From: an uncultured Gammaproteobacteria bacterium | GTDB taxonomy: Bacteria > Pseudomonadota > Gammaproteobacteria > Steroidobacterales > Foliamicaceae | Length of the DNA stretch: 64,000 nucleotides | NCBI GenBank assembly: GCA_951828235.1 | Contig: OX639965.1 | Location: 2,458,129 to 2,522,128 of the forward strand | Direction of reading: 5' to 3' | Part shown: positions 1 through 64,000 of the stretch, piece after piece | Numbering within the stretch: position 1 is the first letter of the stretch | Layout of the letters: the number at the start of each line of letters is the position of its first letter | Position numbers and translations under genes: made by a program | The notes under the pieces: generated by a model | What the model was told of the DNA's origin: nothing | Databases searched by the model: none | Seen by the model: the letters and a program-made list of their open reading frames with translations, nothing else

Positions 1-564
1 AAGCCGGCCCAAGTCGCGAATGGCCGTCAGCGAGCGGACATCCTCGTCGATCAGGCGCGTTCGATACTGCCGCGCCCAGCGCCGCGCCCCGGTCTCGGCG
101 CCGCCGAGAAAAGGCTCGGGAAAGCCGCCGAGCCGCAACAGGTCGCTGAGGCCATCCACGTCGTGGATTCCGGCTTCCGCGACGGAGAACGGGTGCAGGC
201 GCAGCAGATGGTAGCGGCCCTGCAGCGAGTCACCGCCGAATCCGAAGAGCTCCAGCCGCCCGCTTCCCGTGACGAGTATCCGCTGACCCTCGCGGGCCAC
301 GTCGTAGAGTCCTTTGAGGTAGTTGCGCCACGCCCGGTATTTGTGTATTTCGTCGAACACCCAAAGATCGGCGTTCGGCAATTCACGGCGCAGAATGCGT
401 TCCCTGTCCGCGTCGGCATCCCAGTTCAGGTAGCCGGCCGATGCGTCGGGTAAGCTCCGCGCCAACGTTGTCTTGCCGACCTGACGGGGTCCCGTCACGA
501 AGACCATCTTGCGTTGGAGATCGGCGCGGACTTGAGGGGTCAGGTAACGCGGGGAGGCATCCAT
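1..564 (-). CDS. AAA+ ATPase of the COG1373/DUF4143 type (partial, 3' end beyond window start)
   Basis: Absent from the ORF track because no stop lies in the window. Reverse translation from ATG at 564 gives MDASPRYLTPQVRADLQRKMVFVTGPRQVGKTTLARSL...LWVFDEIHKY, with Walker A and a Walker B-like motif. Confidence 0.7.
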   Translation of the reverse strand, partial: MDASPRYLTPQVRADLQRKMVFVTGPRQVGKTTLARSLPDASAGYLNWDADADRERILRRELPNADLWVFDEIHKYRAWRNYLKGLYDVAREGQRILVTGSGRLELFGFGGDSLQGRYHLLRLHPFSVAEAGIHDVDGLSDLLRLGGFPEPFLGGAETGARRWARQYRTRLIDEDVRSLTAIRDLGRL

Positions 565-893
565 GAGGGAGATACCTTACGGTCTATTTCGACACAGGTC
601 AAATTTACTCGCGATTATTTTGGACTTTGATCCAAAATCTCGGTTCGAGAGTGGAGTCCCACCGTGCGTCAGCGGTTCATGGCGTCCATGACGTTTTTTC
701 TGAAGCGCTCCAGCGCCGGCTCAGGCGTCGCCGGGCTTGGGCATGCGGTAGCCCAGGCGGCGCTCGCCGAAGATATATTTCGGGTTCCGGGCGTCGGCGG
801 CGTGCTGGCCAACCTGTCCGGCACGGGGCGCGACCCGCGATAGCGCTGCAATGAGTTATATTTCTGACGCAACATTGCTGGGGTCAGCCAGCT

Positions 894-1328
894 ATGTATT
901 CCAAAACAACAAGAATCGCCGGAGCCTGTCATTGCGGGAATTTGTCCTTTGAGCTTAAGACGCGAAAGTCGATTGAAGACATTCAAGCTCGAGTTTGCGG
1001 TTGCAGTTTCTGCCGAATGCATGCGGCCAAGCACTGGTCCGATCCGGAAGGATTGGTCACCATATTCGTCGCGCAAGAGCGGCGCCTCCAGAAGTATCGC
1101 TTTGCTCTGAGGACGGCGGATTTCTATATATGCCGAGTTTGTGGGGCCTACCTGGGTGCGGCTTTTTCAGTTGACCAGAGCACCTGGTCGACACTTAATC
1201 TACAGCTGACTGAACTCCTGGTGGATGGGCGGGCGTGGAACTTTGACGCTGCCGAAGGGAAGAGAGGTCGAGTAGCCAGGCACAGGCGCGTCTGGACACC
1301 AACTACGATCGTGACCAGGGATGAATGA
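894..1328 (+). CDS. GFA-family (CENP-V/GFA zinc-binding fold) protein
   Basis: 144-aa ORF with Cys clusters ACHCGN, VCGCSFCRMH and CRVCG. Confidence 0.6.
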   Translation: MYSKTTRIAGACHCGNLSFELKTRKSIEDIQARVCGCSFCRMHAAKHWSDPEGLVTIFVAQERRLQKYRFALRTADFYICRVCGAYLGAAFSVDQSTWSTLNLQLTELLVDGRAWNFDAAEGKRGRVARHRRVWTPTTIVTRDE

Positions 1329-1362
1329 AATCTGCGGCTGTTTTCCTGCTCGGTTCTGAATC

Positions 1363-2055
1363 ATGAAATATCCCTATACCTGTACACGTGGAACCATTAC
1401 CTACGTCACCTCCGATGGCTACGAGTGCGGCCGCGAATGGTTTTCCTTGCACAGGCACGATCGCGGGCGGTTTGTCAGGGCGGTTTGTGAAATGGAGGAG
1501 GAAGGACTCTTGCGCGATGCCAGTTGGTCACTGGATGAGAACTGGCGACCTGTTGATGGTCACGTGCGCGTCGCCCTCGGCGGCAACGTCACAGGTTCCA
1601 CTTCTTATGCCTTCAATGGTTCCTCCGTTACCTGCCACGCGCTCACCGATACCCATGGCCAGGTTTCGCTCGTGAAACAAAGCGCCACGGCCTACGAATT
1701 CCTGGGTTTGCACTCATTGATCTGCGACGGACTGCTAACCGCGGCCCGGGGCAGGAATGACATTAACAAGGAACGCAGCATCAATAGCATCACTTGTTCC
1801 TATTCGCTGCACGGAGAGGAAGGGCTCCTCGCTTTCCCCATAGACATTGGCGTGACTTATTTGGGGGAAGAACGCCTCACCGTTGCGGCGGGCGAGTTTG
1901 ATGCGCATAAGTTTCATGTGCGTTGGCGGCCTGAATGGACACCGGCGGCAATTTGGGTCTGGGGTGAGGACTACATCTTTCTCAAGAGCATGTGGGAGGT
2001 TTCCGGACTGACCTGTGAGCTGACTTCCCTGGAGGTTGTGCCTCCAATTACTTAG
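1363..2055 (+). CDS. hypothetical protein
   Basis: 230-aa ORF with protein-like composition. No motif recognised. Confidence 0.45.
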   Translation: MKYPYTCTRGTITYVTSDGYECGREWFSLHRHDRGRFVRAVCEMEEEGLLRDASWSLDENWRPVDGHVRVALGGNVTGSTSYAFNGSSVTCHALTDTHGQVSLVKQSATAYEFLGLHSLICDGLLTAARGRNDINKERSINSITCSYSLHGEEGLLAFPIDIGVTYLGEERLTVAAGEFDAHKFHVRWRPEWTPAAIWVWGEDYIFLKSMWEVSGLTCELTSLEVVPPIT

Positions 2056-2262
2056 TTCTGTGCGCTTGCTCTCGTGTCATCGCCCGTCGGCAGCTTGCAA
2101 TGCCTCAATGAACGCTGCCTGATCTTCCAGGCTCAGCAGCACCGTCGTGCCGTCGTTCAGCGGCAAACTGGCCACCGATGAGCGGTCGCATCAATCGGGA
2201 TGATGGGGAATCTCATCGCGGAACCTGTAATTTCGCCTTGGCCTCAGCCTTCAGGATGAGCC

Positions 2263-2772
2263 CTAATATATCGCCAGTGCGTCTTGGGCGTCGCGCCATT
2301 GGGCGCGTAGCGTTTCCTTGCTTTCCGGCTCTGTGTCGAAGCACACGCTGCCTTCGAGCAGCGGCGTGATCCAGCCCTGCGCGCTTTTTGTCCATAGATG
2401 ACAGGTTGGCATGACGCGCGAGGTTTCGTCCAGAGTGCCGGCCTTGATGCTCAACGCCTCCTTTCCCACGGTGCGGGTTCCGCCGCCCGCGTGATAGATG
2501 CGGGTGCCGCAATTCTCGCAAAACGCACACAATTTCTCTCTTCCCGAACCTCCATGCGTGTGGTAGATGCGCGGCTCCGCGCCGGTAAATTCGATCGCAT
2601 CGCGCTCTATCCACATGGACAGACCGAAGGCGCTTGAAGATTGTTTCTGGCAGTCCCGGCAATGGCAGGCATACAGCGCGACCGGCGCTCGCAACAGGCG
2701 GTAGCGAATTGCTCCGCATTGGCAGCCGCCCTCCTGTCCAGGTTCGATGGGCTTTCGTTTGTCTTTGTGCAT
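2263..2772 (-). CDS. GFA-family protein
   Basis: Motifs GGCQCGAIRY, CHCRDCQKQS and CENCGTRIYH. Start placed at MHKDKRK (ATG 2772) rather than the ORF-track start at 2838. Confidence 0.65.
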   Translation of the reverse strand: MHKDKRKPIEPGQEGGCQCGAIRYRLLRAPVALYACHCRDCQKQSSSAFGLSMWIERDAIEFTGAEPRIYHTHGGSGREKLCAFCENCGTRIYHAGGGTRTVGKEALSIKAGTLDETSRVMPTCHLWTKSAQGWITPLLEGSVCFDTEPESKETLRAQWRDAQDALAIY

Positions 2773-2882
2773 GGCTCGCTTCTCCTGAGAACTGGAAGCG
2801 TAACAAGGCGGGCCGGCTGATATGATCCGTTTCCCCAATTCCCGTGGATCGAAATCCAGGGTCAGGACAAGAGGGACACGTC

Positions 2883-3830
2883 ATGACAACGACGCGCAGA
2901 GACACACTCAAGTACACCGGGGCCGCGATTGCGGCCATGTCCGGGAGCCGCGCCGCCTCCGCCGCGACCCGGGCGGAAGGCAATCCCTACGCGGTCCGGT
3001 CCGGACCCATGCCGGTGCCCTATGTGCCGAGGCGCGGCTATGCGGACGGGCCCTACGGCCAGGTGCACTTTCGCGACACGGGCGAAGGCAGGCCCCTGAT
3101 TCTGTGTCCCCAGGCGCCCCAGACTTCGCGCCAGTTCGAGAACGTGTACGAACCGCTGGCGCGCCGTGGAATCCGGGCCATCGGCGTAGATTCGCCCGGC
3201 TTCGGCGAATCGGACCCCACGCCCTTCGTGCCCACGGCCAGCGACTGGGCCGAGGCGGTGCCTGCCGTGCTCGACCTGCTGGGCATCGATCAGGCCGACG
3301 TGCTCGGCCACCACACCGGCAGCATGGTGGCGACGGAAACGGCCATCCTCTTTCCGGAAAGAGTGAAAAAGCTGATCGTCAACGGTCCCTTGCCGGTAAG
3401 CGAGGAAGAACGCCGCAATTTCCTCAAGTTCGTCGAGGAAGGCGAGATCAACTTCGTGTACGAGCACGACGGCAGTCATATGCAGGAAGCTTTCGCCACC
3501 CGTTATCGCATGTACGCCGACGGCGGCGCGACGCCCGACCCGAAAACCATCACCCGCTATACGGTGGAGCGGTTCCAGGGTTATGCGCCGTTCTGGACGG
3601 GTCACCACGCCGCCTTCATCTACGATCACAATGCAGCGCTTGAGCAGGTCATGGCGCCGACCATGATTCTCACCAATACGGGCGATCAGATCTATGAAAA
3701 CGCCAGGCTGGCCGCGCGGATTCGTCCCGACTTCGACTATGTGGAATTGCAAGGCGGCGGAATCGACATCGTCGATCAGATGCCCGAAGAGTGGGCCGAC
3801 GCGGTGGTGGGCTTTCTTACAAAGGCCTGA
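2883..3830 (+). CDS. alpha/beta-fold hydrolase with twin-arginine signal
   Basis: Leader MTTTRRDTLKYTGAAIAAMSGSRAASA. Motif GVDSPGFGES and nucleophile elbow GHHTGS. Confidence 0.65.
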   Translation: MTTTRRDTLKYTGAAIAAMSGSRAASAATRAEGNPYAVRSGPMPVPYVPRRGYADGPYGQVHFRDTGEGRPLILCPQAPQTSRQFENVYEPLARRGIRAIGVDSPGFGESDPTPFVPTASDWAEAVPAVLDLLGIDQADVLGHHTGSMVATETAILFPERVKKLIVNGPLPVSEEERRNFLKFVEEGEINFVYEHDGSHMQEAFATRYRMYADGGATPDPKTITRYTVERFQGYAPFWTGHHAAFIYDHNAALEQVMAPTMILTNTGDQIYENARLAARIRPDFDYVELQGGGIDIVDQMPEEWADAVVGFLTKA

Positions 3831-3992
3831 AGGCCGTGTATTATTCGCCGGTCGCCGGCCCGCTTGGTCCGGTAATGCACGTCTCGGATTTGACCACGAG
3901 GGGGCTTGTTCGCCGGAACAGGTAGCGGTTGGCCGGGACAAACCAGCATCAAATGGCCGTCGGGCCTTATTGGTTTCTATGAGGGGATACTT

Positions 3993-6422
3993 ATGAGAAC
4001 GCGGAATCTGCTTGCGGCGTCAATTATGGGCTTGATGGCTTTGCCGGTTGCGCAGAGCGCCCTGGCGCAAGAGGCTTCTTTGGAGGAAATTGTCGTTACC
4101 GCCCGGAAGCGGGAAGAAAACATATACGAAATTCCGATCTCGGTGTCGGCAATGTCGCAGGACCAGTTGGAACAGGCCGGCGTCGGCGATTTCCATGAGC
4201 TGTCAAAGCTCGTTCCGGGCCTGGACTTTCATGGCGTCACCGCGACAGCCGGACGCGTCAATCCGCAAATCCGCATCCGCGGAATGAACCAGCAGATCAT
4301 TACGCCCTCGACCCAGGTGGGCGCCCTGTTTTGGGACGGGTCTTATATCGCTGCCGGCGGCGGCTTTTTGCCGATCACGGACGTGGAGCGCGTTGAAGTC
4401 ATCAAGGGCCCGCAAACCGCGTACTTCGGGCGTAACACCTTTTCCGGCGCCATCAACTATGTGCCCCGGCTTCCCGGAGACGAGTGGGAAGCGGACGTGA
4501 CGCTTCAATATTCGCCTTCCCAGAATGATGAGTACATCCTTGCCGTCGGTATAGGAGGTCCGATAACGGACAGGGTGGGCCTGCGCCTTTATGCCGGTTA
4601 CGAGCAGAATGCCGGAGATTTCGATTTTCAGGACGGCACGCCCTTCGGTGTTCAGAAGGACCTCACCTTCAACGGTACGCTGACAATTGACGTAACGGAA
4701 GACTTTCGCCTGAAACTGACCGGATACTACGTGGACGCGGAGGATAGCGGCGTCAACGGCGGTGTCGATTCAAGGTTTCACGGCACTCCGACCAGTGAAT
4801 GTGGCATCGTTTACACAGGCGAGTACCTGAATCCGGCCTCGCGCGAAACGACTCCCTTTACCCGTACTATCGCCACCGATTTCGGCGGGTCCCACTTGTG
4901 GTGTGGCAAATACCCCGACGGCGAGCACTTGCAGTTCGGAATAACACAGACACCTGAGGGCTACTTCCCGGGCGGCCAGATACTTGGCGGTCGTGTTCTT
5001 GACGAAATTCACCCTCTGCTCAGGGAATACGACATCCTGAAGACACCGCCAAACAAGTTGGGTGGATTCAACCGGACCTACCGCGTTCAATTGAGCGGCG
5101 AGTATGACGTTGCCGATCACACACTGTCGTTCCAGGCTTCGCGCGCGGACACGGGAACCATTAACAACGTGGACTTCTGGTATGGCATTCCAACAGTCCC
5201 CGGCACGTCCTTTGTTGTTGGGACTCAGATTGCCACGCAGGAAACCTACTACGAGGTCCGGGTCGCCTCGCCGCAAGATCAAAGGCTACGGTATCTCGTT
5301 GGCATCAGCGACTATGACCAGCGCTATCGGGCCGGCTGGGTCCCGACCCGGCCGCAGCTGGATCCGAACTCGCCTGTCGGCGCAAGGGTGGACTTTCAGG
5401 ACAATGGGACCACGGCGCTGTTCGCATCGGTTGACTACGACCTCACCGAAGATCTGACACTGTCGGCGGAAGCCCGCTACACCGATGAAGAAGCGATAGC
5501 CGTCCTGCTGGGCAATAACTCCAATGCCCCCTGTTCATTCGCGACCGTGTGTGGTGAAGTGAACGAATACACCGATTTCATTCCCAGGGTGATTCTCAGC
5601 TATAAGCCGTTTGACGGGGCAACCACCTACTTCAGTTACTCCTACAGTTCCCTGCTCGGTGTTGCGACGCAGGCCGGGTTAGTCAACAGTGTTGCGCCGG
5701 AGGTCATCCCTGACGACCAGTTGGACGCGCTGGGCCTGTACACGGCACCCCAGGAGAACACGCAGTATGAGATCGGCTGGAAGCAACAGACGGACAACTG
5801 GGGCATTACCGCTGCCGTCTTTTACATTGACTGGAAAAACCAACCCTTCGCGTCCGTCATTCTGCTTCCCACAGGCGGAACGACGTCCTTCCGGGGACCA
5901 GGTAATTCCGAATACACGGGCGTCGATCTGGAAGTGCAGGGCAACCTGACGGACTGGTTCAGCATTCGCGGCACGCTCACTTATGTGGACGCGATCATGA
6001 CTTCGTTCTCTTCGCGTGGGTCGAATGAGTTCATAGTGCTCGGATCGGGCGGCTTGTCAGTCGTCAACGATGGCAATGAGGCGCGCAACACGCCGAAATG
6101 GACGGCGTCGTTAAGCCCGACCATTCTCAGTGAATTCGCCGGACGGGAACTCTTCTTCCGCACGGATTTCTTCTACGAGAGCCCGAAGTGGGCGGATTAC
6201 TCGGAATTCAACCGAACGAAATCGATTTTCCGAATCAATGCCCGCGTGGGAGTCGATCTGACCGAAAACAGCACCGTGGAAGTTTTTGGTACAAACTTGA
6301 CGGACAATAAAGTCCTGCCCAACACCAACGGAACGACCAGTGGTCCCGGCGGCAGCCGCAAGGCTTTCACGGCGGGCTACCAGAGGCGGGAATTTGGTGT
6401 GCGTCTGAGAGCGTCCTTCTGA
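3993..6422 (+). CDS. TonB-dependent outer-membrane receptor
   Basis: GAGGGGA RBS upstream of ATG 3993, followed by a signal peptide. Plug motifs EEIVVTARKREENIYEIPISVSAM and VEVIKGPQTAYFGRNTFSGAINYV. C-terminal aromatic residue (...RLRASF). Confidence 0.85.
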   Translation: MRTRNLLAASIMGLMALPVAQSALAQEASLEEIVVTARKREENIYEIPISVSAMSQDQLEQAGVGDFHELSKLVPGLDFHGVTATAGRVNPQIRIRGMNQQIITPSTQVGALFWDGSYIAAGGGFLPITDVERVEVIKGPQTAYFGRNTFSGAINYVPRLPGDEWEADVTLQYSPSQNDEYILAVGIGGPITDRVGLRLYAGYEQNAGDFDFQDGTPFGVQKDLTFNGTLTIDVTEDFRLKLTGYYVDAEDSGVNGGVDSRFHGTPTSECGIVYTGEYLNPASRETTPFTRTIATDFGGSHLWCGKYPDGEHLQFGITQTPEGYFPGGQILGGRVLDEIHPLLREYDILKTPPNKLGGFNRTYRVQLSGEYDVADHTLSFQASRADTGTINNVDFWYGIPTVPGTSFVVGTQIATQETYYEVRVASPQDQRLRYLVGISDYDQRYRAGWVPTRPQLDPNSPVGARVDFQDNGTTALFASVDYDLTEDLTLSAEARYTDEEAIAVLLGNNSNAPCSFATVCGEVNEYTDFIPRVILSYKPFDGATTYFSYSYSSLLGVATQAGLVNSVAPEVIPDDQLDALGLYTAPQENTQYEIGWKQQTDNWGITAAVFYIDWKNQPFASVILLPTGGTTSFRGPGNSEYTGVDLEVQGNLTDWFSIRGTLTYVDAIMTSFSSRGSNEFIVLGSGGLSVVNDGNEARNTPKWTASLSPTILSEFAGRELFFRTDFFYESPKWADYSEFNRTKSIFRINARVGVDLTENSTVEVFGTNLTDNKVLPNTNGTTSGPGGSRKAFTAGYQRREFGVRLRASF

Positions 6423-6435
6423 TCTTCGGCTTCCT

Positions 6436-6467
6436 GGACTCAGGACGGGCATGCCTGTCCTGAGTCC
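6436..6467. terminator. long hairpin between convergent genes
   Basis: Inverted repeat GGACTCAGGACGGGCAT/ATGCCTGTCCTGAGTCC with one mismatch. No T-run follows. Confidence 0.4.
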
Positions 6468-6521
6468 CTGGGCCGCCGGATCGGGGTTGCACGGGCGATT
6501 TGCGCTCGGTGCTGGCTGCTC

Positions 6522-6899
6522 CTAAATTCGGGCGCCAAGCCGCGAATTGAGCAGAAAGAGGACCGATGGGACCGCGAACAGGATCGGCAGCACTGTGTCT
6601 CCCTTGAATATGCCTGCCTGAATCAGGACTGCCGTGGCGAGCAGCAACAGCGCGGTCAGGGCAATGACGCCCCTGGCGATGGTCGCCGGACGGCCCGCGG
6701 GGATTCTCCTGAACGAAGCCTGGAATATCAGCACGATCGAGGCCGGGTGCAGCAGGTAGAGGGTCAGCAGGACCGTGACCAGTTCTAAGCTGAACCCGCC
6801 GAATCCCTGTATGGCAAACAGCATGACGGGAAAAATGAGCGCGGCCAGGCCGGCTGTCACCAGCGTCAAGACCCGCAAGACCCTTTCGACGAATTTCAC
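6522..6899 (-). CDS. small integral membrane protein
   Basis: Only the last 125 codons of ORF 6522..7475 are hydrophobic and protein-like. GTG at 6899 overlaps the upstream stop (GTGA). Confidence 0.5.
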   Translation of the reverse strand: MKFVERVLRVLTLVTAGLAALIFPVMLFAIQGFGGFSLELVTVLLTLYLLHPASIVLIFQASFRRIPAGRPATIARGVIALTALLLLATAVLIQAGIFKGDTVLPILFAVPSVLFLLNSRLGARI

Positions 6900-8257
6900 G
6901 ACGCTTTCCTGAAGCGCCAGCCGTACATCATTCGCCCGTAGAAATTGAACCACTTTTTCGCTTCGGCGTCTTCGAAGGGGTAGTCGGCGCCGAGCTGCCT
7001 GGCCGTAACAAGGCCGGTCACGAAGCAGGTTTCCTGGCTGTTGATCAGCGTGTGGGCGCCGCAGTGCCAGCTTCGCCGCTTGCCCTGGATGAAGCGGAAC
7101 AGGTGGATCAGGAAGGCGATGTGGCGCACGTCGTGCACGACGTGCTGAAACCACCATTTCTTGATGATCTTGCTTTCGTCGATCGGGCTGTTCGCGTTGT
7201 AGGTCACCAGGCAGGGCTTGTCCGAACGTTTCGCCCAGGGTTGCTGGTTGTGCATGATGTAGGTGATTTCGTAGTTGTCGGGCCTCGCGCCGTACTGCTC
7301 GATGTGGTTGCTGCGCGTGTCGAGCGCCCTGACGTCGCTGTCGGGGAGCACCGAAGCGTCGGAGTGAACGACGGTGTGGTTGTGCAGTTCGCTCTCGTAG
7401 CGAATCGAAGAGAGAACGGAGCCTTCCATGAAGGTCGGGTCGTGCAGCATCATCAGCGTCTGATTGGCGTTGCACGCGAACACGACGTCGTCGAAGGTCT
7501 CCGCCTTGCCGTTCTCGTCCTCTACCACGACTTCGGACGGGCGCCGGTACACTTTTCGGACGGGCCGGTTCAGGTAAATCCTGTCTTCAAAGTCGCGCGA
7601 GAGCGCCTGATAGATGCGTCGCGTGCCCTGATCCCAGGTCTTCATGGGCGTTGCCGCTTCGATATCGAAGAACTGCAGGTAGCGGGAGAACAGCGACGCG
7701 GGCATGTCGAACACGTTTGTCGCCATCAGGAAGTTGACGAACATGGGTTTGAGGATCTTGTAGCGGAAGTCTCCTGAATACCGGCCCCAGTTGAGCACCG
7801 TGCCCATGCTGACGTAGTTGAAGGGGTTGAGCGCATTGAGCACTCTGGACCGGGTGTTGTTGACCCGTCCGAACCGGTGCAGGCGTCTCAGAAGCTTTTG
7901 GAATCTCTCGATTTCCGGCTGCAGTTCCCGACGGATGTCGGAATCAAAGTCATGCGCATAGACCCCACCGTGATACTTCACGCTGTAGCTGAACCGCGTG
8001 TCGATGAGTTCGATGCCGTGCTGCTCCATGACCAGCAGAATGTGCTGGTAAACGGAGGGAATCAGCGCGGTGACGGAGATGTCGAACGGGATCGAACTGC
8101 CGTCGTCCTGCGGCATGTCGGCGGTCACGGCATTGCCGCCCACCTGGGCCTGCGCTTCGTATACGCGGAAATCGAAGCGCTCGGGATGCCGGCTAAGCGC
8201 CCACGCTACTCCCAGTCCCGAGACCCCGGCACCGATTATCGCGATCCTTCTCGGCAT
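6896..8257 (-). CDS. NAD(P)/FAD-dependent oxidoreductase (amine-oxidase-like, COG2907 type)
   Basis: N-terminal dinucleotide-binding motif RIAIIGAGVSGLGVAWAL. Start at ATG 8257. Confidence 0.7.
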   Translation of the reverse strand: MPRRIAIIGAGVSGLGVAWALSRHPERFDFRVYEAQAQVGGNAVTADMPQDDGSSIPFDISVTALIPSVYQHILLVMEQHGIELIDTRFSYSVKYHGGVYAHDFDSDIRRELQPEIERFQKLLRRLHRFGRVNNTRSRVLNALNPFNYVSMGTVLNWGRYSGDFRYKILKPMFVNFLMATNVFDMPASLFSRYLQFFDIEAATPMKTWDQGTRRIYQALSRDFEDRIYLNRPVRKVYRRPSEVVVEDENGKAETFDDVVFACNANQTLMMLHDPTFMEGSVLSSIRYESELHNHTVVHSDASVLPDSDVRALDTRSNHIEQYGARPDNYEITYIMHNQQPWAKRSDKPCLVTYNANSPIDESKIIKKWWFQHVVHDVRHIAFLIHLFRFIQGKRRSWHCGAHTLINSQETCFVTGLVTARQLGADYPFEDAEAKKWFNFYGRMMYGWRFRKAS

Positions 8258-8332
8258 TCCCCCGCCTCGGACTGTTCTTCTTCCGTACTTTAGCATCCTG
8301 CCGGGCAATCAACTATATGATTTCCTCCCGTT

Positions 8333-9436
8333 ATGTCCGAATTGACAACGATGCAGGCCGTCGCCGGGTTTCTTACGCCGACCGCCCTGTTCGCGCTGTT
8401 GCTGGCGTTGCACGTGGCGCTGCCCGCGATCCGCGTGCGTGGCTATGCGCACGGCAAGGTTGCGGGAACGCCGCCCCATTACCGGCTGAACGGGCTCCTG
8501 GTGTTTGTCGCCGCGCTGGTGATCTGGGGCCTGGAACTGACCTCCGCGCCCCTGGATTGGCTCTGGCGGGTCAAGTGGCACGCGCTTGCCGGGGCAGTGG
8601 CCCTCAGCGTCGCGGTGTCGGCCTGGATTGTGCTGCGCGCGCCCCGGGACGAGCGCGGGCTTGTCGTGCAGTGGATCGAGGGCCGTTCCTACAACGTGCA
8701 ATTGGGGGGGCGCGTCGACGCGAAGATGTTCCTCTACGTTTTCGGCGGCACCCTGCTTGCGCTGAACGCCGTGGCCGGCGCCGCGTACCACTACGGCCAG
8801 TACGGAGCGGCCGCGAACGTCGGTTTGTTCCTGCATTCGGCGATGTGGGTATGGTTTGTCGCGGACTATTTCTGTTTCGAGCGCGTCCAGCTGTTCACCT
8901 TCGACATCTTCGAGGAGCGACTGGGCCTGAAGCTGATCGGCGGCTGTATCGTCGTCTATCCCTGCCTGTATCCGATGGCGCTGTGGGGGACCGCGGGGTT
9001 GCCGGCGCCCGACATCGACCCTTCGCTGAACCCCCTGTGGCTCGGCGGTTCGGCGGCGGTATTCCTGGTTGGCTGGATGATTTCGCGCGGCGCGAACTCC
9101 CAGAAATACCTGTTCAAGCGCGTGCCCGAGCGCGCCTTCCTGGGGCTGATCAAGCCCGCTACCGTCACTGACGGCAAGCGCAGCCTGCTGTGCAGCGGCT
9201 TTTGGGGCGCCGCGCGCCACATGAACTACACCGGGGAGATCCTGGAGGCCCTCGGTATGGCGCTGGCGTTGGGACACTTCACGAGTTTCTGGTCCTGGAT
9301 CTACTTCGTCTACCTGACTATCTTCTTCGTCTCCCGCGAGCGCATCGACGAGCGCCGCTGCGCCGCCAAGTACGGCGACTTGTGGACGGAATACCGGGCG
9401 AAGACCCGCTATCGCCTGGTTCCCGGAGTCTATTGA
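8333..9436 (+). CDS. ERG4/ERG24-family (sterol-reductase-like) polytopic membrane protein
   Basis: C-terminal signature GFWGAARHMNYTGEIL...SRERIDERRCAAKYGDLWTEYRAKTRYRLVPGVY. Multiple hydrophobic segments. Confidence 0.7.
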   Translation: MSELTTMQAVAGFLTPTALFALLLALHVALPAIRVRGYAHGKVAGTPPHYRLNGLLVFVAALVIWGLELTSAPLDWLWRVKWHALAGAVALSVAVSAWIVLRAPRDERGLVVQWIEGRSYNVQLGGRVDAKMFLYVFGGTLLALNAVAGAAYHYGQYGAAANVGLFLHSAMWVWFVADYFCFERVQLFTFDIFEERLGLKLIGGCIVVYPCLYPMALWGTAGLPAPDIDPSLNPLWLGGSAAVFLVGWMISRGANSQKYLFKRVPERAFLGLIKPATVTDGKRSLLCSGFWGAARHMNYTGEILEALGMALALGHFTSFWSWIYFVYLTIFFVSRERIDERRCAAKYGDLWTEYRAKTRYRLVPGVY

Positions 9437-10425
9437 GAACGCGCTTGCCGCCAGTGATGGCAGGAGACGCGATGTGACTCGGCGATGCACTCGTCGGGCG
9501 GCCGCTCACGCGCGCATTCGGGCGTGGCGATGGGACAGCGGGTGCGGAAGACGCAGCCCGAGGGCGGATCAAGCGCCGAAGGGATTTCGCCCGGCAGGGC
9601 ATCGGCCATGCCCAGCGGGCTCTGGTTGGGATCGGCTTCGGGGATCGCGTCGATCAGTGCCCGGCTGTAGGGATGGCGGGGATTGTCGAACAATTCGTCG
9701 CGCCGGCCGATTTCCATCAGCCGGCCGAGATACAGCACCATCACGCGGTGCGACATGTAGCGCAGCACCGACAGGTCGTGGCTGATGAAGAGGATCGAGA
9801 TGCCGGTTTCGCGCTGCAGCCGGCGCAGCAGGTTGCAGATCTGCGCCTGGATGGACACATCGAGCGCACTGACGGGTTCGTCGCAAACGAGCAGCCTGGG
9901 CTGCGTAATCATGGCGCGCGCGATGCTGATGCGCTGGCATTGGCCGGCGCTGAACTCGTTCGGATAGCCGCGGGTCATTTCAGTCCGCAGGCCCACGCGC
10001 TCGAACATGGCCGCTACCGCGGCCTGGCGTTCTTTGGCGGAGATGTCCGGCGCATGCACGCGCAACGGCTCCGAGACAATTTCGCCGACCGGCATGCGCG
10101 GATTGAGGGCGGACAGCGGGTCCTGAAACACGATCTGCAGTTCGCTGCGCAGCCGGGTCAGCGTCTCTGCGTCCGTGCGGGCCAAGTCCACGCCGCGCCA
10201 GATGACGCGGCCGGCTGAAGCCTTGACGAGTTGCAGGATCGCCTTGCCCAGCGACGTCTTTCCGCAGCCGGTCTCGCCGACGATCCCCAGCGTTTCGCCT
10301 TCGGCAAGCTCGAAGCTTATGCCGTCGACCGCGCGCAGCGTGCGGGCCCGCGAAGAGAACAGGCCGGCGCGGCGCTGCTCATAGTCGACGCACAGCGACT
10401 CGACGGTCAGCAGCGGCCCGGTCAT
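9430..10425 (-). CDS. peptide ABC transporter ATP-binding protein (OppF/DppF-like)
   Basis: Walker A GETGCGKTS, ABC signature FSAGQCQRISIA, Walker B LLVCDEPVSALD, Cys-rich oligopeptide-type C-terminus. Confidence 0.9.
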   Translation of the reverse strand: MTGPLLTVESLCVDYEQRRAGLFSSRARTLRAVDGISFELAEGETLGIVGETGCGKTSLGKAILQLVKASAGRVIWRGVDLARTDAETLTRLRSELQIVFQDPLSALNPRMPVGEIVSEPLRVHAPDISAKERQAAVAAMFERVGLRTEMTRGYPNEFSAGQCQRISIARAMITQPRLLVCDEPVSALDVSIQAQICNLLRRLQRETGISILFISHDLSVLRYMSHRVMVLYLGRLMEIGRRDELFDNPRHPYSRALIDAIPEADPNQSPLGMADALPGEIPSALDPPSGCVFRTRCPIATPECARERPPDECIAESHRVSCHHWRQARSQ

Positions 10426-11387
10426 TTCGTGTTGAGGTGGCAGGCAGCCGCATGCCGCCCTTCATGTGCGGCAAGGACCGGACGCTCGATACGGCAGCGA
10501 TCCATTACCTGCAGGCAGCGTTCGGCGAACGCGCAGCCGGGTGTTGTCACGAACGCATCGGGCGGCTGTCCGGAAATCGCCGGCAGATCGGTCGCGGGAT
10601 CGCTGGCGAGGCTGGGCAGCGAAGCGAGGAGGCCCGCCGTGTATGGGTGCTTCGGGCTCGTGAACACTTCGCTCGTGGTTCCGGATTCCATCAGCCGGCC
10701 GTTGTAGAGGATCATGATGCGGTCGCAAAGCCCCGCGGCCACGGCGAGGTCATGCGTGATCAGCACGATCGACGTGTTCAGTTCGCGCCGCATTTCGGCC
10801 AGCAGTCCGAGTATCTGCGCCTGTATCGTCACGTCGAGCGCGGTGGTCGGTTCGTCGGCGATCAGCAGATCGGGGCGGCAGATCATTCCCAGCGCGATCA
10901 TCACGCGCTGACGCATGCCGCCCGACAATTCGAAAGGGTAGGCGTCCAGGCAGTGCTCCGCGTCGGGCATTCGGACGGTTTCGAGCATCTCCCGGGCCTT
11001 TGCGCGTGCCTGGCGCGCGTTCATGCCGAGATGCCGCCGGGCGGCCTCTTCGATCTGCCGGCCCACGCGCAGGGTAGGCGTGAGCCCGGACAGCGGGTCC
11101 TGGAACACCATCGCGATGCGCCTGCCGCGCAGCGTATCGAGTTCCCGGCGCGGCACGTTGAGGATTTCGCGCCCGCGGTAGCGCACGGAACCTTCGGCCT
11201 TCGCGTTTTCGGCGAGCAGCCCCAGGGCAGCGAGGAATGTCTGACTCTTGCCGGCGCCCGATTCGCCCACTATTCCCACGCATTGGCCTTCGGCGATATC
11301 GAAGGAGAGATCGCGCACGGCGGTCAGCGTGGCGTCTCCGACATCGAAGCGGACACTAAGGCCGCGAATCTCCAGCAGCGGACTCAT
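10422..11387 (-). CDS. peptide ABC transporter ATP-binding protein (OppD/DppD-like)
   Basis: True start MSPLLEIRGLSV at 11387 (ATGA overlap with the permease gene). Motifs GESGAGKSQ, LSGGMRQRVMIA and LLIADEPTTALD. Confidence 0.9.
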   Translation of the reverse strand: MSPLLEIRGLSVRFDVGDATLTAVRDLSFDIAEGQCVGIVGESGAGKSQTFLAALGLLAENAKAEGSVRYRGREILNVPRRELDTLRGRRIAMVFQDPLSGLTPTLRVGRQIEEAARRHLGMNARQARAKAREMLETVRMPDAEHCLDAYPFELSGGMRQRVMIALGMICRPDLLIADEPTTALDVTIQAQILGLLAEMRRELNTSIVLITHDLAVAAGLCDRIMILYNGRLMESGTTSEVFTSPKHPYTAGLLASLPSLASDPATDLPAISGQPPDAFVTTPGCAFAERCLQVMDRCRIERPVLAAHEGRHAAACHLNTK

Positions 11388-12292
11388 TGCCGGGCGCTGG
11401 GGTCGAGCGCGTCGCGCAGCCCGTCGCCGATGAAATTGAAGCAGAACATCGTGATCGCCAGCAGCGTGGCCGGGAACAGGATCAGCCAGGGGGCCGTGTC
11501 GAGCTGGCCGACCGCCTGCGAGATCAAAAGGCCCCAGCTTGTGAGCGGTTCCTGGACGCCCAGCCCGATGAAGCTCAGGTAGCTCTCGATGAGGATGTTG
11601 GTGGGAATCAGCAGCGTCACGTAGACGACCACCGGACCGACCACGTTCGGAATGATGTAGCGGCGCAGAATCGCCGGTTTCGACAAGCCGATCGCAACGG
11701 CCGATTCGACGTACTCCTTTGCCTTGACGCTCAATGTCTGTCCGCGAACGATGCGCGAGAGCGTCAGCCATTCGACCGTGCCGATGGCGACGAAAATCAG
11801 GAAGATGTTGCGGCCGAACACGGTCACCAGGATGATGATGAAGAACAACAGCGGCAGCGAGTACAGGATGTCGACAAAGCGCATCATGAAGCCGTCCGTG
11901 CGCCCGCCCGTGAACCCGGCGATGGCGCCGTAGCCGACCCCGATGCCGAGCGCGACCAGCGTCGTCATCAGGCCGATCGTCAGCGAAATGCGCCCGCCGT
12001 AGAACACGCGAACGAACTGGTCGCGGCCGTTGGCGTCGGTGCCGAACCAGTGCCAGTTTTCGAAGCTCGGCGGCAGCAGGATGTTCTCCCAGGATGCGTC
12101 TTCGACCGCGTGCGGCCAGAGTGCCGGGACCAGCACGGAAGCGAGCGCAATGGTGAGCAGCACGCCGATGCTGCCCATCGCGGCGCGATTGCGCCGGAAA
12201 CGCCGCCCGGCCTGGCGCCAGAGCGAGCCGGACAGCTCGCCGCCCGCCGCACGGCGCAGCGTCGGCGATTGCAGCAGCCCGCCGGCGCTCAC
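11384..12292 (-). CDS. peptide ABC transporter permease (OppC/DppC-like)
   Basis: 302-aa polytopic protein. Start and stop overlap the neighbouring genes in the operon. Confidence 0.85.
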   Translation of the reverse strand: MSAGGLLQSPTLRRAAGGELSGSLWRQAGRRFRRNRAAMGSIGVLLTIALASVLVPALWPHAVEDASWENILLPPSFENWHWFGTDANGRDQFVRVFYGGRISLTIGLMTTLVALGIGVGYGAIAGFTGGRTDGFMMRFVDILYSLPLLFFIIILVTVFGRNIFLIFVAIGTVEWLTLSRIVRGQTLSVKAKEYVESAVAIGLSKPAILRRYIIPNVVGPVVVYVTLLIPTNILIESYLSFIGLGVQEPLTSWGLLISQAVGQLDTAPWLILFPATLLAITMFCFNFIGDGLRDALDPSARQ

Positions 12293-13230
12293 CGGTAGGT
12301 CCTCCGCACCCGCGGGTCCAGCGCGGCGTAGGCGAGGTCCGACAGCAGGTTCAGCAGGATGATCAGCGTGCCGTAGACGATCACGATTCCCATGACCAGC
12401 GGGTAATCGCGGTTAAGCGCGCCCTGGATGAAGTAACGCCCGACACCCGGCAGGTCGAAGATCAGCTCGATGACCAGCGACCCGGTCATGATGCCGGCCA
12501 GCGCGGGGCCGAGGTAGCCGACCAGCGGCACCGCCGCCGACTGCAGCACGTGGTTGATCACCACCTGGCGTTCCGGCAGGCCCTTGGCGCGCGCGGTACG
12601 GACGAAGTTCGCGCGCAGGACCTCGAGCATGCCGCCACGCATCAGGCGGGCGATGATCGCGAGCTGCGGCAATGCAAGCGCGATGACCGGAAGCACCATG
12701 TTGGCGGCCGCGCCGTCGTTCCAGCCGGCCACCGGCAGGAGTTTCAGATACAGCCCGAAGAACAGCGCGAGGATCGGCGCCGTAACGAAAGAGGGGATGG
12801 CGATGCCGGTCATCGCCATGGTCATCGTGGCGTGATCGAAAAGCCGGTTGTGTCGCAGCGCAGCGACGATCCCGCAGGTTCCGCCGAGCAGCAGTGCGAC
12901 CAGCATCGCGATGACGCCGAGCCTGGCGCTGACCGGCAGCCCGATCGCGATGAGCTCGGTTACGTTGAAGTCCTCGTAGACCAGCGAAGGCCCGAAATCG
13001 CCCTTGAGCACATTGGCGAGATAGACCCCGTATTGCTCCAGCAGCGGCTTGTCGAGCCCGTAGGCGGTGTAAAGATTTTCGAGCACTTCGGGATCGAGGT
13101 CCGCTTCCGTGTCGAATGGCCCGCCGGGCGCCGCACGCATCAGGAAGAACGACGCGGTTGCAATCGCGAGCAGTGTCGGGATTGCGACGACGAGCCGCCT
13201 CAGGGTGAATGCGAGCATCCGCCGGAGCAT
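12289..13230 (-). CDS. peptide ABC transporter permease (OppB/DppB-like)
   Basis: 313-aa polytopic protein. Contains an RTARAKGL EAA-loop-like motif. Confidence 0.85.
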   Translation of the reverse strand: MLRRMLAFTLRRLVVAIPTLLAIATASFFLMRAAPGGPFDTEADLDPEVLENLYTAYGLDKPLLEQYGVYLANVLKGDFGPSLVYEDFNVTELIAIGLPVSARLGVIAMLVALLLGGTCGIVAALRHNRLFDHATMTMAMTGIAIPSFVTAPILALFFGLYLKLLPVAGWNDGAAANMVLPVIALALPQLAIIARLMRGGMLEVLRANFVRTARAKGLPERQVVINHVLQSAAVPLVGYLGPALAGIMTGSLVIELIFDLPGVGRYFIQGALNRDYPLVMGIVIVYGTLIILLNLLSDLAYAALDPRVRRTYR

Positions 13231-13253
13231 AGCAGGGCGGTGCCCCTCGGGGG

Positions 13254-14831
13254 TTATTTCACGCGGTGGAGGTAGCGGGTGGCGGTCATGCCGCGCGAGT
13301 TGGGCGTGTAGCCGCGGATGTCGGGCGCCACGAGGTTGCGGTGCACCATGAAATACAAGGGCATGACGGGGTAATCCGCCAGCGCGAGCGCTTCGGCTTC
13401 CCGATATGCCGCCAGACGGGCGTCCCGGTCAAGCTGCGCCTCGGCCAAAGCGATCAGCCGGTTGAACTCGGGATTGTTGTAACCCGAATAATTGGTCGTG
13501 CTGCCGGATTCGAGAATGAAAAGAAACGTCTCGGGACTGTCGGTGGGGGAGAACCAGGTGAACCGTGCGGCGGTGTAGTCGCCCGTTCGCACCGAGCGAT
13601 AGAGCGTGCCGAAGTCGGTGAACAACAGTTCCGCGTTGACGCCGATTTCACGCCAGATCGCCTGCAGCGCGATGGCAAGTCGGCGGTTTTCCTCCGGCGG
13701 TTCGTAGCGCAGTTCGAACGTCAGCGGCCGGTCCGGCCCGTAGCCGGCGGCTTCGAGCAGGGAACGCGCTTCGGCCAGCCGATCGGGCATCGGCTGACGG
13801 GCGTAATCCGGCACCGGGTGGTCGTAGTTGCTGACAACGGAAGGCGTCATGGTGTGGGCGGCCGGAACGCCGACCACCATGATCCGGTCCGCGATCTGCT
13901 GCCGGTCGACGCTGATCGTCAGTGCCCGGCGCACGCGAACATCGTCGAACGGCGGCTTGCGGTTATTGAAGGTGATATAGCTGATGCCGAGCGCGGGCCA
14001 GATCTTGAGCTGGCCCGGCAGGTTTTCCTCGATCCAATCCATCCGGTCGGCCGGGAACGTGAGCAGAAAGTCGAGATCGCCCGCCAGGAACCGGCGCATG
14101 GCCGTCTCCGCGTTGTTGGTCGGGAAGTACTGCACGGTCTCGATCTCGATTTCGTCGGCGGCGTAGAAGTGGGGGTTCTTCTCGAGCTTCAGATACGACT
14201 GCGGCACCCATTCGGCCAGGCGGTACGGTCCGGTGGTGACCAGCCGCCCGGGGCGCGACCAGCGGCGGCCGTGCTCTTCGATGACTGCCTGCGGCATCGC
14301 CGCCGCCGCATAGTTGCTGAGCTTCTCCAGCAGGGTCGCATCGGGCCGCTCCAGCTCGATGACGACCGTTCGCCCGTTCTCGGCGCGTACGCCGAGGTCG
14401 GCCGGATCGAGTTCGCCGCTCATGATGCTTCTGGCGTTCCGGATCGAGTAGAAGAAGGACCCGAACCGCGTGCGGTTGCCGGGCGTCAGGAGCCGCCGCA
14501 GGGTATAGACGAAGTCCTTCGCGGCAATCGGTGAACCGTCGGACCACTTGAGGTTCTCGCGCAGGCGGAAGCGGTAGGTCAGACCGTCCGCGCTGATCTC
14601 CCACGATTCGGCGGCGCCGGGGACCAGCCGTCCGGCCGAATCGTAGGAAGTCAGCCCGGTGAAGAGATCGCGCATGATCGTCGACGAGGCGCCGGATACG
14701 ATTTGCGGATCGAGGCTGTTGGGTTCCGCCACGGCGCCGCGGCGTAGCGTGTCCGCCGCCGCAACGCCGGCCAGCAGCAGCGCCGCCGATGCGATCAGCG
14801 CGCTCCGGAAGGAGGGCATTGGCTGGTTCAT
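13254..14831 (-). CDS. ABC transporter substrate-binding protein, family 5 (peptide/nickel type)
   Basis: Start at MNQPMPSFRSALIASAALLLAGVAAA (ATG 14831), which looks like a signal peptide. The arginine-rich upstream ORF extension is not coding-like. Confidence 0.8.
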   Translation of the reverse strand: MNQPMPSFRSALIASAALLLAGVAAADTLRRGAVAEPNSLDPQIVSGASSTIMRDLFTGLTSYDSAGRLVPGAAESWEISADGLTYRFRLRENLKWSDGSPIAAKDFVYTLRRLLTPGNRTRFGSFFYSIRNARSIMSGELDPADLGVRAENGRTVVIELERPDATLLEKLSNYAAAAMPQAVIEEHGRRWSRPGRLVTTGPYRLAEWVPQSYLKLEKNPHFYAADEIEIETVQYFPTNNAETAMRRFLAGDLDFLLTFPADRMDWIEENLPGQLKIWPALGISYITFNNRKPPFDDVRVRRALTISVDRQQIADRIMVVGVPAAHTMTPSVVSNYDHPVPDYARQPMPDRLAEARSLLEAAGYGPDRPLTFELRYEPPEENRRLAIALQAIWREIGVNAELLFTDFGTLYRSVRTGDYTAARFTWFSPTDSPETFLFILESGSTTNYSGYNNPEFNRLIALAEAQLDRDARLAAYREAEALALADYPVMPLYFMVHRNLVAPDIRGYTPNSRGMTATRYLHRVK

Positions 14832-16288
14832 GCGGCGGCAGTGGGCCCGTCGCCTACCAGCAACTCCGCGACGTCGTTCTCCACGGCGGTGCCAACGAAG
14901 AACTCCGGGTCCATGTCCGCGAACAGGCGCGCGGGATTGCGGAATACGAAATCGGCGAAGTCCTCGCTGCTCAGCAGGCCGTCGTCGACGAGTTCGTGCG
15001 CTTCGGTCAGCACACCGGCCATGTCGGTCACGTCCCAGTGGCCGAAGTCCGACGAGAACATCGCATTGAGCTTGCGCCCGCCCGGCAGGACCCGCGTATC
15101 GAAGGCGGTGGCGTTCATGCGGTCGTCCGCTTCGCATCCGTAGTAGAAGTTCGGTACCAGGCGGTCGAGCAGGTCGTCGATGCTGTTGACCTTGGCCGCC
15201 GCGAAATCGTCGACGCCGTCGCGCTCGACCACGTTTCTCAGGATGGCGCCCTCGGGCAGGCGCCCGGACAGGACCTCGCCCCCGTACTCCTCGAACAGCG
15301 ATCCCATGAGTTCGCGGTCGATCTTCGCCGGGTTGAACTGATCGATGGCCTCGGCGCTGCGTTTTTCCCAGCGCTCCTTGAGGTCGCAGACCAGACTAGC
15401 GCCCCAGGCGACGCCGCACTCCAGGAAGGCGAAGTTCAATTCCGGGAAACGGTGGGTCACGCCGCCGAAGAACAGCGCCTTCGCGAACGCATGCCCGGCG
15501 TCGGCGAAATGCCCGGTCTGGTTGAACATGTAGTTGCTGATGGAGCGGCGCATGTGCATGCCCTGGCCTACCGCGTGGGCGGTGACGGGGACCTTCAGTT
15601 CCATGCAGCGCCGCCACAACGGGTCGTAGTCGTAGATGCTGTCGATGGCCAGCGTGTCCACCCAGAACGCGTAGGCCCTGAGATCCGGGTCCACATCTTC
15701 GACCGCGCCGATCGGCCGCTTCACGAGGTTGATGAACATCGGCACCTTGAAGTTCAGCTCGCCCATCGCGTAATCAAGCTCTTCGATGGCTTCCTCCGGC
15801 GTGTGGCAGGGGATCACCGCGGCGGGCGTGATGCGGTCCCCGAGGCCGCGATACATGTCCGCCATCATCAGGTTGTGGGCCCGGCAGGCTGCGCGGCGAA
15901 CTTCGTCGTCGGCGATTTCGGGCAGCAGAAAGCCGATCGTGGGGTAGACGACCGCGTAATCGATACCCATTTCCGGCAGTCGTTCGTGCATCAGCTTTGG
16001 CAGCATGGCGGTCGCCAGGTCGGTCGTATTCTCGGCAGGCGCGGCCCAGAATGCGGGTCGAATGAGGTTATGGTGCCGGCGCTGCTCGGGGTCCATTTCG
16101 TACCAGCTCCGGTTGTTCTGGCGACGCAGGCTGGTGAACATCTTCTCGGACATTTCCGGTCCGCCCACCTGCTTGATGTAGTCGAAAATCACCGGGAACA
16201 GCTCAACCATGTGCCCATCCGTGTCGATGACGGGGTGGTTCAGCCGCGCGCGAAGCTCGCTGGACGGTGAGGATTTCGCTTTGCTCAT
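14828..16288 (-). CDS. amidohydrolase-superfamily metal-dependent hydrolase, paralog 1
   Basis: 486 aa with N-terminal HPVIDTDGHM. Roughly four-fifths identical to the next gene by eye. The stop overlaps the SBP gene start. Confidence 0.55.
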   Translation of the reverse strand: MSKAKSSPSSELRARLNHPVIDTDGHMVELFPVIFDYIKQVGGPEMSEKMFTSLRRQNNRSWYEMDPEQRRHHNLIRPAFWAAPAENTTDLATAMLPKLMHERLPEMGIDYAVVYPTIGFLLPEIADDEVRRAACRAHNLMMADMYRGLGDRITPAAVIPCHTPEEAIEELDYAMGELNFKVPMFINLVKRPIGAVEDVDPDLRAYAFWVDTLAIDSIYDYDPLWRRCMELKVPVTAHAVGQGMHMRRSISNYMFNQTGHFADAGHAFAKALFFGGVTHRFPELNFAFLECGVAWGASLVCDLKERWEKRSAEAIDQFNPAKIDRELMGSLFEEYGGEVLSGRLPEGAILRNVVERDGVDDFAAAKVNSIDDLLDRLVPNFYYGCEADDRMNATAFDTRVLPGGRKLNAMFSSDFGHWDVTDMAGVLTEAHELVDDGLLSSEDFADFVFRNPARLFADMDPEFFVGTAVENDVAELLVGDGPTAAA

Positions 16289-16311
16289 GGCCTTGTACTC
16301 CGCCGGCGGGC

Positions 16312-17772
16312 TCAGGCGGCGGCGGCTTGCCTGCCGTTCGCGAGCAGCCCCGCGACGTCCTCCTCCACGGCCGTGCCAACGAAGAAATCCGGGTTCATGC
16401 CGGCGAACAGGCGTGCGGGATTGCGGAACACGAAGTCGGCAAAATCGTCGCTGTCGATCAGGCCGTCGTCGACCAGTTCGTGCGCTTCGCTCAGGATGCC
16501 GGTCATGTCGGTGACGTCCCAGTGACCGAAGTCCGACGAGAACATCGCGTTGAGCTTTCGCCCGCGCGGCAGAAGCCCCGTGTGAAACGCGATCGCGTTC
16601 ATCCGGTCGTCGGCTTCGCAGCCATAGTAGAAATTCGGCACCAGCCGATCAAGCAGGTCATCGACGCTATTGACGTGGGCGGCCGCGAAGTCATCTTCGC
16701 CGTCATGCTCGGAGACCTTTCTCAGGAAAGCGCCCTGTTGCACACGTCCCGACAGGATCTCGCCGCCGTACTGCTCGAACAGCGATTTGAGTAGTTCGCG
16801 GTCGATCTTCTCCGGATTCAAATACTGGATTCCGCTGGCGCCGCGTTTTTCCCAGCGCTCCTTCAGGTCGCAGATGAGACTCGCGCCCCATGCTACGCCG
16901 CATTCGAGAAAGGCAAAATTCAGTTCCGGGAAACGGTGTGTCACGCCGCCGAAGAACAGCGACTTGGCAAAAGCGTGGCCCGCGTCGGCAAAGTGCCCGA
17001 TCTGGTTGTACATGTAATTGCTGATGGAACGGCGCATGTGCATGCCCTGTCCCACCGCATGGGCCGTTACCGGGACCTTCAGTTCCATGCAGCGCTGCCA
17101 CAGCGGGTCGTAATCGTAGATGCTGTCGTAGGCCAGCGTATCAATCCAGAACGCGTAGCGGGACATTTCCGGAGCCTGCTCCTCGACCGCCTCGATCGGG
17201 CGGCGCACGAGGTTGATGAACATCGGCACCTTGAAGTTCAGTTCGCCCATTGCGTAGTCCAGCTCCTCGATGGCTTCCTGGGGCGTCTGGCAGGGGATCA
17301 CCGCGGCCGGCGTGAGGCGGTCCTCGAAGCCGCGATACATGTCCGCCATCATCAGGTTGTGGGCCCGGCAGGCAGCCCGGCGGGCGTCTCCGTCCTTGAT
17401 ATCCGGCAGCGCGAAACCGATCGTGGGGTAGACGACCGCGTAGTCGATGCCCATCTCGGGAAGCCGCTCGTGCATCAGCTTCGGCAGCATCGCGGTCGCC
17501 AGGTCAAGCGTATTTTCGGCGGGCGCGGCCCAGTGCGCGGGCCGTATGAGGTTGTGGCGCCGGTGTTCCGCCCGGTCCATGTGGTACCAGTTGAGTCCGT
17601 CGCGGAAGCGCAGGTTCGTGAAGGCCTCTTCGGTCATTTCCGGCCCGCCCACCTGCTTGAAGTAATCGTAGATCAGGGGCGAAAGCTCAAGCATGTGCCC
17701 GTCCGTATCGATTACGGGGTGATCTAGCCGTGCGCGAAGCTCCCTGGATTTTGAAGGTCTCGCATTTCTCAT
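16312..17772 (-). CDS. amidohydrolase-superfamily metal-dependent hydrolase, paralog 2
   Basis: Start at MRNARPSKSRELRARLDHPVIDTDGHM (ATG 17772). 486 aa and collinear with paralog 1. Confidence 0.55.
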   Translation of the reverse strand: MRNARPSKSRELRARLDHPVIDTDGHMLELSPLIYDYFKQVGGPEMTEEAFTNLRFRDGLNWYHMDRAEHRRHNLIRPAHWAAPAENTLDLATAMLPKLMHERLPEMGIDYAVVYPTIGFALPDIKDGDARRAACRAHNLMMADMYRGFEDRLTPAAVIPCQTPQEAIEELDYAMGELNFKVPMFINLVRRPIEAVEEQAPEMSRYAFWIDTLAYDSIYDYDPLWQRCMELKVPVTAHAVGQGMHMRRSISNYMYNQIGHFADAGHAFAKSLFFGGVTHRFPELNFAFLECGVAWGASLICDLKERWEKRGASGIQYLNPEKIDRELLKSLFEQYGGEILSGRVQQGAFLRKVSEHDGEDDFAAAHVNSVDDLLDRLVPNFYYGCEADDRMNAIAFHTGLLPRGRKLNAMFSSDFGHWDVTDMTGILSEAHELVDDGLIDSDDFADFVFRNPARLFAGMNPDFFVGTAVEEDVAGLLANGRQAAAA

Positions 17773-17905
17773 GGTTTTCTCCCCCCTTTGCGCTGCGCGG
17801 CGACTTCGAATTGTAAGCTGCACTTGCGGGACAAGGTACCGGGTTGCGCTCCGGTGCATCGGGGTGGAAAAATGGCGTCCAAGGGGACGGCAGGAGGACA
17901 GGAGC

Positions 17906-18742
17906 ATGAGGAAGGGGCGGACTATGCCTGGCGTGGTGGTGGCGATGCTGCTGTTTGCGCCGGCGGTAGCGGCCGTGGCGCAATCGCTTGCAGGGGATGC
18001 TCCGCAGCCGGGCGAATCGTTTGCGGATCCGCTGTCCTCCGCCGGGCAGGGACCGGAAATGGTCGTGGTTCCCGCGGGCAGCTTCTCGATGGGGTGCGTC
18101 TCCGGACTGGACTGTTACGACGACGAGAAGCCGGTTCGCGAGGTGACCATTTCGCAGCCGTTCGCGGTGTCGAAGTACGAAATCACCTTTGAGGACTACG
18201 ATCGGTTCAGCGCCCCCGACGCCGTGGACGACGAGGGGTGGGGCCGCGGCCGGCTTCCCGTCATGAAGGTCAGCTGGAACGACGCCAGCGACTATGTGGC
18301 GTGGCTTTCAGTGCAGACCGGCGAGTCGTACCGGCTCCTGTCGGAAGCCGAATGGGAGTATGTGGCGCGGGCCGGATCGGCGACAAAGTACAGCTGGGGA
18401 AATTCCATCGGCAGCAATCGCGCCAATTGCTACGGTTGCGGCAGTCAATGGGACTATGAACAGACGGCCCCGGCCGGGTCCTTCGAGCCCAACGCGTTCG
18501 GCCTGTACGACGTGCACGGCAACGTGTACGAATGGGTGGAGGATTGCTGGAACGGCAGCTACGAAGGGGCTCCGGCGGATGGCAGCGCGTGGCTTGACGG
18601 CGACTGCGATCGCCGTGTGGTGCGCGGCGGCTCCTGGGACGACTTTCCGGACGATCTGCGCATTGCGCTGCGCGTCGGCACTCCCGCGGGCGGAAGCGAC
18701 GGCTACTACGGGTTTCGCGTTGCCCGAACACTCGATCCCTGA
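17906..18742 (+). CDS. secreted FGE-sulfatase (SUMF1/EgtB/PvdO) domain protein
   Basis: AGGAGGA RBS, then signal peptide MRKGRTMPGVVVAMLLFAPAVAAVAQS. Motifs MVVVPAGSFSMG, NAFGLYDVHGNVYEWVEDCW and RGGSW...YGFRVA. Confidence 0.75.
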   Translation: MRKGRTMPGVVVAMLLFAPAVAAVAQSLAGDAPQPGESFADPLSSAGQGPEMVVVPAGSFSMGCVSGLDCYDDEKPVREVTISQPFAVSKYEITFEDYDRFSAPDAVDDEGWGRGRLPVMKVSWNDASDYVAWLSVQTGESYRLLSEAEWEYVARAGSATKYSWGNSIGSNRANCYGCGSQWDYEQTAPAGSFEPNAFGLYDVHGNVYEWVEDCWNGSYEGAPADGSAWLDGDCDRRVVRGGSWDDFPDDLRIALRVGTPAGGSDGYYGFRVARTLDP

Positions 18743-18782
18743 TTCCTCAGGCACGGTTACCGGGCTCTGATAGGCTTCGCCC

Positions 18783-20564
18783 ATGAGTTACCTGGTCCTG
18801 GCGCGCAAGTGGCGGCCGCGCAAGTTTTCGCAAGTCAAGGGGCAGCCGCATGCGGTGCGCGCATTGACCAACGCCATCAGCGCCGAGCGTGTTCATCACG
18901 CCTGGCTGTTCGCGGGAACGCGGGGGGTGGGCAAGACGACGCTGGCGCGGATTCTTGCCGCCGCCCTGAACTGCCAGAAAGGCGCCGTGCCGGAGCCCTG
19001 CGGCGAGTGCGGGAGTTGCAAGAGCATAGAGGACGGCAGTTTTGTCGACCTGATGGAGGTTGACGCCGCCTCGCGCACCAAGGTCGAGCAGACCCGCGAG
19101 CTTCTGGAGAACGTGCAGTACGCGCCGGCCTCGGGCAGCTACAAGATCTACCTGATTGACGAGGCGCACATGCTGAGCGCCTCATCCTTCAACGCGCTGC
19201 TGAAGACGCTGGAGGAGCCTCCCCCGCACGTGAAGTTCCTGCTCGCGACCACCGAGCCGCATCGTCTTCCGGTGACCGTGCTGTCGCGCTGCCTGCAGAT
19301 CAATCTGCGGTCCATGGACAGCGAGACCATCGGCGATCAACTCACCGCCATTTGCAAGGGCGAAGGAGTCGAAGCGGAGCCCGGGGCGCTGGCCCGGCTG
19401 GCCCGGGCCGCCAACGGCAGCATGCGCGACGCCCTGAGCCTGCTGGATCAGGCCATCGCCTACGGGGCGGACGCGGTGCGCGAATCCGACGTGGCCGACA
19501 TGCTCGGAGGCGCCGACCAGCCCAGCATCGTGCATCTCCTCAACGCGCTTGCCGTTGGCGACGGGGAGGCCCTGCTGAACGGCGCCAGGGAGCTGCGCGA
19601 GCGCCTGGCCGATCCGGCCAATATCCTTGCGGAAATGGCGGCGGCCCTGCAGCGCCTGGCCCTGCTGCAGACGGTGGGAGAGGGCGTTCTTGGCGAGGAC
19701 GACGAGTCCGGGATGCTTGCGCCGCTGGCCGAGGCGCTGCCCGCCGACCAGGTGCAGTTGCTCTACGAGATTGCGATACAGGGGCGCAGCAAGCTTGCGT
19801 TGGCCCCGGACCCGGGCCTTGGGCTGGAAATGACGCTGCTGCGCATGCTGGCGTTTCGGCCGGAAACGGCAGCCGGGAAGACGCAGGCGGGAGCGGCTGC
19901 CGTCGCGGCAGGCAATGGCGCCGCGGCCGGCGGGAGTGTGGTGAGCGCGTCGCGCCCGCATTCCCGGGAAGCCGCTGCTTTGCATGGACGCACACGCCCC
20001 GCGCCATCGGAAGCTCCCGAGCGGGCGCCGGAGGCGCGAGCCAGCGTGCCCGAGCCTGGTCCGGGGGAATCAGAGGAGGTCGCTCGCGAACCGGCTGAAG
20101 AGGACCGGAATCAAGAAGTTGCGCCTGCACCTGCGCCGGCGCGCGGCGGGGCATTGAGTTCGAAGGAATGGCCGGAGACGGTGGCCGGGCTGGGTCTTGA
20201 GGGACTTTCCGGGGACATCGCGGCGCACAGCGAGCTGGTGGACGCCAGTGACGGGTGCCTGCGGATTTGCCTGGACGGCGCCCACGAGAACCTGCTTACG
20301 GACGAAGCGCGGCAGGAACTGGCGTCCGCACTGCAGGCCGCATTGCCTGCAGTGCGGACGGTGGAGATTGAAATTGCCGGCGCCGGTAAAGGGGATACTC
20401 TGGCCGCCCGAAACCGGGCGGAAGAGCGCCGGCGCCAGCAGCGAGCCGAAGAAGAGTTCAAGGCTGATCCCTTCGTTCAGGCGTCGCTTGAGATATTCGA
20501 CGCAAAGATAGAAGTTGGATCCATCCGCCCGGTGGATTCCGCCGACGCCCAGCCCAAGCCGTGA
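18783..20564 (+). CDS. dnaX: DNA polymerase III subunit gamma/tau
   Basis: Motifs FSQVKGQPHAVRAL, GTRGVGKTTLARI, zinc module CGECGSCKSI and IDEAHML. Low-complexity linker and a tau C-terminal domain. Confidence 0.9.
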   Translation: MSYLVLARKWRPRKFSQVKGQPHAVRALTNAISAERVHHAWLFAGTRGVGKTTLARILAAALNCQKGAVPEPCGECGSCKSIEDGSFVDLMEVDAASRTKVEQTRELLENVQYAPASGSYKIYLIDEAHMLSASSFNALLKTLEEPPPHVKFLLATTEPHRLPVTVLSRCLQINLRSMDSETIGDQLTAICKGEGVEAEPGALARLARAANGSMRDALSLLDQAIAYGADAVRESDVADMLGGADQPSIVHLLNALAVGDGEALLNGARELRERLADPANILAEMAAALQRLALLQTVGEGVLGEDDESGMLAPLAEALPADQVQLLYEIAIQGRSKLALAPDPGLGLEMTLLRMLAFRPETAAGKTQAGAAAVAAGNGAAAGGSVVSASRPHSREAAALHGRTRPAPSEAPERAPEARASVPEPGPGESEEVAREPAEEDRNQEVAPAPAPARGGALSSKEWPETVAGLGLEGLSGDIAAHSELVDASDGCLRICLDGAHENLLTDEARQELASALQAALPAVRTVEIEIAGAGKGDTLAARNRAEERRRQQRAEEEFKADPFVQASLEIFDAKIEVGSIRPVDSADAQPKP

Positions 20565-21169
20565 CGGCCAGTGTCTTTCCGCCGCGCCTCGCCGAACTGC
20601 TGGAAGCGCTGAAATTTCTGCCGGGGGTAGGACCGCGCTCGGCGGAGCGCATGGTCCTGCACATGTTCGCCCGCGAGACCGAGGGGGCCCGGCGGCTGGC
20701 GCGCAGCCTGGCGGAGGCGCTGACATCGGTCAGGCCCTGTTCGCGTTGCGGCATGCTCGCCGACGGCGACCTGTGCCTGATCTGCCGATCGACGGGGCGC
20801 GATCCCGGCCAGTTGTGCGTGGTGGAATCGCCTTCGGACCTGGCCGCGGTGGAGTCTTCGGGCGCCTATCGCGGACTGTTCTTCGTGCTGTCTGGCCGGC
20901 TCTCGCCGCTGGATGGCATCGGGCCCGAGGAGCTGGGCCTCGAAAAGCTGGAGAAGCGCCTTGACGAGGGCGTCATCAAGGAACTCATCCTCGCCACCAG
21001 CGCGACTGTGGAGGGCGAGGCCACCGCCGCCTATCTGGGTCAGATGGCGCAGCGCCGCGGGATCAGGGCCACCCGCATCGCGCAGGGCGTTCCGCTTGGG
21101 GGTGAGCTGAGTTACGTCGACTCCGGCACGCTGTCTTCCGCGCTGGCGCAACGGCGGGAGGTGGATTAG
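20561..21169 (+). CDS. recR: recombination protein RecR
   Basis: Motif LPGVGPRSAERM, Cys4 CSRCGMLADGDLCLIC, Toprim-like ILATSATVEGEATAAYL. GTG start overlaps the dnaX stop. Confidence 0.9.
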   Translation: MTASVFPPRLAELLEALKFLPGVGPRSAERMVLHMFARETEGARRLARSLAEALTSVRPCSRCGMLADGDLCLICRSTGRDPGQLCVVESPSDLAAVESSGAYRGLFFVLSGRLSPLDGIGPEELGLEKLEKRLDEGVIKELILATSATVEGEATAAYLGQMAQRRGIRATRIAQGVPLGGELSYVDSGTLSSALAQRREVD

Positions 21170-21222
21170 GATGCTGTCCGGTTGCCTTGAGGGGGGACGT
21201 CCTTGTTCCCGGGGGATGCGGT

Positions 21223-22179
21223 ATGAGTGAGGAATATGTATCGACCATGCAGCCGTTTGCGGCGGGGGATATTTTTCTCGGCTGCACGCTGCTGAACGAT
21301 CCCGAGGACGATCACGCGGGGATCGGGCGGATTCTTCAGTACGACGTGGATTGCAGGCCCAAGGGGATTCTCTACACGGAGGGCACGCGTCACCTGGTGG
21401 GTGGGCTGGCAGTGGATCGGGACGGTGTGCTGTGGGCCTTTGACGATCACCTCGTCATTCACGTGAATCCCTCCACGGGGCGGCAACTGCCGAAGAAGGA
21501 ATTTCTGCCGCGCGTATACCGCAGCGCGAGTTTCGCCGGAGACGGCAGCGTGTACCTGGGTGAGCACCTGTGCGCGGACGCGCCGCCTCCGGGTATCGAG
21601 AAGCTGACGACGGTGGAATTTCCCAGGATTCCGGACAGCGGAAAGCTGGGCTACGGCAACATCTACCGCTATGACGCCGACTGGGACCTGGACCGCGTTT
21701 TCGAAGTCGAGAATGCGCCCGAACCGACCCGCTTCAAGGGCGTCACCCACTCCACGCTGCATCCGGATGAGCAGTCCATCACCTACACCACCGAGCTCGG
21801 CAAGCGCGTAATGCGTTACGACGTGGTGGAGGGTCGGCAGATGGAGGACCTGGTGACCTATCCGGGCGAAGACATCAGCGATGGACTTTTCGCAATTGCC
21901 GTGCGCTACCTGCCGGATGGCCGGCTGCTTCTGACCCGCGGCCGCACGATGGAGATGCTGGACGAGGAGGGCAGGGTAATGCGCGATTACGAACTACCGG
22001 AATACGGCTGGTCCGACATCTCGTGCTGCGGAGACCCGCGATTCGCGCTTATCAGCAACATCTTCACCGGAATCATGCTCAAGGTTGACCTTGAGACCGG
22101 GGAATTCGTGGGCCGCATCGATACCGGTCAGCGCAAGCCCTTGCGGGCGCTCGCCGGCGTCGCCGAGTTTCCCGGCTAG
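21223..22179 (+). CDS. hypothetical protein (possibly beta-propeller-like)
   Basis: 318-aa ORF from MSEEYV with coding-like composition. No motif recognised. Confidence 0.45.
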   Translation: MSEEYVSTMQPFAAGDIFLGCTLLNDPEDDHAGIGRILQYDVDCRPKGILYTEGTRHLVGGLAVDRDGVLWAFDDHLVIHVNPSTGRQLPKKEFLPRVYRSASFAGDGSVYLGEHLCADAPPPGIEKLTTVEFPRIPDSGKLGYGNIYRYDADWDLDRVFEVENAPEPTRFKGVTHSTLHPDEQSITYTTELGKRVMRYDVVEGRQMEDLVTYPGEDISDGLFAIAVRYLPDGRLLLTRGRTMEMLDEEGRVMRDYELPEYGWSDISCCGDPRFALISNIFTGIMLKVDLETGEFVGRIDTGQRKPLRALAGVAEFPG

Positions 22180-22209
22180 CCTTCCCTCCCGGGGACGTTC
22201 CGCCCGCGA

Positions 22210-23127
22210 CTAAACGGACGCGGCCAGTTCCTCGAATTCGCGCAGCAGCGCGAGATAGCCGGCGTGCCGCCCGGCCGGCAGGCGCCCCGCGGCGACCGCC
22301 TCCAGCACGCAACAGCCCGGCTCATTGCGGTGCCGGCAGTTGGCGAACCGGCATTCCTGGGCCAGGGCGGAAAACTCCGGGAAGCCGGCCTGAAGGTCGC
22401 CGTAATCGCTCAGAACAGGCATGAGGGAACGCACCCCCGGAAGATCCATTACCCGTCCGCCGCCGGGCAGGGAATACATGGCCGCCGCCGCCGTGGTGTG
22501 ACGTCCCCGCCGCCCCTTTTCCGAAAGCTCGCCCGCCGTGGCGGCTTCCTGACCCAACAGGGCGTTCACCAGCGTGGACTTGCCCCCGCCGGATTGCCCC
22601 GCCAGCACGCTCGTATGCGCCCTGAGGCGGCGCCTGAGACGGCCGACCCGCGCGCCGGTAAGTGCGCTGGCCGTGACGATGTCGAATCCCGCGGCTTCAT
22701 ACTCGCGCAGGCGCTCGGGCTTTCCGCGTTTCAGGTCCAGCTTGTTCCAGACAATCAGGCCTTCGGCCGAGGATCCGGCGGCGGCGCAAAGCAGCCGGTC
22801 GACGAGTTCATAATCGGGCGCGGGCTCCGGCGCCGCTACGATCGCAAGCAGCGTGAAGTTGGCGGCCACCAGCTCGGTGCGTCCTCTCGCGGCCGCCCGC
22901 GCCAGCTCGTTGCGACGCGGGAGGATGGCGCGCAGCAGGGCCGGCGAGTCATCGCTGCGCAGTTCGAACCTCACCCGGTCACCGCAAACCGGCTGATGGC
23001 GGCGGCTTGCCGCAAGAAATGGCAGCTCTTCCCCGGAGTCGGTTTCCATGCGGCCGCGGCGCCCGTAACAGGCAGTAACCAGTCCCGGGTTGCCGGGATT
23101 TTGCGATACTACTGCCGGTTTCGGCAT
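22210..23127 (-). CDS. rsgA: ribosome small-subunit-dependent GTPase A
   Basis: Circularly permuted GTPase: NKLDL comes before GQSGGGKSTLVNALLG. C-terminal zinc motif CRFANCRHRNEPGC. Confidence 0.85.
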   Translation of the reverse strand: MPKPAVVSQNPGNPGLVTACYGRRGRMETDSGEELPFLAASRRHQPVCGDRVRFELRSDDSPALLRAILPRRNELARAAARGRTELVAANFTLLAIVAAPEPAPDYELVDRLLCAAAGSSAEGLIVWNKLDLKRGKPERLREYEAAGFDIVTASALTGARVGRLRRRLRAHTSVLAGQSGGGKSTLVNALLGQEAATAGELSEKGRRGRHTTAAAAMYSLPGGGRVMDLPGVRSLMPVLSDYGDLQAGFPEFSALAQECRFANCRHRNEPGCCVLEAVAAGRLPAGRHAGYLALLREFEELAASV

Positions 23128-23169
23128 ATTGCGGCTAGAATCCGCGCCCGAACGACTCGGGAGGTTTAC

Positions 23170-23718
23170 TTGGGCAAGAATGATTCACGACTGGTTTGGA
23201 TCGACCTGGAAATGACCGGGCTCGACCCGTTGCGGGACCAGATCATCGAGATCGCGACGGTCGTAACCGACGGGAGCCTCGAGATCGTGGCCGAGGGACC
23301 GAACATCGTTATCCATCAGCCGCGTTCGGTGATGTACGAAATGGACGACTGGAACACCCGTACGCACACGGCGTCGGGTTTGTTTGCCGAGGTCCTGGCG
23401 AGCCGGATCAGTACCGAGGAGGCGGAACGCACCACCCTGGAATTCCTCAAGGAGCACTGCCGGCCCAAGAGCTCGCCCATGTGCGGCGCCAGCATCTGCC
23501 AGGACCGGCGTTTTCTCTCTCGCGCCATGCCGGACCTGGCGGCATTCTTCCATTACCGCAACCTGGACGTGAGCAGCATCAAGATTCTCGCGGGCCTGTG
23601 GAATCCCGCGGCGCTCGATGGCGTCGAAAAGGATGACCGGCACCGTGCGAAGAGCGACATCCTCGCCTCGATCGTCGAGCTCAGGCACTACCGCGAAGCG
23701 ATGTTTCGTTCAAGCTGA
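23170..23718 (+). CDS. orn: oligoribonuclease
   Basis: Motif LVWIDLEMTGLDPLRDQIIEIATVVTD plus DEDDh motifs. Start inferred at TTG 23170 behind a GGGAGG RBS. Divergent from rsgA, as is commonly seen. Confidence 0.85.
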   Translation: MGKNDSRLVWIDLEMTGLDPLRDQIIEIATVVTDGSLEIVAEGPNIVIHQPRSVMYEMDDWNTRTHTASGLFAEVLASRISTEEAERTTLEFLKEHCRPKSSPMCGASICQDRRFLSRAMPDLAAFFHYRNLDVSSIKILAGLWNPAALDGVEKDDRHRAKSDILASIVELRHYREAMFRSS

Positions 23719-24090
23719 GGCGGCGGCCACGAACAGCCCGATCACCGCTACCATGCCGCCAAACCAGGCCAGCGAGCGTGCGGTGGAACGATCCATCAGA
23801 TAGAAAACGCCGTGCAGCGTGCGCGACACGATGAACAGCGCCGCAAGCCAGTCCACCATGGATTGATCCGCACCCACAAAATGCGCGGTGAGCACGGCGG
23901 CCGCGAACGGCGCAAAGGCTTCCCAGGCATTCTGTTGCGCCCAAACCGCCCTCTGCCTCCAGCCCTCCTGGGACGCCAGCCAGTCGCGAGGACGGGAATT
24001 GTCGTATTTCGGGAAGCCCCATTTCGCCGTGACCGACCACAACAGCGGCAGCCACAGTCCGACGAACACGCACCACAATGCAAAGGTCAT
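23710..24090 (-). CDS. MAPEG-family membrane protein
   Basis: Motif AQQNAWEAFAPFAAAVL...RTLHGVFYL. Start chosen at MTFALW (24090). Confidence 0.7.
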   Translation of the reverse strand: MTFALWCVFVGLWLPLLWSVTAKWGFPKYDNSRPRDWLASQEGWRQRAVWAQQNAWEAFAPFAAAVLTAHFVGADQSMVDWLAALFIVSRTLHGVFYLMDRSTARSLAWFGGMVAVIGLFVAAASA

Positions 24091-24100
24091 AAGCGGATTC

Positions 24101-25003
24101 TCAGGTTGCCAGAGCAGCATCGGCGCCGGCCGTTGCCTTCTGCCTCCGGAAGAACCAGATCAGGCCGCCCGCGAACGCCAGGGCGATGGCCACGTTGGTG
24201 ATCGGGAATCGAAAGGGGTAGATCCAGGGTTCCGTGTAGAGCTGCCACGCGGAGCCGACCTCGATACCGAACCAGAAGATGTTGGCCACGGGAACCGCGT
24301 AGCGCAGCGCAGCCGCGGGCCGCCTGAAAGGCAGCATGCGGAAGATCAGCAGCCATATCGCCCACAAGGCGATGACGACGACGGTGGCGATCGTCGCCCA
24401 GTGTGTGGGCCCCAGAATCCGGGGGTCGAAAAGGAGCAGGATCAGCACGTAGAAGAACCAGTTGATCATGATCACTTCCAGCGCCACGATTCGGGAGAAC
24501 TGGCGCTTGTAGCCTGGGGTACGGCGCGCGGGCGTGAGCTTGAGGTTGCGGTGGAACCACATGAACATCCGGCAGTGGGTGTCCTTGTTGGAACCCAGCC
24601 AGATCAGCAATGCCACCAGGAAGATGCCGGTGGCCTGCAGGAGAAGCAGGTTGGCCGTAAAGAGTTCAACCCCCATATACATCAGAGGTTCCGGGTTAAG
24701 CCAATGGCCGAAGAACTCCAAACCGCCCTCCATCCAGCCCGACCAGATCAGCGCGCCGCCCATGAAGCCCATCACCGTGGCCGGGAGTTCGTCGCGGTTG
24801 AACCCCTTCCACACCAGCACCCAACCTATCAGGCCGACGATGACGCTGGTCGAGTACATGGCGCCGGGTTCGAGCAGTCCGAACTGCAGCACTACCAGCG
24901 TGTGCGCCAGCGGCGTCCAGAGCAACACGGTGGCGAAGGCGAAAAGCCCCAAGAGCGGCGGACGCATCAGCGCTCCATTGGTTACCCTCAGCAGTGCGGC
25001 CAT
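24101..25003 (-). CDS. polytopic membrane protein, function unknown
   Basis: 300-aa strongly hydrophobic ORF. Confidence 0.5.
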   Translation of the reverse strand: MAALLRVTNGALMRPPLLGLFAFATVLLWTPLAHTLVVLQFGLLEPGAMYSTSVIVGLIGWVLVWKGFNRDELPATVMGFMGGALIWSGWMEGGLEFFGHWLNPEPLMYMGVELFTANLLLLQATGIFLVALLIWLGSNKDTHCRMFMWFHRNLKLTPARRTPGYKRQFSRIVALEVIMINWFFYVLILLLFDPRILGPTHWATIATVVVIALWAIWLLIFRMLPFRRPAAALRYAVPVANIFWFGIEVGSAWQLYTEPWIYPFRFPITNVAIALAFAGGLIWFFRRQKATAGADAALAT

Positions 25004-25097
25004 GGCGTTTCTCCTTGCGCGAAAATCAGTGAGCCGAGATTACTCGCGCCGACTGACCGGCGCAAGCGGTTTCGAGTCTGCTATATTCCGGTTTCTC

Positions 25098-25619
25098 ATG
25101 CTTGCGCTCACAAGAGTCTCCCGGCAACTCGCTCCGGCAATGCTTCTCGGCAACCGGCCGCTGGGCCTGGGCGCATTGATCGACATGTATGAACGCAACT
25201 ACGCAGGCCTCTGGCGGCTGTTCGGCCATGCCCTGCGGCAGCCGGGATGGCACGTGTCGCACAGCCCGGTCAACGGCGAGCTGCACATCGAGGTGGAGCG
25301 CAGATCGGCCTTTACGACCGTGTTGCGCATGACCTATCTGTTCCCCGACGAGGGCAACGATGAAGCCGAACCCGACCTGATCGTCAACCTGTACGACGAC
25401 GCGCGGGTCGCGGAGGTGGTCCACTGGTCACAGCGCTACGGCGCCTGCTGCGACGCGCCGGGGGGTTTTGCCGATTGCTGGCGGCGTAACTGCGTTCTGG
25501 GCAAGTGGCTCGATTTTCTGACCGATTCGCACCACGGCCCGGTGCGGGCGAGCAGCGCGGCGCCCCCGCCGTTTCAGTGCAGGGAACTGCTGGCGGCTGC
25601 CGGAGAAGAGGCCGCCTGA
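25098..25619 (+). CDS. DUF1249 (YqiB-like) protein
   Basis: Motifs YERNYAGLWRLF, VNLYDDARVAEVV and LGKWLDFL resemble the YqiB pattern. Start at ATG 25098. Confidence 0.65.
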   Translation: MLALTRVSRQLAPAMLLGNRPLGLGALIDMYERNYAGLWRLFGHALRQPGWHVSHSPVNGELHIEVERRSAFTTVLRMTYLFPDEGNDEAEPDLIVNLYDDARVAEVVHWSQRYGACCDAPGGFADCWRRNCVLGKWLDFLTDSHHGPVRASSAAPPPFQCRELLAAAGEEAA

Positions 25620-27712
25620 AGCCGCAGCAGGTCGACGACCACCTCGGAGGCCTGCTCCAGGGCCACGTCCGGCAGGTCCATCTCTCTTAATTCCTCCAGG
25701 CTTTCGATCGGTTCCAGTCTGTTCTCCGCCAGCCATTTGTTGGTTATGGCCAGCCGTTGCGCGCGGCGGCTTTCCTGGTCCGCCCGCCGCCGCTCAAGAT
25801 GGATGGGCTCCGATTTCCGCTCGGTCATCTTCCGCATGGCCTGAATGCGGCCTTTCAGCAGTCTCAGGTCCGGGTCCTCCGATTCCCGCTGCTGGTGATT
25901 GGCCACCAGCATGCTCAAGGTCGCTCCGTCCACGCTTCGTCCCTGGTACTCCGTTTGCGGAATGGTGTCCCAGGGCAGGGCGTTGTCGCTGGCGCTTTCG
26001 CCTATGTCCTCCCCGATGACCTGGTTCGGGAACACCAGGGGTAATTCCGCAGCGGCCGCCGAAAGCGTGATATCGGGCGCGACCCCCCGGTTCTGCGTGC
26101 TCTCGCCGGTTACGCGGTAGTACTTGCCCATGGTCAGCGTCAGGCGTCCGGGCGTTTCCTCGCCGCGCCGGCGAATCTGGTAGATGTTCTGCACCGTTCC
26201 CTTGCCGAAGGTGCGCTGTCCAACCACCACGCCGCGGCCGTAATCCTGGATGGCCGCCGCCAGGATTTCCGAGGCGGAAGCGCTGAGCCGGTCGACCAGC
26301 ACCACCAGCGGCCCGTCCCAGACCGATTGCTGGCGCCGGTTCTGCAGCACCTGTGTGCGGAATTCCGAGTCGCGCACCTGGACTACCGGCCCCTTGCCGA
26401 CAAACAGGCCGGCCAGCGAGATCGCTTCGTTCAGGTGTCCGCCTCCATTGCGCCGCAGATCCAGGACCAGGCCGGTCGCTCCTTCGGATTTCAGTTCCGA
26501 AATCAGGCGCTTCACGTCGCGGGCCGAACTGGGGTAGTCCTCGACACCCGCCTGGCGGCCTTCCATGTCGAAGTAGAAGTTGGGGATGCGGACGACGCCG
26601 ACGCTGAATTCGGCGCCTTCGCGCTCGACGTTGAGCAGCTCCTTTTCCGCTCCCATCAGGCGAACGCGGCCGCGCGTCAGCTCCAGCATGAACGAATCGC
26701 TTCCGGCAGTATCGCCACCGGGAAGGATGCGCAGAGACACCGGCGTATCCAAAGGTCCGCGAATCAACTCCACGACGTCCTCAAGCCGCCATCCCACGAC
26801 GTCGGTTACGTCGCCCGATGCAATGCTGTCAACGCCGGTTATGCGATCGCCGGCGCGCAGGCGCCCGTCCTTCTCGGCGGGCCCACCGGGCAGCACCTCC
26901 CGCACGAGAATGTAGTCGTCCTCCAGCCCCAGTGAAGCCCCGATTCCGTGGTAGGCACGGCTCATCTGGATGCGGTATTCCTCGTAGTTGTGCGGTGAAA
27001 AATAGGTGGAATGCGGATCCAGGGTGTGGGTGAACGCGTTCATGAAAACCGAGAACACGTCATCGGCGTCCTGCCCGTACAGGGACTTGCGCTGCCGCTC
27101 ATAGCGCTTGCGGAGCGCCTCGGCGGCCTCGTCGTAACTGCGTTCGTCCAGTATGAGATTGATGAGCTCGTACCGGACCCGGTCGCGCCAGATTTCGAGC
27201 ATCTGATCCTGACTGGCGGGACGTGGCGCGTCCTCGCGGTCGCGGATCCAGGTACGGTCCGTATTCAATTCCGGTACGGTTTCGAGGTATTTCAGGGCGA
27301 AATCGAAATAGCTGGTCATGCGCGCCCGGAAAAGCCGGTAGATTTCCAGCACCGGATCGAGTTCGCCCCGCTGCATGGCGTCGTCCAGCCGCGCGCCGTA
27401 CTTGTTGAGGAAGTATTCCTCCTGGTGCTTGAGGAAATAGAGCTTCTGTCCGTCCAGCAGATCGATATAGTTGCGCAGCGTGTCTCTCGACAGGCTGTCG
27501 TTGACCGAAATATGTTCGTAGTGGGCCCGCTCGGCGTAGGTCACCACGCGCTGCACGGTTTCCCGGTGTCTGTCGGTGATCCGCAGGGTCTCCGGCCGTT
27601 CGCCGGTCGCGGCGGGTACCGGCAGCTGGGCGCCGAGCGCCAGCAGCATTGCAAGGGCCGCGAGAGTCAGCTTTTTGGCCGGCCCCGATGTGCGCGCAGT
27701 TATGATTTGCAT
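25574..27712 (-). CDS. prc: tail-specific (C-terminal processing) protease, S41 family
   Basis: Start MQIITARTSGPAKKLTLAALAMLLALG at 27712. PDZ region, then SASASEILAAAIQDYGRGVVVGQRTFGKGTVQ. Confidence 0.85.
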   Translation of the reverse strand: MQIITARTSGPAKKLTLAALAMLLALGAQLPVPAATGERPETLRITDRHRETVQRVVTYAERAHYEHISVNDSLSRDTLRNYIDLLDGQKLYFLKHQEEYFLNKYGARLDDAMQRGELDPVLEIYRLFRARMTSYFDFALKYLETVPELNTDRTWIRDREDAPRPASQDQMLEIWRDRVRYELINLILDERSYDEAAEALRKRYERQRKSLYGQDADDVFSVFMNAFTHTLDPHSTYFSPHNYEEYRIQMSRAYHGIGASLGLEDDYILVREVLPGGPAEKDGRLRAGDRITGVDSIASGDVTDVVGWRLEDVVELIRGPLDTPVSLRILPGGDTAGSDSFMLELTRGRVRLMGAEKELLNVEREGAEFSVGVVRIPNFYFDMEGRQAGVEDYPSSARDVKRLISELKSEGATGLVLDLRRNGGGHLNEAISLAGLFVGKGPVVQVRDSEFRTQVLQNRRQQSVWDGPLVVLVDRLSASASEILAAAIQDYGRGVVVGQRTFGKGTVQNIYQIRRRGEETPGRLTLTMGKYYRVTGESTQNRGVAPDITLSAAAAELPLVFPNQVIGEDIGESASDNALPWDTIPQTEYQGRSVDGATLSMLVANHQQRESEDPDLRLLKGRIQAMRKMTERKSEPIHLERRRADQESRRAQRLAITNKWLAENRLEPIESLEELREMDLPDVALEQASEVVVDLLRLQAASSPAAASSSLH

Positions 27713-27754
27713 GCGAAGCAGTCGTTTTTGTCCTCGGCGGATCATACCAGCAGC

Positions 27755-28042
27755 ATGCGCCCCTTCGGAATTCTTCTTGGCGTTTTTCTTGGCAGTTGCG
27801 TGGCCATATTCGCGGGGCTTGCCATTGTCTGCTTTACGTTCTGGGTGATCATGGAAGACTATCCGCGCCTGGAGGCGGAATTGCCCCTCTTGCTGCTCGC
27901 GACAGCCATGTTCGGCGGGTGTTCGGCATTGGGCGGAATGGGCATGTGGGGCCACCTGCGCCGGACGGCCTGGAGGTGGGCGCCGCTTTGCCTGTTCTGG
28001 GTGTCGCTGGTGGCCGTTGGCGCGTATTTCTGGCCGGGCTAG
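27755..28042 (+). CDS. small membrane protein
   Basis: 95 aa with three hydrophobic stretches. Only the 3' part of ORF 27011..28042 looks coding. Confidence 0.35.
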   Translation: MRPFGILLGVFLGSCVAIFAGLAIVCFTFWVIMEDYPRLEAELPLLLLATAMFGGCSALGGMGMWGHLRRTAWRWAPLCLFWVSLVAVGAYFWPG

Positions 28043-28308
28043 CGCCCGTATTTCTTCCAGGCGACGAGAGCGCCCCAGCCGATCTGGAAGATGATCAGCG
28101 GTCCCAGGAGAAAGATAAGCCCGGCGCCGCCGAAACTCAGCGCATCGACGTAGATGCTGCTCCAGAACACCAGCAGCCCCCCGGGGTCGGCGTATTCGCC
28201 CGCGGCCTTGCCGCCCATCCAGTAGGCGACGACCGGGCCGGCCAGCAGTCCCAGCAGCACCGCGCCGGCCGATCCCGCCGCCCACGGCAGGGACAATCGC
28301 TTCAGCAT
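28039..28308 (-). CDS. small membrane protein
   Basis: 89 aa starting MLKRLSLPWAAGSAGAVLLGLLAG. Convergent with the previous gene, with overlapping stops. Confidence 0.35.
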   Translation of the reverse strand: MLKRLSLPWAAGSAGAVLLGLLAGPVVAYWMGGKAAGEYADPGGLLVFWSSIYVDALSFGGAGLIFLLGPLIIFQIGWGALVAWKKYGR

Positions 28309-28383
28309 TCCCACACCATCCGATTGTGCCCAACAAGCCTTAGAATGCAACTTCGATTCGCGAATTGCGCGGGAGGAGGCACA

Positions 28384-29547
28384 ATGACCAAGGGTACAGG
28401 CATCGACCGCAGGCGTCTGCTGCGGGGCGCGGCTTTGACGGGATTGACGGCGGCCGCCGGCGGTATGGCGACGCGCCGGGCGCTCGCCGCGGAGCACGGC
28501 GGGGACGAAGAGGTTTCCGTTCATGCCGACGGCGCATACGACACCGTTGCGCTGGCCAGGGACAACGTGCGCCTGTGCGTCGTGCAGTCTGTGGTCCGGC
28601 CGGTCGACGAGACGAACCCGGGGCCGGGCAAGCGCCGCAACCTGAATCACATGCTGGACCTGATCGATATGGCGCAGGCCTCCGGCCGGCCCAAGGACAT
28701 CCTGTTTTTCCATGAATTCCCGATTACCGGCTTCCGCTTCCACTGGAACCGCGACGACGTGCAGCGGATCGCCATCGAAGTGCCGGGCGAGGAAACCGAG
28801 GAAATTTCGAAGAAGGCGAAGCAATACGGCTGCTTCATCGTCTTCGGCAGCTACGTGAAAGACCAGGACTGGCCTGGACACAACCTGTCCATCACCACGA
28901 TCATCGGCGACCAGGGCGAGGTGCTGGCGCGGCACTGGAAGGCGCGCAACATCAAGGGCGTATTCCAGGCCGGAGCGCGCACCATCGAGCTGATGACCAC
29001 GACGATCTACAACGTCCTCGACGAGTACGTGGAGATGTACGGCCAGGACGAGGTCATTGCCGTTACGCGCACCAAGCTCGGCAATATTTCAACGACCGCG
29101 GTGCAGCGCGAGCCCGAGCTGATTCGCGCCTTCGCGCTGAAGGGCTGCGAACTGATGCTGCGCACCGCCACGGGTGGCTTCAACCACCTGGACGTGAGGT
29201 CCGGCGCGATGCACAACGGCATTTACACGGCCCTGGTCAACAACGCGCATTCACCCGGCACGCGGGGGGTGTTCGGCGATACGGGCGGCGGCGGGTCCGG
29301 CATCTGGGGTCCGGGCGGTGAAACGCTGGCGGAAGCCAGGACCGGCTTCGAGCAGCCTGTCAGTGCGACGATTCCGATGGCCTCCTACCGGGCGCGCAAC
29401 CGGATTCCGGACGTGCACTGGGACCTCTACCGTCCCGTCTATGACCGCTATGTGCCCCAGTACGGACCGAACCTGTTCTCGGAGTACCTGCCGGCCGACC
29501 TGGACGACGCAGGGGTCTATCTGTCCGACAAGTCCCGCTGGAAATAA
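28384..29547 (+). CDS. Tat-signal carbon-nitrogen hydrolase (nitrilase/aliphatic-amidase superfamily) homolog
   Basis: GGGAGGAGG RBS. Leader MTKGTGIDRRRLLRGAALTGLTAAAGGMATRRALA. Amidase-like blocks FFHEFPITG, HWKARN and REPELIRAFALKGCELMLR. Confidence 0.65.
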   Translation: MTKGTGIDRRRLLRGAALTGLTAAAGGMATRRALAAEHGGDEEVSVHADGAYDTVALARDNVRLCVVQSVVRPVDETNPGPGKRRNLNHMLDLIDMAQASGRPKDILFFHEFPITGFRFHWNRDDVQRIAIEVPGEETEEISKKAKQYGCFIVFGSYVKDQDWPGHNLSITTIIGDQGEVLARHWKARNIKGVFQAGARTIELMTTTIYNVLDEYVEMYGQDEVIAVTRTKLGNISTTAVQREPELIRAFALKGCELMLRTATGGFNHLDVRSGAMHNGIYTALVNNAHSPGTRGVFGDTGGGGSGIWGPGGETLAEARTGFEQPVSATIPMASYRARNRIPDVHWDLYRPVYDRYVPQYGPNLFSEYLPADLDDAGVYLSDKSRWK

Positions 29548-29553
29548 GGCCGT

Positions 29554-30180
29554 TCAGCCGAGGTCGAGGTAGTCCCGCAACTGGCTTGCGAGGCTGTCGC
29601 AGGCCTTCTCGCGGGTGCGTGCGATTATGGGAATGGGGATAACCAGGGCCGGTATAACGGACGTGCCGCGCACGGCGGCCTTCATCGCGCCCATGTCACT
29701 GAGTTCGGACATATCCCACACGGACGCGGTGTATTCGGAATTGTTCTGCCACCAGGCCACTCCGAAGCAGCCTGCGCCGCCGGGACCCGCTGCGCAGGAA
29801 AGGCTGCCGCCGCTGCCTTCGCGCAGCGTCTGCCCGCTCAGCCAGACCATGTAGCGCACGCCCTTTCGGCGGATCGCTTCGCCGACCCCCGGCCGCTGCA
29901 TGAACTCGCTCAAATCGGCGCTTTCACGCGGCATCGTGCGCGGCTCCAGCCACGGATAAAGCTCATCGACGAATTCCTGTTCGGCGTAGATATTGGGTCG
30001 TTTCGCCCCGGACCGGATCTTCTTCGAAACGCAGCGAACGAATTCCTCTTCCGTGCGATTCCCCGCCAGGTAGCTGGTCCGGAGCAGGACCAGAGATTCC
30101 GTCTCCTCGTCGGCCGGCGCCACGGTCGGCGCTAACCCGATCGCCAGGCTGAACAAAGCAGCCGGCGCCATCAGTCGCAT
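29554..30180 (-). CDS. hypothetical secreted protein
   Basis: Start MRLMAPAALFSLAIGLAPTVAPA at 30180. The rest of the 485-aa ORF is an Arg-rich artefact. Confidence 0.4.
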   Translation of the reverse strand: MRLMAPAALFSLAIGLAPTVAPADEETESLVLLRTSYLAGNRTEEEFVRCVSKKIRSGAKRPNIYAEQEFVDELYPWLEPRTMPRESADLSEFMQRPGVGEAIRRKGVRYMVWLSGQTLREGSGGSLSCAAGPGGAGCFGVAWWQNNSEYTASVWDMSELSDMGAMKAAVRGTSVIPALVIPIPIIARTREKACDSLASQLRDYLDLG

Positions 30181-30206
30181 CAGGCTCACGGTCTTGTCCT
30201 GCCTGT

Positions 30207-30809
30207 TCACGATCCGCTTTCGACAAGGGCCAGGATAGCAGCGTCCTGGCCAAGTTCCTGCGTCAGCGTCGCTCCCGCGTCGCGCAGCGCGTATTCGGCC
30301 GCCTCGCTCAGGCTCCTCCCAAGCCCCGCGGACCTTTGCGAGCCTTCGCCGTAGCCGGGGATTTTCAGCCGGGTCAGTGGAGCGCCGTCGGCGCTGGTAA
30401 TTCGGATGTCGAATTCCACCCAGGCCGCGGGAATATCCACCTTGGAGCGCCCCGGCACGCCGAACTCGAAGCGCAGGATTTCCGGTTCGATGATCAGGTC
30501 GGGGTTCGATCCGGCGCCGTCCGCCGGCACCAGCGTCAGGCAGGAACTGAGGATGCTGTTGAGCATGCGCATGCTGGGCTGGCCCAGCGCGATGGTCCAG
30601 CGGGTGGTGTCGAGCGCTTCTTCCACGTGCGAGAACCCGCGAAACTCTTCCGCGTATTGCACCTGGGCGGTGAGCGGCAGGCGTTGCGTCATGGGCGCCG
30701 GAAAGTTGGCGCTCAGGTTCACGGTTCCACCGCATCCCGCGATGGCCATGGCGACTGCGCCCAAGGCCATCGCAGGCCGCATTCGAAGCCACGGCAAGCC
30801 TTTTTCCAT
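30207..30809 (-). CDS. hypothetical lipoprotein
   Basis: Lipobox-like sequence AMAIAGCGG after a hydrophobic leader. Start could be 30809 or 30782. Confidence 0.45.
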   Translation of the reverse strand: MEKGLPWLRMRPAMALGAVAMAIAGCGGTVNLSANFPAPMTQRLPLTAQVQYAEEFRGFSHVEEALDTTRWTIALGQPSMRMLNSILSSCLTLVPADGAGSNPDLIIEPEILRFEFGVPGRSKVDIPAAWVEFDIRITSADGAPLTRLKIPGYGEGSQRSAGLGRSLSEAAEYALRDAGATLTQELGQDAAILALVESGS

Positions 30810-30862
30810 CACGGGCTTGAGTATACTCCCGGAACTCTTCAGCCTGCGGTGCCGGAAGCAAC

Positions 30863-31336
30863 ATGAACGTCGAAACCTTTCTCGAAAAAGCCAGGGAGGC
30901 GGGCGTGCCGCCGATGGGCGCCGGGCGCCTGGTGGCACGCCGGCTGGGGTCCACACATGAGATGTGCGACCTGCTGCTTGGCCTGGTGCTCTCGGAGCAG
31001 AAGACCTGCACCTACTCGCTGGTCCAGCTTCTCGAGGAAGAGGGCGGGCTTCTCAAGGCCGGCGACCGTATCGTTTTCCTGGACGCCGACCGGCGCCCGC
31101 GCTGCGTGGTGGAGCTGGATGAATGCGAGCAGCTTCCTTTCAACCGGGTGGAAGCGAGACACACGGCGGGGGAGGGTCCGGCCGCCCGCGACGTGAAAGT
31201 CTGGCGTGAGATTCACGCCGCATACTGGGGCAAGTGGCTCAAGTCCCGCGGCCAGGAATTCCACGAGGAAATTCCCGTCATGTGGCAATCGTTCCGCCTT
31301 CTGTACCCGCGTTCCGAATCTGCTGACGAGGCATGA
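30863..31336 (+). CDS. ASCH domain protein
   Basis: Pattern LLLGLVLSEQKTCTYS...GDRIVFLDADRRPRCVVELDECEQLPFNRVEARHTAGEG...WREIHAAYW. Confidence 0.65.
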   Translation: MNVETFLEKAREAGVPPMGAGRLVARRLGSTHEMCDLLLGLVLSEQKTCTYSLVQLLEEEGGLLKAGDRIVFLDADRRPRCVVELDECEQLPFNRVEARHTAGEGPAARDVKVWREIHAAYWGKWLKSRGQEFHEEIPVMWQSFRLLYPRSESADEA

Positions 31337-32589
31337 ACCCGGACGAAATCCGGTCCGCCGCCGAGGGCTGGCTGGCCCAGCACCCCGCGGCGGCGACTGC
31401 GCTGGTCATTCTGGCCCTGGCGCTGGCGGCGCTGCTGGCCGATTGGCTGGCGCGCCGCGTAATCGCGGCGGCGGTCCGCAGGCGGCTCAAGTCCTCCAGC
31501 GCGGGCCCGTTCGCTACGGCGCTGCTGGAGTCGCGAGTGCTGCTGCGCTTTGCGCAACTGGCGCCGGCACTGGTCCTGTTCTTCGGCGTTCGCGCCGCCG
31601 AACTGCAGCTCGGGCAGTTCTGGACCCGTGTGCTCGGCGTATTCGCGTTTGCCTGGGTGGTGACGGCGCTGATCGCCGGCGGGGTCTCCGTGCTGAAGGC
31701 CGCCGGCCTGTATCTCCAGAACACGCCGGGCAGTCACTCGCGGCTGCCGATCAAGGGCTATGCCCAGGCCGTCTCGCTGGTGCTGTACATTCTTGCCGGC
31801 CTGGTCATCGTGGCTTACGCGGCCGAGGTCTCCGTGTGGCTCCTGCTGAGCAGTCTCGGGGCGCTCACGGCGGTGCTGCTGCTGGTGTTCCGCGACACCC
31901 TGCTCTCTGTTATGGCCAGCATCCAGATTTCCGTCAACGACGTGGTGCGGCTGGGAGACTGGGTGGAAATGCGCTCGCACAACGTGGATGGCGACGTGGT
32001 CGACATCGCGCTGCACACCGTCACCGTGCGCAACTGGGACAAGACCCTGAGCACCATTCCCACGCAGGACTTCATTACCGGATCCTTCAAGAACTGGCGG
32101 GGCATGAGCGAGGGCGGCGCGCGCCGGATCAAGCGGTCGGTGTATATCGACATGGCCACGGTGCGCTTTCTGAACGACGAGGAAATCGAGCGTTTCTCGA
32201 AGTTCAAGCTGCTGGAGAAATATATTCCCGACAGGCACCGCGAACTCAGTGATTACAACACCCGCATAGGCGCCGAGGCATTGGCCGTCAACTTAAGGCG
32301 CCTGACCAATGTGGGCACGTTCAGGGCTTACCTTTACAACTACATAACGAACCATCCCAAGGTGCATCCCGAACGCACCACGCTGGTCCGGCAACTGCAG
32401 TCGGGCCCGGACGGCCTGCCGATCGAGATCTATTGCTTTGCCGCGACCACCGACTGGCAGGCCTACGAGGACCTGCAAGCCGACCTGTTCGACCACATCC
32501 TGGCGGTGGCGCCCGAGTTCGGGCTGAATGTATTTCAGCGCGCTTCGGGACGCGACCTGCGTTTGAGCGGGCGCCCCGTGGTCACGTAG
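31333..32589 (+). CDS. mechanosensitive ion channel (MscS family)
   Basis: N-terminal TM helices, then the MscS beta-domain motif SVNDVVRLGDWVEMRSHNVDGDVVDIALHTVTVRNWDKTLSTIP. Confidence 0.8.
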   Translation: MNPDEIRSAAEGWLAQHPAAATALVILALALAALLADWLARRVIAAAVRRRLKSSSAGPFATALLESRVLLRFAQLAPALVLFFGVRAAELQLGQFWTRVLGVFAFAWVVTALIAGGVSVLKAAGLYLQNTPGSHSRLPIKGYAQAVSLVLYILAGLVIVAYAAEVSVWLLLSSLGALTAVLLLVFRDTLLSVMASIQISVNDVVRLGDWVEMRSHNVDGDVVDIALHTVTVRNWDKTLSTIPTQDFITGSFKNWRGMSEGGARRIKRSVYIDMATVRFLNDEEIERFSKFKLLEKYIPDRHRELSDYNTRIGAEALAVNLRRLTNVGTFRAYLYNYITNHPKVHPERTTLVRQLQSGPDGLPIEIYCFAATTDWQAYEDLQADLFDHILAVAPEFGLNVFQRASGRDLRLSGRPVVT

Positions 32590-32592
32590 GGA

Positions 32593-32613
32593 GGGAAGGC
32601 TTCGCGCCTTCCC
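32593..32613 (+). terminator. hairpin downstream of the MscS-family gene
   Basis: GGGAAGGC-TTCGC-GCCTTCCC. No T-run follows. Confidence 0.35.
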
Positions 32614-32699
32614 CGAGGGCGAGACGCCCTTGTTCCCGGGGGGACGCCCTCCCGCCCGGGCAGGGTTAACATTCGCATATCAGCAATCAGGGGTGGTTC

Positions 32700-33737
32700 A
32701 TGTTCAATTTTTCGATACTCGAAAGCGTCATCAGCCGGCGCGGTCTTATGGGCGGTGCGCTGGGTGGACTTGCCGCGGCGGGCCTAACCGCCTGCGGCGC
32801 GCCGATGGGCGGCCAGGCAGAGTCCGCGGGCGCCGCGGCGCCGGACGCGGGCGGGGGGCTGGATCTCAGCAACCCTGCCGACAACCTCTACGCCTTCGGG
32901 AAGATATGGGGCACCTACGCCGACAAGCCGGTCTACAGCGGTTACCAGGGCGTTCAGTTCGCGCGTATCGGCGTGAACAAGCTGACGCCGCTGTTCGGTT
33001 ACGTGGGCTGCGGGAACATGCAATGCAAGATGGATGAGAACGGACACCTCTGGATTCGGGGAACCGAGGCAGGCTATTTCACCGACCTCGCAAGCGGCGA
33101 GATCATCGACTATTGGGACAACCCGTACAGCGGCGAGCGGGTTGATGCATTTCCCTTCTTCAACTATGGCCTGCGCGGGAGCCTGACCCAGGAAATGCCA
33201 CGCATGTCAATGGGCGGCGCCGCGGACGACAACACGCTTATGAACGCGGCCGACGCCCGCATGAACGAAGAGGGGGTTATCCCGTTTATCCTGCCGTTCC
33301 AGAAGGTTCACGATCAGTACCTGCTCGCCTGGGAATACGCGCACGAGTACACCAACCCGGTTACGCCCGAGGGTTGGCCCAAGGCTTCGACCGGGCCCAA
33401 GATCAATCCTTCGGAACACTTCGTCTTCTATATACCCGCGGCGGAGCTCGAAGATCGAAGCAATCCCTCGGCCCGCTTCCACGCCGGCTTCATGCGCACA
33501 TCGCCCTGGTGGCCGTGGATGCGCATGGGGCAAACGGCGGTGCGCGACGGCGCCCTGTTCGGCCGCATGCACAGCTTCAAGATCTCGGGTGAGCTCGATA
33601 ATATTCCCCGTGTGGTGCTGGAGCGCCTGGAAGGGGACAAACCCGAGTTGCTTGAGCCGCAGACCGGCTGGGAAGCCGGCATCGAACCGCGCGGCACCTG
33701 GGAGCTGTTCTCCGAGGAGGTCCCCCGGGAGGTTTAG
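32700..33737 (+). CDS. hypothetical exported protein (Tat-like motif plus lipobox)
   Basis: Leader SRRGLMGGALGGLAAAGLTACGA. 345 aa with coding-like composition. Confidence 0.5.
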   Translation: MFNFSILESVISRRGLMGGALGGLAAAGLTACGAPMGGQAESAGAAAPDAGGGLDLSNPADNLYAFGKIWGTYADKPVYSGYQGVQFARIGVNKLTPLFGYVGCGNMQCKMDENGHLWIRGTEAGYFTDLASGEIIDYWDNPYSGERVDAFPFFNYGLRGSLTQEMPRMSMGGAADDNTLMNAADARMNEEGVIPFILPFQKVHDQYLLAWEYAHEYTNPVTPEGWPKASTGPKINPSEHFVFYIPAAELEDRSNPSARFHAGFMRTSPWWPWMRMGQTAVRDGALFGRMHSFKISGELDNIPRVVLERLEGDKPELLEPQTGWEAGIEPRGTWELFSEEVPREV

Positions 33738-33746
33738 AGCGCCGGG

Positions 33747-34733
33747 TCAGGCCTTGCCGAATTCGCGAGGGCCGGGCCGGTAGCCCTCCGGATCGGGGTG
33801 TAACAGCAGTTCGCAGCCGGGAAACTCCGCCTTGATGCGGTTCTCCACCTCGTCGAGGATTTCGTGTGCGTCGGCCAGGCTCAAACCGGCGTCCAGCAAT
33901 ACGTGGAACTGCACGATGTAGTTCGAGCCGCCGTGGCGGGTCTTGAGATCGTGAATATCCAGTACCGCAGGATGACTTTCGGCCAGGTAGGCAATCGTTT
34001 CACGGTCCCGATCCGGGATCTCGCGGTCCATGAGGATGTCCAGTGCGTGTTTCGCGATCTTCCAGACGCCGAACAACAGGTATGCAATCACGGCCGCGGC
34101 CACCAGCGGGTCCGCCAGCCAGCCACCGGGCCAGGCCGCCGCTGCAATTGCCGCCGCGACGCCAACGTTGATCGCAAGGTCGGTCTTGTAATGCATGGCG
34201 TCCGCCTCAATTGCGGCGGATCCCGTCTGGCGGCGAACGTAGCGTTGAATTCCGAGCAGCACCAGGGTCATCGCTACCGAAATCCCCATGACCGCAATGC
34301 CGACCGGGGCGTTCTGCACGGCGGCGGGCGCCAGGATACGCTCCACCGACTCCTTGAGCACATACACGGCCGATGCGGCGATAATCAGGGACTGCGCCAG
34401 CGCCGCCAGCCCCTCCGCTTTCCCGTGGCCGAAACGGTGTTCCTTGTCGGCCGGCTTGAGCGATACCGTAACCGCGAAAAACGTGATCAGGGACCCGAGA
34501 ACGTCCAGAGTCGAATCCACCAGCGAACTGAGCAGTGAAACGGAGTCGGTCGCCTGCCATGCCCAGGCCTTGATCCCGACCAGGATTGCGGCGGTGGTCA
34601 CCGAAGCGTACGTGGCCAGCCGCAGCAGCCGGCGGCGTAAACGTCCCGTCACCATCGGGCCGCCGGCGCCCGCAGCGATATGGAACAGGCGCTTCAAGCG
34701 GGTGCGAAGAGGGCGGGGCGCGGATGGGTTCAT
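33747..34733 (-). CDS. cation diffusion facilitator family transporter (FieF-like)
   Basis: Motifs LVDSTLDVLGSL and HRFGHGKAEGLAALAQS. C-terminal cytoplasmic domain. Confidence 0.85.
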   Translation of the reverse strand: MNPSAPRPLRTRLKRLFHIAAGAGGPMVTGRLRRRLLRLATYASVTTAAILVGIKAWAWQATDSVSLLSSLVDSTLDVLGSLITFFAVTVSLKPADKEHRFGHGKAEGLAALAQSLIIAASAVYVLKESVERILAPAAVQNAPVGIAVMGISVAMTLVLLGIQRYVRRQTGSAAIEADAMHYKTDLAINVGVAAAIAAAAWPGGWLADPLVAAAVIAYLLFGVWKIAKHALDILMDREIPDRDRETIAYLAESHPAVLDIHDLKTRHGGSNYIVQFHVLLDAGLSLADAHEILDEVENRIKAEFPGCELLLHPDPEGYRPGPREFGKA

Positions 34734-34805
34734 GGCGGTTGCTTACTGTCGGAACTTGCCGGAATTCTCGTGAGTGTCGGTTGTGTTGGCGGATACTGCA
34801 AAGAG

Positions 34806-34811
34806 TACAAT
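34806..34811 (+). promoter_or_regulatory. possible -10 hexamer for ssrA
   Basis: TACAAT lies 11 nt upstream of the mature 5' end. No convincing -35 hexamer. Confidence 0.3.
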
Positions 34812-34822
34812 AGCCCATCTAC

Positions 34823-35175
34823 GGGGGCGACATGGCTTCGACGTGGGCCGTGAGACCCTTGGTGTGCATGCCGAGGCGCAGGGTACCTCGTAAATCCTCC
34901 TGCAAAACCAATAGTTGCCAACGACGACAACTACGCTCTAGCGGCTTGACCGCTAGCGTCTCTGCCAGGATTGCCTGTGGCTCGGTAGAGGCGTCGCTTG
35001 CACAGGATCGCCCGTAGATCCGATTGGCGCCTGCGGGTTAAGAGTCAGCTGATCACAGCGGTAGTTTATTCCCGCCCGTCGGAGAACTGCCGTTAACGAT
35101 GACGCGGCTAAGCATGTAGAGCGCCTTGGGCAGTAGCGCTTGCGGACGCGGGTTCGATTCCCGCCGCCTCCACCA
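34823..35175 (+). ncRNA. ssrA: tmRNA (transfer-messenger RNA), canonical copy
   Basis: Acceptor stem 5' GGGGGCG pairs with 3' CGCCTCC and includes the G3:U pair. T-arm GCGGG-TTCGATT-CCCGC, with ACCA encoded. Tag ORF 34917-34949 (GCC AAC GAC GAC AAC TAC GCT CTA GCG GCT TGA) encodes ANDDNYALAA. Confidence 0.95.
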
Positions 35176-35337
35176 ACGCCTCTTCCGCGTTCGAATCGGA
35201 ACGCTGCCGGAGGGAACAGCAGAATCCGGAAGGTTTCTTGTCTGTGGAGCCTTAGGTGCTTGTGCTTCGGCAGACCTCATCCGATACTACGCTTGACGTC
35301 TGCAAATCTCATTTGTAGCATCGTGACTGTCTTTGCT

Positions 35338-35380
35338 CCCCGCCCGATACGCCGAGAGGCCTCGGGCGGGGTTATTTTTT
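35338..35380 (+). terminator. Rho-independent terminator
   Basis: CCCCGCCCGA...TCGGGCGGGG stem followed by TTATTTTTT. Confidence 0.7.
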
Positions 35381-35392
35381 GCCACACAACCC

Positions 35393-35478
35393 TTGACGAG
35401 CCCGCCTCCAATCAAACGCGCGGTCGTCTTCGTGGACGGCCAAAACCTCTTCTACGCTGCTCGAAATGCATTTGGGTC
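35393..35478 (+). pseudogene. 5' fragment of a NYN-domain (LabA-like) gene, truncated
   Basis: Frame reads ..IKRAVVFVDGQNLFYAARNAFG, a typical NYN N-terminus. The reading frame ends where repeat A begins. Confidence 0.4.
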
Positions 35479-35576
35479 TAAAGAATGTTTTTCTTTTTGT
35501 TGGGCAAGATAAACATGACCCCGTGAAATCCTGTGGTACCAACGCTTTCCGCTGGAAGTAATAGGGACGCCGCCTC
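35479..35576 (+). repeat. ~98-bp direct repeat, copy A
   Basis: Sequence TAAAGAATGTTTT...GGTACCAACG...GCTGGAAGTAATAGGGACGCCGCCTC. Differs at 11 positions from copy B at 45199-45296. Confidence 0.8.
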
Positions 35577-35680
35577 TCGCCCGGAATTCAGGTTACTGGC
35601 GGAATTGGGGGACAGGGCCCTGCTTGCTGTACGGAGGCGCGTTAAACTAGCGAGCAGGTTCATTAATTTCGGGTCATGGC

Positions 35681-35884
35681 ATGAATCTGACCGTCGTAAT
35701 TCATGAGGCTGCGGAAGGCGGCTACTGGGCGGAAGTCCCGGCAGTTGCGGGCTGCGTAACCCAAGCAGAATCGTTGGAAGAGTTACGCAAGAATATTCAC
35801 GAGGCGATCGAAGGGTGTTTGTCCGTCGAAGTCCAGGACATCCCCCTTTCGGAAACGGACCGGATTATTGAAGTGGTTGTGTGA
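35681..35884 (+). CDS. hicB: HicB-family antitoxin (short form)
   Basis: MNLTVVIHEAAEGGYWAEVPAVAGCVTQAESLEELRKNIHEAIEGCL matches the UPF0150/HicB N-domain pattern. Confidence 0.8.
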   Translation: MNLTVVIHEAAEGGYWAEVPAVAGCVTQAESLEELRKNIHEAIEGCLSVEVQDIPLSETDRIIEVVV

Positions 35885-36087
35885 AAGCCGTCAGCGGAAG
35901 GCGGTTTTGCCGGTTGCTGGAATCTCGGGGTTGGCAATTGAGGCGAATACGCGGCGGTCATTTCATCTATGCAAAAGAGGGCCAAGATGCCCGCATTTCG
36001 GTTCCTGTCCATGGGGCCGCGGCGCTGAAACGCGGCTTACAGGCGCATCTGATGAAAATCGCGGACATTGATGAGAGCGAACTGTAG
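35881..36087 (+). CDS. hicA: HicA-family mRNA interferase toxin
   Basis: Motif LLESRGWQLRRIRGGHFIY...ISVPVHG. GTG start overlaps the hicB stop. Confidence 0.8.
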   Translation: MKAVSGRRFCRLLESRGWQLRRIRGGHFIYAKEGQDARISVPVHGAAALKRGLQAHLMKIADIDESEL

Positions 36088-36165
36088 ATCGTGACCCGCG
36101 GGCAACGCATTTCGATGCAGCGCTGCATTTCGGGCCTGGTTTCGCGCGTGCAAGGCCGTATATGC

Positions 36166-36520
36166 CGGGGCGACATGGCTTCGGCGTGGACCGTGAGACC
36201 CTTGGTGTGCATGCCGAGGCGCAGGGTTCCTCGTAAATCCGCCTGCAAAACCAATAGTTGCCAACGACGACAACTACGCTCTAGCGGCTTGACCGGCTAG
36301 CGTTCCTGCCAGGATGTCCTGTGACCAGGCCGGAGCGTCGCTTGCACAGGATCGCCCGTAGAACCGATCGGCGCCTGCGGGTTAAGAGTTAGCCGATCAC
36401 AGCGGTAGTTCATTCTTGCCGGTCGGAGAACCACTGTCTATCACGACGCGGCTAAGCATGTAGAGCGCCTCGGGCAGTAGCGCTTGCGGACGCGGGTTTG
36501 ATTCCCGCCACCTCCACTCA
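36166..36520 (+). ncRNA. ssrA: second tmRNA-like gene, diverged and possibly defective
   Basis: Aligns end to end with 34823-35175 and has an identical tag ORF. About 36 differences, including C at position 1, a C:A acceptor-stem mismatch, T-loop TTTGATT and ACTCA at the 3' end. Confidence 0.8.
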
Positions 36521-36713
36521 AACACAACATAAAACCTTTATAAAACGGTAGTTTACAAGTTTCCAAACAAATGGTTCCAGTCATAGCGCCACACTGGCGC
36601 GGGAGCGATGCGCTGCTAATTTGGTCTTACTGTTTCTTCTGCGCTACACACGGTGTCGCCAGACCCCGCCAGATCCCAACTTTGGGATCGCCCTGGACAA
36701 ACTCGCACACATG

Positions 36714-36741
36714 TTGACAAGCCCAAGAGCAGGATGATAGT
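36714..36741 (+). promoter_or_regulatory. sigma70-like promoter now separated from its gene by the IS
   Basis: TTGACA, 16-nt spacer, GATAGT. Followed by palindrome TAGCATGCTA (36761-36770) and an AAGGGAGAG RBS that the IS insertion cuts. Confidence 0.4.
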
Positions 36742-36961
36742 TTCAACACGCGTGGTTAGCTAGCATGCTAATCGAAGAACAGAAGGGAGAGTGTCAATGG
36801 CAACCGAAAATGGCACATTTCTGGCAACTGAAAATGGCACACTTTTGAGGCGGGCGATTGGTTGCTGATGTGGCTGTTGTGATCCGGACTGCACCGGCGG
36901 CCTTGCCTGCAGGGAGCGGAGCGACCGAAGGGCAAGGCCGCCGGTGCGGCGAGTCGGTTGA

Positions 36962-37759
36962 TCATGTTCGGGCTCCTTCACTTCGATTCTCGCTGGCGGG
37001 TCGCAGCAGGTCCTGATGAGCCCGCATCCGGTAGCTGTTGCCCCGGATGTTGACGATGTGGCAGTGGTGCAGGACACGGTCGATCAGCGCGGCCGCCATG
37101 ACTTCGTCGCCGAGCACACTGCCCCATTCTTCGAACCCCTTGTTCGAGGTCAGCACGGTGGAGGCGCGTTCGTGACGGGCGTTGATCAGCTGGAAGAACA
37201 GCACGGCGTCGTCCTGGCTGACGGGTAGATAGCCGATCTCGTCGATCACGAGCAGTGCCGGATGGGTCAGCACGCGCAGCCGCCGCGCCAGGTTGCCGGC
37301 GGTTCTGGCCTCGGTGAGTGACTCGATCAGCGCGGCGAGTGTGCCGTAGTAGACGCGGCGGCCGGACTCGGCCGCGGCGATCGCCAGACTGATCGCCAGG
37401 TGCGTCTTCCCAACGCCGGGCGGGCCCAACAGGACGACGTTCTCGGCGCGCTCCAAAAAGCCCAGTTCGTGCAGGGCCTGGATCTGCTCGCGCTTGATGG
37501 AAGGTTGGAAGGCGAAGTCGAACTGCGCCAGCGTCTTGATCGCCGGCAGCCGCGAAGAGCGCATGGCGGTCTGCAGCCGGCGATTGTTGCGCAGCACGAT
37601 CTGGGCGCTGAGCAACTGCTCGATCGCTTCGGTGGCAGTGACCGTTCCGCCATCAGCCTGGGCCAGGATCCCGTCGACGGCCTCCAACGCGCCGGGCATC
37701 TTCAGGTCCGCCAACATGGCCCGGACCCGCTCGCGCCGGCTTCCTTCGACCCGCTTCAT
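36962..37759 (-). CDS. istB: IS21-family helper ATPase IstB
   Basis: Motifs LLGPPGVGKTHLA, LLVIDEIGYLP and TSNKGFEEWG. Confidence 0.9.
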   Translation of the reverse strand: MKRVEGSRRERVRAMLADLKMPGALEAVDGILAQADGGTVTATEAIEQLLSAQIVLRNNRRLQTAMRSSRLPAIKTLAQFDFAFQPSIKREQIQALHELGFLERAENVVLLGPPGVGKTHLAISLAIAAAESGRRVYYGTLAALIESLTEARTAGNLARRLRVLTHPALLVIDEIGYLPVSQDDAVLFFQLINARHERASTVLTSNKGFEEWGSVLGDEVMAAALIDRVLHHCHIVNIRGNSYRMRAHQDLLRPASENRSEGART

Positions 37760-38073
37760 CGCGCCACCTGGGCATAAACCTCAAGGGAGCGGCGCTCCAC
37801 CGGCACCTGCCTCGGCACGCGCCGGGCCGGCGGGGCGTTCAAGCGCGCACCCAGGCGCCGGTACGGCTGCGGGGCCAGGGGTCGCAATGCCGCGCGTTCT
37901 TCGCGCTCGAAGCGGTCCACGGGACGCTCCCCGGTGGTGCCGTGCCGACGCACATTGGCCGTGTCCTTAAGCCAACACAAGGCCTGGTCGTTCAGGTCCG
38001 CATCGCTGACGAATGTGCGGCCATAGAAAAAACTCTGGCGCAGGTAGCGGATCGGTCGCTCCACCTTGCCCTT
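37756..38073 (-). pseudogene. istA: IS21 transposase IstA, C-terminal fragment
   Basis: Begins at ..KGKVERPIRYLRQSFFYGRTF. The upstream part of the gene lies at 41455-42159. Confidence 0.85.
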
Positions 38074-38135
38074 GTTACTGGTCACCAAATGCAAACTCAG
38101 CGCAACGGTCGCGACAGCCAACCGACGTCGTCGAG

Positions 38136-38384
38136 GTGACCCATCCATTCCATCCGTGGTCGGGGCGGGCGTTCCCGCTGCAGCGGTGTGTAACTACCGG
38201 CGGTGTTTCATTGGTGCGCTGCATTGTCGATGAGGCGACGGTTCGCAGCCTGCCGGTTGCCTGGACGGACCGGCGCACGGTGGACGACTTTGAGCGGCTC
38301 TCGGCGGGGCGTTCGCTGTTCCGGCCGGACGATCTTGAGGCGCTTCGGGCGCAGGTTGACGTGCTTCTGGACGATCAGAAATAA
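38136..38384 (+). CDS. small protein with THPFHP motif (DUF5372-like, from memory)
   Basis: VTHPFHPWSGRAFPLQRCVTTGGVSLVRCIVDEATVRSLPVAWTD. Start uncertain; GTG 38136 chosen. Confidence 0.45.
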   Translation: MTHPFHPWSGRAFPLQRCVTTGGVSLVRCIVDEATVRSLPVAWTDRRTVDDFERLSAGRSLFRPDDLEALRAQVDVLLDDQK

Positions 38385-38574
38385 GGGCGCATAATGATCA
38401 ATGTATTTTACGCAGACATGGAATCGGCATCGGGGTTTGGGGACGGTTCTTGCAGCACAGTTCTCGATATTCCAATTGTCTTACTACCCCATGGAGGGAA
38501 ACGGCTGGTTGATACTGTCAATGATGGAGTAATATATTATGATCATTACGGTTCGCTCAATCAGGATCCGCGCC

Positions 38575-39024
38575 ATGCCCGACAAAAAGACCGACCGCCT
38601 GCGCCAATCCGGCACGCTCAATCCGCGCCCGGACACGGTCACCGACCCGCTGTTCCACGACAACGCGTTCTTCGATCCGCGCGACCTGCTGCAGGTCCGC
38701 TACGAGATGGTGCGTTGCACCGTACGGGGCGTTCCCCTCAAGGAGGCGGCGGCCCGGTTCGGCCTTTCGGTACCCACCTGCGTGCGCGCCAACCGGGCCT
38801 TCCGCGAGGGCGGGCTTCAGGGACTCATTCCGCAGCGGCGCGGTCCGCGCGGCGCCCACAAGATCACGCCCGAGATCCTCGCATTCGTCCTCCATTGCCG
38901 GGCCGAACACGGGCCGCTCGGCAGCCGCAGACTCGTGCCCCTGATCGAGGCGCAGTTCGGCGTACGGATCCACCCGCGCAGCCTCGACAAGGCGCTGGCA
39001 AAAAAAACGGCCAGACAACGATGA
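38575..39024 (+). CDS. helix-turn-helix protein (transposase-associated type)
   Basis: MPDKKTDRLRQSG...VPLKEAAARFGLSVPTCVRANRAFREGGLQGLIPQRRGPRGAHKITPE. Confidence 0.55.
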   Translation: MPDKKTDRLRQSGTLNPRPDTVTDPLFHDNAFFDPRDLLQVRYEMVRCTVRGVPLKEAAARFGLSVPTCVRANRAFREGGLQGLIPQRRGPRGAHKITPEILAFVLHCRAEHGPLGSRRLVPLIEAQFGVRIHPRSLDKALAKKTARQR

Positions 39025-39320
39025 CCTCACTGCCGCCGGCGCTGTCGATTGATGTCGATAGCGTGCGCCGCTATGACGGCTGGCGCCGGCAATGGTGCAT
39101 CGGCGGCCGCAGCCAGGCGATCGGCCTGCTGTGCCACCACGGCATGGCCCGTGCGCTGACGCTAACCGCGCCTCCGGATCCACCGGCTGCAGTCCCCACC
39201 TCCGTGGCGTCGTCACGGGATCCGCTACCGGTATCCGAGTGCACCGCCGTGACAGGGGCGGCCGCCCGGATGATCCATGAGCTGCTCGTACATGAAGCGG
39301 GAGAAGGCCGCCATGCTTGA
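39021..39320 (+). CDS. hypothetical small protein
   Basis: ATGA overlap with the upstream gene and ATG..TGA overlap with the recombinase start. No motif recognised. Confidence 0.3.
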   Translation: MTSLPPALSIDVDSVRRYDGWRRQWCIGGRSQAIGLLCHHGMARALTLTAPPDPPAAVPTSVASSRDPLPVSECTAVTGAAARMIHELLVHEAGEGRHA

Positions 39321-41445
39321 GTCCATGTCCTACAAGGTCACCGACGATCACCGTCAGCGCGAAGCCTGTCTGTACATCCGTCAATCCTCCATGCACCAGG
39401 TGCTGGAGAATACCGAGAGCGCGCGCCGCCAGTACGGTCTGCGTCAGCGCGCGATCGCGCTGGGCTGGTCCGATGAGCGTATCCGCACCATCGACGACGA
39501 TCAGGGCAAATCGGGCGCGCACAGCGCCAACCGCAGTGGCTTCCGAGATCTCATGGCCCGTATCGCCGCCGGGGAAATCGGCCTGGTGCTGAGTCTGGAG
39601 GTCTCGCGTTTGTGCCGCAACAACACCGACTGGCACCAACTGTTGCAGATCGCCGCCATCGCCGACACGCTCATCCTCGACGAGGCTGGCGTGTACGATC
39701 CCAACGACGGCAATGACCGTCTGTTGCTCGGGCTGAAGGGGGCGCTGTCGGAGTATGAACTGCAGGGCATCCGCGCCCGCCTGATCGGCGGGCAGCGCAG
39801 CAAGGCGCAGCGGGGCGAACTCAGGATGCGCCTGCCGATCGGCCTGATCTACACCGACACCGGCGAGATCGACTTCGATCCCGACCGTGCCATCGTGGAG
39901 GCCATCGAGCTGGTGTTCACCACGTTCCGCCGCCTCGGTTCGGCGATGCAGACACTGAAATGGTTCCGCAAGAATGCTGTCTCCCTGCCTTCGCGGCCGT
40001 ACCGCATGAATGGACAGGTGCACTGGTCGGTGCCCAATCACAGCCAGATCCAGCGCATGATCCGCAATCCCCGCTACGCCGGCTGCTTCGCCTATGGGCG
40101 TACCCGTACCCGCAGCCATCCCGACGGCACGGTGCGCTATGCCCGCGTCGCCATGGAGTCGTGGCAGGTCTGCATACCCGAAGCCCATGTCGGGTATATC
40201 GACTGGGACGAATATCGCCGCAACCAGGAAACGCTGAAAAGGAACATGGCTGCGTTCACACGGGGACCGGGGCGCCAGCCGGCGCCCCGGGAGGGCCAGG
40301 CGTTGCTTCAGTCTCGGGTGATCTGCGGGCATTGCGGGCATCGGATGAAGGTTCGTTATGTCGCGGCACGCCCGAAACGCAGGGAGTCGGCGCGCTGGTA
40401 TTACTACTGCCAGCACAATGTCGTTCGCCTTGGCGCCCGTACCTGCCAGAGCCTGCACGGGGACAGTATCGACGCGGCGGTATCGGACTTCATTGTGGCG
40501 GCGGTGAATCGCCAGAACATTGCCCTTGCGCTGTCCGTGCGCGAGCAGGTGCGCGCCGAGTGCGCCGCCGTTGACCGACAGCACGCCAACCGGATCGAAG
40601 CGCTACGCCATGAAGCCGACCTGGCGCGACGGCGGTACATGGAAGTGGATCCTGAAAACCGCCTCGTCGCCGCCAACCTCGAGGCCGAATGGAATACTCG
40701 GCTGGGCGCGCTTGAAAAGGCCATCGTAGCGCGGGAACAGCACGGCAAGAGCCGCGATAGCGTGGCTTCCGGCGAACAGGACCAGCGCCTGCTCGAACTG
40801 GCCAACGACTTCGGCACGGTCTGGAATGCGCCGGCAACCGGCAACGCTGATCGTAAACGGTTGCTGGGCCTGCTGCTTGAGGACGTGACGCTAACGCGCC
40901 AAGGCTATCGCGCTCGTATCGGGCTGCGTCTTCGCGGGGGTAAGCCCTGGACGCTGGGGCCCGTCGATCTGCCGAAACCGCGCTCGACGGTTGTGCGCCG
41001 GCATGCCAGCGACGCGGTTCTGGTTGAACTGGAGACCCTGCTGTGCGAAGGGGCTGACGACGCCACGGTGGCCGCGCAACTGAACCGGCGGGGCCATCGG
41101 GACTCCAGAGGGGATATGTTTACGCGCCGCACCGTGTATGGCATCCGGAAACGGCTGGGTTGGCGCAGCGGGCTCGAACGCCGACGGCAGCGATTGCGCG
41201 AGCGCGGATACGTCGACGCCACGGAGCTGGCGACCCAACTCGGTGTTTGCGCGACGACCGTGCGGGCGCGGGCGCGTCGCGGCAACGGAATCGATGCCTG
41301 CCGGTTAACAGTGGGCAAACGATCGTTCACCATGTACAGAATGGACAGCGAGGCCCCCGGCAAAGCGCACAATGCACCGAGACTCAAGCGCCAAAGCGGC
41401 TGCAAGGTCGCCTTGTCACCACGATACGAGCAGGTTGCATCATGA
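39313..41445 (+). CDS. large serine recombinase
   Basis: Resolvase-type catalytic domain ACLYIRQSS...GLVLSLEVSRLCRN. Recombinase domain, zinc ribbon CGHCGHRM...YYYCQH, and a coiled-coil region. Confidence 0.85.
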   Translation: MLESMSYKVTDDHRQREACLYIRQSSMHQVLENTESARRQYGLRQRAIALGWSDERIRTIDDDQGKSGAHSANRSGFRDLMARIAAGEIGLVLSLEVSRLCRNNTDWHQLLQIAAIADTLILDEAGVYDPNDGNDRLLLGLKGALSEYELQGIRARLIGGQRSKAQRGELRMRLPIGLIYTDTGEIDFDPDRAIVEAIELVFTTFRRLGSAMQTLKWFRKNAVSLPSRPYRMNGQVHWSVPNHSQIQRMIRNPRYAGCFAYGRTRTRSHPDGTVRYARVAMESWQVCIPEAHVGYIDWDEYRRNQETLKRNMAAFTRGPGRQPAPREGQALLQSRVICGHCGHRMKVRYVAARPKRRESARWYYYCQHNVVRLGARTCQSLHGDSIDAAVSDFIVAAVNRQNIALALSVREQVRAECAAVDRQHANRIEALRHEADLARRRYMEVDPENRLVAANLEAEWNTRLGALEKAIVAREQHGKSRDSVASGEQDQRLLELANDFGTVWNAPATGNADRKRLLGLLLEDVTLTRQGYRARIGLRLRGGKPWTLGPVDLPKPRSTVVRRHASDAVLVELETLLCEGADDATVAAQLNRRGHRDSRGDMFTRRTVYGIRKRLGWRSGLERRRQRLRERGYVDATELATQLGVCATTVRARARRGNGIDACRLTVGKRSFTMYRMDSEAPGKAHNAPRLKRQSGCKVALSPRYEQVAS

Positions 41446-41454
41446 AACCCAAGA

Positions 41455-42159
41455 CTTGGTCTGAGCGCGATACGGCCGGCACGCACGCGGCGCAAAACCC
41501 CAGTGCGCAGCAAAACGCAGAAACTCCGCGTTCAGCACCAAAGACCGGCCATCGCCGCGACCGTCCGAGAGCACCACTGCACGCATCTGGTCGAACAACA
41601 GCTCCCGCGGAACCCCGCCAAAGTGCCCGAACGCGCTCTCCAATCCTTCGATCAGCACCGCCATCGTCTGCCGACGGTAGAAACGCAACCACAACAGCCT
41701 GGAATACCCCAGCACCACCAACAGCGCGTGACGGCGTCCCCAAGGCAAGGTAAAGGTCGCGAAGTCCACCTGGCCCTGGCGTCCCGCCGGCGTCTCGAAT
41801 CGCACGACCGCTTCCGTTGGCGCCCGCGGACGCACCGTGCGCACGTAATCCCGCACCCGGCTGTAACTGCCCGGATAACCCGCCGCGCGCACCTCATCAA
41901 ACAACCGCTGGGCCGACAACTGCGGATACTGCGTCAATCGATCCCAAATGATCGCCTTGTAGGGATCGAGCTTGTGGGGCACCCGGGCACGAGGAGAATA
42001 CCCACTCGCACCGCTCGACAAGTCCCGGTCCAACTGCCCCGATCCAATCCAACGGTGAATCGTCCGCCGACTCACCCCGAACCGCCTCGACAGCTCCGCC
42101 TTCGAGACACCCTGGTCCAAATAGTGCTTCAACCGCATCCGGGTCTCCCATCTGTGCAT
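41455..42159 (-). pseudogene. istA: IS21 transposase IstA, N-terminal fragment
   Basis: MHRWETRMRLKHYLDQGVSKAELSRRFGVSRRTIHRWI (HTH) followed by the DDE core, which contains the motif QVDFATF. Ends ..CRPYRAQTK at the junction. Confidence 0.85.
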
Positions 42160-42292
42160 CGATATGCCGCTCCCATCCTGTTGACTCCGCCAACAGGATG
42201 GACCACCGCATCCCGCTCGCCAAAACGCCATATGTGCCGTTTTGGCTTGCCAGAAATGGGAAATTTACGCTTGCCAGCTACAGAGAGTAGCA

Positions 42293-42496
42293 ATGGATTC
42301 TTCAAGCGCTCTTTTGACTAGAGTACTCGCCACTTTCGGTATTGACAAAGTCTCCAGCAGGGAGGCGCGTATGCTCCTAGCTGTCTTCGTCGTGATTGCC
42401 ATGGCTTTTCTCGCTATTGCGGCTTATCAAGCTGGTTACCAACACGGTAAGGATTTGGCAGAAAAAGCCAATGCAGAGGATGCATCCTACCGTTGA
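42293..42496 (+). CDS. small single-pass membrane protein
   Basis: MDSSSALL...MLLAVFVVIAMAFLAIAAYQAG. Its RBS AAGGGAGAG is split off by the IS21 insertion. Confidence 0.45.
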   Translation: MDSSSALLTRVLATFGIDKVSSREARMLLAVFVVIAMAFLAIAAYQAGYQHGKDLAEKANAEDASYR

Positions 42497-43139
42497 TTCT
42501 GGAAATTGCGCCTCGAAGCCAATGCCAGATTGGAGAGCAAGAGAGTGCGGACCGTGGGGTTCAATCGCCTGATCCGTTGGGGCCGAAGCTTGTTGTCGTT
42601 GTCGCGTATGTCGAATTCCCCTTCTTGGAACAACCGTAGGATGACCTGATCCATTTGCGAGCGCGTTGCGGCCGTGTCATTGGCGAGTTGATGATGCACG
42701 GCCTCAATCGAGATCGGTTTTTTCGAAACTTAGGCATCGAGCGCTCGCGTAAGCGAAACCAGCATTTGCTGTTGCATCGCCTTCTCATCCATCTGCGTAG
42801 ACTTGAACAGTTCAATCTCATCCGGGTTCTGGATTGCATTGGAACCGAACATTCCAAGATCTCCATTTCCGTAGTGCTCGAACGTGTTTTTCGATTCCCA
42901 GTGACGCTGCAGCATCACGTTGCGAACCGCAGGGTGCTTTGAGAGGTGAACGAACCACAAGGCCTGCCGAGAAACCCGAGGGCGGATGAAAAACGGCGTG
43001 TAGTAGGTGCTTCTGGCGCTTGAAGAATCCGGTCTTTCAAAGCTCGCTGAATGAGTGTCCGGCGAACGATTTGCGTTTGTCTAATGAGATCAAGGGCCCG
43101 CTGTCGGCTGAATCCTAACCTCTCTATGCGGTCTAGCAC
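42487..43139 (-). pseudogene. degraded ORF of unknown family
   Basis: Three protein-like pieces. Pieces 2 and 3 share a frame and are separated by a single TAA (about 42731). Piece 1 is in another frame. Confidence 0.35.
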
Positions 43140-43345
43140 CTCTGGTGTCCAACCTCAGGGGGTCACTCCAAGAAATGGGGAGTATTACTTCAGCAGTGAC
43201 AAGCAGTGACAAGAGAGGATATTTCTAGAGACGATGCACAGTTCTGTATACGTTTTGTCATTGACTTTGCCTTGCAACTGAGAAGAACTGCGGCGGTGTG
43301 AACACGCGGAAGCAGTGCGAGAGATGATGGCGCCCGGCAGTATTC

Positions 43346-43723
43346 CTATTCCGGCTCCGGCTCCGGCTCGGTAGGGGCTGGGCTATCCTCTTGTGAAGAC
43401 GGCGGGATTTCCGCACAGCCTCGCATACACCGCTCGAAATCCAACCGGCAGCGTTCCTCTTCCGCCCTGGACGGCACCTGGCGCGTTGTTGTCGTTGTAG
43501 TTGTTTGTTGCGGCGGGTAGCGCCGTGGGTTATACGGCCCCTGCTGCACTGAAGTATCAGTAACAGTATCGTATGCCCACGATAGGCAGTCGATATAGGT
43601 ATCTTCGCAAGCTTCCTCGCAGGTTTTCGGTTCCTCTTCAAAGAATGCGCCTACACCTGCGCATCCGGTCGCAATCAGGCACGCAAGCAGGGATATTGCC
43701 GCTTTGACTTGCTTCGTTGTCAT
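43346..43723 (-). CDS. Cys-rich lipoprotein, orphan
   Basis: Leader MTTKQVKAAISLLACLIATGC (lipobox). Seven further Cys, a T7 run, and an acidic PEPEPE tail. Confidence 0.5.
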   Translation of the reverse strand: MTTKQVKAAISLLACLIATGCAGVGAFFEEEPKTCEEACEDTYIDCLSWAYDTVTDTSVQQGPYNPRRYPPQQTTTTTTTRQVPSRAEEERCRLDFERCMRGCAEIPPSSQEDSPAPTEPEPEPE

Positions 43724-43772
43724 GGTGGGATTGTAGACCTGTCCACGCAAAGGAAATGTCCATGCTGGAGTC

Positions 43773-45023
43773 TTATTGGTCGGTATTCTTTAGGTCCTTG
43801 GGCAATTGATACCAAGAGCCTTTCTTCTGGCGCACTTGATGCTGAAGAGTTGTAGCATCAGGCGCTTGAACATCAAAGTCAATTTCGTCGTGGCTTATGG
43901 GCTGAGCTCGCTTAAGTTTCTCTAGTTTCGCTAGTAATTCCGATTCCGACATTTGGTTGGCTTTCTTTTTGGGGCGCGCTCTTGCTCGCCATGCCGGAAC
44001 GTGCCGATCGTATACTTTCGATACGAAGTAATCACCTTCAGTAGGCGGTTGAGCAGCAAAACTACTTATTCCTTTAGCCTTGACGTCGCTGGGCAATTCC
44101 TCGTAATGCTCATTAAGTTCTCGCAGACCACGTTTCAGGTCAGGTCCCCAAACAAACTCTTGGTCTGGCCGCAGAAACAGCGGGGCACACCGCTGGTGGA
44201 GGCGATCCGAAGACGCAAAAATTCGGCAAAACGGAAGATAGAACAAGTAGGCAATATCTACTCGATTGGAAGCACGTTCAGCGGAAATGAGGCCCGATTG
44301 CACAGCAAATTGAAAAAACAGTTCAACCTCAACCACGTGCGCGCAATACGGAGCAAATGAAGCAATCGGCCTGTAGCTGAGGGTGGACCATCTTGTAAGG
44401 ATGCTGTAGTGATATTGTTGATCTATTCCTAGGATTACCAATGCGAGTTGCGTCCTATCGGATCTTTGTTGGTCTGAAATAACAAAGTCTCCCGCCATTC
44501 TCCTCGCTTCATCGAGGTTCTTACACTTAGTTTCGCTCAATCCGAGTTTTTGGAACGAATTCGCAATACCTTCAAGATCAACGTTGTTTAGAGCTGTGCG
44601 CCAGCGGGCTGCGTACTCTCGCTCAAGATCCTGAAACTTCTTTTCGCGCCACCTGGAAAACGCTTCGCTTTCTGGAAACTCATCAAATGCCATCACGGAT
44701 TTGGGGCCGCTTTTCGCCGGTGTTCCGCCACTAACCATAATTTGGCCGGTTTGTCGAACGGTACCGCCCATCAATTCGTTTAGGCATAGTGCCTTGTGGT
44801 AAGCGTTGGGTATACCTTCCTTGTCTGGGAACTTATCTGCAATTATCCTCACTTCCTCTTCCGGATCGCGGGAACCCGTTTGTTTCTCTAAATCTGCAAG
44901 AGTCTCAACGAAAAAATATGGGCAAACATTAGGGTCAAAGAAGTGATCAAACCAGACCGATTCATCAACGCTAAGCGACTGAAGGAATGACTTGTCGAAT
45001 AGTGTTATCAGACTCATGGTCAA
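43773..45023 (-). CDS. 416-aa orphan protein, possibly a split PIN-like nuclease
   Basis: AT-richer ORF. Motifs LITLFDKSFLQSL, FFVETLADL and NRVDIAYLFYLPFCRIFASSDRLH place acidic residues in a PIN-like order. Confidence 0.5.
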   Translation of the reverse strand: MTMSLITLFDKSFLQSLSVDESVWFDHFFDPNVCPYFFVETLADLEKQTGSRDPEEEVRIIADKFPDKEGIPNAYHKALCLNELMGGTVRQTGQIMVSGGTPAKSGPKSVMAFDEFPESEAFSRWREKKFQDLEREYAARWRTALNNVDLEGIANSFQKLGLSETKCKNLDEARRMAGDFVISDQQRSDRTQLALVILGIDQQYHYSILTRWSTLSYRPIASFAPYCAHVVEVELFFQFAVQSGLISAERASNRVDIAYLFYLPFCRIFASSDRLHQRCAPLFLRPDQEFVWGPDLKRGLRELNEHYEELPSDVKAKGISSFAAQPPTEGDYFVSKVYDRHVPAWRARARPKKKANQMSESELLAKLEKLKRAQPISHDEIDFDVQAPDATTLQHQVRQKKGSWYQLPKDLKNTDQ

Positions 45024-45198
45024 TTGGTATTTCCAAGCTTAGTACGGAATCTTGATTGTGGACACGGCCCACAGATTGCTTGGAGACGCCACTAATGCGG
45101 CGGGGAGTGTATCATCTTGTGTAGCCGGGTGAAACAAACTAGTTTTTGGCGGAATCCGTCCCAAGCCCAGCAATACCAAGCGCTCGCGCAGCCGCCTA

Positions 45199-45296
45199 TA
45201 AAGAATGTTTTACGTTTTGTTGGACAAAGAAAACATAACCCCGTGAAAGCCTTTGGTACCAACGATTTTCGCTGGAAGTAATAGGGACGCCGCCTC
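45199..45296 (+). repeat. ~98-bp direct repeat, copy B
   Basis: Matches 35479-35576 at 87 of 98 positions by hand alignment. Confidence 0.8.
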
Positions 45297-45301
45297 CACC
45301 A
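45288..45301 (+). repeat. 14-nt copy of the ssrA 3' end (attR-like)
   Basis: CGCCGCCTCCACCA is identical to 35162-35175. Confidence 0.6.
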
Positions 45302-45311
45302 AACGCTCCCA

Positions 45312-45515
45312 ATGGGGCCGGGCGAGCCGCTGCGCCTGACCATGGAAGTATCGGTATTGCGGGACCGCATCGACACCCATGAGTCCCTCGCCGAAAAGCA
45401 CGGGGGCTACTCTTTGGCGGACGTGGAGTCCTATCAGCCCACTCCCGAGGAGGAAAAACGCCGCGCGGCACGGCGAAGGACCCTGGTTGCCCGTATTGTC
45501 AGAGACCTGACATAA
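45312..45515 (+). CDS. hypothetical small protein
   Basis: 67-aa ORF (MEVSVLRDRIDTHESLAEKHGG...). Coding status uncertain. Confidence 0.3.
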   Translation: MGPGEPLRLTMEVSVLRDRIDTHESLAEKHGGYSLADVESYQPTPEEEKRRAARRRTLVARIVRDLT

Positions 45516-45571
45516 TTCCCGCAAGCCTGCTTCCAGGCAGGTACGGGACAGGAAAAGTCAGGGGAAGCCAA

Positions 45572-46645
45572 ATGGATACGCGGGCGGATCATTCCGAAGA
45601 CAGCAGCCAACAGCGTCGCAGGCCCGTAGCCAGGGAGTTTTGGCGCGAAGGCGACGATGGACTGTTCAGTCAAAGCTGGTATCCCATCTGTCTTTCATCG
45701 GAAGCCAAACGAGGTGATATAGTCGGACGTCCGTTCCTGGACGGCGAAGTGATTGTGTTCCGGGGCCCCGATGGCCAGGCCCACGTTTTCAGCGCCTTTT
45801 GTTTGCACATGGGGGCCAACCTCAAAGAGGGTGACGTGGTGGATAACCGTATCCGCTGCCCCTATCACCATTGGGAATACGATGGCACCGGCAGCTGCGT
45901 CAAAACCGGCGCGGGAGATCCGCCACCCCCGTCAGCCCGCCTTTTTGAGTATCCCAGCCAGGAACGCTGGGGGCTGATTTTCGCCTTCAACGGTGAAGAG
46001 CCATTGTGGGACCTGCCCGACTTTCGCAACGTCGATGAAACCAGGCGTTACGAGGATAGTGAGTTATGCACGGCGGCCATCAAGCTGGATTACTTCCCGG
46101 ACGATCCGGCCCGCTGGGCACTTCCCCTCGATCCCTGGATGGTGATCACCAATCCCCTGGACTTTCAGCACTTCGTGACCGTGCACGAGATGACATTCAG
46201 AGACGCCAACCCGGAAAACGGCATTGTGTGGTCCGATCACTTCGCCGAGTTTCGCATCCTGTCCACCAACCGGTACGGAACGCCCTACGACAATCACCAG
46301 GGCATTTACGGAAACAACTGCCTCTATCTGAGTGGTGATCTTGACGGCAAGTGGTTCGGCTTTTTCGCCGCCCAGACCATTCCGAAACCGGGTTTCTCGG
46401 AAATCTACTTTGTCGCGGCAGCCGACAGGGGAGACGGTTCGCCCAAGGCGGAAAAAGAAGCGGCCAAATGGGCCGATTTCGTAATCAACATGGAAGTCGA
46501 CTTCTTTATGCAGGATATCCCTATCCTTCGCTCCCTCAATTTCAAGCCTGGTCTCCTGACCAGAATGGACACCGCCCTGTCTCGCCATATCGACTATTTG
46601 CAAAGTCAACCGCGGGCACATCCGGGAGCGGAGTTCATACGGTAA
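45572..46645 (+). CDS. Rieske [2Fe-2S] non-heme iron oxygenase, alpha-only type
   Basis: Rieske motif CLHMGANL...CPYHHWEY. 357 aa, similar in size to VanA/KshA-type oxygenases. Confidence 0.8.
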   Translation: MDTRADHSEDSSQQRRRPVAREFWREGDDGLFSQSWYPICLSSEAKRGDIVGRPFLDGEVIVFRGPDGQAHVFSAFCLHMGANLKEGDVVDNRIRCPYHHWEYDGTGSCVKTGAGDPPPPSARLFEYPSQERWGLIFAFNGEEPLWDLPDFRNVDETRRYEDSELCTAAIKLDYFPDDPARWALPLDPWMVITNPLDFQHFVTVHEMTFRDANPENGIVWSDHFAEFRILSTNRYGTPYDNHQGIYGNNCLYLSGDLDGKWFGFFAAQTIPKPGFSEIYFVAAADRGDGSPKAEKEAAKWADFVINMEVDFFMQDIPILRSLNFKPGLLTRMDTALSRHIDYLQSQPRAHPGAEFIR

Positions 46646-46785
46646 TCCGGGCGAACGTCTCCAAAGGGTCAATGATCTTGTTGCGGCTGACCGAATGACA
46701 CTCTCCGTGTCGGACGGCTGATAATCTTCGCCCCGGGGCGCGGTCCATGATCCGCGCCTGACGTACCGTTTGGTGGGAGGTTCCG

Positions 46786-47550
46786 GTGGACGAATTTTCG
46801 AAAAGAGTTGCTGTCGTTACGGGCGCGGCAAGGGGTTTGGGAGCTGCCTACGCACGCGCTTTGGCCGAACAGGGCGCCGCCGTCTCGGTGCTGGATGTGT
46901 TGGCCGACCAGGCTAAAGGCGTGGCGGAAGATATCGTATCCAGGGGCGGACGCGCACTGGCCGTGGAAACGGACGTTTCGGACCGCAACGCCTTTGGCGC
47001 GGCCGTGGACGCGACCATCAAGGAGTTTGGACAGGTCGACATCCTTATCAACAACGCCGGGTTCGGCACCACCGATCAAACCCACTGGGTGCCGTGGCAC
47101 GAATGGCCGGGAGAGGCATGGGACAAGGTCGTGGCCGTCAACATGCGCGGCTGCTTCTTCGGCGCCCAGGCGGTCGCGCCTCACATGATGGAGCGCGGTT
47201 GGGGACGGATCATCAACACGTCATCGGCCACCTTCTGGAGCCCCGTGGCCGAAGCCGTACATTACGTGGCCGCGAAGGGAGGCGTCATCGGCCTCACCCG
47301 GGCGTTGTCCAAGGGACTGGGCAATCACGGGGTCACGGTCAACACCCTGATGCCGGGGCTGACCCGCACCGAGCAGATGGACGGCATGTACCCGCCCGAA
47401 GTCTTCGAACAGTTCGCCAGGATGCGTTCGATTCAACGGGATGCGGTTCCCCAGGATCTGGTGGGGACGGTCCTGTACCTGTGTTCAACCGCCAGCGACT
47501 TTGTCACCGGCCAGGCTTTCATTGTGGACGGGGGACATATCTTTGACTGA
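46786..47550 (+). CDS. SDR-family oxidoreductase
   Basis: Motifs VAVVTGAARGLG, NNAG and YVAAKGG. GTG start. Confidence 0.85.
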   Translation: MDEFSKRVAVVTGAARGLGAAYARALAEQGAAVSVLDVLADQAKGVAEDIVSRGGRALAVETDVSDRNAFGAAVDATIKEFGQVDILINNAGFGTTDQTHWVPWHEWPGEAWDKVVAVNMRGCFFGAQAVAPHMMERGWGRIINTSSATFWSPVAEAVHYVAAKGGVIGLTRALSKGLGNHGVTVNTLMPGLTRTEQMDGMYPPEVFEQFARMRSIQRDAVPQDLVGTVLYLCSTASDFVTGQAFIVDGGHIFD

Positions 47551-48340
47551 ATACGAAAAAACCGCGCCAAATGCGTCCAGCGTATTGTCCGCTCGTGACC
47601 TCGACGGAAAGGTCGCGGTGATCACTGGGGGCGGGGGAGATATCGCCCGCCACTACGCCAGGGCCCTTGCCGAAGCAGGCGCGGCCATCGGTCTCATCGA
47701 CATCAAGCCGGACAAGGTGGCTGATGCCGCCGACGTGTTGACAAAGGCGGGACACAAGGCCTTGGGCCTGACTGCAGACGTGGGCAAAAAGAAACAGCTT
47801 CAGGAGGCCGTGGACAAGATCATCGACGGCTTTGGCGGCATCGATATTCTGGTCAACAACGCCGGCTATGCCACCACCATCGACTTTGTGGACATTCCGG
47901 AGGAAGAGTTCGACAAGGTTCTCGATGCAAACCTCAAGGGCGCATTTCTGTTAAGCCAGTTGGCGGTTCCCTTAATGAAACAGCGCGGCGGGGGCAAGAT
48001 TGTCAATCTCACTTCCACCGTGTCCAAGTCAGGGCCGGGAGACCTCGTCCATTACGTGGCCACCAAAAGCGGGATTATCGGCATGACCCGGGCCCTGGCC
48101 CGTGCCTTGGGGCCTTTGAATATCAACGTAAACGCCCTTGCCCCCGGCATGGTCGCAACCGAACCCATTATCGCGTTGTATCCCGGGGAAGTCCTCGACC
48201 GTTCCGCCGCGGGCAGATCCATCCAGCGTTGGGAATACGCGGAGGACCTGGTGGGGACACTGACGTTTCTTTGTTCCCCGGCCAGCGACTTCATGACCGG
48301 CCAGACCATCTTCGTCGATGGCGGCCATGTGTTCGATTGA
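47543..48340 (+). CDS. SDR-family oxidoreductase
   Basis: Motifs VAVITGGGGDIA, NNAG and YVATKSG. Start uncertain; TTG 47543 chosen. Confidence 0.8.
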   Translation: MTEYEKTAPNASSVLSARDLDGKVAVITGGGGDIARHYARALAEAGAAIGLIDIKPDKVADAADVLTKAGHKALGLTADVGKKKQLQEAVDKIIDGFGGIDILVNNAGYATTIDFVDIPEEEFDKVLDANLKGAFLLSQLAVPLMKQRGGGKIVNLTSTVSKSGPGDLVHYVATKSGIIGMTRALARALGPLNINVNALAPGMVATEPIIALYPGEVLDRSAAGRSIQRWEYAEDLVGTLTFLCSPASDFMTGQTIFVDGGHVFD

Positions 48341-48346
48341 CCGGCC

Positions 48347-49087
48347 ATGCCTCACGTTACAAACGATGCCCTGAAGTTGCACTACGAGACCGAAGGCGCC
48401 GGAGCGCCGGTCCTGTTCATGCATGGCTACACTTCCACCATCGCCCTCTGGCAGGATCAGGTTCCTGTTTTCAGCCCCGACTACCGGCTGATTCGCATGG
48501 ACCTGAGGGGTCATGGCGAAAGTGAGGGGACCGACATGGACGGCTATAACCTTGCCGCCCTGGCCGGGGATGCCCTGGCCGTCCTTGATCAGGAGGGCGT
48601 TGAACGGGCCACGATCGTCGGTCACTCCATGGGCGGCATGGTTGCGCAGGAACTCCTCGCCCGCCACGGAGACCGTGTCAGCGCTGCCGTTTTCAGCAGC
48701 ACCACCTGTAAGGCGCCCCTGCGGGAATACTTTGAGCCGGTCGTGGAGTGGGCCGTAAGGCTCGGCGATCTCCCCGCCGGGGAGCGCGCCGCTGATCCCC
48801 TGACGCGCAGTTGCAAGCCCGTTTCCGAGGCCACCGCCCGGGGCTGTGGGGAAATGCACATGAACATGGAGAACTTCGCCGACTCGTTGAAAGGCAGCGC
48901 CACGCCATGTCTTGTCATCCGGGGCAGCGAAGAATCAGGCACCATCCTCAGCGGCTCGTCAGTGCTTCTCGATGTGCTGCCCAATGCGCAAGAGGCGGTT
49001 GTTGAAGGGGCCGGCCACGTGCCCCAGATCACCCATCCCGCCGCATACAACGACGTTCTGGCCCGTTTCTTGCGCCAGGTGCACTAG
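48347..49087 (+). CDS. alpha/beta hydrolase
   Basis: Motif FMHGYTSTIALW and nucleophile elbow GHSMGG. Confidence 0.75.
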   Translation: MPHVTNDALKLHYETEGAGAPVLFMHGYTSTIALWQDQVPVFSPDYRLIRMDLRGHGESEGTDMDGYNLAALAGDALAVLDQEGVERATIVGHSMGGMVAQELLARHGDRVSAAVFSSTTCKAPLREYFEPVVEWAVRLGDLPAGERAADPLTRSCKPVSEATARGCGEMHMNMENFADSLKGSATPCLVIRGSEESGTILSGSSVLLDVLPNAQEAVVEGAGHVPQITHPAAYNDVLARFLRQVH

Positions 49088-49153
49088 TATGCGGGCCTCA
49101 TACAGCTTCCAATTGCCCCAGGCACTAATCTCTAAGGGTCTGACCCACAAACC

Positions 49154-50392
49154 ATGGCGTTTGCCCGGACGGTAGCCCGACTGCCCGTCTTTTACGGATG
49201 GGTCATCGTCGGATGCATGTTCCTGCTGTTGTGGACGGCCCATGGCCTGACGCTGGCGGGAATTCCGGTATTTGACGAACTGATACTTGAAGAACTGGGC
49301 ATATCGCGCGGAACGCTGAAGTTTCGTGACTTCATTACGGTGATGTGCGCCGGGCTTTCAGGACCGTTGGTGGGCTACTTTGCCGACCGCTACGGCGCCC
49401 GCCCTGTGATTTTTGCCGGGCTCCTATTCCTCAGCGCCGCGCTGTTTCTTTATTCAACCATTTCCAGCCCGACGCATATCTATTTGATCCACGTGCTCAT
49501 AGGCCTGTGCATCTCGGCCACTAACATAGTCGTCATCGTCGTTCTGTTGTCCAACTGGTTTGTTACCAAGCGTGGCATTGCTCTGGGAGTGGCTCTGGCC
49601 GGAACCAGTCTCGGCAGCGCTCTTCTCCCCCAACTCAGCGCATGGCTAATCGGTCAGATGCACTGGCGCGACGCCGTTCAAATTTTGGGCTGCCTGCCCA
49701 TCGTGCTCATACCGGTTCTCTACTTTCTGGTCCGTGAAAGACCCGCCGATCTAGGTGTGCAGCCGCTCGGTGGTGAAGCGGCACCTCGAACCGCTCCCGC
49801 GGGATCGCGCGATATCGACATGAGCGAAGTGTGGGCCCAGGTCAGAACCTTCAATTTTGTTCTGCTGGCCGTGATTGCGGCTTTCATCTTCTATGCCGCC
49901 AATGCGTTTATCCAGCACACCTTCCTTTATCTGCGCGATCAGGGTTTCGAGCCGGGCACCGCGGCAACGGGTTTTACCATCATCTTTATCTCTGGTCTTA
50001 TCGGCAAGATCGCCTCCGGGTTTCTGGCGGAGAAATGGGGCGTCAAGCCCATCTGGATCGGGTTTCAGGCTCTCATATTGGCCGGCGCTCTTGTCATGAT
50101 CTTCCAGGGCGCGGAAGGCGCCTGGATCGGACTGTCCTGTATCGGTTTTGGCTGGGGCGGCGCCTATGCACTGACCCAACTGACCATTTCCAACACCTTT
50201 TCGCCCCACGCCCTGGGCCGACTGATGGGGCTGTTTGTAATTATCGAGGCTGTCGGCGCCGGCTCGGGAAGCTGGCTCACCGGCGTGTTGTTCGATAACC
50301 AGGGTTCCTATGACCTGGCGTTTCTCTTGACCGTGGGCTTTATGGTGGTCGCCATCATCGGCACACGTTTTCTCAAGGCAGGTCCGCCTTGA
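49154..50392 (+). CDS. MFS transporter
   Basis: 412 aa with about 12 hydrophobic segments. Confidence 0.8.
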   Translation: MAFARTVARLPVFYGWVIVGCMFLLLWTAHGLTLAGIPVFDELILEELGISRGTLKFRDFITVMCAGLSGPLVGYFADRYGARPVIFAGLLFLSAALFLYSTISSPTHIYLIHVLIGLCISATNIVVIVVLLSNWFVTKRGIALGVALAGTSLGSALLPQLSAWLIGQMHWRDAVQILGCLPIVLIPVLYFLVRERPADLGVQPLGGEAAPRTAPAGSRDIDMSEVWAQVRTFNFVLLAVIAAFIFYAANAFIQHTFLYLRDQGFEPGTAATGFTIIFISGLIGKIASGFLAEKWGVKPIWIGFQALILAGALVMIFQGAEGAWIGLSCIGFGWGGAYALTQLTISNTFSPHALGRLMGLFVIIEAVGAGSGSWLTGVLFDNQGSYDLAFLLTVGFMVVAIIGTRFLKAGPP

Positions 50393-50546
50393 TCGAGGTG
50401 CCCGCGCTCTTCCATAGACGCACCGATCGGCAACCGCGGACACGCACCCGGGCTCAACGGGCCGGACGCGCTTGCCGCCATCGATCGGTTTCTGGCTTCG
50501 GTTACCTGAGCCGTTACCATTGGCGTTTTTTCGACCGGTGACAACC

Positions 50547-51518
50547 ATGAAATACTTTCCTCTTTTCGTTGCATTGATGGGTGTGTCTTTTGCGGCTGCA
50601 GCGCAAGGCCCCGTTCAGATCAGCCTGGAAGATCTTCGGAAAAAATACGCAGATGACGGGTCCCGGTTCGTGACCATCGACGGCGCCGAAATTCATTACC
50701 GCGATGAAGGGCAGGGCCCGGTCGTCTTCCTGCTTCACGCCTCGTACTTCAATCTTCTGGCCTGGGACCAGCTGACGGAAGAACTTGTAAGCGACCACCG
50801 GGTCATTCGACTGGATTTTCCGAATGTGGGACTGAGCGGGCCGGAGACAAAGGAACCGCCGGGCGGCAAGTTCAACCTGATCGAGCGCAACGTGGAGATC
50901 GTCAGCGGACTGGTCGAGAAACTTGATCTCGACCAGTTTGCCCTGGTCGCGACGTCCAGCGGTGGCAGCGTGGGGTTCCGTTACGCGTCACGATTCCCGG
51001 AACATGTCACTCGGCTTGTGCTCATCAATTCCGCGGGCATGCCCCGAACGGCGCGCACGGACCCGAACCGGGCGCGCCCGGAAGTCGCCCAATGGGATGA
51101 CATGCCGGTCAAGCCCCGCGAGTTCTGGGAGTTTTCGGTCAACCAGAATTTCCCTTCGGATGCTGACGCGCCTGGCTGGTTTGTTGATCTTGCCTACGAC
51201 GTGAACCGCCGCAAGGAAACGACGCCGATTACAAAGTACTTTTTCGAGACCGGCGATCCTCAGACGATCCTTTCCGGGATACAGGCGCCGACGTTAATCC
51301 TGTGGGGCAAGGCGAACACGACCGTCATGCACCTGGAAGGGGATGTCTTTCAACACTGGATGACGTCCGCCCCGACCTTCCTCAAGAAATATGAAGGATT
51401 GGGGCACTACCCCTATGTCGAAGCCCCGGAGCGGGTTATCCCGGATATTGCACAGTTTCTCTCCGGCGCGTGGGACGAAAGGTTGAGGCAAACGCAGCGG
51501 GTCAAGGTGACGCCATAG
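50547..51518 (+). CDS. secreted alpha/beta hydrolase
   Basis: Signal peptide MKYFPLFVALMGVSFAAAAQG. Motifs FLLHASYFN and VATSSGGSVG. Confidence 0.7.
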   Translation: MKYFPLFVALMGVSFAAAAQGPVQISLEDLRKKYADDGSRFVTIDGAEIHYRDEGQGPVVFLLHASYFNLLAWDQLTEELVSDHRVIRLDFPNVGLSGPETKEPPGGKFNLIERNVEIVSGLVEKLDLDQFALVATSSGGSVGFRYASRFPEHVTRLVLINSAGMPRTARTDPNRARPEVAQWDDMPVKPREFWEFSVNQNFPSDADAPGWFVDLAYDVNRRKETTPITKYFFETGDPQTILSGIQAPTLILWGKANTTVMHLEGDVFQHWMTSAPTFLKKYEGLGHYPYVEAPERVIPDIAQFLSGAWDERLRQTQRVKVTP

Positions 51519-51586
51519 GATATTCTCACGCCGCAATCAGTCGCGCCAATTCGCGTCGAGACCTTGATAATCCCTCCCCCGGGGGG

Positions 51587-51853
51587 TCAGGCTGCTTGCC
51601 GAAGTCGTTCCTGTGCCAGGTCGTAGGCTGCCTGGAGACGCATCCAGTGGCTTGCATTGCTCCACCCCATGCGCTCCAGCGCCAAGGCCATGGCTGGCGA
51701 AATTCCAGCCTTTCCGTTGAGTAATCGGGATAGCGCCTGCCGTGTGCAACCCAGCCGCACTGCCGCCTCAGTCACCGTTAGTCCACCTGCGGCAAGGTCA
51801 TCGCGCAATGTCTCGCCAGGATGGCAGGGATTCTTCATTGCCATAGTAGGCAC
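51587..51853 (-). CDS. higA: HigA-family antitoxin (XRE HTH)
   Basis: MKNPCHPGETLRDDL...LTVTEAAVRLGCTRQALSRLLNGKAGISPAMALAL. Confidence 0.8.
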   Translation of the reverse strand: MPTMAMKNPCHPGETLRDDLAAGGLTVTEAAVRLGCTRQALSRLLNGKAGISPAMALALERMGWSNASHWMRLQAAYDLAQERLRQAA

Positions 51854-51862
51854 TCTCCTCGT

Positions 51863-52138
51863 CTAGTGGTAGTCCATCAGATCTACATCCACCGCCTCGT
51901 TGCTTTCGAATCGGAACACAACGCGCCAGTTCCCCGATACGCTGATGCTCCATAATCCTGCCATGCCGCCCTTGCGCCGACGCACGCGATATCCGGGGCG
52001 GGTGGCAAGATCACCGGGATTCCGAGCCTCGTCCAGCACGGTCAGTACGCGCCGCAACCTCGGTATCAGTTTACTCGGCACTCCTTCCGCACGATCCTGC
52101 TCGGCCAACATGCGCAGTCCCTTGTGCTTGATCTGCAT
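51863..52138 (-). CDS. higB: HigB-like (RelE/ParE superfamily) toxin
   Basis: MQIKHKGLRMLAE...GLWSISVSGNWRVVFRFESNEAVDVDLMDYH. Confidence 0.75.
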   Translation of the reverse strand: MQIKHKGLRMLAEQDRAEGVPSKLIPRLRRVLTVLDEARNPGDLATRPGYRVRRRKGGMAGLWSISVSGNWRVVFRFESNEAVDVDLMDYH

Positions 52139-52160
52139 TCCGTCGACTGGCAATGTCCAG

Positions 52161-52493
52161 CCGGTCGAACTGGTGGTCAACCAGGTTGCGCCGCCGAATC
52201 ACTTCTACCACAAGGACGTGCTGGTTCCCTGGGCCGGGGATGTCGCGCGGATCACGCAGGGCCGGGTCAGGCTGAGGTTCAGCGTTGCGCCGCTGGGCAG
52301 CTATCGGCGCAACTTCGACATGGCCTGGGCCGGCCTGGTGGATATTGTGGGTGGCAACCAGAGTTCGACGCCGGGCCGCGTGGTAACGCAGGTCAATGAA
52401 ACGCCGTTTCTGGCCAGCAGCGACGTCGAGGCCCTCTCGGTCGCCTTGTCGCGCACGCACGAGCGCTTTCTCCACCGGGCGGCGGTCTTCTAG
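52161..52493 (+). pseudogene. internal fragment of a TRAP-type (DctP-like) substrate-binding protein gene
   Basis: PVELVVNQVAPPNHFYHKDVLVPWAGDVARITQGRVRLRF...LVDIVGG...ETPFLASS. No start or signal peptide, and only about 110 codons. Confidence 0.5.
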
Positions 52494-52523
52494 GCGGCTG
52501 CGCGTTTATCCTTGCCGGCCTCC

Positions 52524-53942
52524 ATGGGGACTTTACCGGCACACCGCGCACGCTTGCCCGAGTTGGCGGCGGCACTGCTGCTGGCCGCGGGCTGCGCGGG
52601 GCCCGATGTGCAGGCGCCGGACAATTCGACGGCAGACACCCTGCAGCCTGCGCCCGGCACTCCCGCCGACTACACCGGGCCGCCGCCGAATATCGTCCTT
52701 ATCCTCGCTGACGATCTCGGCTACGGCGACATCGGCGCGTACGGCGCTCGAAGGATCAGCACGCCGAACATCGACCGGCTGGCCAATTCCGGACTGCGGT
52801 TCACACAGGGTTATTCGAGCGCCAACGTCTGTTCCCCGTCGCGCGCCGGGTTGATGACGGGCCGCTACGCGATCCGCTCGGGGCTGGCCTGGAAAGTGGT
52901 GGACGCGGAATCGACCCACGGCCTGCCCCATGCGGAGGAAACGCTCGGCGAACTGGTGAAACGGCGGGGCTACGAGACGCTCTACGTCGGCAAGTGGCAT
53001 CTCGGCAATTTTCCCGAGTACCGTCCGCAAGAGCATGGATTCGACGGTTTCTTCGGGGCGCCGGCAAGCAACGACATGCCGAATTTCGCGCTGTATGACG
53101 GCGATGCCCGTGCAGAGCATCCGGTCGACCAGAGCACGCTTACCCGCAGGTACACGGACCGTGCGGTGCGTTTTATTGCGGAGAACTCGACCACGCCTTT
53201 CATGCTCTTCCTGGCGCATACCTTTCCGCACATACCGCTGTACGCTTCCGGGGAATTTCGCGGAAAGTCCGGTGCCGGGCTGTACGGCGATACGGTTGAA
53301 GAACTGGACTGGAGCACCGGGCGGCTTCTCGCGGCGCTCGAGGAGCATGGCGTTTCGGACAACACGCTGGTCATCTTCACCAGCGACAACGGCCCTTTCT
53401 TTGAAGGCGGGACCGGCGGGCTCAGGGGCGGCAAGGGAACTTCCTGGGACGGCGGCTACCGGGTGCCGCTGATTGCGAGCTGGCCCGAGGTCATCGCTCC
53501 CGGCCGTACGACCGGCGCCGTGACCATGAACATCGATGTGCTGCCGACCATCGCCGAAATCCTTGGCCTTGCGCCGGCGGCGGCGGTTGTGGACGGACGC
53601 AGCCTGCTGTCCGTATTCAGGGGCGCGGACGAGAGCCCGCACGATTTCCTGTATTACTTCAACAACGAGCGCGTGATCGGCGTGCGCTCGCAGGACTGGA
53701 AATACGTGACCCATGCGTACTACCTGGGCAGCCTGGGCGCCTTCGAGAAATTCGACCAGCTTCCCGGTTTCGCGGCGCCGTACGAGATGCTGCTGGATGC
53801 CGACGGCATCGATGGCGAGGCCTACAGCTACGCGGACCGCTTTCCGGGCATACTGAATGAACACAAGGAGGCGCTCGCGAGCGCCCGGCGGCAATTCGAC
53901 CCGTTGCGCAGGCGTGACCTTGAGGCAACGTATCCCCGCTAG
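52524..53942 (+). CDS. arylsulfatase (formylglycine-dependent), lipoprotein-type leader
   Basis: Motifs LADDLGYGDIGAYG and CSPSRAGLMTGRY (C-x-P-x-R). Leader ..LLLAAGCAG. Confidence 0.9.
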   Translation: MGTLPAHRARLPELAAALLLAAGCAGPDVQAPDNSTADTLQPAPGTPADYTGPPPNIVLILADDLGYGDIGAYGARRISTPNIDRLANSGLRFTQGYSSANVCSPSRAGLMTGRYAIRSGLAWKVVDAESTHGLPHAEETLGELVKRRGYETLYVGKWHLGNFPEYRPQEHGFDGFFGAPASNDMPNFALYDGDARAEHPVDQSTLTRRYTDRAVRFIAENSTTPFMLFLAHTFPHIPLYASGEFRGKSGAGLYGDTVEELDWSTGRLLAALEEHGVSDNTLVIFTSDNGPFFEGGTGGLRGGKGTSWDGGYRVPLIASWPEVIAPGRTTGAVTMNIDVLPTIAEILGLAPAAAVVDGRSLLSVFRGADESPHDFLYYFNNERVIGVRSQDWKYVTHAYYLGSLGAFEKFDQLPGFAAPYEMLLDADGIDGEAYSYADRFPGILNEHKEALASARRQFDPLRRRDLEATYPR

Positions 53943-54078
53943 CGGGGAATGGGGGAGAGATGAACGGGGAACGACCCACTGGAAAAGCGCTGACCGGCGC
54001 ACTGACCGAAATGCTTGAAAGCACTCGCGTCGCCGTCCGGAAAATGGCCCGGGCGAGCCGGTATTGAGCGCGCGGCTG

Positions 54079-54966
54079 ATGTTGCCCCGCTTGCGAAAAA
54101 CACTGGCTGCAGGGCTGGCGTTCTGGGCCGCGCTGGCATGCGGCTGCGGCGAAACAGCGGCTCCCGGAGCGCCGGAAATGCTGCTGCTGCCCGGCGGAGA
54201 ATTCACCATGGGCGCCAACGGCGGCCTGCCCTTCGAGGGCCCGGAGCACAGGGTCGCGCTGGACGCCTTTCTTCTCGATCGGAACGAAGTGACGAACGCC
54301 CAGTTCGCTGAATTCACGGAAGCAACCGGATATGTGACCGAATCCGAAAGACTGGGCTGGTCCGGGGTCTTCGACCCGCAGCGCAGTGGGTGGACGAAGG
54401 GCGACGGCGCCGACTGGCGCCATCCTTCCGGTCCCGGCTCGTCGTACCGGGAAATGAACGATTACCCGGTCGTGCACGTTTCCTGGTTCGATGCCGTCGC
54501 CTATTGCGAGTGGCGGGGAGCCCGCCTGCCCACCGAAGCGGAATTCGAATACGCGGCGCGTGGAGCACTCGAGGACGCCCGCTATGCCTGGGGAAACCAG
54601 CTCACGCCCGGCGGCGCCCACCAGGCGAATCTATGGCAGGGCGAGTTCCCGTTCGAAGACCGCGGACACGACGGTTACCCGGGCCTGGCGCCGGTCGGGA
54701 CCTTTCCTCCAAACGGGTACGGGCTCCATGACATGACAGGCAACGTCTGGGAGTGGGTCCAGGATTGGTACGCGCCGGACTATTTCACCCGTTCGCCGGC
54801 GAAAAACCCGCTGGGTCCCGCCAGCGGGACGCAGAAGGTGCATCGCGGCGGCAGCTGGCTGTGCAGCGAGAACTACTGCCGCGGATACCGCCTGGAAGCC
54901 CGTATGATGACTCCGCCCGACTCGGGCCTGAACAACCTGGGGTTTCGTTGCGCGGCCGACCTGTGA
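54079..54966 (+). CDS. formylglycine-generating enzyme
   Basis: Motifs LPGGEFTMG, HVSWFDAVAYCEW, GLHDMTGNVWEW and RGGSWLCSENYCRGYR. Leader ..ALACGCG. Confidence 0.85.
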   Translation: MLPRLRKTLAAGLAFWAALACGCGETAAPGAPEMLLLPGGEFTMGANGGLPFEGPEHRVALDAFLLDRNEVTNAQFAEFTEATGYVTESERLGWSGVFDPQRSGWTKGDGADWRHPSGPGSSYREMNDYPVVHVSWFDAVAYCEWRGARLPTEAEFEYAARGALEDARYAWGNQLTPGGAHQANLWQGEFPFEDRGHDGYPGLAPVGTFPPNGYGLHDMTGNVWEWVQDWYAPDYFTRSPAKNPLGPASGTQKVHRGGSWLCSENYCRGYRLEARMMTPPDSGLNNLGFRCAADL

Positions 54967-55021
54967 AGCGGATACGCCCAGGCCGCAGGACGGGTGATCC
55001 CGGCCCGGCTCCGGCGCGCCG

Positions 55022-55684
55022 TCACCAGGGTTTCGCGGTTCCCAGGTAAGCGGCGATCAGCGCCATCGCCAGAATGCTGTGGCTGCCCCATTGGGCCCGG
55101 CGTATCGTATCGATCAACTGCTGCGGGTCCGCTGCCGTGCCGGCAGCGGCATCGAATGAAGCGAACCGCACGGCCTTTGTCTGCCAGCGGATCCAGCCGC
55201 TGATGACCAGGATCAGCCCGAACAGCAGTACCTTGGCGGCCAGCCAGTTGCTCTGAATCATGCTGGCGCCGGCAAAGCTGCTGAATGCGTCGTAAACATT
55301 GCCCAGTCCGATGACGATGCGCAGCACGCACTCCGATTTGTAGATGCGCTGCGCCCATTTCGATGGGGCGCCCAATTCCGCCGCCAGTGCCATCCCCAGC
55401 CAGCCCAGTCCCAGTCCCCAAGTGGCGTACAGCCAGGCATTTGACGTCAGGGTCCACACGCCAAGCGCGTTGCCGAGCTGCACGCCCAGCGGCAGAAGCA
55501 GGATCAGCATTACCGCGGAGGTGGCGTCGGCGCAGCGCTTGATTCGCAACGCCATCGCGCGGGCGGCGTCTGAGGCTGCGGGCCCCCGGGCCATGCGCAG
55601 CGCATAAAGCGCCGGCAGTTCGATGCCCACGATTACCGCGAACACCAGAATGTGCAGAAAGTTGAAGATGCCGTATGCAGTCAT
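55022..55684 (-). CDS. polytopic membrane protein, function unknown
   Basis: Hydrophobic ORF. Start chosen at MTAYGIFNFLHILVF. Confidence 0.45.
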   Translation of the reverse strand: MTAYGIFNFLHILVFAVIVGIELPALYALRMARGPAASDAARAMALRIKRCADATSAVMLILLLPLGVQLGNALGVWTLTSNAWLYATWGLGLGWLGMALAAELGAPSKWAQRIYKSECVLRIVIGLGNVYDAFSSFAGASMIQSNWLAAKVLLFGLILVISGWIRWQTKAVRFASFDAAAGTAADPQQLIDTIRRAQWGSHSILAMALIAAYLGTAKPW

Positions 55685-55838
55685 GGTTCGATCCTGTTTT
55701 GTGCATGGAACGGCTGCCGTCATTCAAGCTTCCAGCGAACCGCCAGTTCGCGGCGTGACGACAGGCCAGCGTGGGACATAATGCCTGAATACGCCCCGGC
55801 GTCCCACGGGCGGGAGGTCCAAGGCGGGAGGTCCAAGC

Positions 55839-56837
55839 ATGAAGATTCTCAAGCGTGTGCTGCTTTGGATGGCCGGCGGCCTTGCGGTCGTGGTGCTGGC
55901 TATCGCCGGACTGCTGACCTGGCTTACGGTTCGCGGCGAGCGCCAGATCGCCGAGCAGGAAATCGTCGACCGGCATGCCGAGGCGCCCGGCGAATTCCTG
56001 ACTGTGGACGGTCACGAGTACCACGTCATTGTGCGCGGTGACCCACATGCCGATTCCACCGGTGCGCCGATCCTGTTCGTTCACGGTTTCGGTCCCACCG
56101 GCAGCAACGTTATCCTGCCGCTGGCGAGCGAGCTGGCGGTGGGCCGTTCTGTCATCGTGCCGGACATGTTGGGCTTTGGGTACTCCGAGAAAGTAGCCGA
56201 ACCCGGCGCCCATTTCACGGTAAAAGGCCGGGCATCGGCGCTATTGGCCATGCTCGACGCCCTGGGGGTCGAGGAGTTCGACGTGGTGGGCCACTCCTAC
56301 GGCGGTTCGGTAAGCGGACGGCTGGCCCTGGCGGCCCCGGACCGCGTGCGCCGCGCGGTGTTTGTGTGTCCCTCGATTTATCCGCAGACGACGCCGGGAA
56401 ATTTCGTGGCGTATCTGCCCAGGCCCACGGCCCGGGTCGCTATCTGGGAATCGCTGGGCGGCGGGCCCGGCAGCTTTGCCGGCAGGGCCTGCGCGGCCGA
56501 TCCGGCAGCCTGCGACGCGCTTCGCATTGCGCAGGTCGATGGTACGGTCGATGCCCTGCTGGCGATCAACAACACGCCCAGGGGATACGCGCTTCCAGGT
56601 GAACTGCCGAACGTGCAGCCGCCTGCGCTGGTCATCTGGGGCGACGACGACGCCATCGTACCACCGGAATTCAGCGCCAGGGCGGCGGCGGCCATGGGCG
56701 CGGACACCTGGATAGTCCCCGGCGGCGGCCACTGGCCGTTTGCGGTCGATCCGCACGGCGTCACGGAGCGTATCCGAAGTTTCCTGGCCGCGGAGCCCTA
56801 TACCGAAGCCGCAGCGAGCGGTGACACGATGCCATAA
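55839..56837 (+). CDS. membrane-anchored alpha/beta hydrolase
   Basis: N-terminal TM segment. Motifs FVHGFGPTG and GHSYGG. Confidence 0.7.
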   Translation: MKILKRVLLWMAGGLAVVVLAIAGLLTWLTVRGERQIAEQEIVDRHAEAPGEFLTVDGHEYHVIVRGDPHADSTGAPILFVHGFGPTGSNVILPLASELAVGRSVIVPDMLGFGYSEKVAEPGAHFTVKGRASALLAMLDALGVEEFDVVGHSYGGSVSGRLALAAPDRVRRAVFVCPSIYPQTTPGNFVAYLPRPTARVAIWESLGGGPGSFAGRACAADPAACDALRIAQVDGTVDALLAINNTPRGYALPGELPNVQPPALVIWGDDDAIVPPEFSARAAAAMGADTWIVPGGGHWPFAVDPHGVTERIRSFLAAEPYTEAAASGDTMP

Positions 56838-56901
56838 TGGGCAGGGTGTTCGCATAGAACACTGTCATCGCGAAGTCTTGTCTGAGCCAGAAGGGGGGCT
56901 T

Positions 56902-59295
56902 ATGTCAAAACGCGCAATCGTAAGCGTGGCCGCGCTCTGTGCGACGATCGCCGGTTCTTCGATAGCCACCGCGCAGGAAGTCGCCATTGAGGAAATCATC
57001 GTGACCGCCCGCAAGCGGTCCGAGAGCCTGCAGGAAATTCCGCTGTCGGTCACGGCGCTGTCGATCGAATCCATCCGCCAGCGCAATATTCAGACCATCT
57101 ACGACATCGCGGCCAACACGCCGAACTACCACGAGCGCAAGCAATTGGGCCGGCGGCTGGATCACCCGATCATCCGGGGCCAGGCAGGCCCCACGGTGTT
57201 TGGTGAGCGCAACGCGTCGTACTTTATCGACGGCGTGTACGTTCCCGGCAGCATTACATCATCCACGTTTGCGGTAGTCGAGCGCGTGGAAGTGATCCGG
57301 GGGCCGCAGTCCGCGCTGTTCGGCCGCGCGACATTCTCGGGTGCGGTGAACATGATTACGCGGCGCGCATCGGACGAACACGAGGGCAGTTTCAGCAGCC
57401 GCCTGGGGTCGCACGAGGACTACCAGGCCGCGGCCTGGTTTTCCGGCTCGATCATCGAGAATCGGTTGTATTACATGGTTTCGGGAAACTGGGAGAACTA
57501 CGGCGGCGAGTGGAGCAACGGCCTGCTGGAGAACGAGGCACAGAACCCGCGACTGTTTCCCTCCCCATTCGCGCCGCGTATTTTCAGCAGCGCGCCGACG
57601 CGCGGGGACGACAGCCCGCTGGGCGGGGAGTCGTCCTGGGACGGCACGCTCAGGCTGACCTTCAGACCCAACGACGACCATGAGTTCAGCTTCAAGTACG
57701 CCTACCAGGGGAGCGAAGACGATCATTTCGCCGATCTCCTGATGCCGTACACCCAGCTGAATTGCCTCCGGCCCGGCGACCCGGACGCGGGCCCCCTGGC
57801 GCGCGGATACTATTGCGGCGAGTTGGATCCCGAAGGCCTGGTGCCCAAGATCAACATTCCGGACTTTGAAGACGGGGTCACGACCTTCTTCGGCACCGCC
57901 GAGCCCTCTCCCATAATCGGCAAGCGGCGTAACGTCATTCGCACCCTCCTGCAATACACCGGCAATTTCAACGGCTGGGAAATCATGGGCCGTTACGCGC
58001 GCAGCCGCGACCAGTCCGTGGATGCGCGCGATCTGGACCGCAGCCCCGCGCGACCCGTCTTCGGCCTGTTCACGGCCATTGAAGACAACCATGTTCGGGA
58101 CTGGTCGTTTGAGGCACGGGTAACCTCGCCAGCGGACCGGCCCCTGCGCTTTCTGGTTGGGACCTACTGGCTGGATGTTGAAGCCAAGGGCCGGGACCGG
58201 CGGTTTACCGGCCCCGGGTTCACGGGACATTTCTTTCACGACGACGGCAGCGACTTCGACGGCCGCGAAGTGCAGAACGCGGCGGTCTTCGGCCAATTGG
58301 AGTATGACTTAAGCGACGATCTGACTTTTTCCATTGAGGGCCGCTATTCACAGGACGAGAAAGCCGTGTTCAATTCCGGACTGATCGAGGCCGGCTTTGC
58401 GCAAGGGCTCGAGGAAGACACCAAGGCCTTTACGCCTCGCTTCACCCTGACCTATAAGGCGAATGACGACGCGACGGTTTATGGCCTGGCGGCGAAGGGC
58501 GACAAGCCGCTGGACTTCAACCAGGCGTTCTTCGACGACGACACGCCGGTAAGCACCATCGATGCGGCCATTGCCGACGGCCGGGCGATCATCAAGGAAG
58601 AGGAAGCCTGGACCTATGAAGTGGGCATCAAGTCCACCCTGATGGAGGGACGCCTTCTGTTCAATCTGTCCGGGTTCTTCATAGACTGGACCAATCAGTC
58701 CATCAATGGCCGGACGATAATCGATACGGTGAATGGCCCCGAACCCAATAACGTCGTTTTGACGGTTCCGGAGGCCGAAGTTTGGGGACTGGAGCTTGAG
58801 AGCAGCTGGGCGGCCAGCGAGAATCTCCTGCTCACGCTGGGCTACGGCCTGGTCGATCATGAGTTTGTCGACTTCTTCGATCTCGAAGCGGCGGACTTGT
58901 TCGGCAACGACGGCGACCTGTCCGGCAACACGACAGGCGGCACGCCGCAACACACGCTCAACGCATCGGGCACTTACAGGGATGAACTGACGGCAAACGC
59001 GGACTGGTTCTTGCGCACAATCGTCAACTACCACTCCAGCGTATTCACGTCGGCATTCAATCTGACGGAGACGGGCGCCCCATTGATCGTCAATGCCAAT
59101 GTCGGCATCGAGACCGAGAGCTGGAACCTGACCTTGTACGCCGACAATGTGCTGGACGACGATACGCCGATCAATATAGGCCGCTTTACGGATTTCTTCG
59201 GGCCGCTGCTCCCGAATCGCCAGAACGCGTACCAATTCGGGATAATCCCAAGGCGTGGAAGGGCTTTCGGCATGCGGTTCTATTACTCGTTTTGA
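56902..59295 (+). CDS. TonB-dependent outer-membrane receptor
   Basis: Signal peptide, then EEIIVTARKRSESLQEIPLSVTAL and VEVIRGPQSALFGRATFSGAVNMI. C-terminal ..RFYYSF. Confidence 0.85.
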   Translation: MSKRAIVSVAALCATIAGSSIATAQEVAIEEIIVTARKRSESLQEIPLSVTALSIESIRQRNIQTIYDIAANTPNYHERKQLGRRLDHPIIRGQAGPTVFGERNASYFIDGVYVPGSITSSTFAVVERVEVIRGPQSALFGRATFSGAVNMITRRASDEHEGSFSSRLGSHEDYQAAAWFSGSIIENRLYYMVSGNWENYGGEWSNGLLENEAQNPRLFPSPFAPRIFSSAPTRGDDSPLGGESSWDGTLRLTFRPNDDHEFSFKYAYQGSEDDHFADLLMPYTQLNCLRPGDPDAGPLARGYYCGELDPEGLVPKINIPDFEDGVTTFFGTAEPSPIIGKRRNVIRTLLQYTGNFNGWEIMGRYARSRDQSVDARDLDRSPARPVFGLFTAIEDNHVRDWSFEARVTSPADRPLRFLVGTYWLDVEAKGRDRRFTGPGFTGHFFHDDGSDFDGREVQNAAVFGQLEYDLSDDLTFSIEGRYSQDEKAVFNSGLIEAGFAQGLEEDTKAFTPRFTLTYKANDDATVYGLAAKGDKPLDFNQAFFDDDTPVSTIDAAIADGRAIIKEEEAWTYEVGIKSTLMEGRLLFNLSGFFIDWTNQSINGRTIIDTVNGPEPNNVVLTVPEAEVWGLELESSWAASENLLLTLGYGLVDHEFVDFFDLEAADLFGNDGDLSGNTTGGTPQHTLNASGTYRDELTANADWFLRTIVNYHSSVFTSAFNLTETGAPLIVNANVGIETESWNLTLYADNVLDDDTPINIGRFTDFFGPLLPNRQNAYQFGIIPRRGRAFGMRFYYSF

Positions 59296-59347
59296 AAAAT
59301 TGGTCTGATTTCTTGATCGCATCTACCGCCGCCGCCGGTAGCGGTGC

Positions 59348-60049
59348 ATGCATTCGTTGCGCGCTGCCGGCATGAAAGTACCTGTCGCACTGTTTGCCGC
59401 GGCGACCATCGCGTTGCTGACGCTGGGCTGGAATGCGGTCAGTTATCGCCTGTACGGCGGCCTGGACCCGGTTTATCTCCTGCTGAGCCTGTTCCTGATG
59501 ATCAACCTGCTGATCGCCTGGTGGGAATGCTGCCTTTACTGGCGTCGCGACTACATCGAAGAGCGCGCGCGCTATTGGCGCGAGCGGCGGGCGGAGACGG
59601 GCCTGACGCCGGCCGTCGAATTTCTGACATCCAGCGTGCCGTTGCGCCGCATCCTGTCGCCGACGGTCTGGGCGGACGTCTGGGCGACTTACTGCCAGTA
59701 CGACAGGTCGTACGCGGACCGGCGCACGTACGGCTTCAATGTCGATATCGGCAACGGTTTCTTCACGCCGATCGTCTCACTGGTCCTGCTGGGCGCAATG
59801 ACCTTCGAGTTTCTGCCCGCCGTGCTGACGGGCATTCTGGGCGTGGCGCTGTTCTGGCAGTGGTTCTACGTCAGTTCGCTCTACGTGGTGAGTTTCTATG
59901 TGGCCGGCCGGCAACGGCGGATCTCAAGCGCCGAAATCTGGATCTACGTGATCGGCCCCAATTCCGTGTGGGTCCTTTTCCCGCTGCTGGGCCTGTACGC
60001 CGCGGTCCGCCTGATACTCGACGGCAATTACGGCGTGCTCGGCCATTGA
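59348..60049 (+). CDS. EXPERA/EBP-like (emopamil-binding-protein-like) membrane protein
   Basis: WATYCQYDRSYADRRTYGFNVDIGNGFFTPI resembles the EBP block WKEYAKGDSRY...ME..T...GPL. Four or five TM segments. Confidence 0.4.
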   Translation: MHSLRAAGMKVPVALFAAATIALLTLGWNAVSYRLYGGLDPVYLLLSLFLMINLLIAWWECCLYWRRDYIEERARYWRERRAETGLTPAVEFLTSSVPLRRILSPTVWADVWATYCQYDRSYADRRTYGFNVDIGNGFFTPIVSLVLLGAMTFEFLPAVLTGILGVALFWQWFYVSSLYVVSFYVAGRQRRISSAEIWIYVIGPNSVWVLFPLLGLYAAVRLILDGNYGVLGH

Positions 60050-60103
60050 TGCGTGTGTGACGGGCTCGCGATCGTGTCCGCCCACTAGGTCGCGGGACGG
60101 GTG

Positions 60104-60448
60104 CTAAAGCAGCTCCAGGACCCGTTCGGGAGGCCTGCCGATCACGGCCTTCCCGCCCGTGATGAAAATGGGCCTTTCGATGAGAATGGGATTCTCGGCC
60201 AGGGCCCGGATCCGGTCGTCGTCGGAAACATCGGCGCCTTTGAGTCCGAGCTCGCGGTACCTGGCTTCGCCGCGGCGCATAAGTTCAAGCGGCGTCATGC
60301 CCAGTTTGTCCAGCAGCTCGCGCAGCGCGGCCTCGTCGGGCGGCGTTTCGAGATAGCGCACCACGTCAGGCGCGACGTTGCGCTCCCTGAGGAGCGCGAG
60401 TGCGGCGCGTGACTTGGAGCAGCGTGGGTTGTGGTAGAGAACGGCCAT
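60104..60448 (-). CDS. arsC: ArsC-family (glutaredoxin-type arsenate reductase/Spx-like) protein
   Basis: MAVLYHNPRCSKSRAAL...ENPILIERPI. Confidence 0.8.
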   Translation of the reverse strand: MAVLYHNPRCSKSRAALALLRERNVAPDVVRYLETPPDEAALRELLDKLGMTPLELMRRGEARYRELGLKGADVSDDDRIRALAENPILIERPIFITGGKAVIGRPPERVLELL

Positions 60449-60547
60449 GGATTAATCGGTTCGCTGGTTTCGACGCGGGCCCAATAGTATGCGATGCTTC
60501 GCGCGGCGCATTGTAGACTTTCCCATCCAGAGGAGGGCCTGGAGTTC

Positions 60548-61594
60548 ATGCGGCACTTGAATCGGCGTCCGGACGCTGCCCAGTGCAGAGCGGTTGCAGG
60601 CCCGGTCGCGACGCTGCTGGCTCTGATCGCTGCGGCATGCTGGCCGGCGACCGCGCACACGGAAGGCGCGCCGGAGGCATACAAGACGGAATCGGGGCCG
60701 TACAGCGTCCAGGTGATCGACAACCATGTGCTGCCGTCGGAGGCCGACCAGAGAAGCCTGCGAGCGCGTATCGTGTTTCCGGAAGGGGAGGGGTCCTTTC
60801 CGCTTGTGGTGTTCTCGCACGGTTTCGCCTGCTACCGGGAGAGCTATTCCGGATTGACCGATCACTGGGCCTCGCACGGCTACGTGGTTGTGCAGCCGGA
60901 GCATCCCGACTGTCCGACGTCTCCGGTCAGGCTCAGGCCACAGGACGCCACCGGGCTGCACTACATCCGGATATCCGACGTCGAACGGGTGCTTGACGCG
61001 CTGTTTGCGCCCGGCGAGGAAATACCGGGACTGACCGGCAACATCGACTACGGCCGAAAGGTGATGGCAGGCCATTCCTTCGGCGGCATGATCGCGCAGA
61101 TCATCTGGGGTCTGCCGCTCAAGGACCCGGAAGGTTCCGGGAACGTGAGCTACGCGCTGGACTTCGATGCGGCCATCATCATGAGCGGCCCGGGTCCGAT
61201 GCCGCAGATGGCCGACGGCGCCTTCACGCAGTTGCGGGGACCGATGATGGTCAGCGGCGGCACCCGGGATACCCGCAACGCAGGCGACGGTGTCATCTAC
61301 CCCTGGGAGTGGCGCCTGCAGGCATACGAACACAGCCCACCGGGCAACAAGTACTCCGTGGTGCTTGAGGAAGGCGATCATTACCTGGGCGGGCTCATCT
61401 GCCGCGACGACCGGGGCGGCCCGCAAAATCGCGGCGGCGCGCCTGATATCGAGGGCCAGACGATCCTGGCCGGCGTTTCTACTGCGTTCCTGGACGCCTG
61501 GCTGAACGACGACGCGGCGGCCAGGGGTTTCCTCGAGGAACTCGACCGGCATGCCGGAATAACCGGCGGACGCGCCCGGTTCGCCCGGAAATAA
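60548..61594 (+). CDS. secreted alpha/beta hydrolase (dienelactone/PAF-acetylhydrolase-like)
   Basis: GAGGAGG RBS followed by a signal peptide. Motifs LVVFSHGFACYRESY and GHSFGG. Confidence 0.6.
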   Translation: MRHLNRRPDAAQCRAVAGPVATLLALIAAACWPATAHTEGAPEAYKTESGPYSVQVIDNHVLPSEADQRSLRARIVFPEGEGSFPLVVFSHGFACYRESYSGLTDHWASHGYVVVQPEHPDCPTSPVRLRPQDATGLHYIRISDVERVLDALFAPGEEIPGLTGNIDYGRKVMAGHSFGGMIAQIIWGLPLKDPEGSGNVSYALDFDAAIIMSGPGPMPQMADGAFTQLRGPMMVSGGTRDTRNAGDGVIYPWEWRLQAYEHSPPGNKYSVVLEEGDHYLGGLICRDDRGGPQNRGGAPDIEGQTILAGVSTAFLDAWLNDDAAARGFLEELDRHAGITGGRARFARK

Positions 61595-61616
61595 TCACGA
61601 CCGAGGACAAAGCAAT

Positions 61617-62660
61617 ATGAAGATCTCCGTTTTCAAGCGATTCATCCTGCCGATTGTCGCGCTCTCCGCGACTGGATGGGCCAGTGGGTCCGAGCACCTG
61701 GGAGTTGCCGTTAACGGCGAAAGGCTCGCCGTGATCGACATGCACCTGCATACCGGAACCTGGGCCGGGACGCCGCCCCGCTTCAGGAAGCGCCTCACGG
61801 ACCGCGTGCCGACCGGCCTTAAATGGACCATGGGGGTCTTCATGAACAACCGTCTTGACGGCGAGAGCATTCTCAGCACGCTGGACGACGCCGGCATCAG
61901 CGCCGGAGCGGTATTTGCGCTGTGGAGTCCGGCCACCACCGGCATTGCCACAAACGACCACGTAGCCGAACAGGTCGCGGTGGATCCCGACCGCCTGTTC
62001 GGTTTTGCGAGCCTGCGGGTCGACCACTGGAATCTGGACGGGCCGGAGCAACTGCGCCAGATGGAAGAGGCGATCGAGAAGCACGGCATGGTCGGCATCA
62101 AGCTCGCGCATGGGCACCAGCAGGTTCGCCTGGATGACGAGCGGTTATACGGGGTCTACGAGATCGCGGCGCGGCAGGGCACACCCATTTACCTGCACAC
62201 CGGCACCAGCCCGAATCCGGGCACGCGGACGGAACCGGCGTATTGCGATCCCGCCTACCTGGAGGACGCCATACAGCGGTATCCCGCCGCGATTTTCATA
62301 CTCGGTCACTCCGGCTACGACAGTTTCAACCGGGCGCTGACCCATACCGACTCGGCGATCGACCTCGCTCGGCGATATTCGAACGTGTACCTGGAACCCG
62401 GGGCGCTGGGCGCCGAGCGAGCTGAGCATGTTCTGCACGACTATCTGGAGCGCATCAGGGCGGGCGGCGTGATCGAGAAGTTGCTGTACGGGTCCGATGG
62501 GCCGCAGCTGCCCGGCTACGTGCAGTCACACCTTGAGGCCTTCGTTGCGGGAATGAAGGAGGTCGGTTACACGACGGAGGAGATGCGTCTGATCCTCGCC
62601 GACAATTTCACGCGGGTCTTCGGTATGCCGAAGATCGTGCTGGAGGACCACGAATCATGA
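61617..62660 (+). CDS. secreted amidohydrolase-family protein
   Basis: Signal peptide. VIDMHLHTG (HxH) and later ILGHSGYD, YGSDGP. Confidence 0.65.
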   Translation: MKISVFKRFILPIVALSATGWASGSEHLGVAVNGERLAVIDMHLHTGTWAGTPPRFRKRLTDRVPTGLKWTMGVFMNNRLDGESILSTLDDAGISAGAVFALWSPATTGIATNDHVAEQVAVDPDRLFGFASLRVDHWNLDGPEQLRQMEEAIEKHGMVGIKLAHGHQQVRLDDERLYGVYEIAARQGTPIYLHTGTSPNPGTRTEPAYCDPAYLEDAIQRYPAAIFILGHSGYDSFNRALTHTDSAIDLARRYSNVYLEPGALGAERAEHVLHDYLERIRAGGVIEKLLYGSDGPQLPGYVQSHLEAFVAGMKEVGYTTEEMRLILADNFTRVFGMPKIVLEDHES

Positions 62661-63229
62661 GCAGTCAGCCAACCGTCAAGGCCAGGGGATCCTCGATTTT
62701 CTCCTTACTTACGATACGCGCCGCTCGCACGACGGCGCCGGTTCTGATTGCCGGGCTGTGTTTCGGCTGCGCCGGCGAAGAGCCGCCGGCGCCTCCGATT
62801 CCGGTGGACCTGACGGTCGAGATCGCCGCTGCCGGGGACATCGACCCGGCGGCGAGCGTGCGCCTGTCCGTTTATCATGCATGGACCGGCACCGGGGACC
62901 TGCGCTATCCACTGGAAATCGTCGAAGGATTCGAGACGGTTCTCGGGACGTCGAGTTTCAGCTTCGACTACCCGGTCGAAGGAGGTGAGGGCCTGGTCGT
63001 GTATGCATGGGTCGATGCCGACGGCGACGGAGCCAACTGCACCCCCACGGTCCGTGGCGACCTGGCCGACCTGGTTGAGATTGAAGATTTTCCGTCGGAA
63101 ACGGTCTCCGCGTCATTGTTGCTGGAGACTCCTTGCGTGGGACCCGACTGGTTCTTCCCGGGACCGGAGCCCGCAGGGGCGGAGTTCGCAAGTCCCGAAC
63201 CTGCACGGCCCGAACTTCCAGCGCCATAG
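62657..63229 (+). CDS. hypothetical lipoprotein
   Basis: Leader ..VLIAGLCFGCAG. Start overlaps the upstream stop. Confidence 0.4.
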   Translation: MSSQPTVKARGSSIFSLLTIRAARTTAPVLIAGLCFGCAGEEPPAPPIPVDLTVEIAAAGDIDPAASVRLSVYHAWTGTGDLRYPLEIVEGFETVLGTSSFSFDYPVEGGEGLVVYAWVDADGDGANCTPTVRGDLADLVEIEDFPSETVSASLLLETPCVGPDWFFPGPEPAGAEFASPEPARPELPAP

Positions 63230-63274
63230 GATCTCCCGGCGCCTCTAGCCGCCCCCAGATCCAACTGCACGTGG

Positions 63275-63780
63275 CTATTCGGCGGCGCGAGGCGCCAGGT
63301 TCCTCAACCCGCCAACTGTGAAGTAAAGCCGGAGAGCATCCAGAACAAGGTGTTCCCACAGCAGGCCGCGGTCATCCTCGCGAATTCGGCTCCAGCCCTT
63401 TGCGTAGGTTACGAAGCCGGTGTCGAATGCGTAAAACTTGGGGCGGCTTACGATTTCGCCGCTTCCGCCTCCGCGCAAGGGTCACAGAATGTGCACCGCG
63501 TGAGCCACTTCCAGGGCTTCCAGGTAAGACTTGACGGTAGGCCGGCTCAGTTCGGCAAGTGTCGCCAGCCGGTTGTAGTCAATCTGCCCACCGCCGCCCA
63601 GTCCGGCGGCATCGCCAGCCCCGCCAGCAGGACCGCGGCGGCGGTGCTGGTGTAGAACGACCCGTCATAGCGAGCGTTCTGCAGCAGGCCGTGATAAAGC
63701 GGTCCGGCGTGGTCCAGCTGCAACCCCCGGATGCGCGGCGCGCAGTCAAGCTCGCTGGCGAGCCATGGTGGCTCGCCCTG
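63275..63780 (-). pseudogene. decayed C-terminal part of a COG1373/DUF4143 ATPase gene
   Basis: ..QIDYNRLATLAELSRPTVKSYLEALEVAHAVHIL, then an in-frame TGA, then PLRGGGSGEIVSRPKFYAFDTGFVTYA... The frame is also broken upstream. Confidence 0.5.
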
Positions 63781-63791
63781 TAACGGGGTTG

Positions 63792-64000
63792 TCAGTCGTC
63801 CGTTGAGACGGCGGGGTGCGGGGTATCCACGCGCACGGTGATGATGTCGGTGTCGTGGTATTGCTGGTGGCGGACGGAGGACGACAGGCCTTGCAGAAGG
63901 CGCAGCGACAACTGCTGCTCCGGGGCCGCTCCGGAGGTCTGTTCCGCCAGGTGGGCGATGCGGTCCTCCACGTTGCCGTCGCCGTAGGCGGCGATGAACT
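63792..64000 (-). CDS. 3' end of an unidentified gene (partial)
   Basis: Open frame to the window edge, ending ..LRLLQGLSSSVRHQQYHDTDIITVRVDTPHPAVSTDD stop. No motif recognised. Confidence 0.3.
   Translation of the reverse strand, partial: FIAAYGDGNVEDRIAHLAEQTSGAAPEQQLSLRLLQGLSSSVRHQQYHDTDIITVRVDTPHPAVSTDD

Follow-up and report, generated by a model that had tools for sequence, protein, structure and literature searches.

Why does one chromosomal locus carry two full-length genes for tmRNA (ssrA) in close succession, and is the second of them still a working gene? The two copies lie on the same strand of a 64,000-nucleotide stretch of gammaproteobacterial DNA, the whole of which we refer to as the window. 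We favour the reading, to which we assign a probability of about 0.7, that copy 1 is the working gene and that copy 2 is the ssrA of another species of its clade of uncultured Gammaproteobacteria, acquired horizontally together with the mobile DNA at 35177-45287 and reduced to a promoter-less pseudogene that very probably cannot be charged.

The two copies and the resident gene

Both copies match the Rfam tmRNA model RF00023 from end to end (model positions 1-374), copy 1 with 218 bits and copy 2 with 160.6 bits at a gathering score of 47 bits, as the initial annotation of two full-length tmRNA genes had led us to expect. They are spaced some 1-1.3 kb apart, with 990 unique bases between them, and differ in 38 alignment columns (89.3% identity), close to the 36 or so differences counted earlier by hand; their flanks do not align to each other, again in line with that description. 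The reading frame of the tag is identical in the two genes, as claimed. The segment 5′ of it, for which the same had been said, contains five differences (positions 1, 19, 25, 63 and 76); at two of these, 63 and 76, the copy that deviates from the clade is copy 1. Nor is the tag template specially conserved in this pair: since the tag region does not vary anywhere in the subclade, its identity in copy 2 adds no signal.

Copy 1 is the resident gene. ARAGORN calls it, in agreement with its earlier description as a standard tmRNA with the tag ANDDNYALAA, and its tRNA-like domain, resume codon and tag frame are all in place. With the only ssrA of L036, the sister genome, it shares 98.9% identity, and it falls into its own species group, which without copy 2 has 100% bootstrap support. 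It also keeps the promoter of the clade: the element GTACAATAGCCCATCTAC immediately precedes +1 in the nearest members of the clade, irrespective of the DNA further upstream, and variants of it are found in more distant ones.

Table 1. Features of the ssrA locus, in window coordinates
Feature	Position	Strand	Evidence
-10 box and leader of resident ssrA (GTACAATAGCCCATCTAC)	34805-34822	+	conserved in clade
Copy 1, intact resident ssrA, tag ANDDNYALAA	34823-35175	+	ARAGORN call; RF00023, 218 bits
Left att core copy (CGCCGCCTCCACCAA), 3′ end of copy 1	35162-35176	+	exact 15-nt repeat of 45288-45302
S1, post-ssrA flank common to conspecific strains, ending in truncated 5′ part of an ORF	35177-35478	+	~94% in L062, L065, L066
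Island-end repeat R1, with a partial att core at its end (CGCCGCCTC, 35568-35576)	35479-35576	+	repeat of R2
hicB antitoxin	35681-35884	+	Pfam UPF0150 and HicB_lk_antitox (PF21748 and PF15919), both above cutoff
hicA toxin	35881-36087	+	Pfam HicA_toxin PF07927, 47.9 bits, above cutoff
Putative remnant of the copy 2 promoter and leader, inactivated (GTGCAAGGCCGTATATGC)	36148-36165	+	fixed-register consensus match
Copy 2, full-length foreign ssrA pseudogene	36166-36519	+	RF00023, 160.6 bits; no ARAGORN call
Degenerate att core at 3′ end of copy 2 (CGCCaCCTCCACtCAAAC)	36506-36523	+	resembles CGCCGCCTCCACCAAAC
Island B, decayed integrated element	36524-45287		absent from L036
IS21 istB	36962-37759	-	in island B
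istA, in two pieces	37756-38148 and 41440-42231	-	split by insert
Large serine recombinase, 722 aa	39277-41445	+	in istA insert
416-aa ORF, AT-rich orphan, next to R2	43773-45023	-	no library match
R2, island-end repeat adjoining right att core	45199-45296	+	89% identical to R1
Right att core (CGCCGCCTCCACCAAAC), then native downstream flank	45288-45304	+	45288-48056 matches L036

The insertion at the 3′ end of ssrA

The sister genome L036 aligns to the window at 29930-35176 (94.5%) and 45288-48056 (96.4%), with one ssrA and a single copy of the att core between the two blocks. Because the 3′ end of its ssrA joins directly to the sequence from 45288 onward, the 10.1 kb at 35177-45287 constitute an insertion, placed at the classic integration site at the 3′ end of ssrA, with a 15-nt direct repeat at its ends and copy 2 inside. 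Copy 1, the intact target gene, thus lies at one end of the island and a like-oriented cognate 3′ fragment (45288-45302) at the other, the arrangement by which Islander recognises such elements. The tyrosine integrase that Islander expects inside is missing: annotation with Pfam, NCBIfam and PHROGs found no tyrosine integrase or recombinase domain in any ORF of 35177-45287, where just IS21 IstA/IstB and the large serine recombinase occur, and the site-specific steps are therefore deduced from the repeats alone. The 416-aa ORF was considered as a hidden integrase and set aside, having no match in Pfam, NCBIfam, PHROGs, PADLOC or PDB sequences.

The island is composite. The flank S1 that follows copy 1 runs on, in L062, L065 and L066, into an intact 231-aa ORF from which the window diverges at 35478, and in L063 and L064 the divergence falls at 35293; indeed, the DNA after ssrA differs in every conspecific contig, which marks the site as a hotspot. 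R1 forms with R2 a 98-nt direct repeat, and we infer it to be the remnant of an attR left by a related element. The adjacent hicB-like and hicA genes between R1 and copy 2 make up a type II toxin-antitoxin pair of the HicAB family, with 77-79% nucleotide identity to the hicBA that lies directly 3′ of ssrA in L009, L021, L035 and L042. Further downstream, the insert that splits istA carries a 308-aa ORF and the serine recombinase, and island B also has AT-rich orphan ORFs, the 416-aa one among them. The G+C content is 0.51-0.59 in the island DNA overall, 0.51 in 42232-45198 (with a dip to 0.48), and 0.64 in the host flank. When S1, R1, R2, the spacer from hicA to copy 2 and pieces of island B were compared by BLAST with all fetched loci, hicBA alone matched, and the search turned up no relative of S1, R1/R2 or the hicA-to-copy-2 junction that carries an ssrA. 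The island-end motif of R1/R2 had no match in viral contigs, and the CDF and Rieske proteins that flank the locus have no exact match on record.

Ancestry and decay of copy 2

What could be the source of the second gene? Of 21 diagnostic sites that are nearly fixed, copy 2 shows the state of the other species group in 16, that of copy 1's group in three and neither in two, and its nearest sequences are found in L042 (93.8-94.6%), L035 and L021. The question of whether its substitutions are compensatory, raised by the initial annotation, can be answered from the structure: two pairs (138:168 and 139:167) have changed on both sides, in the PK2 helix where the copies contrast as GUCUC/GAGGC against GUUCC/GGAGC, and six more are kept through wobble changes. 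Copy 2, with the states of another lineage down to compensatory pairs, must therefore have evolved elsewhere as a functional gene, and only then gained a few changes at positions invariant in all relatives. In none of the close relatives sampled does a second copy lie near ssrA, L036 included, where the comparison shows a single ssrA and no copy 2. Earlier, a foreign ssrA brought in with an island and an old duplicate in decay had been offered side by side; the location within the 10.1-kb insertion, the states of the other group and the absence near the ssrA of close relatives uphold the former and not the latter. Within the other species group the placement of copy 2 is weak, at 27% bootstrap with group B and 23% with group A.

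The decay of copy 2 is evident in several respects. Its Rfam score is the minimum of the clade, 35-60 bits below the 195-220 bits of 16 intact clade genes, and ARAGORN does not call it. Judged over 16 other aligned clade ssrA genes, it has nine private changes at otherwise invariant columns, as against 0-2 in close relatives. Three pairs are broken in this copy alone, acceptor pairs 1:349 (C.C) and 6:344 (C.A) and pair 25:317 of helix 2, which leaves two of the seven acceptor pairs mismatched, with G3:U retained; the T-loop has changed from TTCGATT to TTTGATT, a C-to-U substitution in a column that is invariant in all 16 other genes. Copy 2 thus departs from a functional tmRNA, in which all seven acceptor pairs, G3:U among them, are formed and the T-loop is conserved, and is predicted from these changes to be, very probably, non-chargeable. 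In a toy fold of the tRNA-like domain the acceptor stem forms in copy 1 and is absent in copy 2, with neither z-score significant for this artificial truncated construct. The C at position 1, the C6.A mismatch, the altered T-loop and ACTCA in place of ACCA had all been read correctly before, and the scoring by covariance model and ARAGORN, the private changes and the dead -10 box sustain the view of copy 2 as defective. The missing encoded CCA is in itself no defect, since the sole ssrA found in L012, L013 and L053 likewise lacks it.

Set in fixed register against the -10/leader consensus of the clade, the 18 nucleotides before copy 2 agree with it in 10 of 17 cases (P ~0.0016 over all window 18-mers), and the clade's TACAAT is here TGCAAG, altered at both key -10 positions. 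This looks like a wrecked promoter, and the homology between the copies is probably not strictly limited to the mature RNA, as had been supposed. At the other end, copy 2 runs into an att core: CGCCaCCTCCACtCAAAC differs from the 17-nt right core by one substitution and one inserted T, and agrees with it past CCA over 3 nt only (AAC). A retro-copy of the mature RNA, an idea that arose because the homology between the copies begins at +2, was rejected in view of this leader and of the att core with its AAC. A promoter consensus scan found no promoter-like site upstream of copy 2; the same scan also misses the promoter of copy 1. No terminator-like site was found between hicA and copy 2, so copy 2 may be transcribed by read-through.

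Such transcription from hicBA would be the premise for regarding copy 2 as a functional second tmRNA, or as a decoy that titrates SmpB or HicA. It retains an intact tag frame and resume region, the G3:U pair and most of its helices, a phage molecule consisting of the tRNA-like domain only has been reported to inhibit tmRNA (PMC4131195), and HicA of E. coli cleaves tmRNA (PMC11594946). We nevertheless consider such a role quite improbable, because the changes strike invariant positions (acceptor stem, T-loop C, helix 2 and -10 box), both scoring programs set copy 2 apart from working genes, and the arrangement is conserved in no relative; the toy fold points weakly in the same direction. Still less credible, indeed barely so, is a tandem duplicate of the resident gene made in place and since decayed. 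The shared orientation, the 1.3-kb distance and the degraded state of copy 2 alone would suit it, but 16 of the 21 diagnostic sites show the state of another group, the compensatory and wobble-preserving changes indicate divergence under selection, the copy is absent in all close relatives sampled, and it sits in DNA that L036 lacks. Metagenome-assembled genomes make up most of the relatives, so that an assembly artefact joining the ssrA alleles of two organisms in a metagenome comes to mind. Had two alleles been fused within a gene common to both organisms, however, the result would be one hybrid copy and not two split by 990 unique bases; the private defects of copy 2 are seen in no sampled genome, and the outer junctions match independent genomes (copy 1 to S1 in L062-L066, core to flank in L036), which makes an artefact highly improbable.

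A further alternative, which we deem unlikely, takes copy 2 for an old paralogue that arose inside the clade, derived from an ssrA at a second site of the lineage and moved beside copy 1, an excised circle of ssrA and hicBA being one conceivable vehicle; the states of the other group could be ancestral, which would allow for this origin. The ssrA of the clade occupies two alternative sites, beside a CDF gene or between MFS and hydrolase genes. It lies between MFS and gene Y in L021, L035 and L047, and upstream of Y, after the hydrolase, in L042; hicBA follows directly 3′ of ssrA in those relatives, and in L076-L079 MFS and Y are only 15 nt apart. Contig JAPOWV010000038.1 carries two promoter-bearing ssrA genes ~19 kb apart, at the two sites, and the MFS-Y spacer of the window has ~45 nt in common with the sequence leading into ssrA at the MFS-Y site. 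The remaining 100 nt of that spacer, by contrast, have no homologue, and the site is independent of ssrA phylogeny, L009 (first site) being 99.2% identical to L047 (second site). A scan for the tag pattern gave a single match genome-wide in each of the two complete genomes sampled from copy 1's species group, L036 and L013; among the genomes matched by this pattern, just one contig besides the window's was matched twice. A redundant copy that predates the split of the species groups should, moreover, show far more decay than nine private changes. As a separate observation, the MFS-Y spacer, homologous over no more than its first ~45 nt and unmatched in the rest, is at most a lead towards a putative scar of a deleted ssrA module.

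Route of entry and comparison with known systems

How could the foreign gene have arrived? Most likely, an integrating element or an excised circle would have brought a whole ssrA beside its own att core, along with hicBA, and recombined core by core with the resident gene, giving the order resident ssrA, hicBA, foreign ssrA, core and native flank. The core in which copy 2 ends would then have served as the target of another element, island B with R2 at its end, or would already have been taken up by it, and the extra ssrA, once redundant, would have decayed. A wider proposal, about which we are rather doubtful, is that ssrA, often with hicBA, may be a movable cassette in this clade, its circle or element recombining with the resident gene, at the 3′ core or through homology along its length, to yield tandem or flanking full-length copies, either of which is then lost. 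If so, the essential ssrA would change neighbours (CDF site vs MFS/hydrolase site) and might swap alleles between species, and the window would be a snapshot taken shortly after such a recombination. Should the two-site pattern, with one genome occupying both, be real, ssrA could be exchanged or relocated via intermediates of this kind, a matter of some relevance to how essential RNA genes evolve.

For annotation, the consequence is practical: Rfam alone gives two tmRNA genes and ARAGORN one, copy 2 should carry the label of a pseudogene, and 35177-45287 should be annotated as belonging to an island. Island finders that look for a full gene plus a 3′ fragment can be confounded by an array that contains an entire foreign gene, and integration hotspots can import whole alleles of a core RNA gene.

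We take copy 2 to be a recently inactivated, horizontally acquired ssrA pseudogene within an island array, and the event is an uncommon variety of a known phenomenon; it is not a new system and does not point to a new molecular mechanism. Genomic islands at the 3′ end of ssrA, tandem arrays included, belong to the Islander/TIGER concept (Williams 2003, as cited in PMC4383910), and the window shares with those described there the insertion at the gene's 3′ end with a direct repeat of its last bases, the empty/occupied polymorphism between sister genomes and the strain-specific mosaic of toxin-antitoxin, IS and recombinase genes, in which an att-like remnant is embedded. Their known signature, however, is a full gene with a displaced 3′ fragment, whereas the window has within the array a full-length gene of another lineage, apparently with a promoter of its own that is now dead, and retains no tyrosine integrase. 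The literature likewise records secondary ssrA alleles and tmRNA pseudogenes (Hudson, Lau and Williams 2014, PMC4131195), the latter being, like copy 2, second tmRNA sequences of a genome that fail quality criteria for the tRNA-like domain; those, however, are 'missing one gene end', while copy 2 has its full length, shows only light decay, stands in tandem to the resident gene and demonstrably comes from another lineage. Phages, too, place a tmRNA gene or tmRNA-like piece on mobile DNA, as in the mycobacteriophage Bxz1 group, Bacillus phage G and DS6A, the last with the tRNA-like domain only (PMC4131195). Unlike these, the insertion in the window contains no phage genes, nothing suggests that copy 2 serves the element, and copy 2 is close to the cellular ssrA of sister species.

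Two ssrA genes and a 10.1-kb insertion

Both tmRNA (ssrA) genes of the window match the Rfam model end to end, which upholds the initial annotation in describing two full-length copies. They are 89.3% identical, with 38 differing alignment columns. The tag frame is the same in both, as had been claimed, but the segment 5' of it is not: five differences lie there (positions 1, 19, 25, 63 and 76), and at two of them, 63 and 76, copy 1 (the upstream gene) rather than copy 2 is the odd one of the clade. ARAGORN calls copy 1 alone (tag ANDDNYALAA*) and makes no call for copy 2. Flanking sequence of one copy does not align with that of the other.

A single scan of the tag-coding block over species-representative genomes yielded 61 loci, mostly from uncultured Gammaproteobacteria and frequently from sponges. 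Two blocks of the window, 29930-35176 (94.5%) and 45288-48056 (96.4%), align with the sister genome L036 (OY762933.1), which has a single ssrA and a single att core between them; window positions 35177-45287 therefore constitute a 10.1-kb insertion at the ssrA 3' end. Copy 2 lies within the insertion, which is bordered by identical 15-nt direct repeats (35162-35176 and 45288-45302). In the same species group, each of five metagenome contigs (L062-L066) shows a single ssrA in the recovered stretch, as do L067-L070 in the contexts reaching the gene, and the DNA after ssrA differs from contig to contig among L062-L070. The flank after copy 1 (S1) is common to the window, L062, L065 and L066; the ORF that is intact in these contigs is cut in the window at 35478, exactly where R1 starts. 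The ssrA 3' site is a busy hotspot of integration and deletion, and no one clean element makes up the 10.1 kb, which is a mosaic.

Features of the two-ssrA region and other window segments discussed
Feature	Coordinates	Strand	Description
Tandem repeat	14821-17467		unit ~1484 bp, copies 82-84% identical
Copy 1 ssrA	34823-35175	+	RF00023 218 bits, model positions 1-374
S1	35177-35478		flank after copy 1
R1	35479-35576		98 nt, direct repeat of R2, 89% identical
hicBA	35641-36087		between copy 1 and copy 2
Copy 2 ssrA	36166-36519	+	RF00023 160.6 bits, model positions 1-374
IS21 element	36962-42231		istA in two pieces, 37756-38148 and 41440-42231
Large serine recombinase	39277-41445		722 aa, within the istA-splitting insert
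416-aa ORF	43773-45023	-	AT-rich island end, adjoins R2
R2	45199-45296		98 nt, second repeat copy, island's far end
MFS-hydrolase spacer	50393-50545		153 nt

A divergently oriented CDF (cation-efflux) gene lies upstream of copy 1. The DNA between the copies comprises ~300 nt of flank (S1), then R1, plus an intact hicBA pair; downstream of copy 2 follow IS21 istB, a split istA, AT-rich orphan ORFs and R2. The insert splitting istA (~3.3 kb) holds a 308-aa orphan ORF besides the recombinase. The 416-aa ORF has no match in Pfam, NCBIfam, PHROGs, PADLOC or PDB sequences. R1 and R2 each contain an internal inverted repeat (ATGTTTT...AAAACAT) and are immediately followed by ssrA-core sequence. R2 continues directly into CGCCGCCTCCACCAAAC, the ssrA 3' acceptor strand plus CCA. 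The R1/R2 repeat looks like an attP arm; it has no match among viral contigs and all fetched loci. Elsewhere in the window, the tandem repeat probably represents paralogous genes.

Sequence state of copy 2

The proposal that copy 2 is defective is borne out in silico, and the gene is probably no longer alive. It carries nine private changes at columns invariant over 16 other clade genes, while its close relatives have 0-2. Broken in copy 2 alone are pairs 1:349 (C.C) and 6:344 (C.A) of the 7-bp acceptor stem and pair 25:317 of helix 2, and a conserved C of the T-loop has become U. Against RF00023 copy 2 reaches 160.6 bits, below the 195-220 bits of all 16 intact clade genes. In the closest relatives GTACAATAGCCnATCTAC stands immediately before +1 irrespective of the DNA further upstream, and more distant clade members have variants. 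At this place copy 2 reads GTGCAAGGCCGTATATGC, with both critical -10 positions altered; this matches GTACAATAGCCnATCTAC at 10 of 17 positions in fixed register (P ~0.0016) and therefore looks like a homologous, ruined promoter. Lack of an encoded CCA has no diagnostic value, since L012, L013 and L053 likewise do without one in the only ssrA found in each. In these three the acceptor stem is followed by ATTG, ATCA and ACAG, respectively; presumably CCA addition is relied on, or an island replaced the last bases. Private change in copy 2 amounts to about 2.5%, a light decay that dates its probable inactivation to the recent past.

Origin and arrival of copy 2

Two origins had been put forward: a foreign ssrA brought by the island, or an old duplicate in decay. 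Copy 1 shares 98.9% identity with L036 and 96.6% with L013, members of its species group. Copy 2 is only ~90% identical to these two and reaches 93-95% with L042, L035, L021 and L023. In neighbour-joining bootstraps, all replicates (100%) recover copy 1's species group with copy 2 outside it. This group and the other species group of the clade (L042/L021) are separated by 21 nearly fixed sites; of these, copy 2 agrees with the other group at 16, with copy 1's group at three and with neither at two. These states, in a gene lying inside an insertion that L036 lacks, favour the foreign origin and lead us to reject the old duplicate. When the 38 differences are placed on the Rfam structure and sorted by pairing class, 19 fall at unpaired positions; two pairs (138:168 and 139:167) persist through changes to both partners, six are retained via wobble changes, three are non-canonical in both copies, six are broken in copy 2 and none in copy 1 alone. 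Two of the six broken pairs are equally non-canonical in the intact relatives of copy 2. The divergence therefore accumulated mainly under structural selection, in a genome where the gene was functional.

How could a whole foreign gene have come to stand beside the resident one? Ordinary tDNA integration is described as displacing a 3' fragment only (PMC4383910), which leaves the presence of an entire second gene to be explained by a different route. We infer that the resident gene may have undergone core-to-core recombination with an element or excised circle that bore a whole ssrA beside its att core along with hicBA. The core adjoining copy 2 would have been the one used by a second element, which has R2 at its end, and R1 with its partial core would be the trace of another related element. 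Copy 2 ends in CGCCaCCTCCACtCAAAC, with AT-rich island DNA beyond it; at the right junction CGCCGCCTCCACCAAAC gives way to the native flank, the same in L036; and copy 1 is seated on the native upstream flank, all as expected from core-to-core recombination. Three points weaken this route: the AAC match at the 3' junction of copy 2 is 3 nt only, no tyrosine integrase survives in the 10.1-kb insertion, and none of the relatives examined proved to be a donor in which hicBA lies upstream of ssrA.

ssrA sites in the clade and known precedents

Linkage of ssrA to hicBA extends beyond the window: hicBA immediately follows ssrA in L009, L021/L072, L035 and L068, and hicB only in L042. In several clade species hicBA starts 1 nt plus GTTAAACT past the ssrA CCA. 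Cleavage of tmRNA by HicA of E. coli has been reported (PMC11594946). The linkage may be mere hotspot cargo, yet different species conserve it. The gene occupies two sites in the clade, beside the CDF gene or between MFS and hydrolase genes, the latter being a Rieske/hydantoinase/SDR catabolic cluster (loci L020 + L035; L021/L072, L047, L042; L076-L079). One contig, JAPOWV010000038.1 (L020 + L035), has promoter-bearing ssrA genes at both sites, ~19 kb apart and 98.4% identical across the 250 nt available. The hicBA linkage, the two sites and this contig keep alive the reading that whole-ssrA duplication with differential loss may recur in the clade. At 153 nt, the window's MFS-hydrolase spacer is longer than that of L076-L079 (15 nt). 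Only its initial ~45 nt match the lead-in to ssrA at that site in L021, L035 and L047, and the remaining ~100 nt have no homologue. The spacer might be a scar left by the loss of an ssrA module. Locus L019 has a 29-nt tag-like fragment, AATAGTTGCCAACGATGACAACTACGCT (5969-5997), 3.4 kb downstream of its intact ssrA, which may be a remnant of a further decayed tmRNA copy. In L026, a tRNA-like Rfam match of 98 nt (2230-2327, 40.8 bits) lies ~530 nt downstream of ssrA.

The literature records islands at ssrA and tandem arrays, as well as second ssrA alleles, tmRNA pseudogenes and tmRNAs carried by phages (PMC4383910, PMC4131195). What sets the window apart from these documented kinds is the combination, within an island array, of the resident ssrA and, in tandem with it, a full-length, foreign, lightly decayed one. 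The arrangement belongs to a known kind, of which it is an unusual example, and does not constitute a new one.

Follow-up and report, generated by a model that had tools for sequence, protein, structure and literature searches.

Into one istA gene of the 64,000-nucleotide stretch of uncultured gammaproteobacterial DNA analyzed here (the window), a segment of four genes has been inserted, raising the question of what this segment is and why it lies where it does. The host element has an IstA DDE transposase, an IstB AAA+ helper and terminal inverted repeats, as expected of an IS21. The helper gene istB is intact (36962 to 37759, minus strand; PF01695, E 4e-80; NF038214, 280 bits), and the terminal repeats, 44-nt arms with 80% complementarity, lie at 36798 to 36841 on the istB side and 42233 to 42276 on the istA side. 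The minus-strand istA is split into an N-terminal fragment (41458 to 42159, MHRWETR.. to ..CRPYRAQT), which includes the HTH region and both catalytic Asp residues, and a C-terminal fragment (37756 to 38071, GKVERPIRYLR.. to the stop codon), with the catalytic Glu. Indeed, as an earlier note on this DNA had claimed, the frame is intact on either side of a 3,384-bp insert at TKGKVE: it runs through ..CRPYRAQT-K to 41455 and continues with GKVERPIRYLR.. at 38070, and the fused IstA matches positions 2 to 293 of 294 of the IS21 transposase model NF033546 (289 bits). The catalytic residues of IS5376 IstA are D124, D187 and E233 (PMC10122671). Alignment with this protein (PDB 8q4d; E 2e-50) equates the Glu of KGKVE with E233, the third of these, and puts the insertion point between the equivalents of T228 and K229, four codons ahead of the catalytic Glu. 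Insertion leaves the Glu and the catalytic Asp pair on separate fragments, inactivating the host IS.

Insertion was precise, and its empty site exists. An uninterrupted IstA (P0121) matches the window protein with 99% identity over 100% coverage. Further, the intact IS21 copies that the earlier note had suggested as empty sites are represented by two public contigs, which are 99.8% identical without a gap to the window IS21 minus its insert, in alignments of 1,876 and 1,659 bp, and which both carry the contiguous sequence CAGACCAAGGGCAAGGTGGAG. Filled and empty sites differ by exactly the element and one TT; the insert accordingly occupies 38072 to 41457, with its 3,384 bp including one of the two flanking TT dinucleotides. 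Precise excision would restore the istA sequence as CAGACCAAGGGCAAGGTG and, with it, the host IS.

The sequence CTTG, previously proposed as shared, does occur at both junctions (38071 to 38074 and 41455 to 41458), but the junctions of relatives have only the inner TT in common, identifying TT as the crossover dinucleotide (38072 to 38073 and, from the comparison among relatives, 41456 to 41457). No target duplication longer than TT is seen among these junctions. On the istA sense strand, the left copy reads AA and forms bases 1 and 2 of the Lys codon. The left terminal arm, GTTACTGGTCACCAAATGCA (38074 to 38093), is conserved in the family, presumably as a recombinase-binding half-site; it doubles as coding sequence for residues 6 to 12 of a DUF5372 protein, and its TGCAT is symmetric to one in the right arm (41430 to 41455). 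The window has a single occurrence of the right terminus (0.00 expected by chance). Both ends have the termini typical of the family, ..GGTGCAnnATGAAnc-n7-TT on the right and TT-nTnnnnnnGTnnnCAAaTGC on the left, around the TT core, giving an attP of ..TGCATCATGAAACCCAAGAC-TT-GTTACTGGTCACCAAATGCA.. and an expected circle junction of GAAACCCAAGACTTGTTACTGG. The attP symmetry described in the earlier note is roughly right, with TGCAT at -20 to -16 in both arms, but its center was misplaced: the true center, GAC-TT-GTT, lies 3 nt to the right of CAAG-A-CTTG. The attB consensus of the window clade reads GAC-AA-NGCSNNGGTSGAR; its G at -20 is the same in all 17 sites, which come from three gene subfamilies. 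Within one clade, the DNA sequences of attB sites are otherwise fairly varied. The joined circular junction, which the note had proposed to look for, was not found in assembled public data, being absent from JGI metagenome contigs for the two clades searched and from 72,556 plasmid records.

Domain searches bear out the four genes read earlier from the sequence (a THPFHP protein, an HTH protein, a 99-aa ORF and a 710-aa recombinase), all on the plus strand. The recombinase (39313 to 41445; ORF given as 710 or 722 aa) combines an N-terminal resolvase domain (PF00239, E 2.5e-17) with C-terminal Recombinase (PF07508, E 1.6e-14) and zinc ribbon (Zn_ribbon_recom, PF13408, E 1.2e-8) domains, and matches the phrog_95 integrases (E 2e-52). 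Its LYIRQSS aligns with LYTRVST of the resolvase structure 3guv, marking the putative Ser nucleophile, and R23, S25/S26 and the zinc-ribbon Cys residues are invariant across 28 homologs. These domains, the Y-x-R-x-S context of the Ser and the 2-bp core indicate a member of the large serine recombinase (LSR) family. The HTH protein (38575 to 39024; 149 aa from the ATG at 38575, in an ORF open from 38539) matches HTH_28 and HTH_32, with a likeness to the DNA-binding N terminus of IS481/IS630 transposases; its homologs are also 149 aa. ORF3 (39021 to 39320; 99 aa) has homologs with conserved motifs in 85 of 94 loci; searches of Pfam, NCBIfam, PHROGs and PADLOC assigned it to no family. These last three genes have overlapping start and stop codons, as previously stated, with ATGA at 39021 to 39024 and 8 nt shared by ORF3 and the recombinase gene. 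The AT-rich spacer 5' of the HTH gene has four promoter-like sites (0.7 expected); one of these, TTGATA-18-TATATT (38509 to 38538; 10 of 12 consensus positions), may act as a promoter. The element was also considered as an anti-phage defense system and rejected as such, PADLOC giving only a 12.9-bit, chance-level match.

The new point of this analysis is that the remaining gene, encoding DUF5372, is split by the recombination site. Its body (CYWSPNAN..THPFHP..DDQK; 38073 to 38384; PF17342, E 3e-12) has a frame open across the junction and, in the integrated state, is missing its own ribosome-binding site and ATG. Both are found at the other end of the element: the right arm contains a Shine-Dalgarno (SD)-like sequence and the DUF5372 ATG (41442 to 41444), within an ATGA (41442 to 41445) overlapping the recombinase stop codon. 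With the crossover in codon 5/6, integration severs DUF5372 from these signals, and the gene is complete in the excised circle only. Of 48 junction reconstructions, 47 place an SD sequence and a start codon in frame with DUF5372, and the Rhodothermales clade does likewise. The start codon (ATG, GTG-ATG, CTG-ATG or GTG) overlaps or adjoins the recombinase stop codon in every case, and the spacer lengths of 49, 52, 55, 58, 61, 91, 103 and 121 nt are each 1 mod 3. Gene callers give DUF5372 lengths of 50 to 228 aa, and in 23 of 54 distinct relatives the stretch from the crossover to the THPFHP core is devoid of in-frame start codons. The window clade has a GTG codon immediately 5' of THPFHP, so integrated DUF5372 may still receive some translation. 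A search of the DUF5372 model against structures returned no significant neighbor (best E, 0.086), so any role assigned to the protein is a guess.

About 100 related loci in at least seven phyla, among them Proteobacteria, Bacteroidota, Verrucomicrobia, Acidobacteria, Chloroflexi and Gemmatimonadota, have the gene set, termini and TT crossover in common. DUF5372 is present in 84 of 94 loci, element size is constant at 3.29 to 3.43 kb, and the window element shows the family synteny of DUF5372, HTH, ORF3 and LSR within ~3.3 to 3.4 kb. The family is present on 455 plasmids, and many high-coverage contigs of 3.3 to 3.5 kb terminate exactly at the element ends. When the insertion sites of homologs are tabulated, a check that the earlier note had proposed, the homologous codon of DDE transposase genes is hit again and again, with ~50 of the 76 distinct junctions falling at one catalytic motif of rve-type transposases, K/N-G/A-x-x-E, in IS21, IS3, IS481-like and ISNCY genes. 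Scatter over unrelated sites lacking a common core, which the note had named as evidence against its reading, is not the pattern we found: homologs have in common the TT, their conserved termini and an attB consensus, albeit a degenerate one. IS110, IS1380 and IS5-like transposase genes are further targets, and one clade splits ssb and brings a replacement ssb. Reconstructing the targets regains full-length IS21, IS3 (207 bits), IS481/ISNCY-like, IS110, IS1380 and SSB proteins, as well as ISNCY_1 and an rve-type transposase.

We show that this target motif is family-wide and that insertions are recent and independent. Near-identical recombinases are housed in IS21, IS3 and ISNCY genes, and one 98% identical to that of the window is found in another IS21. 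Element copies are 99.9 to 100% identical in host genes that are merely 65 to 75% identical, indicating recent, independent, site-specific insertions. The earlier proposal of homing into a conserved transposase motif is supported, although targets are confined neither to istA nor to DDE genes: insertions also occur in IS110 transposase genes and in ssb. Some sites lie outside catalytic motifs (near the N terminus in IS1380, in the IS5-like ISNCY_1 transposase and at five unidentified sites), making the target rule clade-specific.

Might insertion instead be near-random, or need just TT, with copies surviving inside mobile elements through selection because these offer a passive safe haven? The target genes are dispensable, and a few members do sit at unrelated sites (L042, L047, L024 and L090). 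However, ~50 independent junctions at the same codon of ~340- to 500-codon genes in several IS families, 100% identical copies at the homologous codon of 65 to 75% identical genes and a conserved attB consensus amount to base-exact placement beyond the reach of selection alone; a single favored position in each target gene, describable by a sequence logo, is already largely seen. We regard this explanation as very unlikely. Even less probable is a composite IS21 derivative that carries and spreads the four genes as passengers, the recombinase having no part in mobility. Three loci (L001 to L003) do have the same IS21 plus insert in three locations, and the IS flanks are identical among them, a pattern that could mean that the whole IS was mobilized in trans. 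Yet the very same IS21 is known uninterrupted, the position of the module wrecks the IS21 transposase, and conserved termini and a TT core belong to the module itself; the module's presence in IS3, ISNCY, IS481-like, IS110 and ssb genes contradicts restriction to a single IS lineage.

Precise restoration of istA by excision would also fit a domesticated programmed-excision element that switches the IS21 transposase on, in the manner of XisF at fdxN or SpoIVCA at skin, and the best NCBIfam match of the recombinase is XisF (NF041201), at 84 bits against a cutoff of 375. Against this, a multicopy element whose copies stay near-identical in diverged hosts, span many phyla and occur on 455 plasmids points to a selfish mobile element rather than a host switch, and regulating an IS has no evident host benefit; we regard a domesticated role as highly improbable. 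Least probable of all is an integration module that stayed in the IS as the decayed remnant of a larger prophage or integrative element since deleted, for which the phage-integrase type of the recombinase (phrog_95) could be cited: the constant size, the conservation of gene set and both termini in ~100 loci, the many high-coverage contigs stopping exactly at the termini and the absence of phage genes from the element all argue against it.

We consider it highly probable that the insert is an autonomous, compact, LSR-mobilized IS-like element that integrates site-specifically at a transposase motif and has DUF5372 split by its crossover. The LSR, as the sole recombinase of the 3.38-kb element, would carry out conservative site-specific recombination between attP and attB. 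The attB would be DNA encoding P-x-x-(K/N)-(G/A)-x-(V/I/A)-E of an rve-fold DDE transposase, here IS21 IstA, with strand exchange at TT/AA inside the Lys/Asn codon four codons 5' of the catalytic Glu. The family as a whole homes into genes of other mobile elements, mostly transposases and, for one clade, the ssb of a multicopy element; such sites are plentiful and conserved, and their use does the cell no harm. Once excised as a circle, HTH, ORF3, LSR and DUF5372 would form one translationally coupled operon. DUF5372, a putative SH3-like small protein, may be a circle-specific factor that biases the recombinase to reintegration or has some other role confined to the excised state, and the HTH protein, ORF3 or both may be the regulator of excision or its directionality factor. 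A bolder version, on which we are evenly divided, has a large family of phylum-spanning LSR hyperparasites recognize the coding DNA of the best-conserved active-site motif in the retroviral-integrase (rve) superfamily, which would let them hop between IS21, IS3, IS481 and ISNCY transposase genes, reversibly silencing transposons, with the DUF5372 split as a topological direction switch through circle-only translation and with IS110 and ssb sister clades as retargeted lineages. The element parasitizes other parasites, and one of its genes, unusually, is assembled on excision only.

The closest known counterpart is encoded by the y4bA-D and y4pH-K genes of Sinorhizobium fredii NGR234 (pNGR234a), which we take to be NGRIS-4. 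Perret and colleagues in 1997 reportedly placed all nine NGRIS-4 copies inside other ISs. Like the window element, NGRIS-4 has the order DUF5372, HTH, small ORF and recombinase, a TT core and termini of a similar type, but its recombinase is 46% identical and its host IS is an ISNCY rather than an IS21; the y4b element (3,320 bp) sits between ..PQA and KGRVE.. of an ISNCY rve transposase gene. As far as we found in the literature, the serine-recombinase chemistry, catalytic-motif target, family breadth and attP-split gene have not been described previously.

Tn4451/Tn4453 (TnpX) and Tn5397 (TndX) similarly use an LSR as sole transposase, a circular intermediate and a 2-bp crossover, with no long target duplication, but they differ in their resistance cargo, GA core and relaxed or other targets. 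In Tn4451, the circle joint forms a promoter for tnpX, making expression junction-dependent. The window circle instead links coding sequence to a start codon, and its accessory genes (DUF5372, HTH and ORF3) are unrelated to those of Tn4451-type elements. TndX and TnpX belong to the DUF4368 multitargeting LSR clade (PMC10083194), whose targets are relaxed and AT-rich or have a GA core; membership of the window recombinase was rejected, as it has no DUF4368 match, targets GC-rich coding motifs and uses a TT core. Among gene-interrupting systems, SPbeta SprA/spsM, skin SpoIVCA/sigK, XisF and A118/comK share the domain architecture and a conservative integration into an ORF that excision makes whole again, and the need of prophage serine integrases for an accessory directionality factor may be a further likeness; the nearest full-length structure to the recombinase is SPbeta YokA (E 3e-6). 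These elements are 10 to 130 kb with one chromosomal site, whereas the present one is 3.4 kb, multicopy and located in mobile-element genes, and assignment to the XisF-type developmental excision recombinases was rejected on the NF041201 score.

IS607 is also a small IS-like element mobilized by a serine recombinase, but it pairs a small serine recombinase with TnpB and has little target specificity. We rejected membership in this group, given the length of the recombinase (710 aa), its Recombinase and Zn-ribbon domains and the lack of any TnpB or OrfB_IS605 match. Finally, group I and II introns, inteins and homing endonucleases, as well as IS1111/IS110 elements in REP and attC sequences, likewise exploit a selection-constant motif or repeat; with the target sequence held constant by selection, targets are always on hand and insertion is cheap for the cell. 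The chemistry of the homing elements is entirely different, and, because the window element is not spliced, its host gene stays inactive until excision.

The interrupted IS21 lies on the minus strand between terminal inverted repeats at 36798-36841 and 42233-42276 and retains an intact istB (36962-37759, minus strand). Its istA, on the same strand, is in two parts: an N-terminal part running from 42159 to 41458 and ending ..CRPYRAQT, and a C-terminal part restarting from 38071 as (K)GKVERPIRYLR... Joined, the two parts cover positions 2-293 of the 294 in the IS21 transposase model (289 bits). The joined IstA also aligns to the structure of IS5376 IstA (PDB 8q4d; E 2e-50), with CRPYRAQTKGKVER identical in both. 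The catalytic triad of IS5376 IstA is D124, D187, and E233 (PMC10122671). In the alignment E233 is the E of KGKVE, so the break falls 4 codons 5' of the third catalytic residue, in the motif where the earlier note had placed it.

To reconstruct the empty site in silico, we deleted 38074-41457 from the window and kept a single TT. The resulting IS21 aligns gap-free at 99.8% identity to two public empty-site contigs, L094 (1,876 bp) and L095 (1,659 bp). Both contain contiguous CAGACCAAGGGCAAGGTGGAG, and these gap-free matches therefore exclude a rearrangement. Further, a public IstA protein (P0121) is unbroken and 99% identical at 100% coverage, and additional unbroken copies are 96%, 94%, and 91% identical. 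The interruption is thus an insertion, as had been proposed, with an element length of 3,384 bp, counting one TT. CTTG is indeed present at both window junctions, but it does not stand as a common core; relatives share only its inner TT. A near-identity DNA search of PLSDB with the element returned nothing beyond a 51-bp chance match.

The insert carries four genes, all on the plus strand: a DUF5372 protein with the THPFHP motif (PF17342); a 149-amino-acid helix-turn-helix (HTH) protein starting with the ATG at 38575 (38575-39024; HTH_28/HTH_32); a 99-amino-acid ORF (ORF3) matching no known family; and a 710-amino-acid large serine recombinase (LSR; 39313-41445) with Resolvase, Recombinase, and zinc-ribbon domains. 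Domain searches and homologs in related loci uphold this gene content as first listed from the sequence. The recombinase matches phage-type integrases (phrog_95, E 2e-52), has its nucleophilic serine in LYIRQSS, and would presumably carry out the recombination. PADLOC and PHROGs searches of the element identified the integrase only. DUF5372 is found in 84 of 94 related loci, the loci lacking it being truncated contigs, and homologs of ORF3 with conserved motifs occur in 85 of the 94, by which measure ORF3 is a real gene. The AT-rich spacer 5' of the HTH gene contains four promoter-like sites versus 0.7 expected, the best being TTGATA-18-TATATT at 38509-38538, and we infer that such sites are used. 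In NCBIfam (E 1e-11 to 1e-10), the HTH protein most resembles the DNA-binding N terminus of IS481/IS630 transposases. It may be of transposase origin and may act as a regulator, a directionality factor, or in target recognition. A 675-amino-acid ORF antisense to the HTH, ORF3, and recombinase genes (38557-40584, minus strand) most likely reflects high GC content and is not a gene.

We next turn to the targets of related elements, whose ends were placed via conserved termini in about 60 loci; the flanks were joined and the restored genes identified. About 50 of 76 distinct junction records lie at a homologous position in DDE transposase genes of the rve (retroviral-integrase-type) fold, and the element genes are antisense to the target gene in every case. 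The tabulation bears out the expectation that relatives insert repeatedly in istA or other DDE genes; with the precise empty site, it supports the earlier interpretation overall and confirms the observation beneath it. The targets (↓, insertion point) include IS21 (..PARxxxPxD↓K(A/G)xVE), IS3 (SPQS↓NGMAEAF and GNPYD↓NAQAESF; 207 bits to the IS3 model), IS481/ISNCY-like genes (HPAG↓KGKIERWF and NGKIESFW), a weakly IS481-like rve family (STD↓NALVEGKN), and a further rve gene (RSPNL↓N..). The NGR234 plasmid element (y4b genes) interrupts an ISNCY transposase at ANTPQA↓KGRVERANQ. For one locus, L075, an IS630 target was considered and rejected, as NCBIfam assigns an IS481/IS3-like rve gene. Sister lineages (L045/L046; L047, L042; L024/L025) target IS110, IS1380, and the IS5-like ISNCY_1 transposases; the IS110 site (L045/L046) is LTN↓KNDRAD, adjoining the DEDD catalytic residues, and the IS1380 site lies near the N terminus with a core of AT instead of TT. 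About five target sites are without an assigned gene; L042 is one locus with such a target.

Several comparisons address how these positions are chosen. Seven long-read metagenome copies of the element are 99.9-100% identical over 3,392 bp, and their host transposase genes comprise three variants only 65-75% identical to one another, all interrupted at one and the same codon. Another IS21, quite unlike that of the window, is interrupted at ..CRPYRART↓ by an element whose recombinase is 98% identical to the window's. In recombinase trees, near-identical enzymes occupy IS21, IS3, and ISNCY genes (L061/L064/L103, L074/L076, L067/L071), and IS21 targeting occurs in every major clade. Among 17 distinct attB (empty target) sites of the window clade, from three gene subfamilies, G at -20 is present in 17/17, and the sites share GAC at -3 to -1, AA, G at +2, C at +3, GGT at +7 to +9, and GA at +11 to +12. 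These are the bases that the conserved codons for Arg, Asp/Thr, Lys/Asn, Gly/Ala, Val, and Glu hold constant, so the recombinase appears to read the DNA imprint of a transposase protein motif, which would explain how it moves from one IS family to another. Random insertion with subsequent selection, which would leave the observed positions as the survivors, is a highly improbable explanation of them since it cannot place 50 events on one codon.

One monophyletic clade instead targets ssb (L038, 4723-8889; L033, L036, L037, L043, L044, L052, L053, L058, L059, and L087); an automatic rve-motif flag on the ssb target of L044 (NGSGE) was discounted by hand. These elements are 4.2 kb and split ssb at codon 42 (ATDESYxx↓K). 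They bear their own complete ssb between the recombinase and the right end (L038, 8173-8805, minus strand), which differs from the target at the attachment region (IDRNSG). One genome has three copies of the element, each in a different copy of a repeat of more than 10 kb (repeat copies 83-93% identical), indicating that the targeted ssb is part of a multicopy element. L036 and L052 appear to end in GC or CG, not TT, where their ends are extrapolated, and may be decayed copies or reflect slight end misplacement by the profile search.

The element ends point to a gene split by attP, the junction formed when they are joined. At its right end, every element contains a Shine-Dalgarno-like sequence (AAGGTG, GGGAGG, AGGAGA, or AGGAGG) together with a start codon adjoining or overlapping the stop codon of the recombinase gene (ATGA, GTGATG, or CTGATG); the Rhodothermales start, also an ATGA, is located seven codons further inward. 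When the ends are joined, this start codon is in frame with DUF5372 and the reading frame is stop-free in 47 of 48 distinct reconstructions, the sole exception being a 4x-coverage contig with a frameshift. The crossover falls at codon 5/6 of DUF5372, and the core of DUF5372 lies at one of eight distances from it (49, 52, 55, 58, 61, 91, 103, and 121 nt), all 1 mod 3. Left ends mostly lack an in-frame ATG between crossover and THPFHP core (present in only 3 of 54 distinct left ends; 23 of the 54 have no in-frame ATG, GTG, or TTG), which explains why gene callers report DUF5372 proteins varying from 50 to 228 amino acids.

In the circle, the order would be promoter, HTH, ORF3, recombinase, and DUF5372, all translationally coupled, and integration would cut DUF5372 from its translation signals. 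DUF5372 may thus act specifically in the circle, most simply by controlling the direction of recombination, and we infer that the element has a directionality factor. In the window clade, a GTG directly 5' of THPFHP could permit some DUF5372 expression when integrated. An AlphaFold model of DUF5372 predicts an SH3-like barrel followed by two helices (pLDDT 75 overall, 87-93 in the core). A Foldseek search of this model against the PDB returned only generic SH3-like barrels (PsaE, NdhS, and eS4; E >= 0.086), none significant, so no function is assigned. The predicted circle junctions are GAAACCCAAGACTTGTTACTGG (window type) and GATGTCCGCTCCTTCTTTCAAGTCC (NGR234 type). Searches of metagenome contigs for the junctions of the window and rhizobial clades gave 0 matches. 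Similarly, a 140-nt synthetic junction matched 61 plasmids in PLSDB by each end separately, with no record spanning the joint; these results argue neither for nor against transient circles.

The family is large. DUF5372 forms 820 clusters at 50% identity, and relatives of the recombinase number more than 7,800 proteins (E <= 1e-10), with at least 594 matches in species-representative genomes and occurrences at 880 positions on 455 plasmids, most of them rhizobial. Many matches are high-coverage contigs of 3.3-3.5 kb bounded exactly by the element termini, the signature of a collapsed multicopy repeat. L020, L029, and L052 have terminus spacings of 6.9-8.9 kb (versus 3.4 or 4.2 kb); tandem dimers were rejected, and with only one copy of each terminus these loci probably carry a nested insertion. 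Further ISs (IS66 and IS110) lie at or near the right junction in L097 (~5150-7300) and in L008 and L011 (~7290-8640), inside the already broken transposase gene, making three layers of nesting.

A tmRNA gene (tag ANDDNYALAA) lies at 34823-35175, and 1.3 kb downstream is a second, near-complete copy (36160-36517; 86-95% identical) not called by ARAGORN, with a HicB/HicA-like pair between them (35681-36087). The arrangement resembles a small island that integrated in ssrA, and the IS21 follows immediately. Direct repeats of 98 nt (89% identical; 35479-35576 and 45199-45296) flank about 9.7 kb of DNA containing the second tmRNA copy, the insert-bearing IS21, and a region of low GC at 42000-45500 (0.48-0.55 versus 0.62-0.66 elsewhere). 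They may mark the edges of a second nested island.

If motif-directed insertion is correct, a widespread class of mobile elements parasitizes other mobile elements, homing to the sequence that purifying selection holds constant in transposase active sites. This would explain the 1997 NGRIS-4 observation in rhizobia, account for one class of "interrupted transposase" pseudogenes in annotation, and mean that insertion sequences are reversibly silenced. The family would be a source of natural serine integrases with GC-rich attB sites defined by a protein motif, and the visibly different sites accepted by closely related enzymes would be useful for the study and engineering of integrase specificity. 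The attP-split gene would give an element a simple means to sense its integrated or free state and could reveal a new type of directionality control factor.

Among known systems, the window recombinase is a bona fide LSR, remote from solved ones (SPbeta SprA/YokA, E 3e-6). Like Tn4451 and Tn5397, the element has an LSR and a proposed circle; unlike them, as parts of a large target survey describe them, it has neither the DUF4368 marker of their clade nor their relaxed targets (PMC10083194). The passages found in that survey name ComM/Mg-chelatase, prolyl isomerase, and competence genes as LSR targets and do not name transposase motifs (PMC10083194). The closest precedent is NGRIS-4 of Sinorhizobium fredii NGR234, whose family membership we verified from its sequence and insertion site. 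Its discoverers reportedly stated in 1997 that all copies lie inside other ISs. A literature search, which did not cover the 1997 paper, gave no account of an NGRIS-4-like mechanism, motif, family breadth, or split gene. By its sequence, the window element belongs to the NGRIS-4-like family as a new and distant member, and what would be new among serine-recombinase elements is the family's motif-directed homing into transposase genes, the TT core, the attP-split gene, and the ssb-targeting sister clade with its spare ssb.
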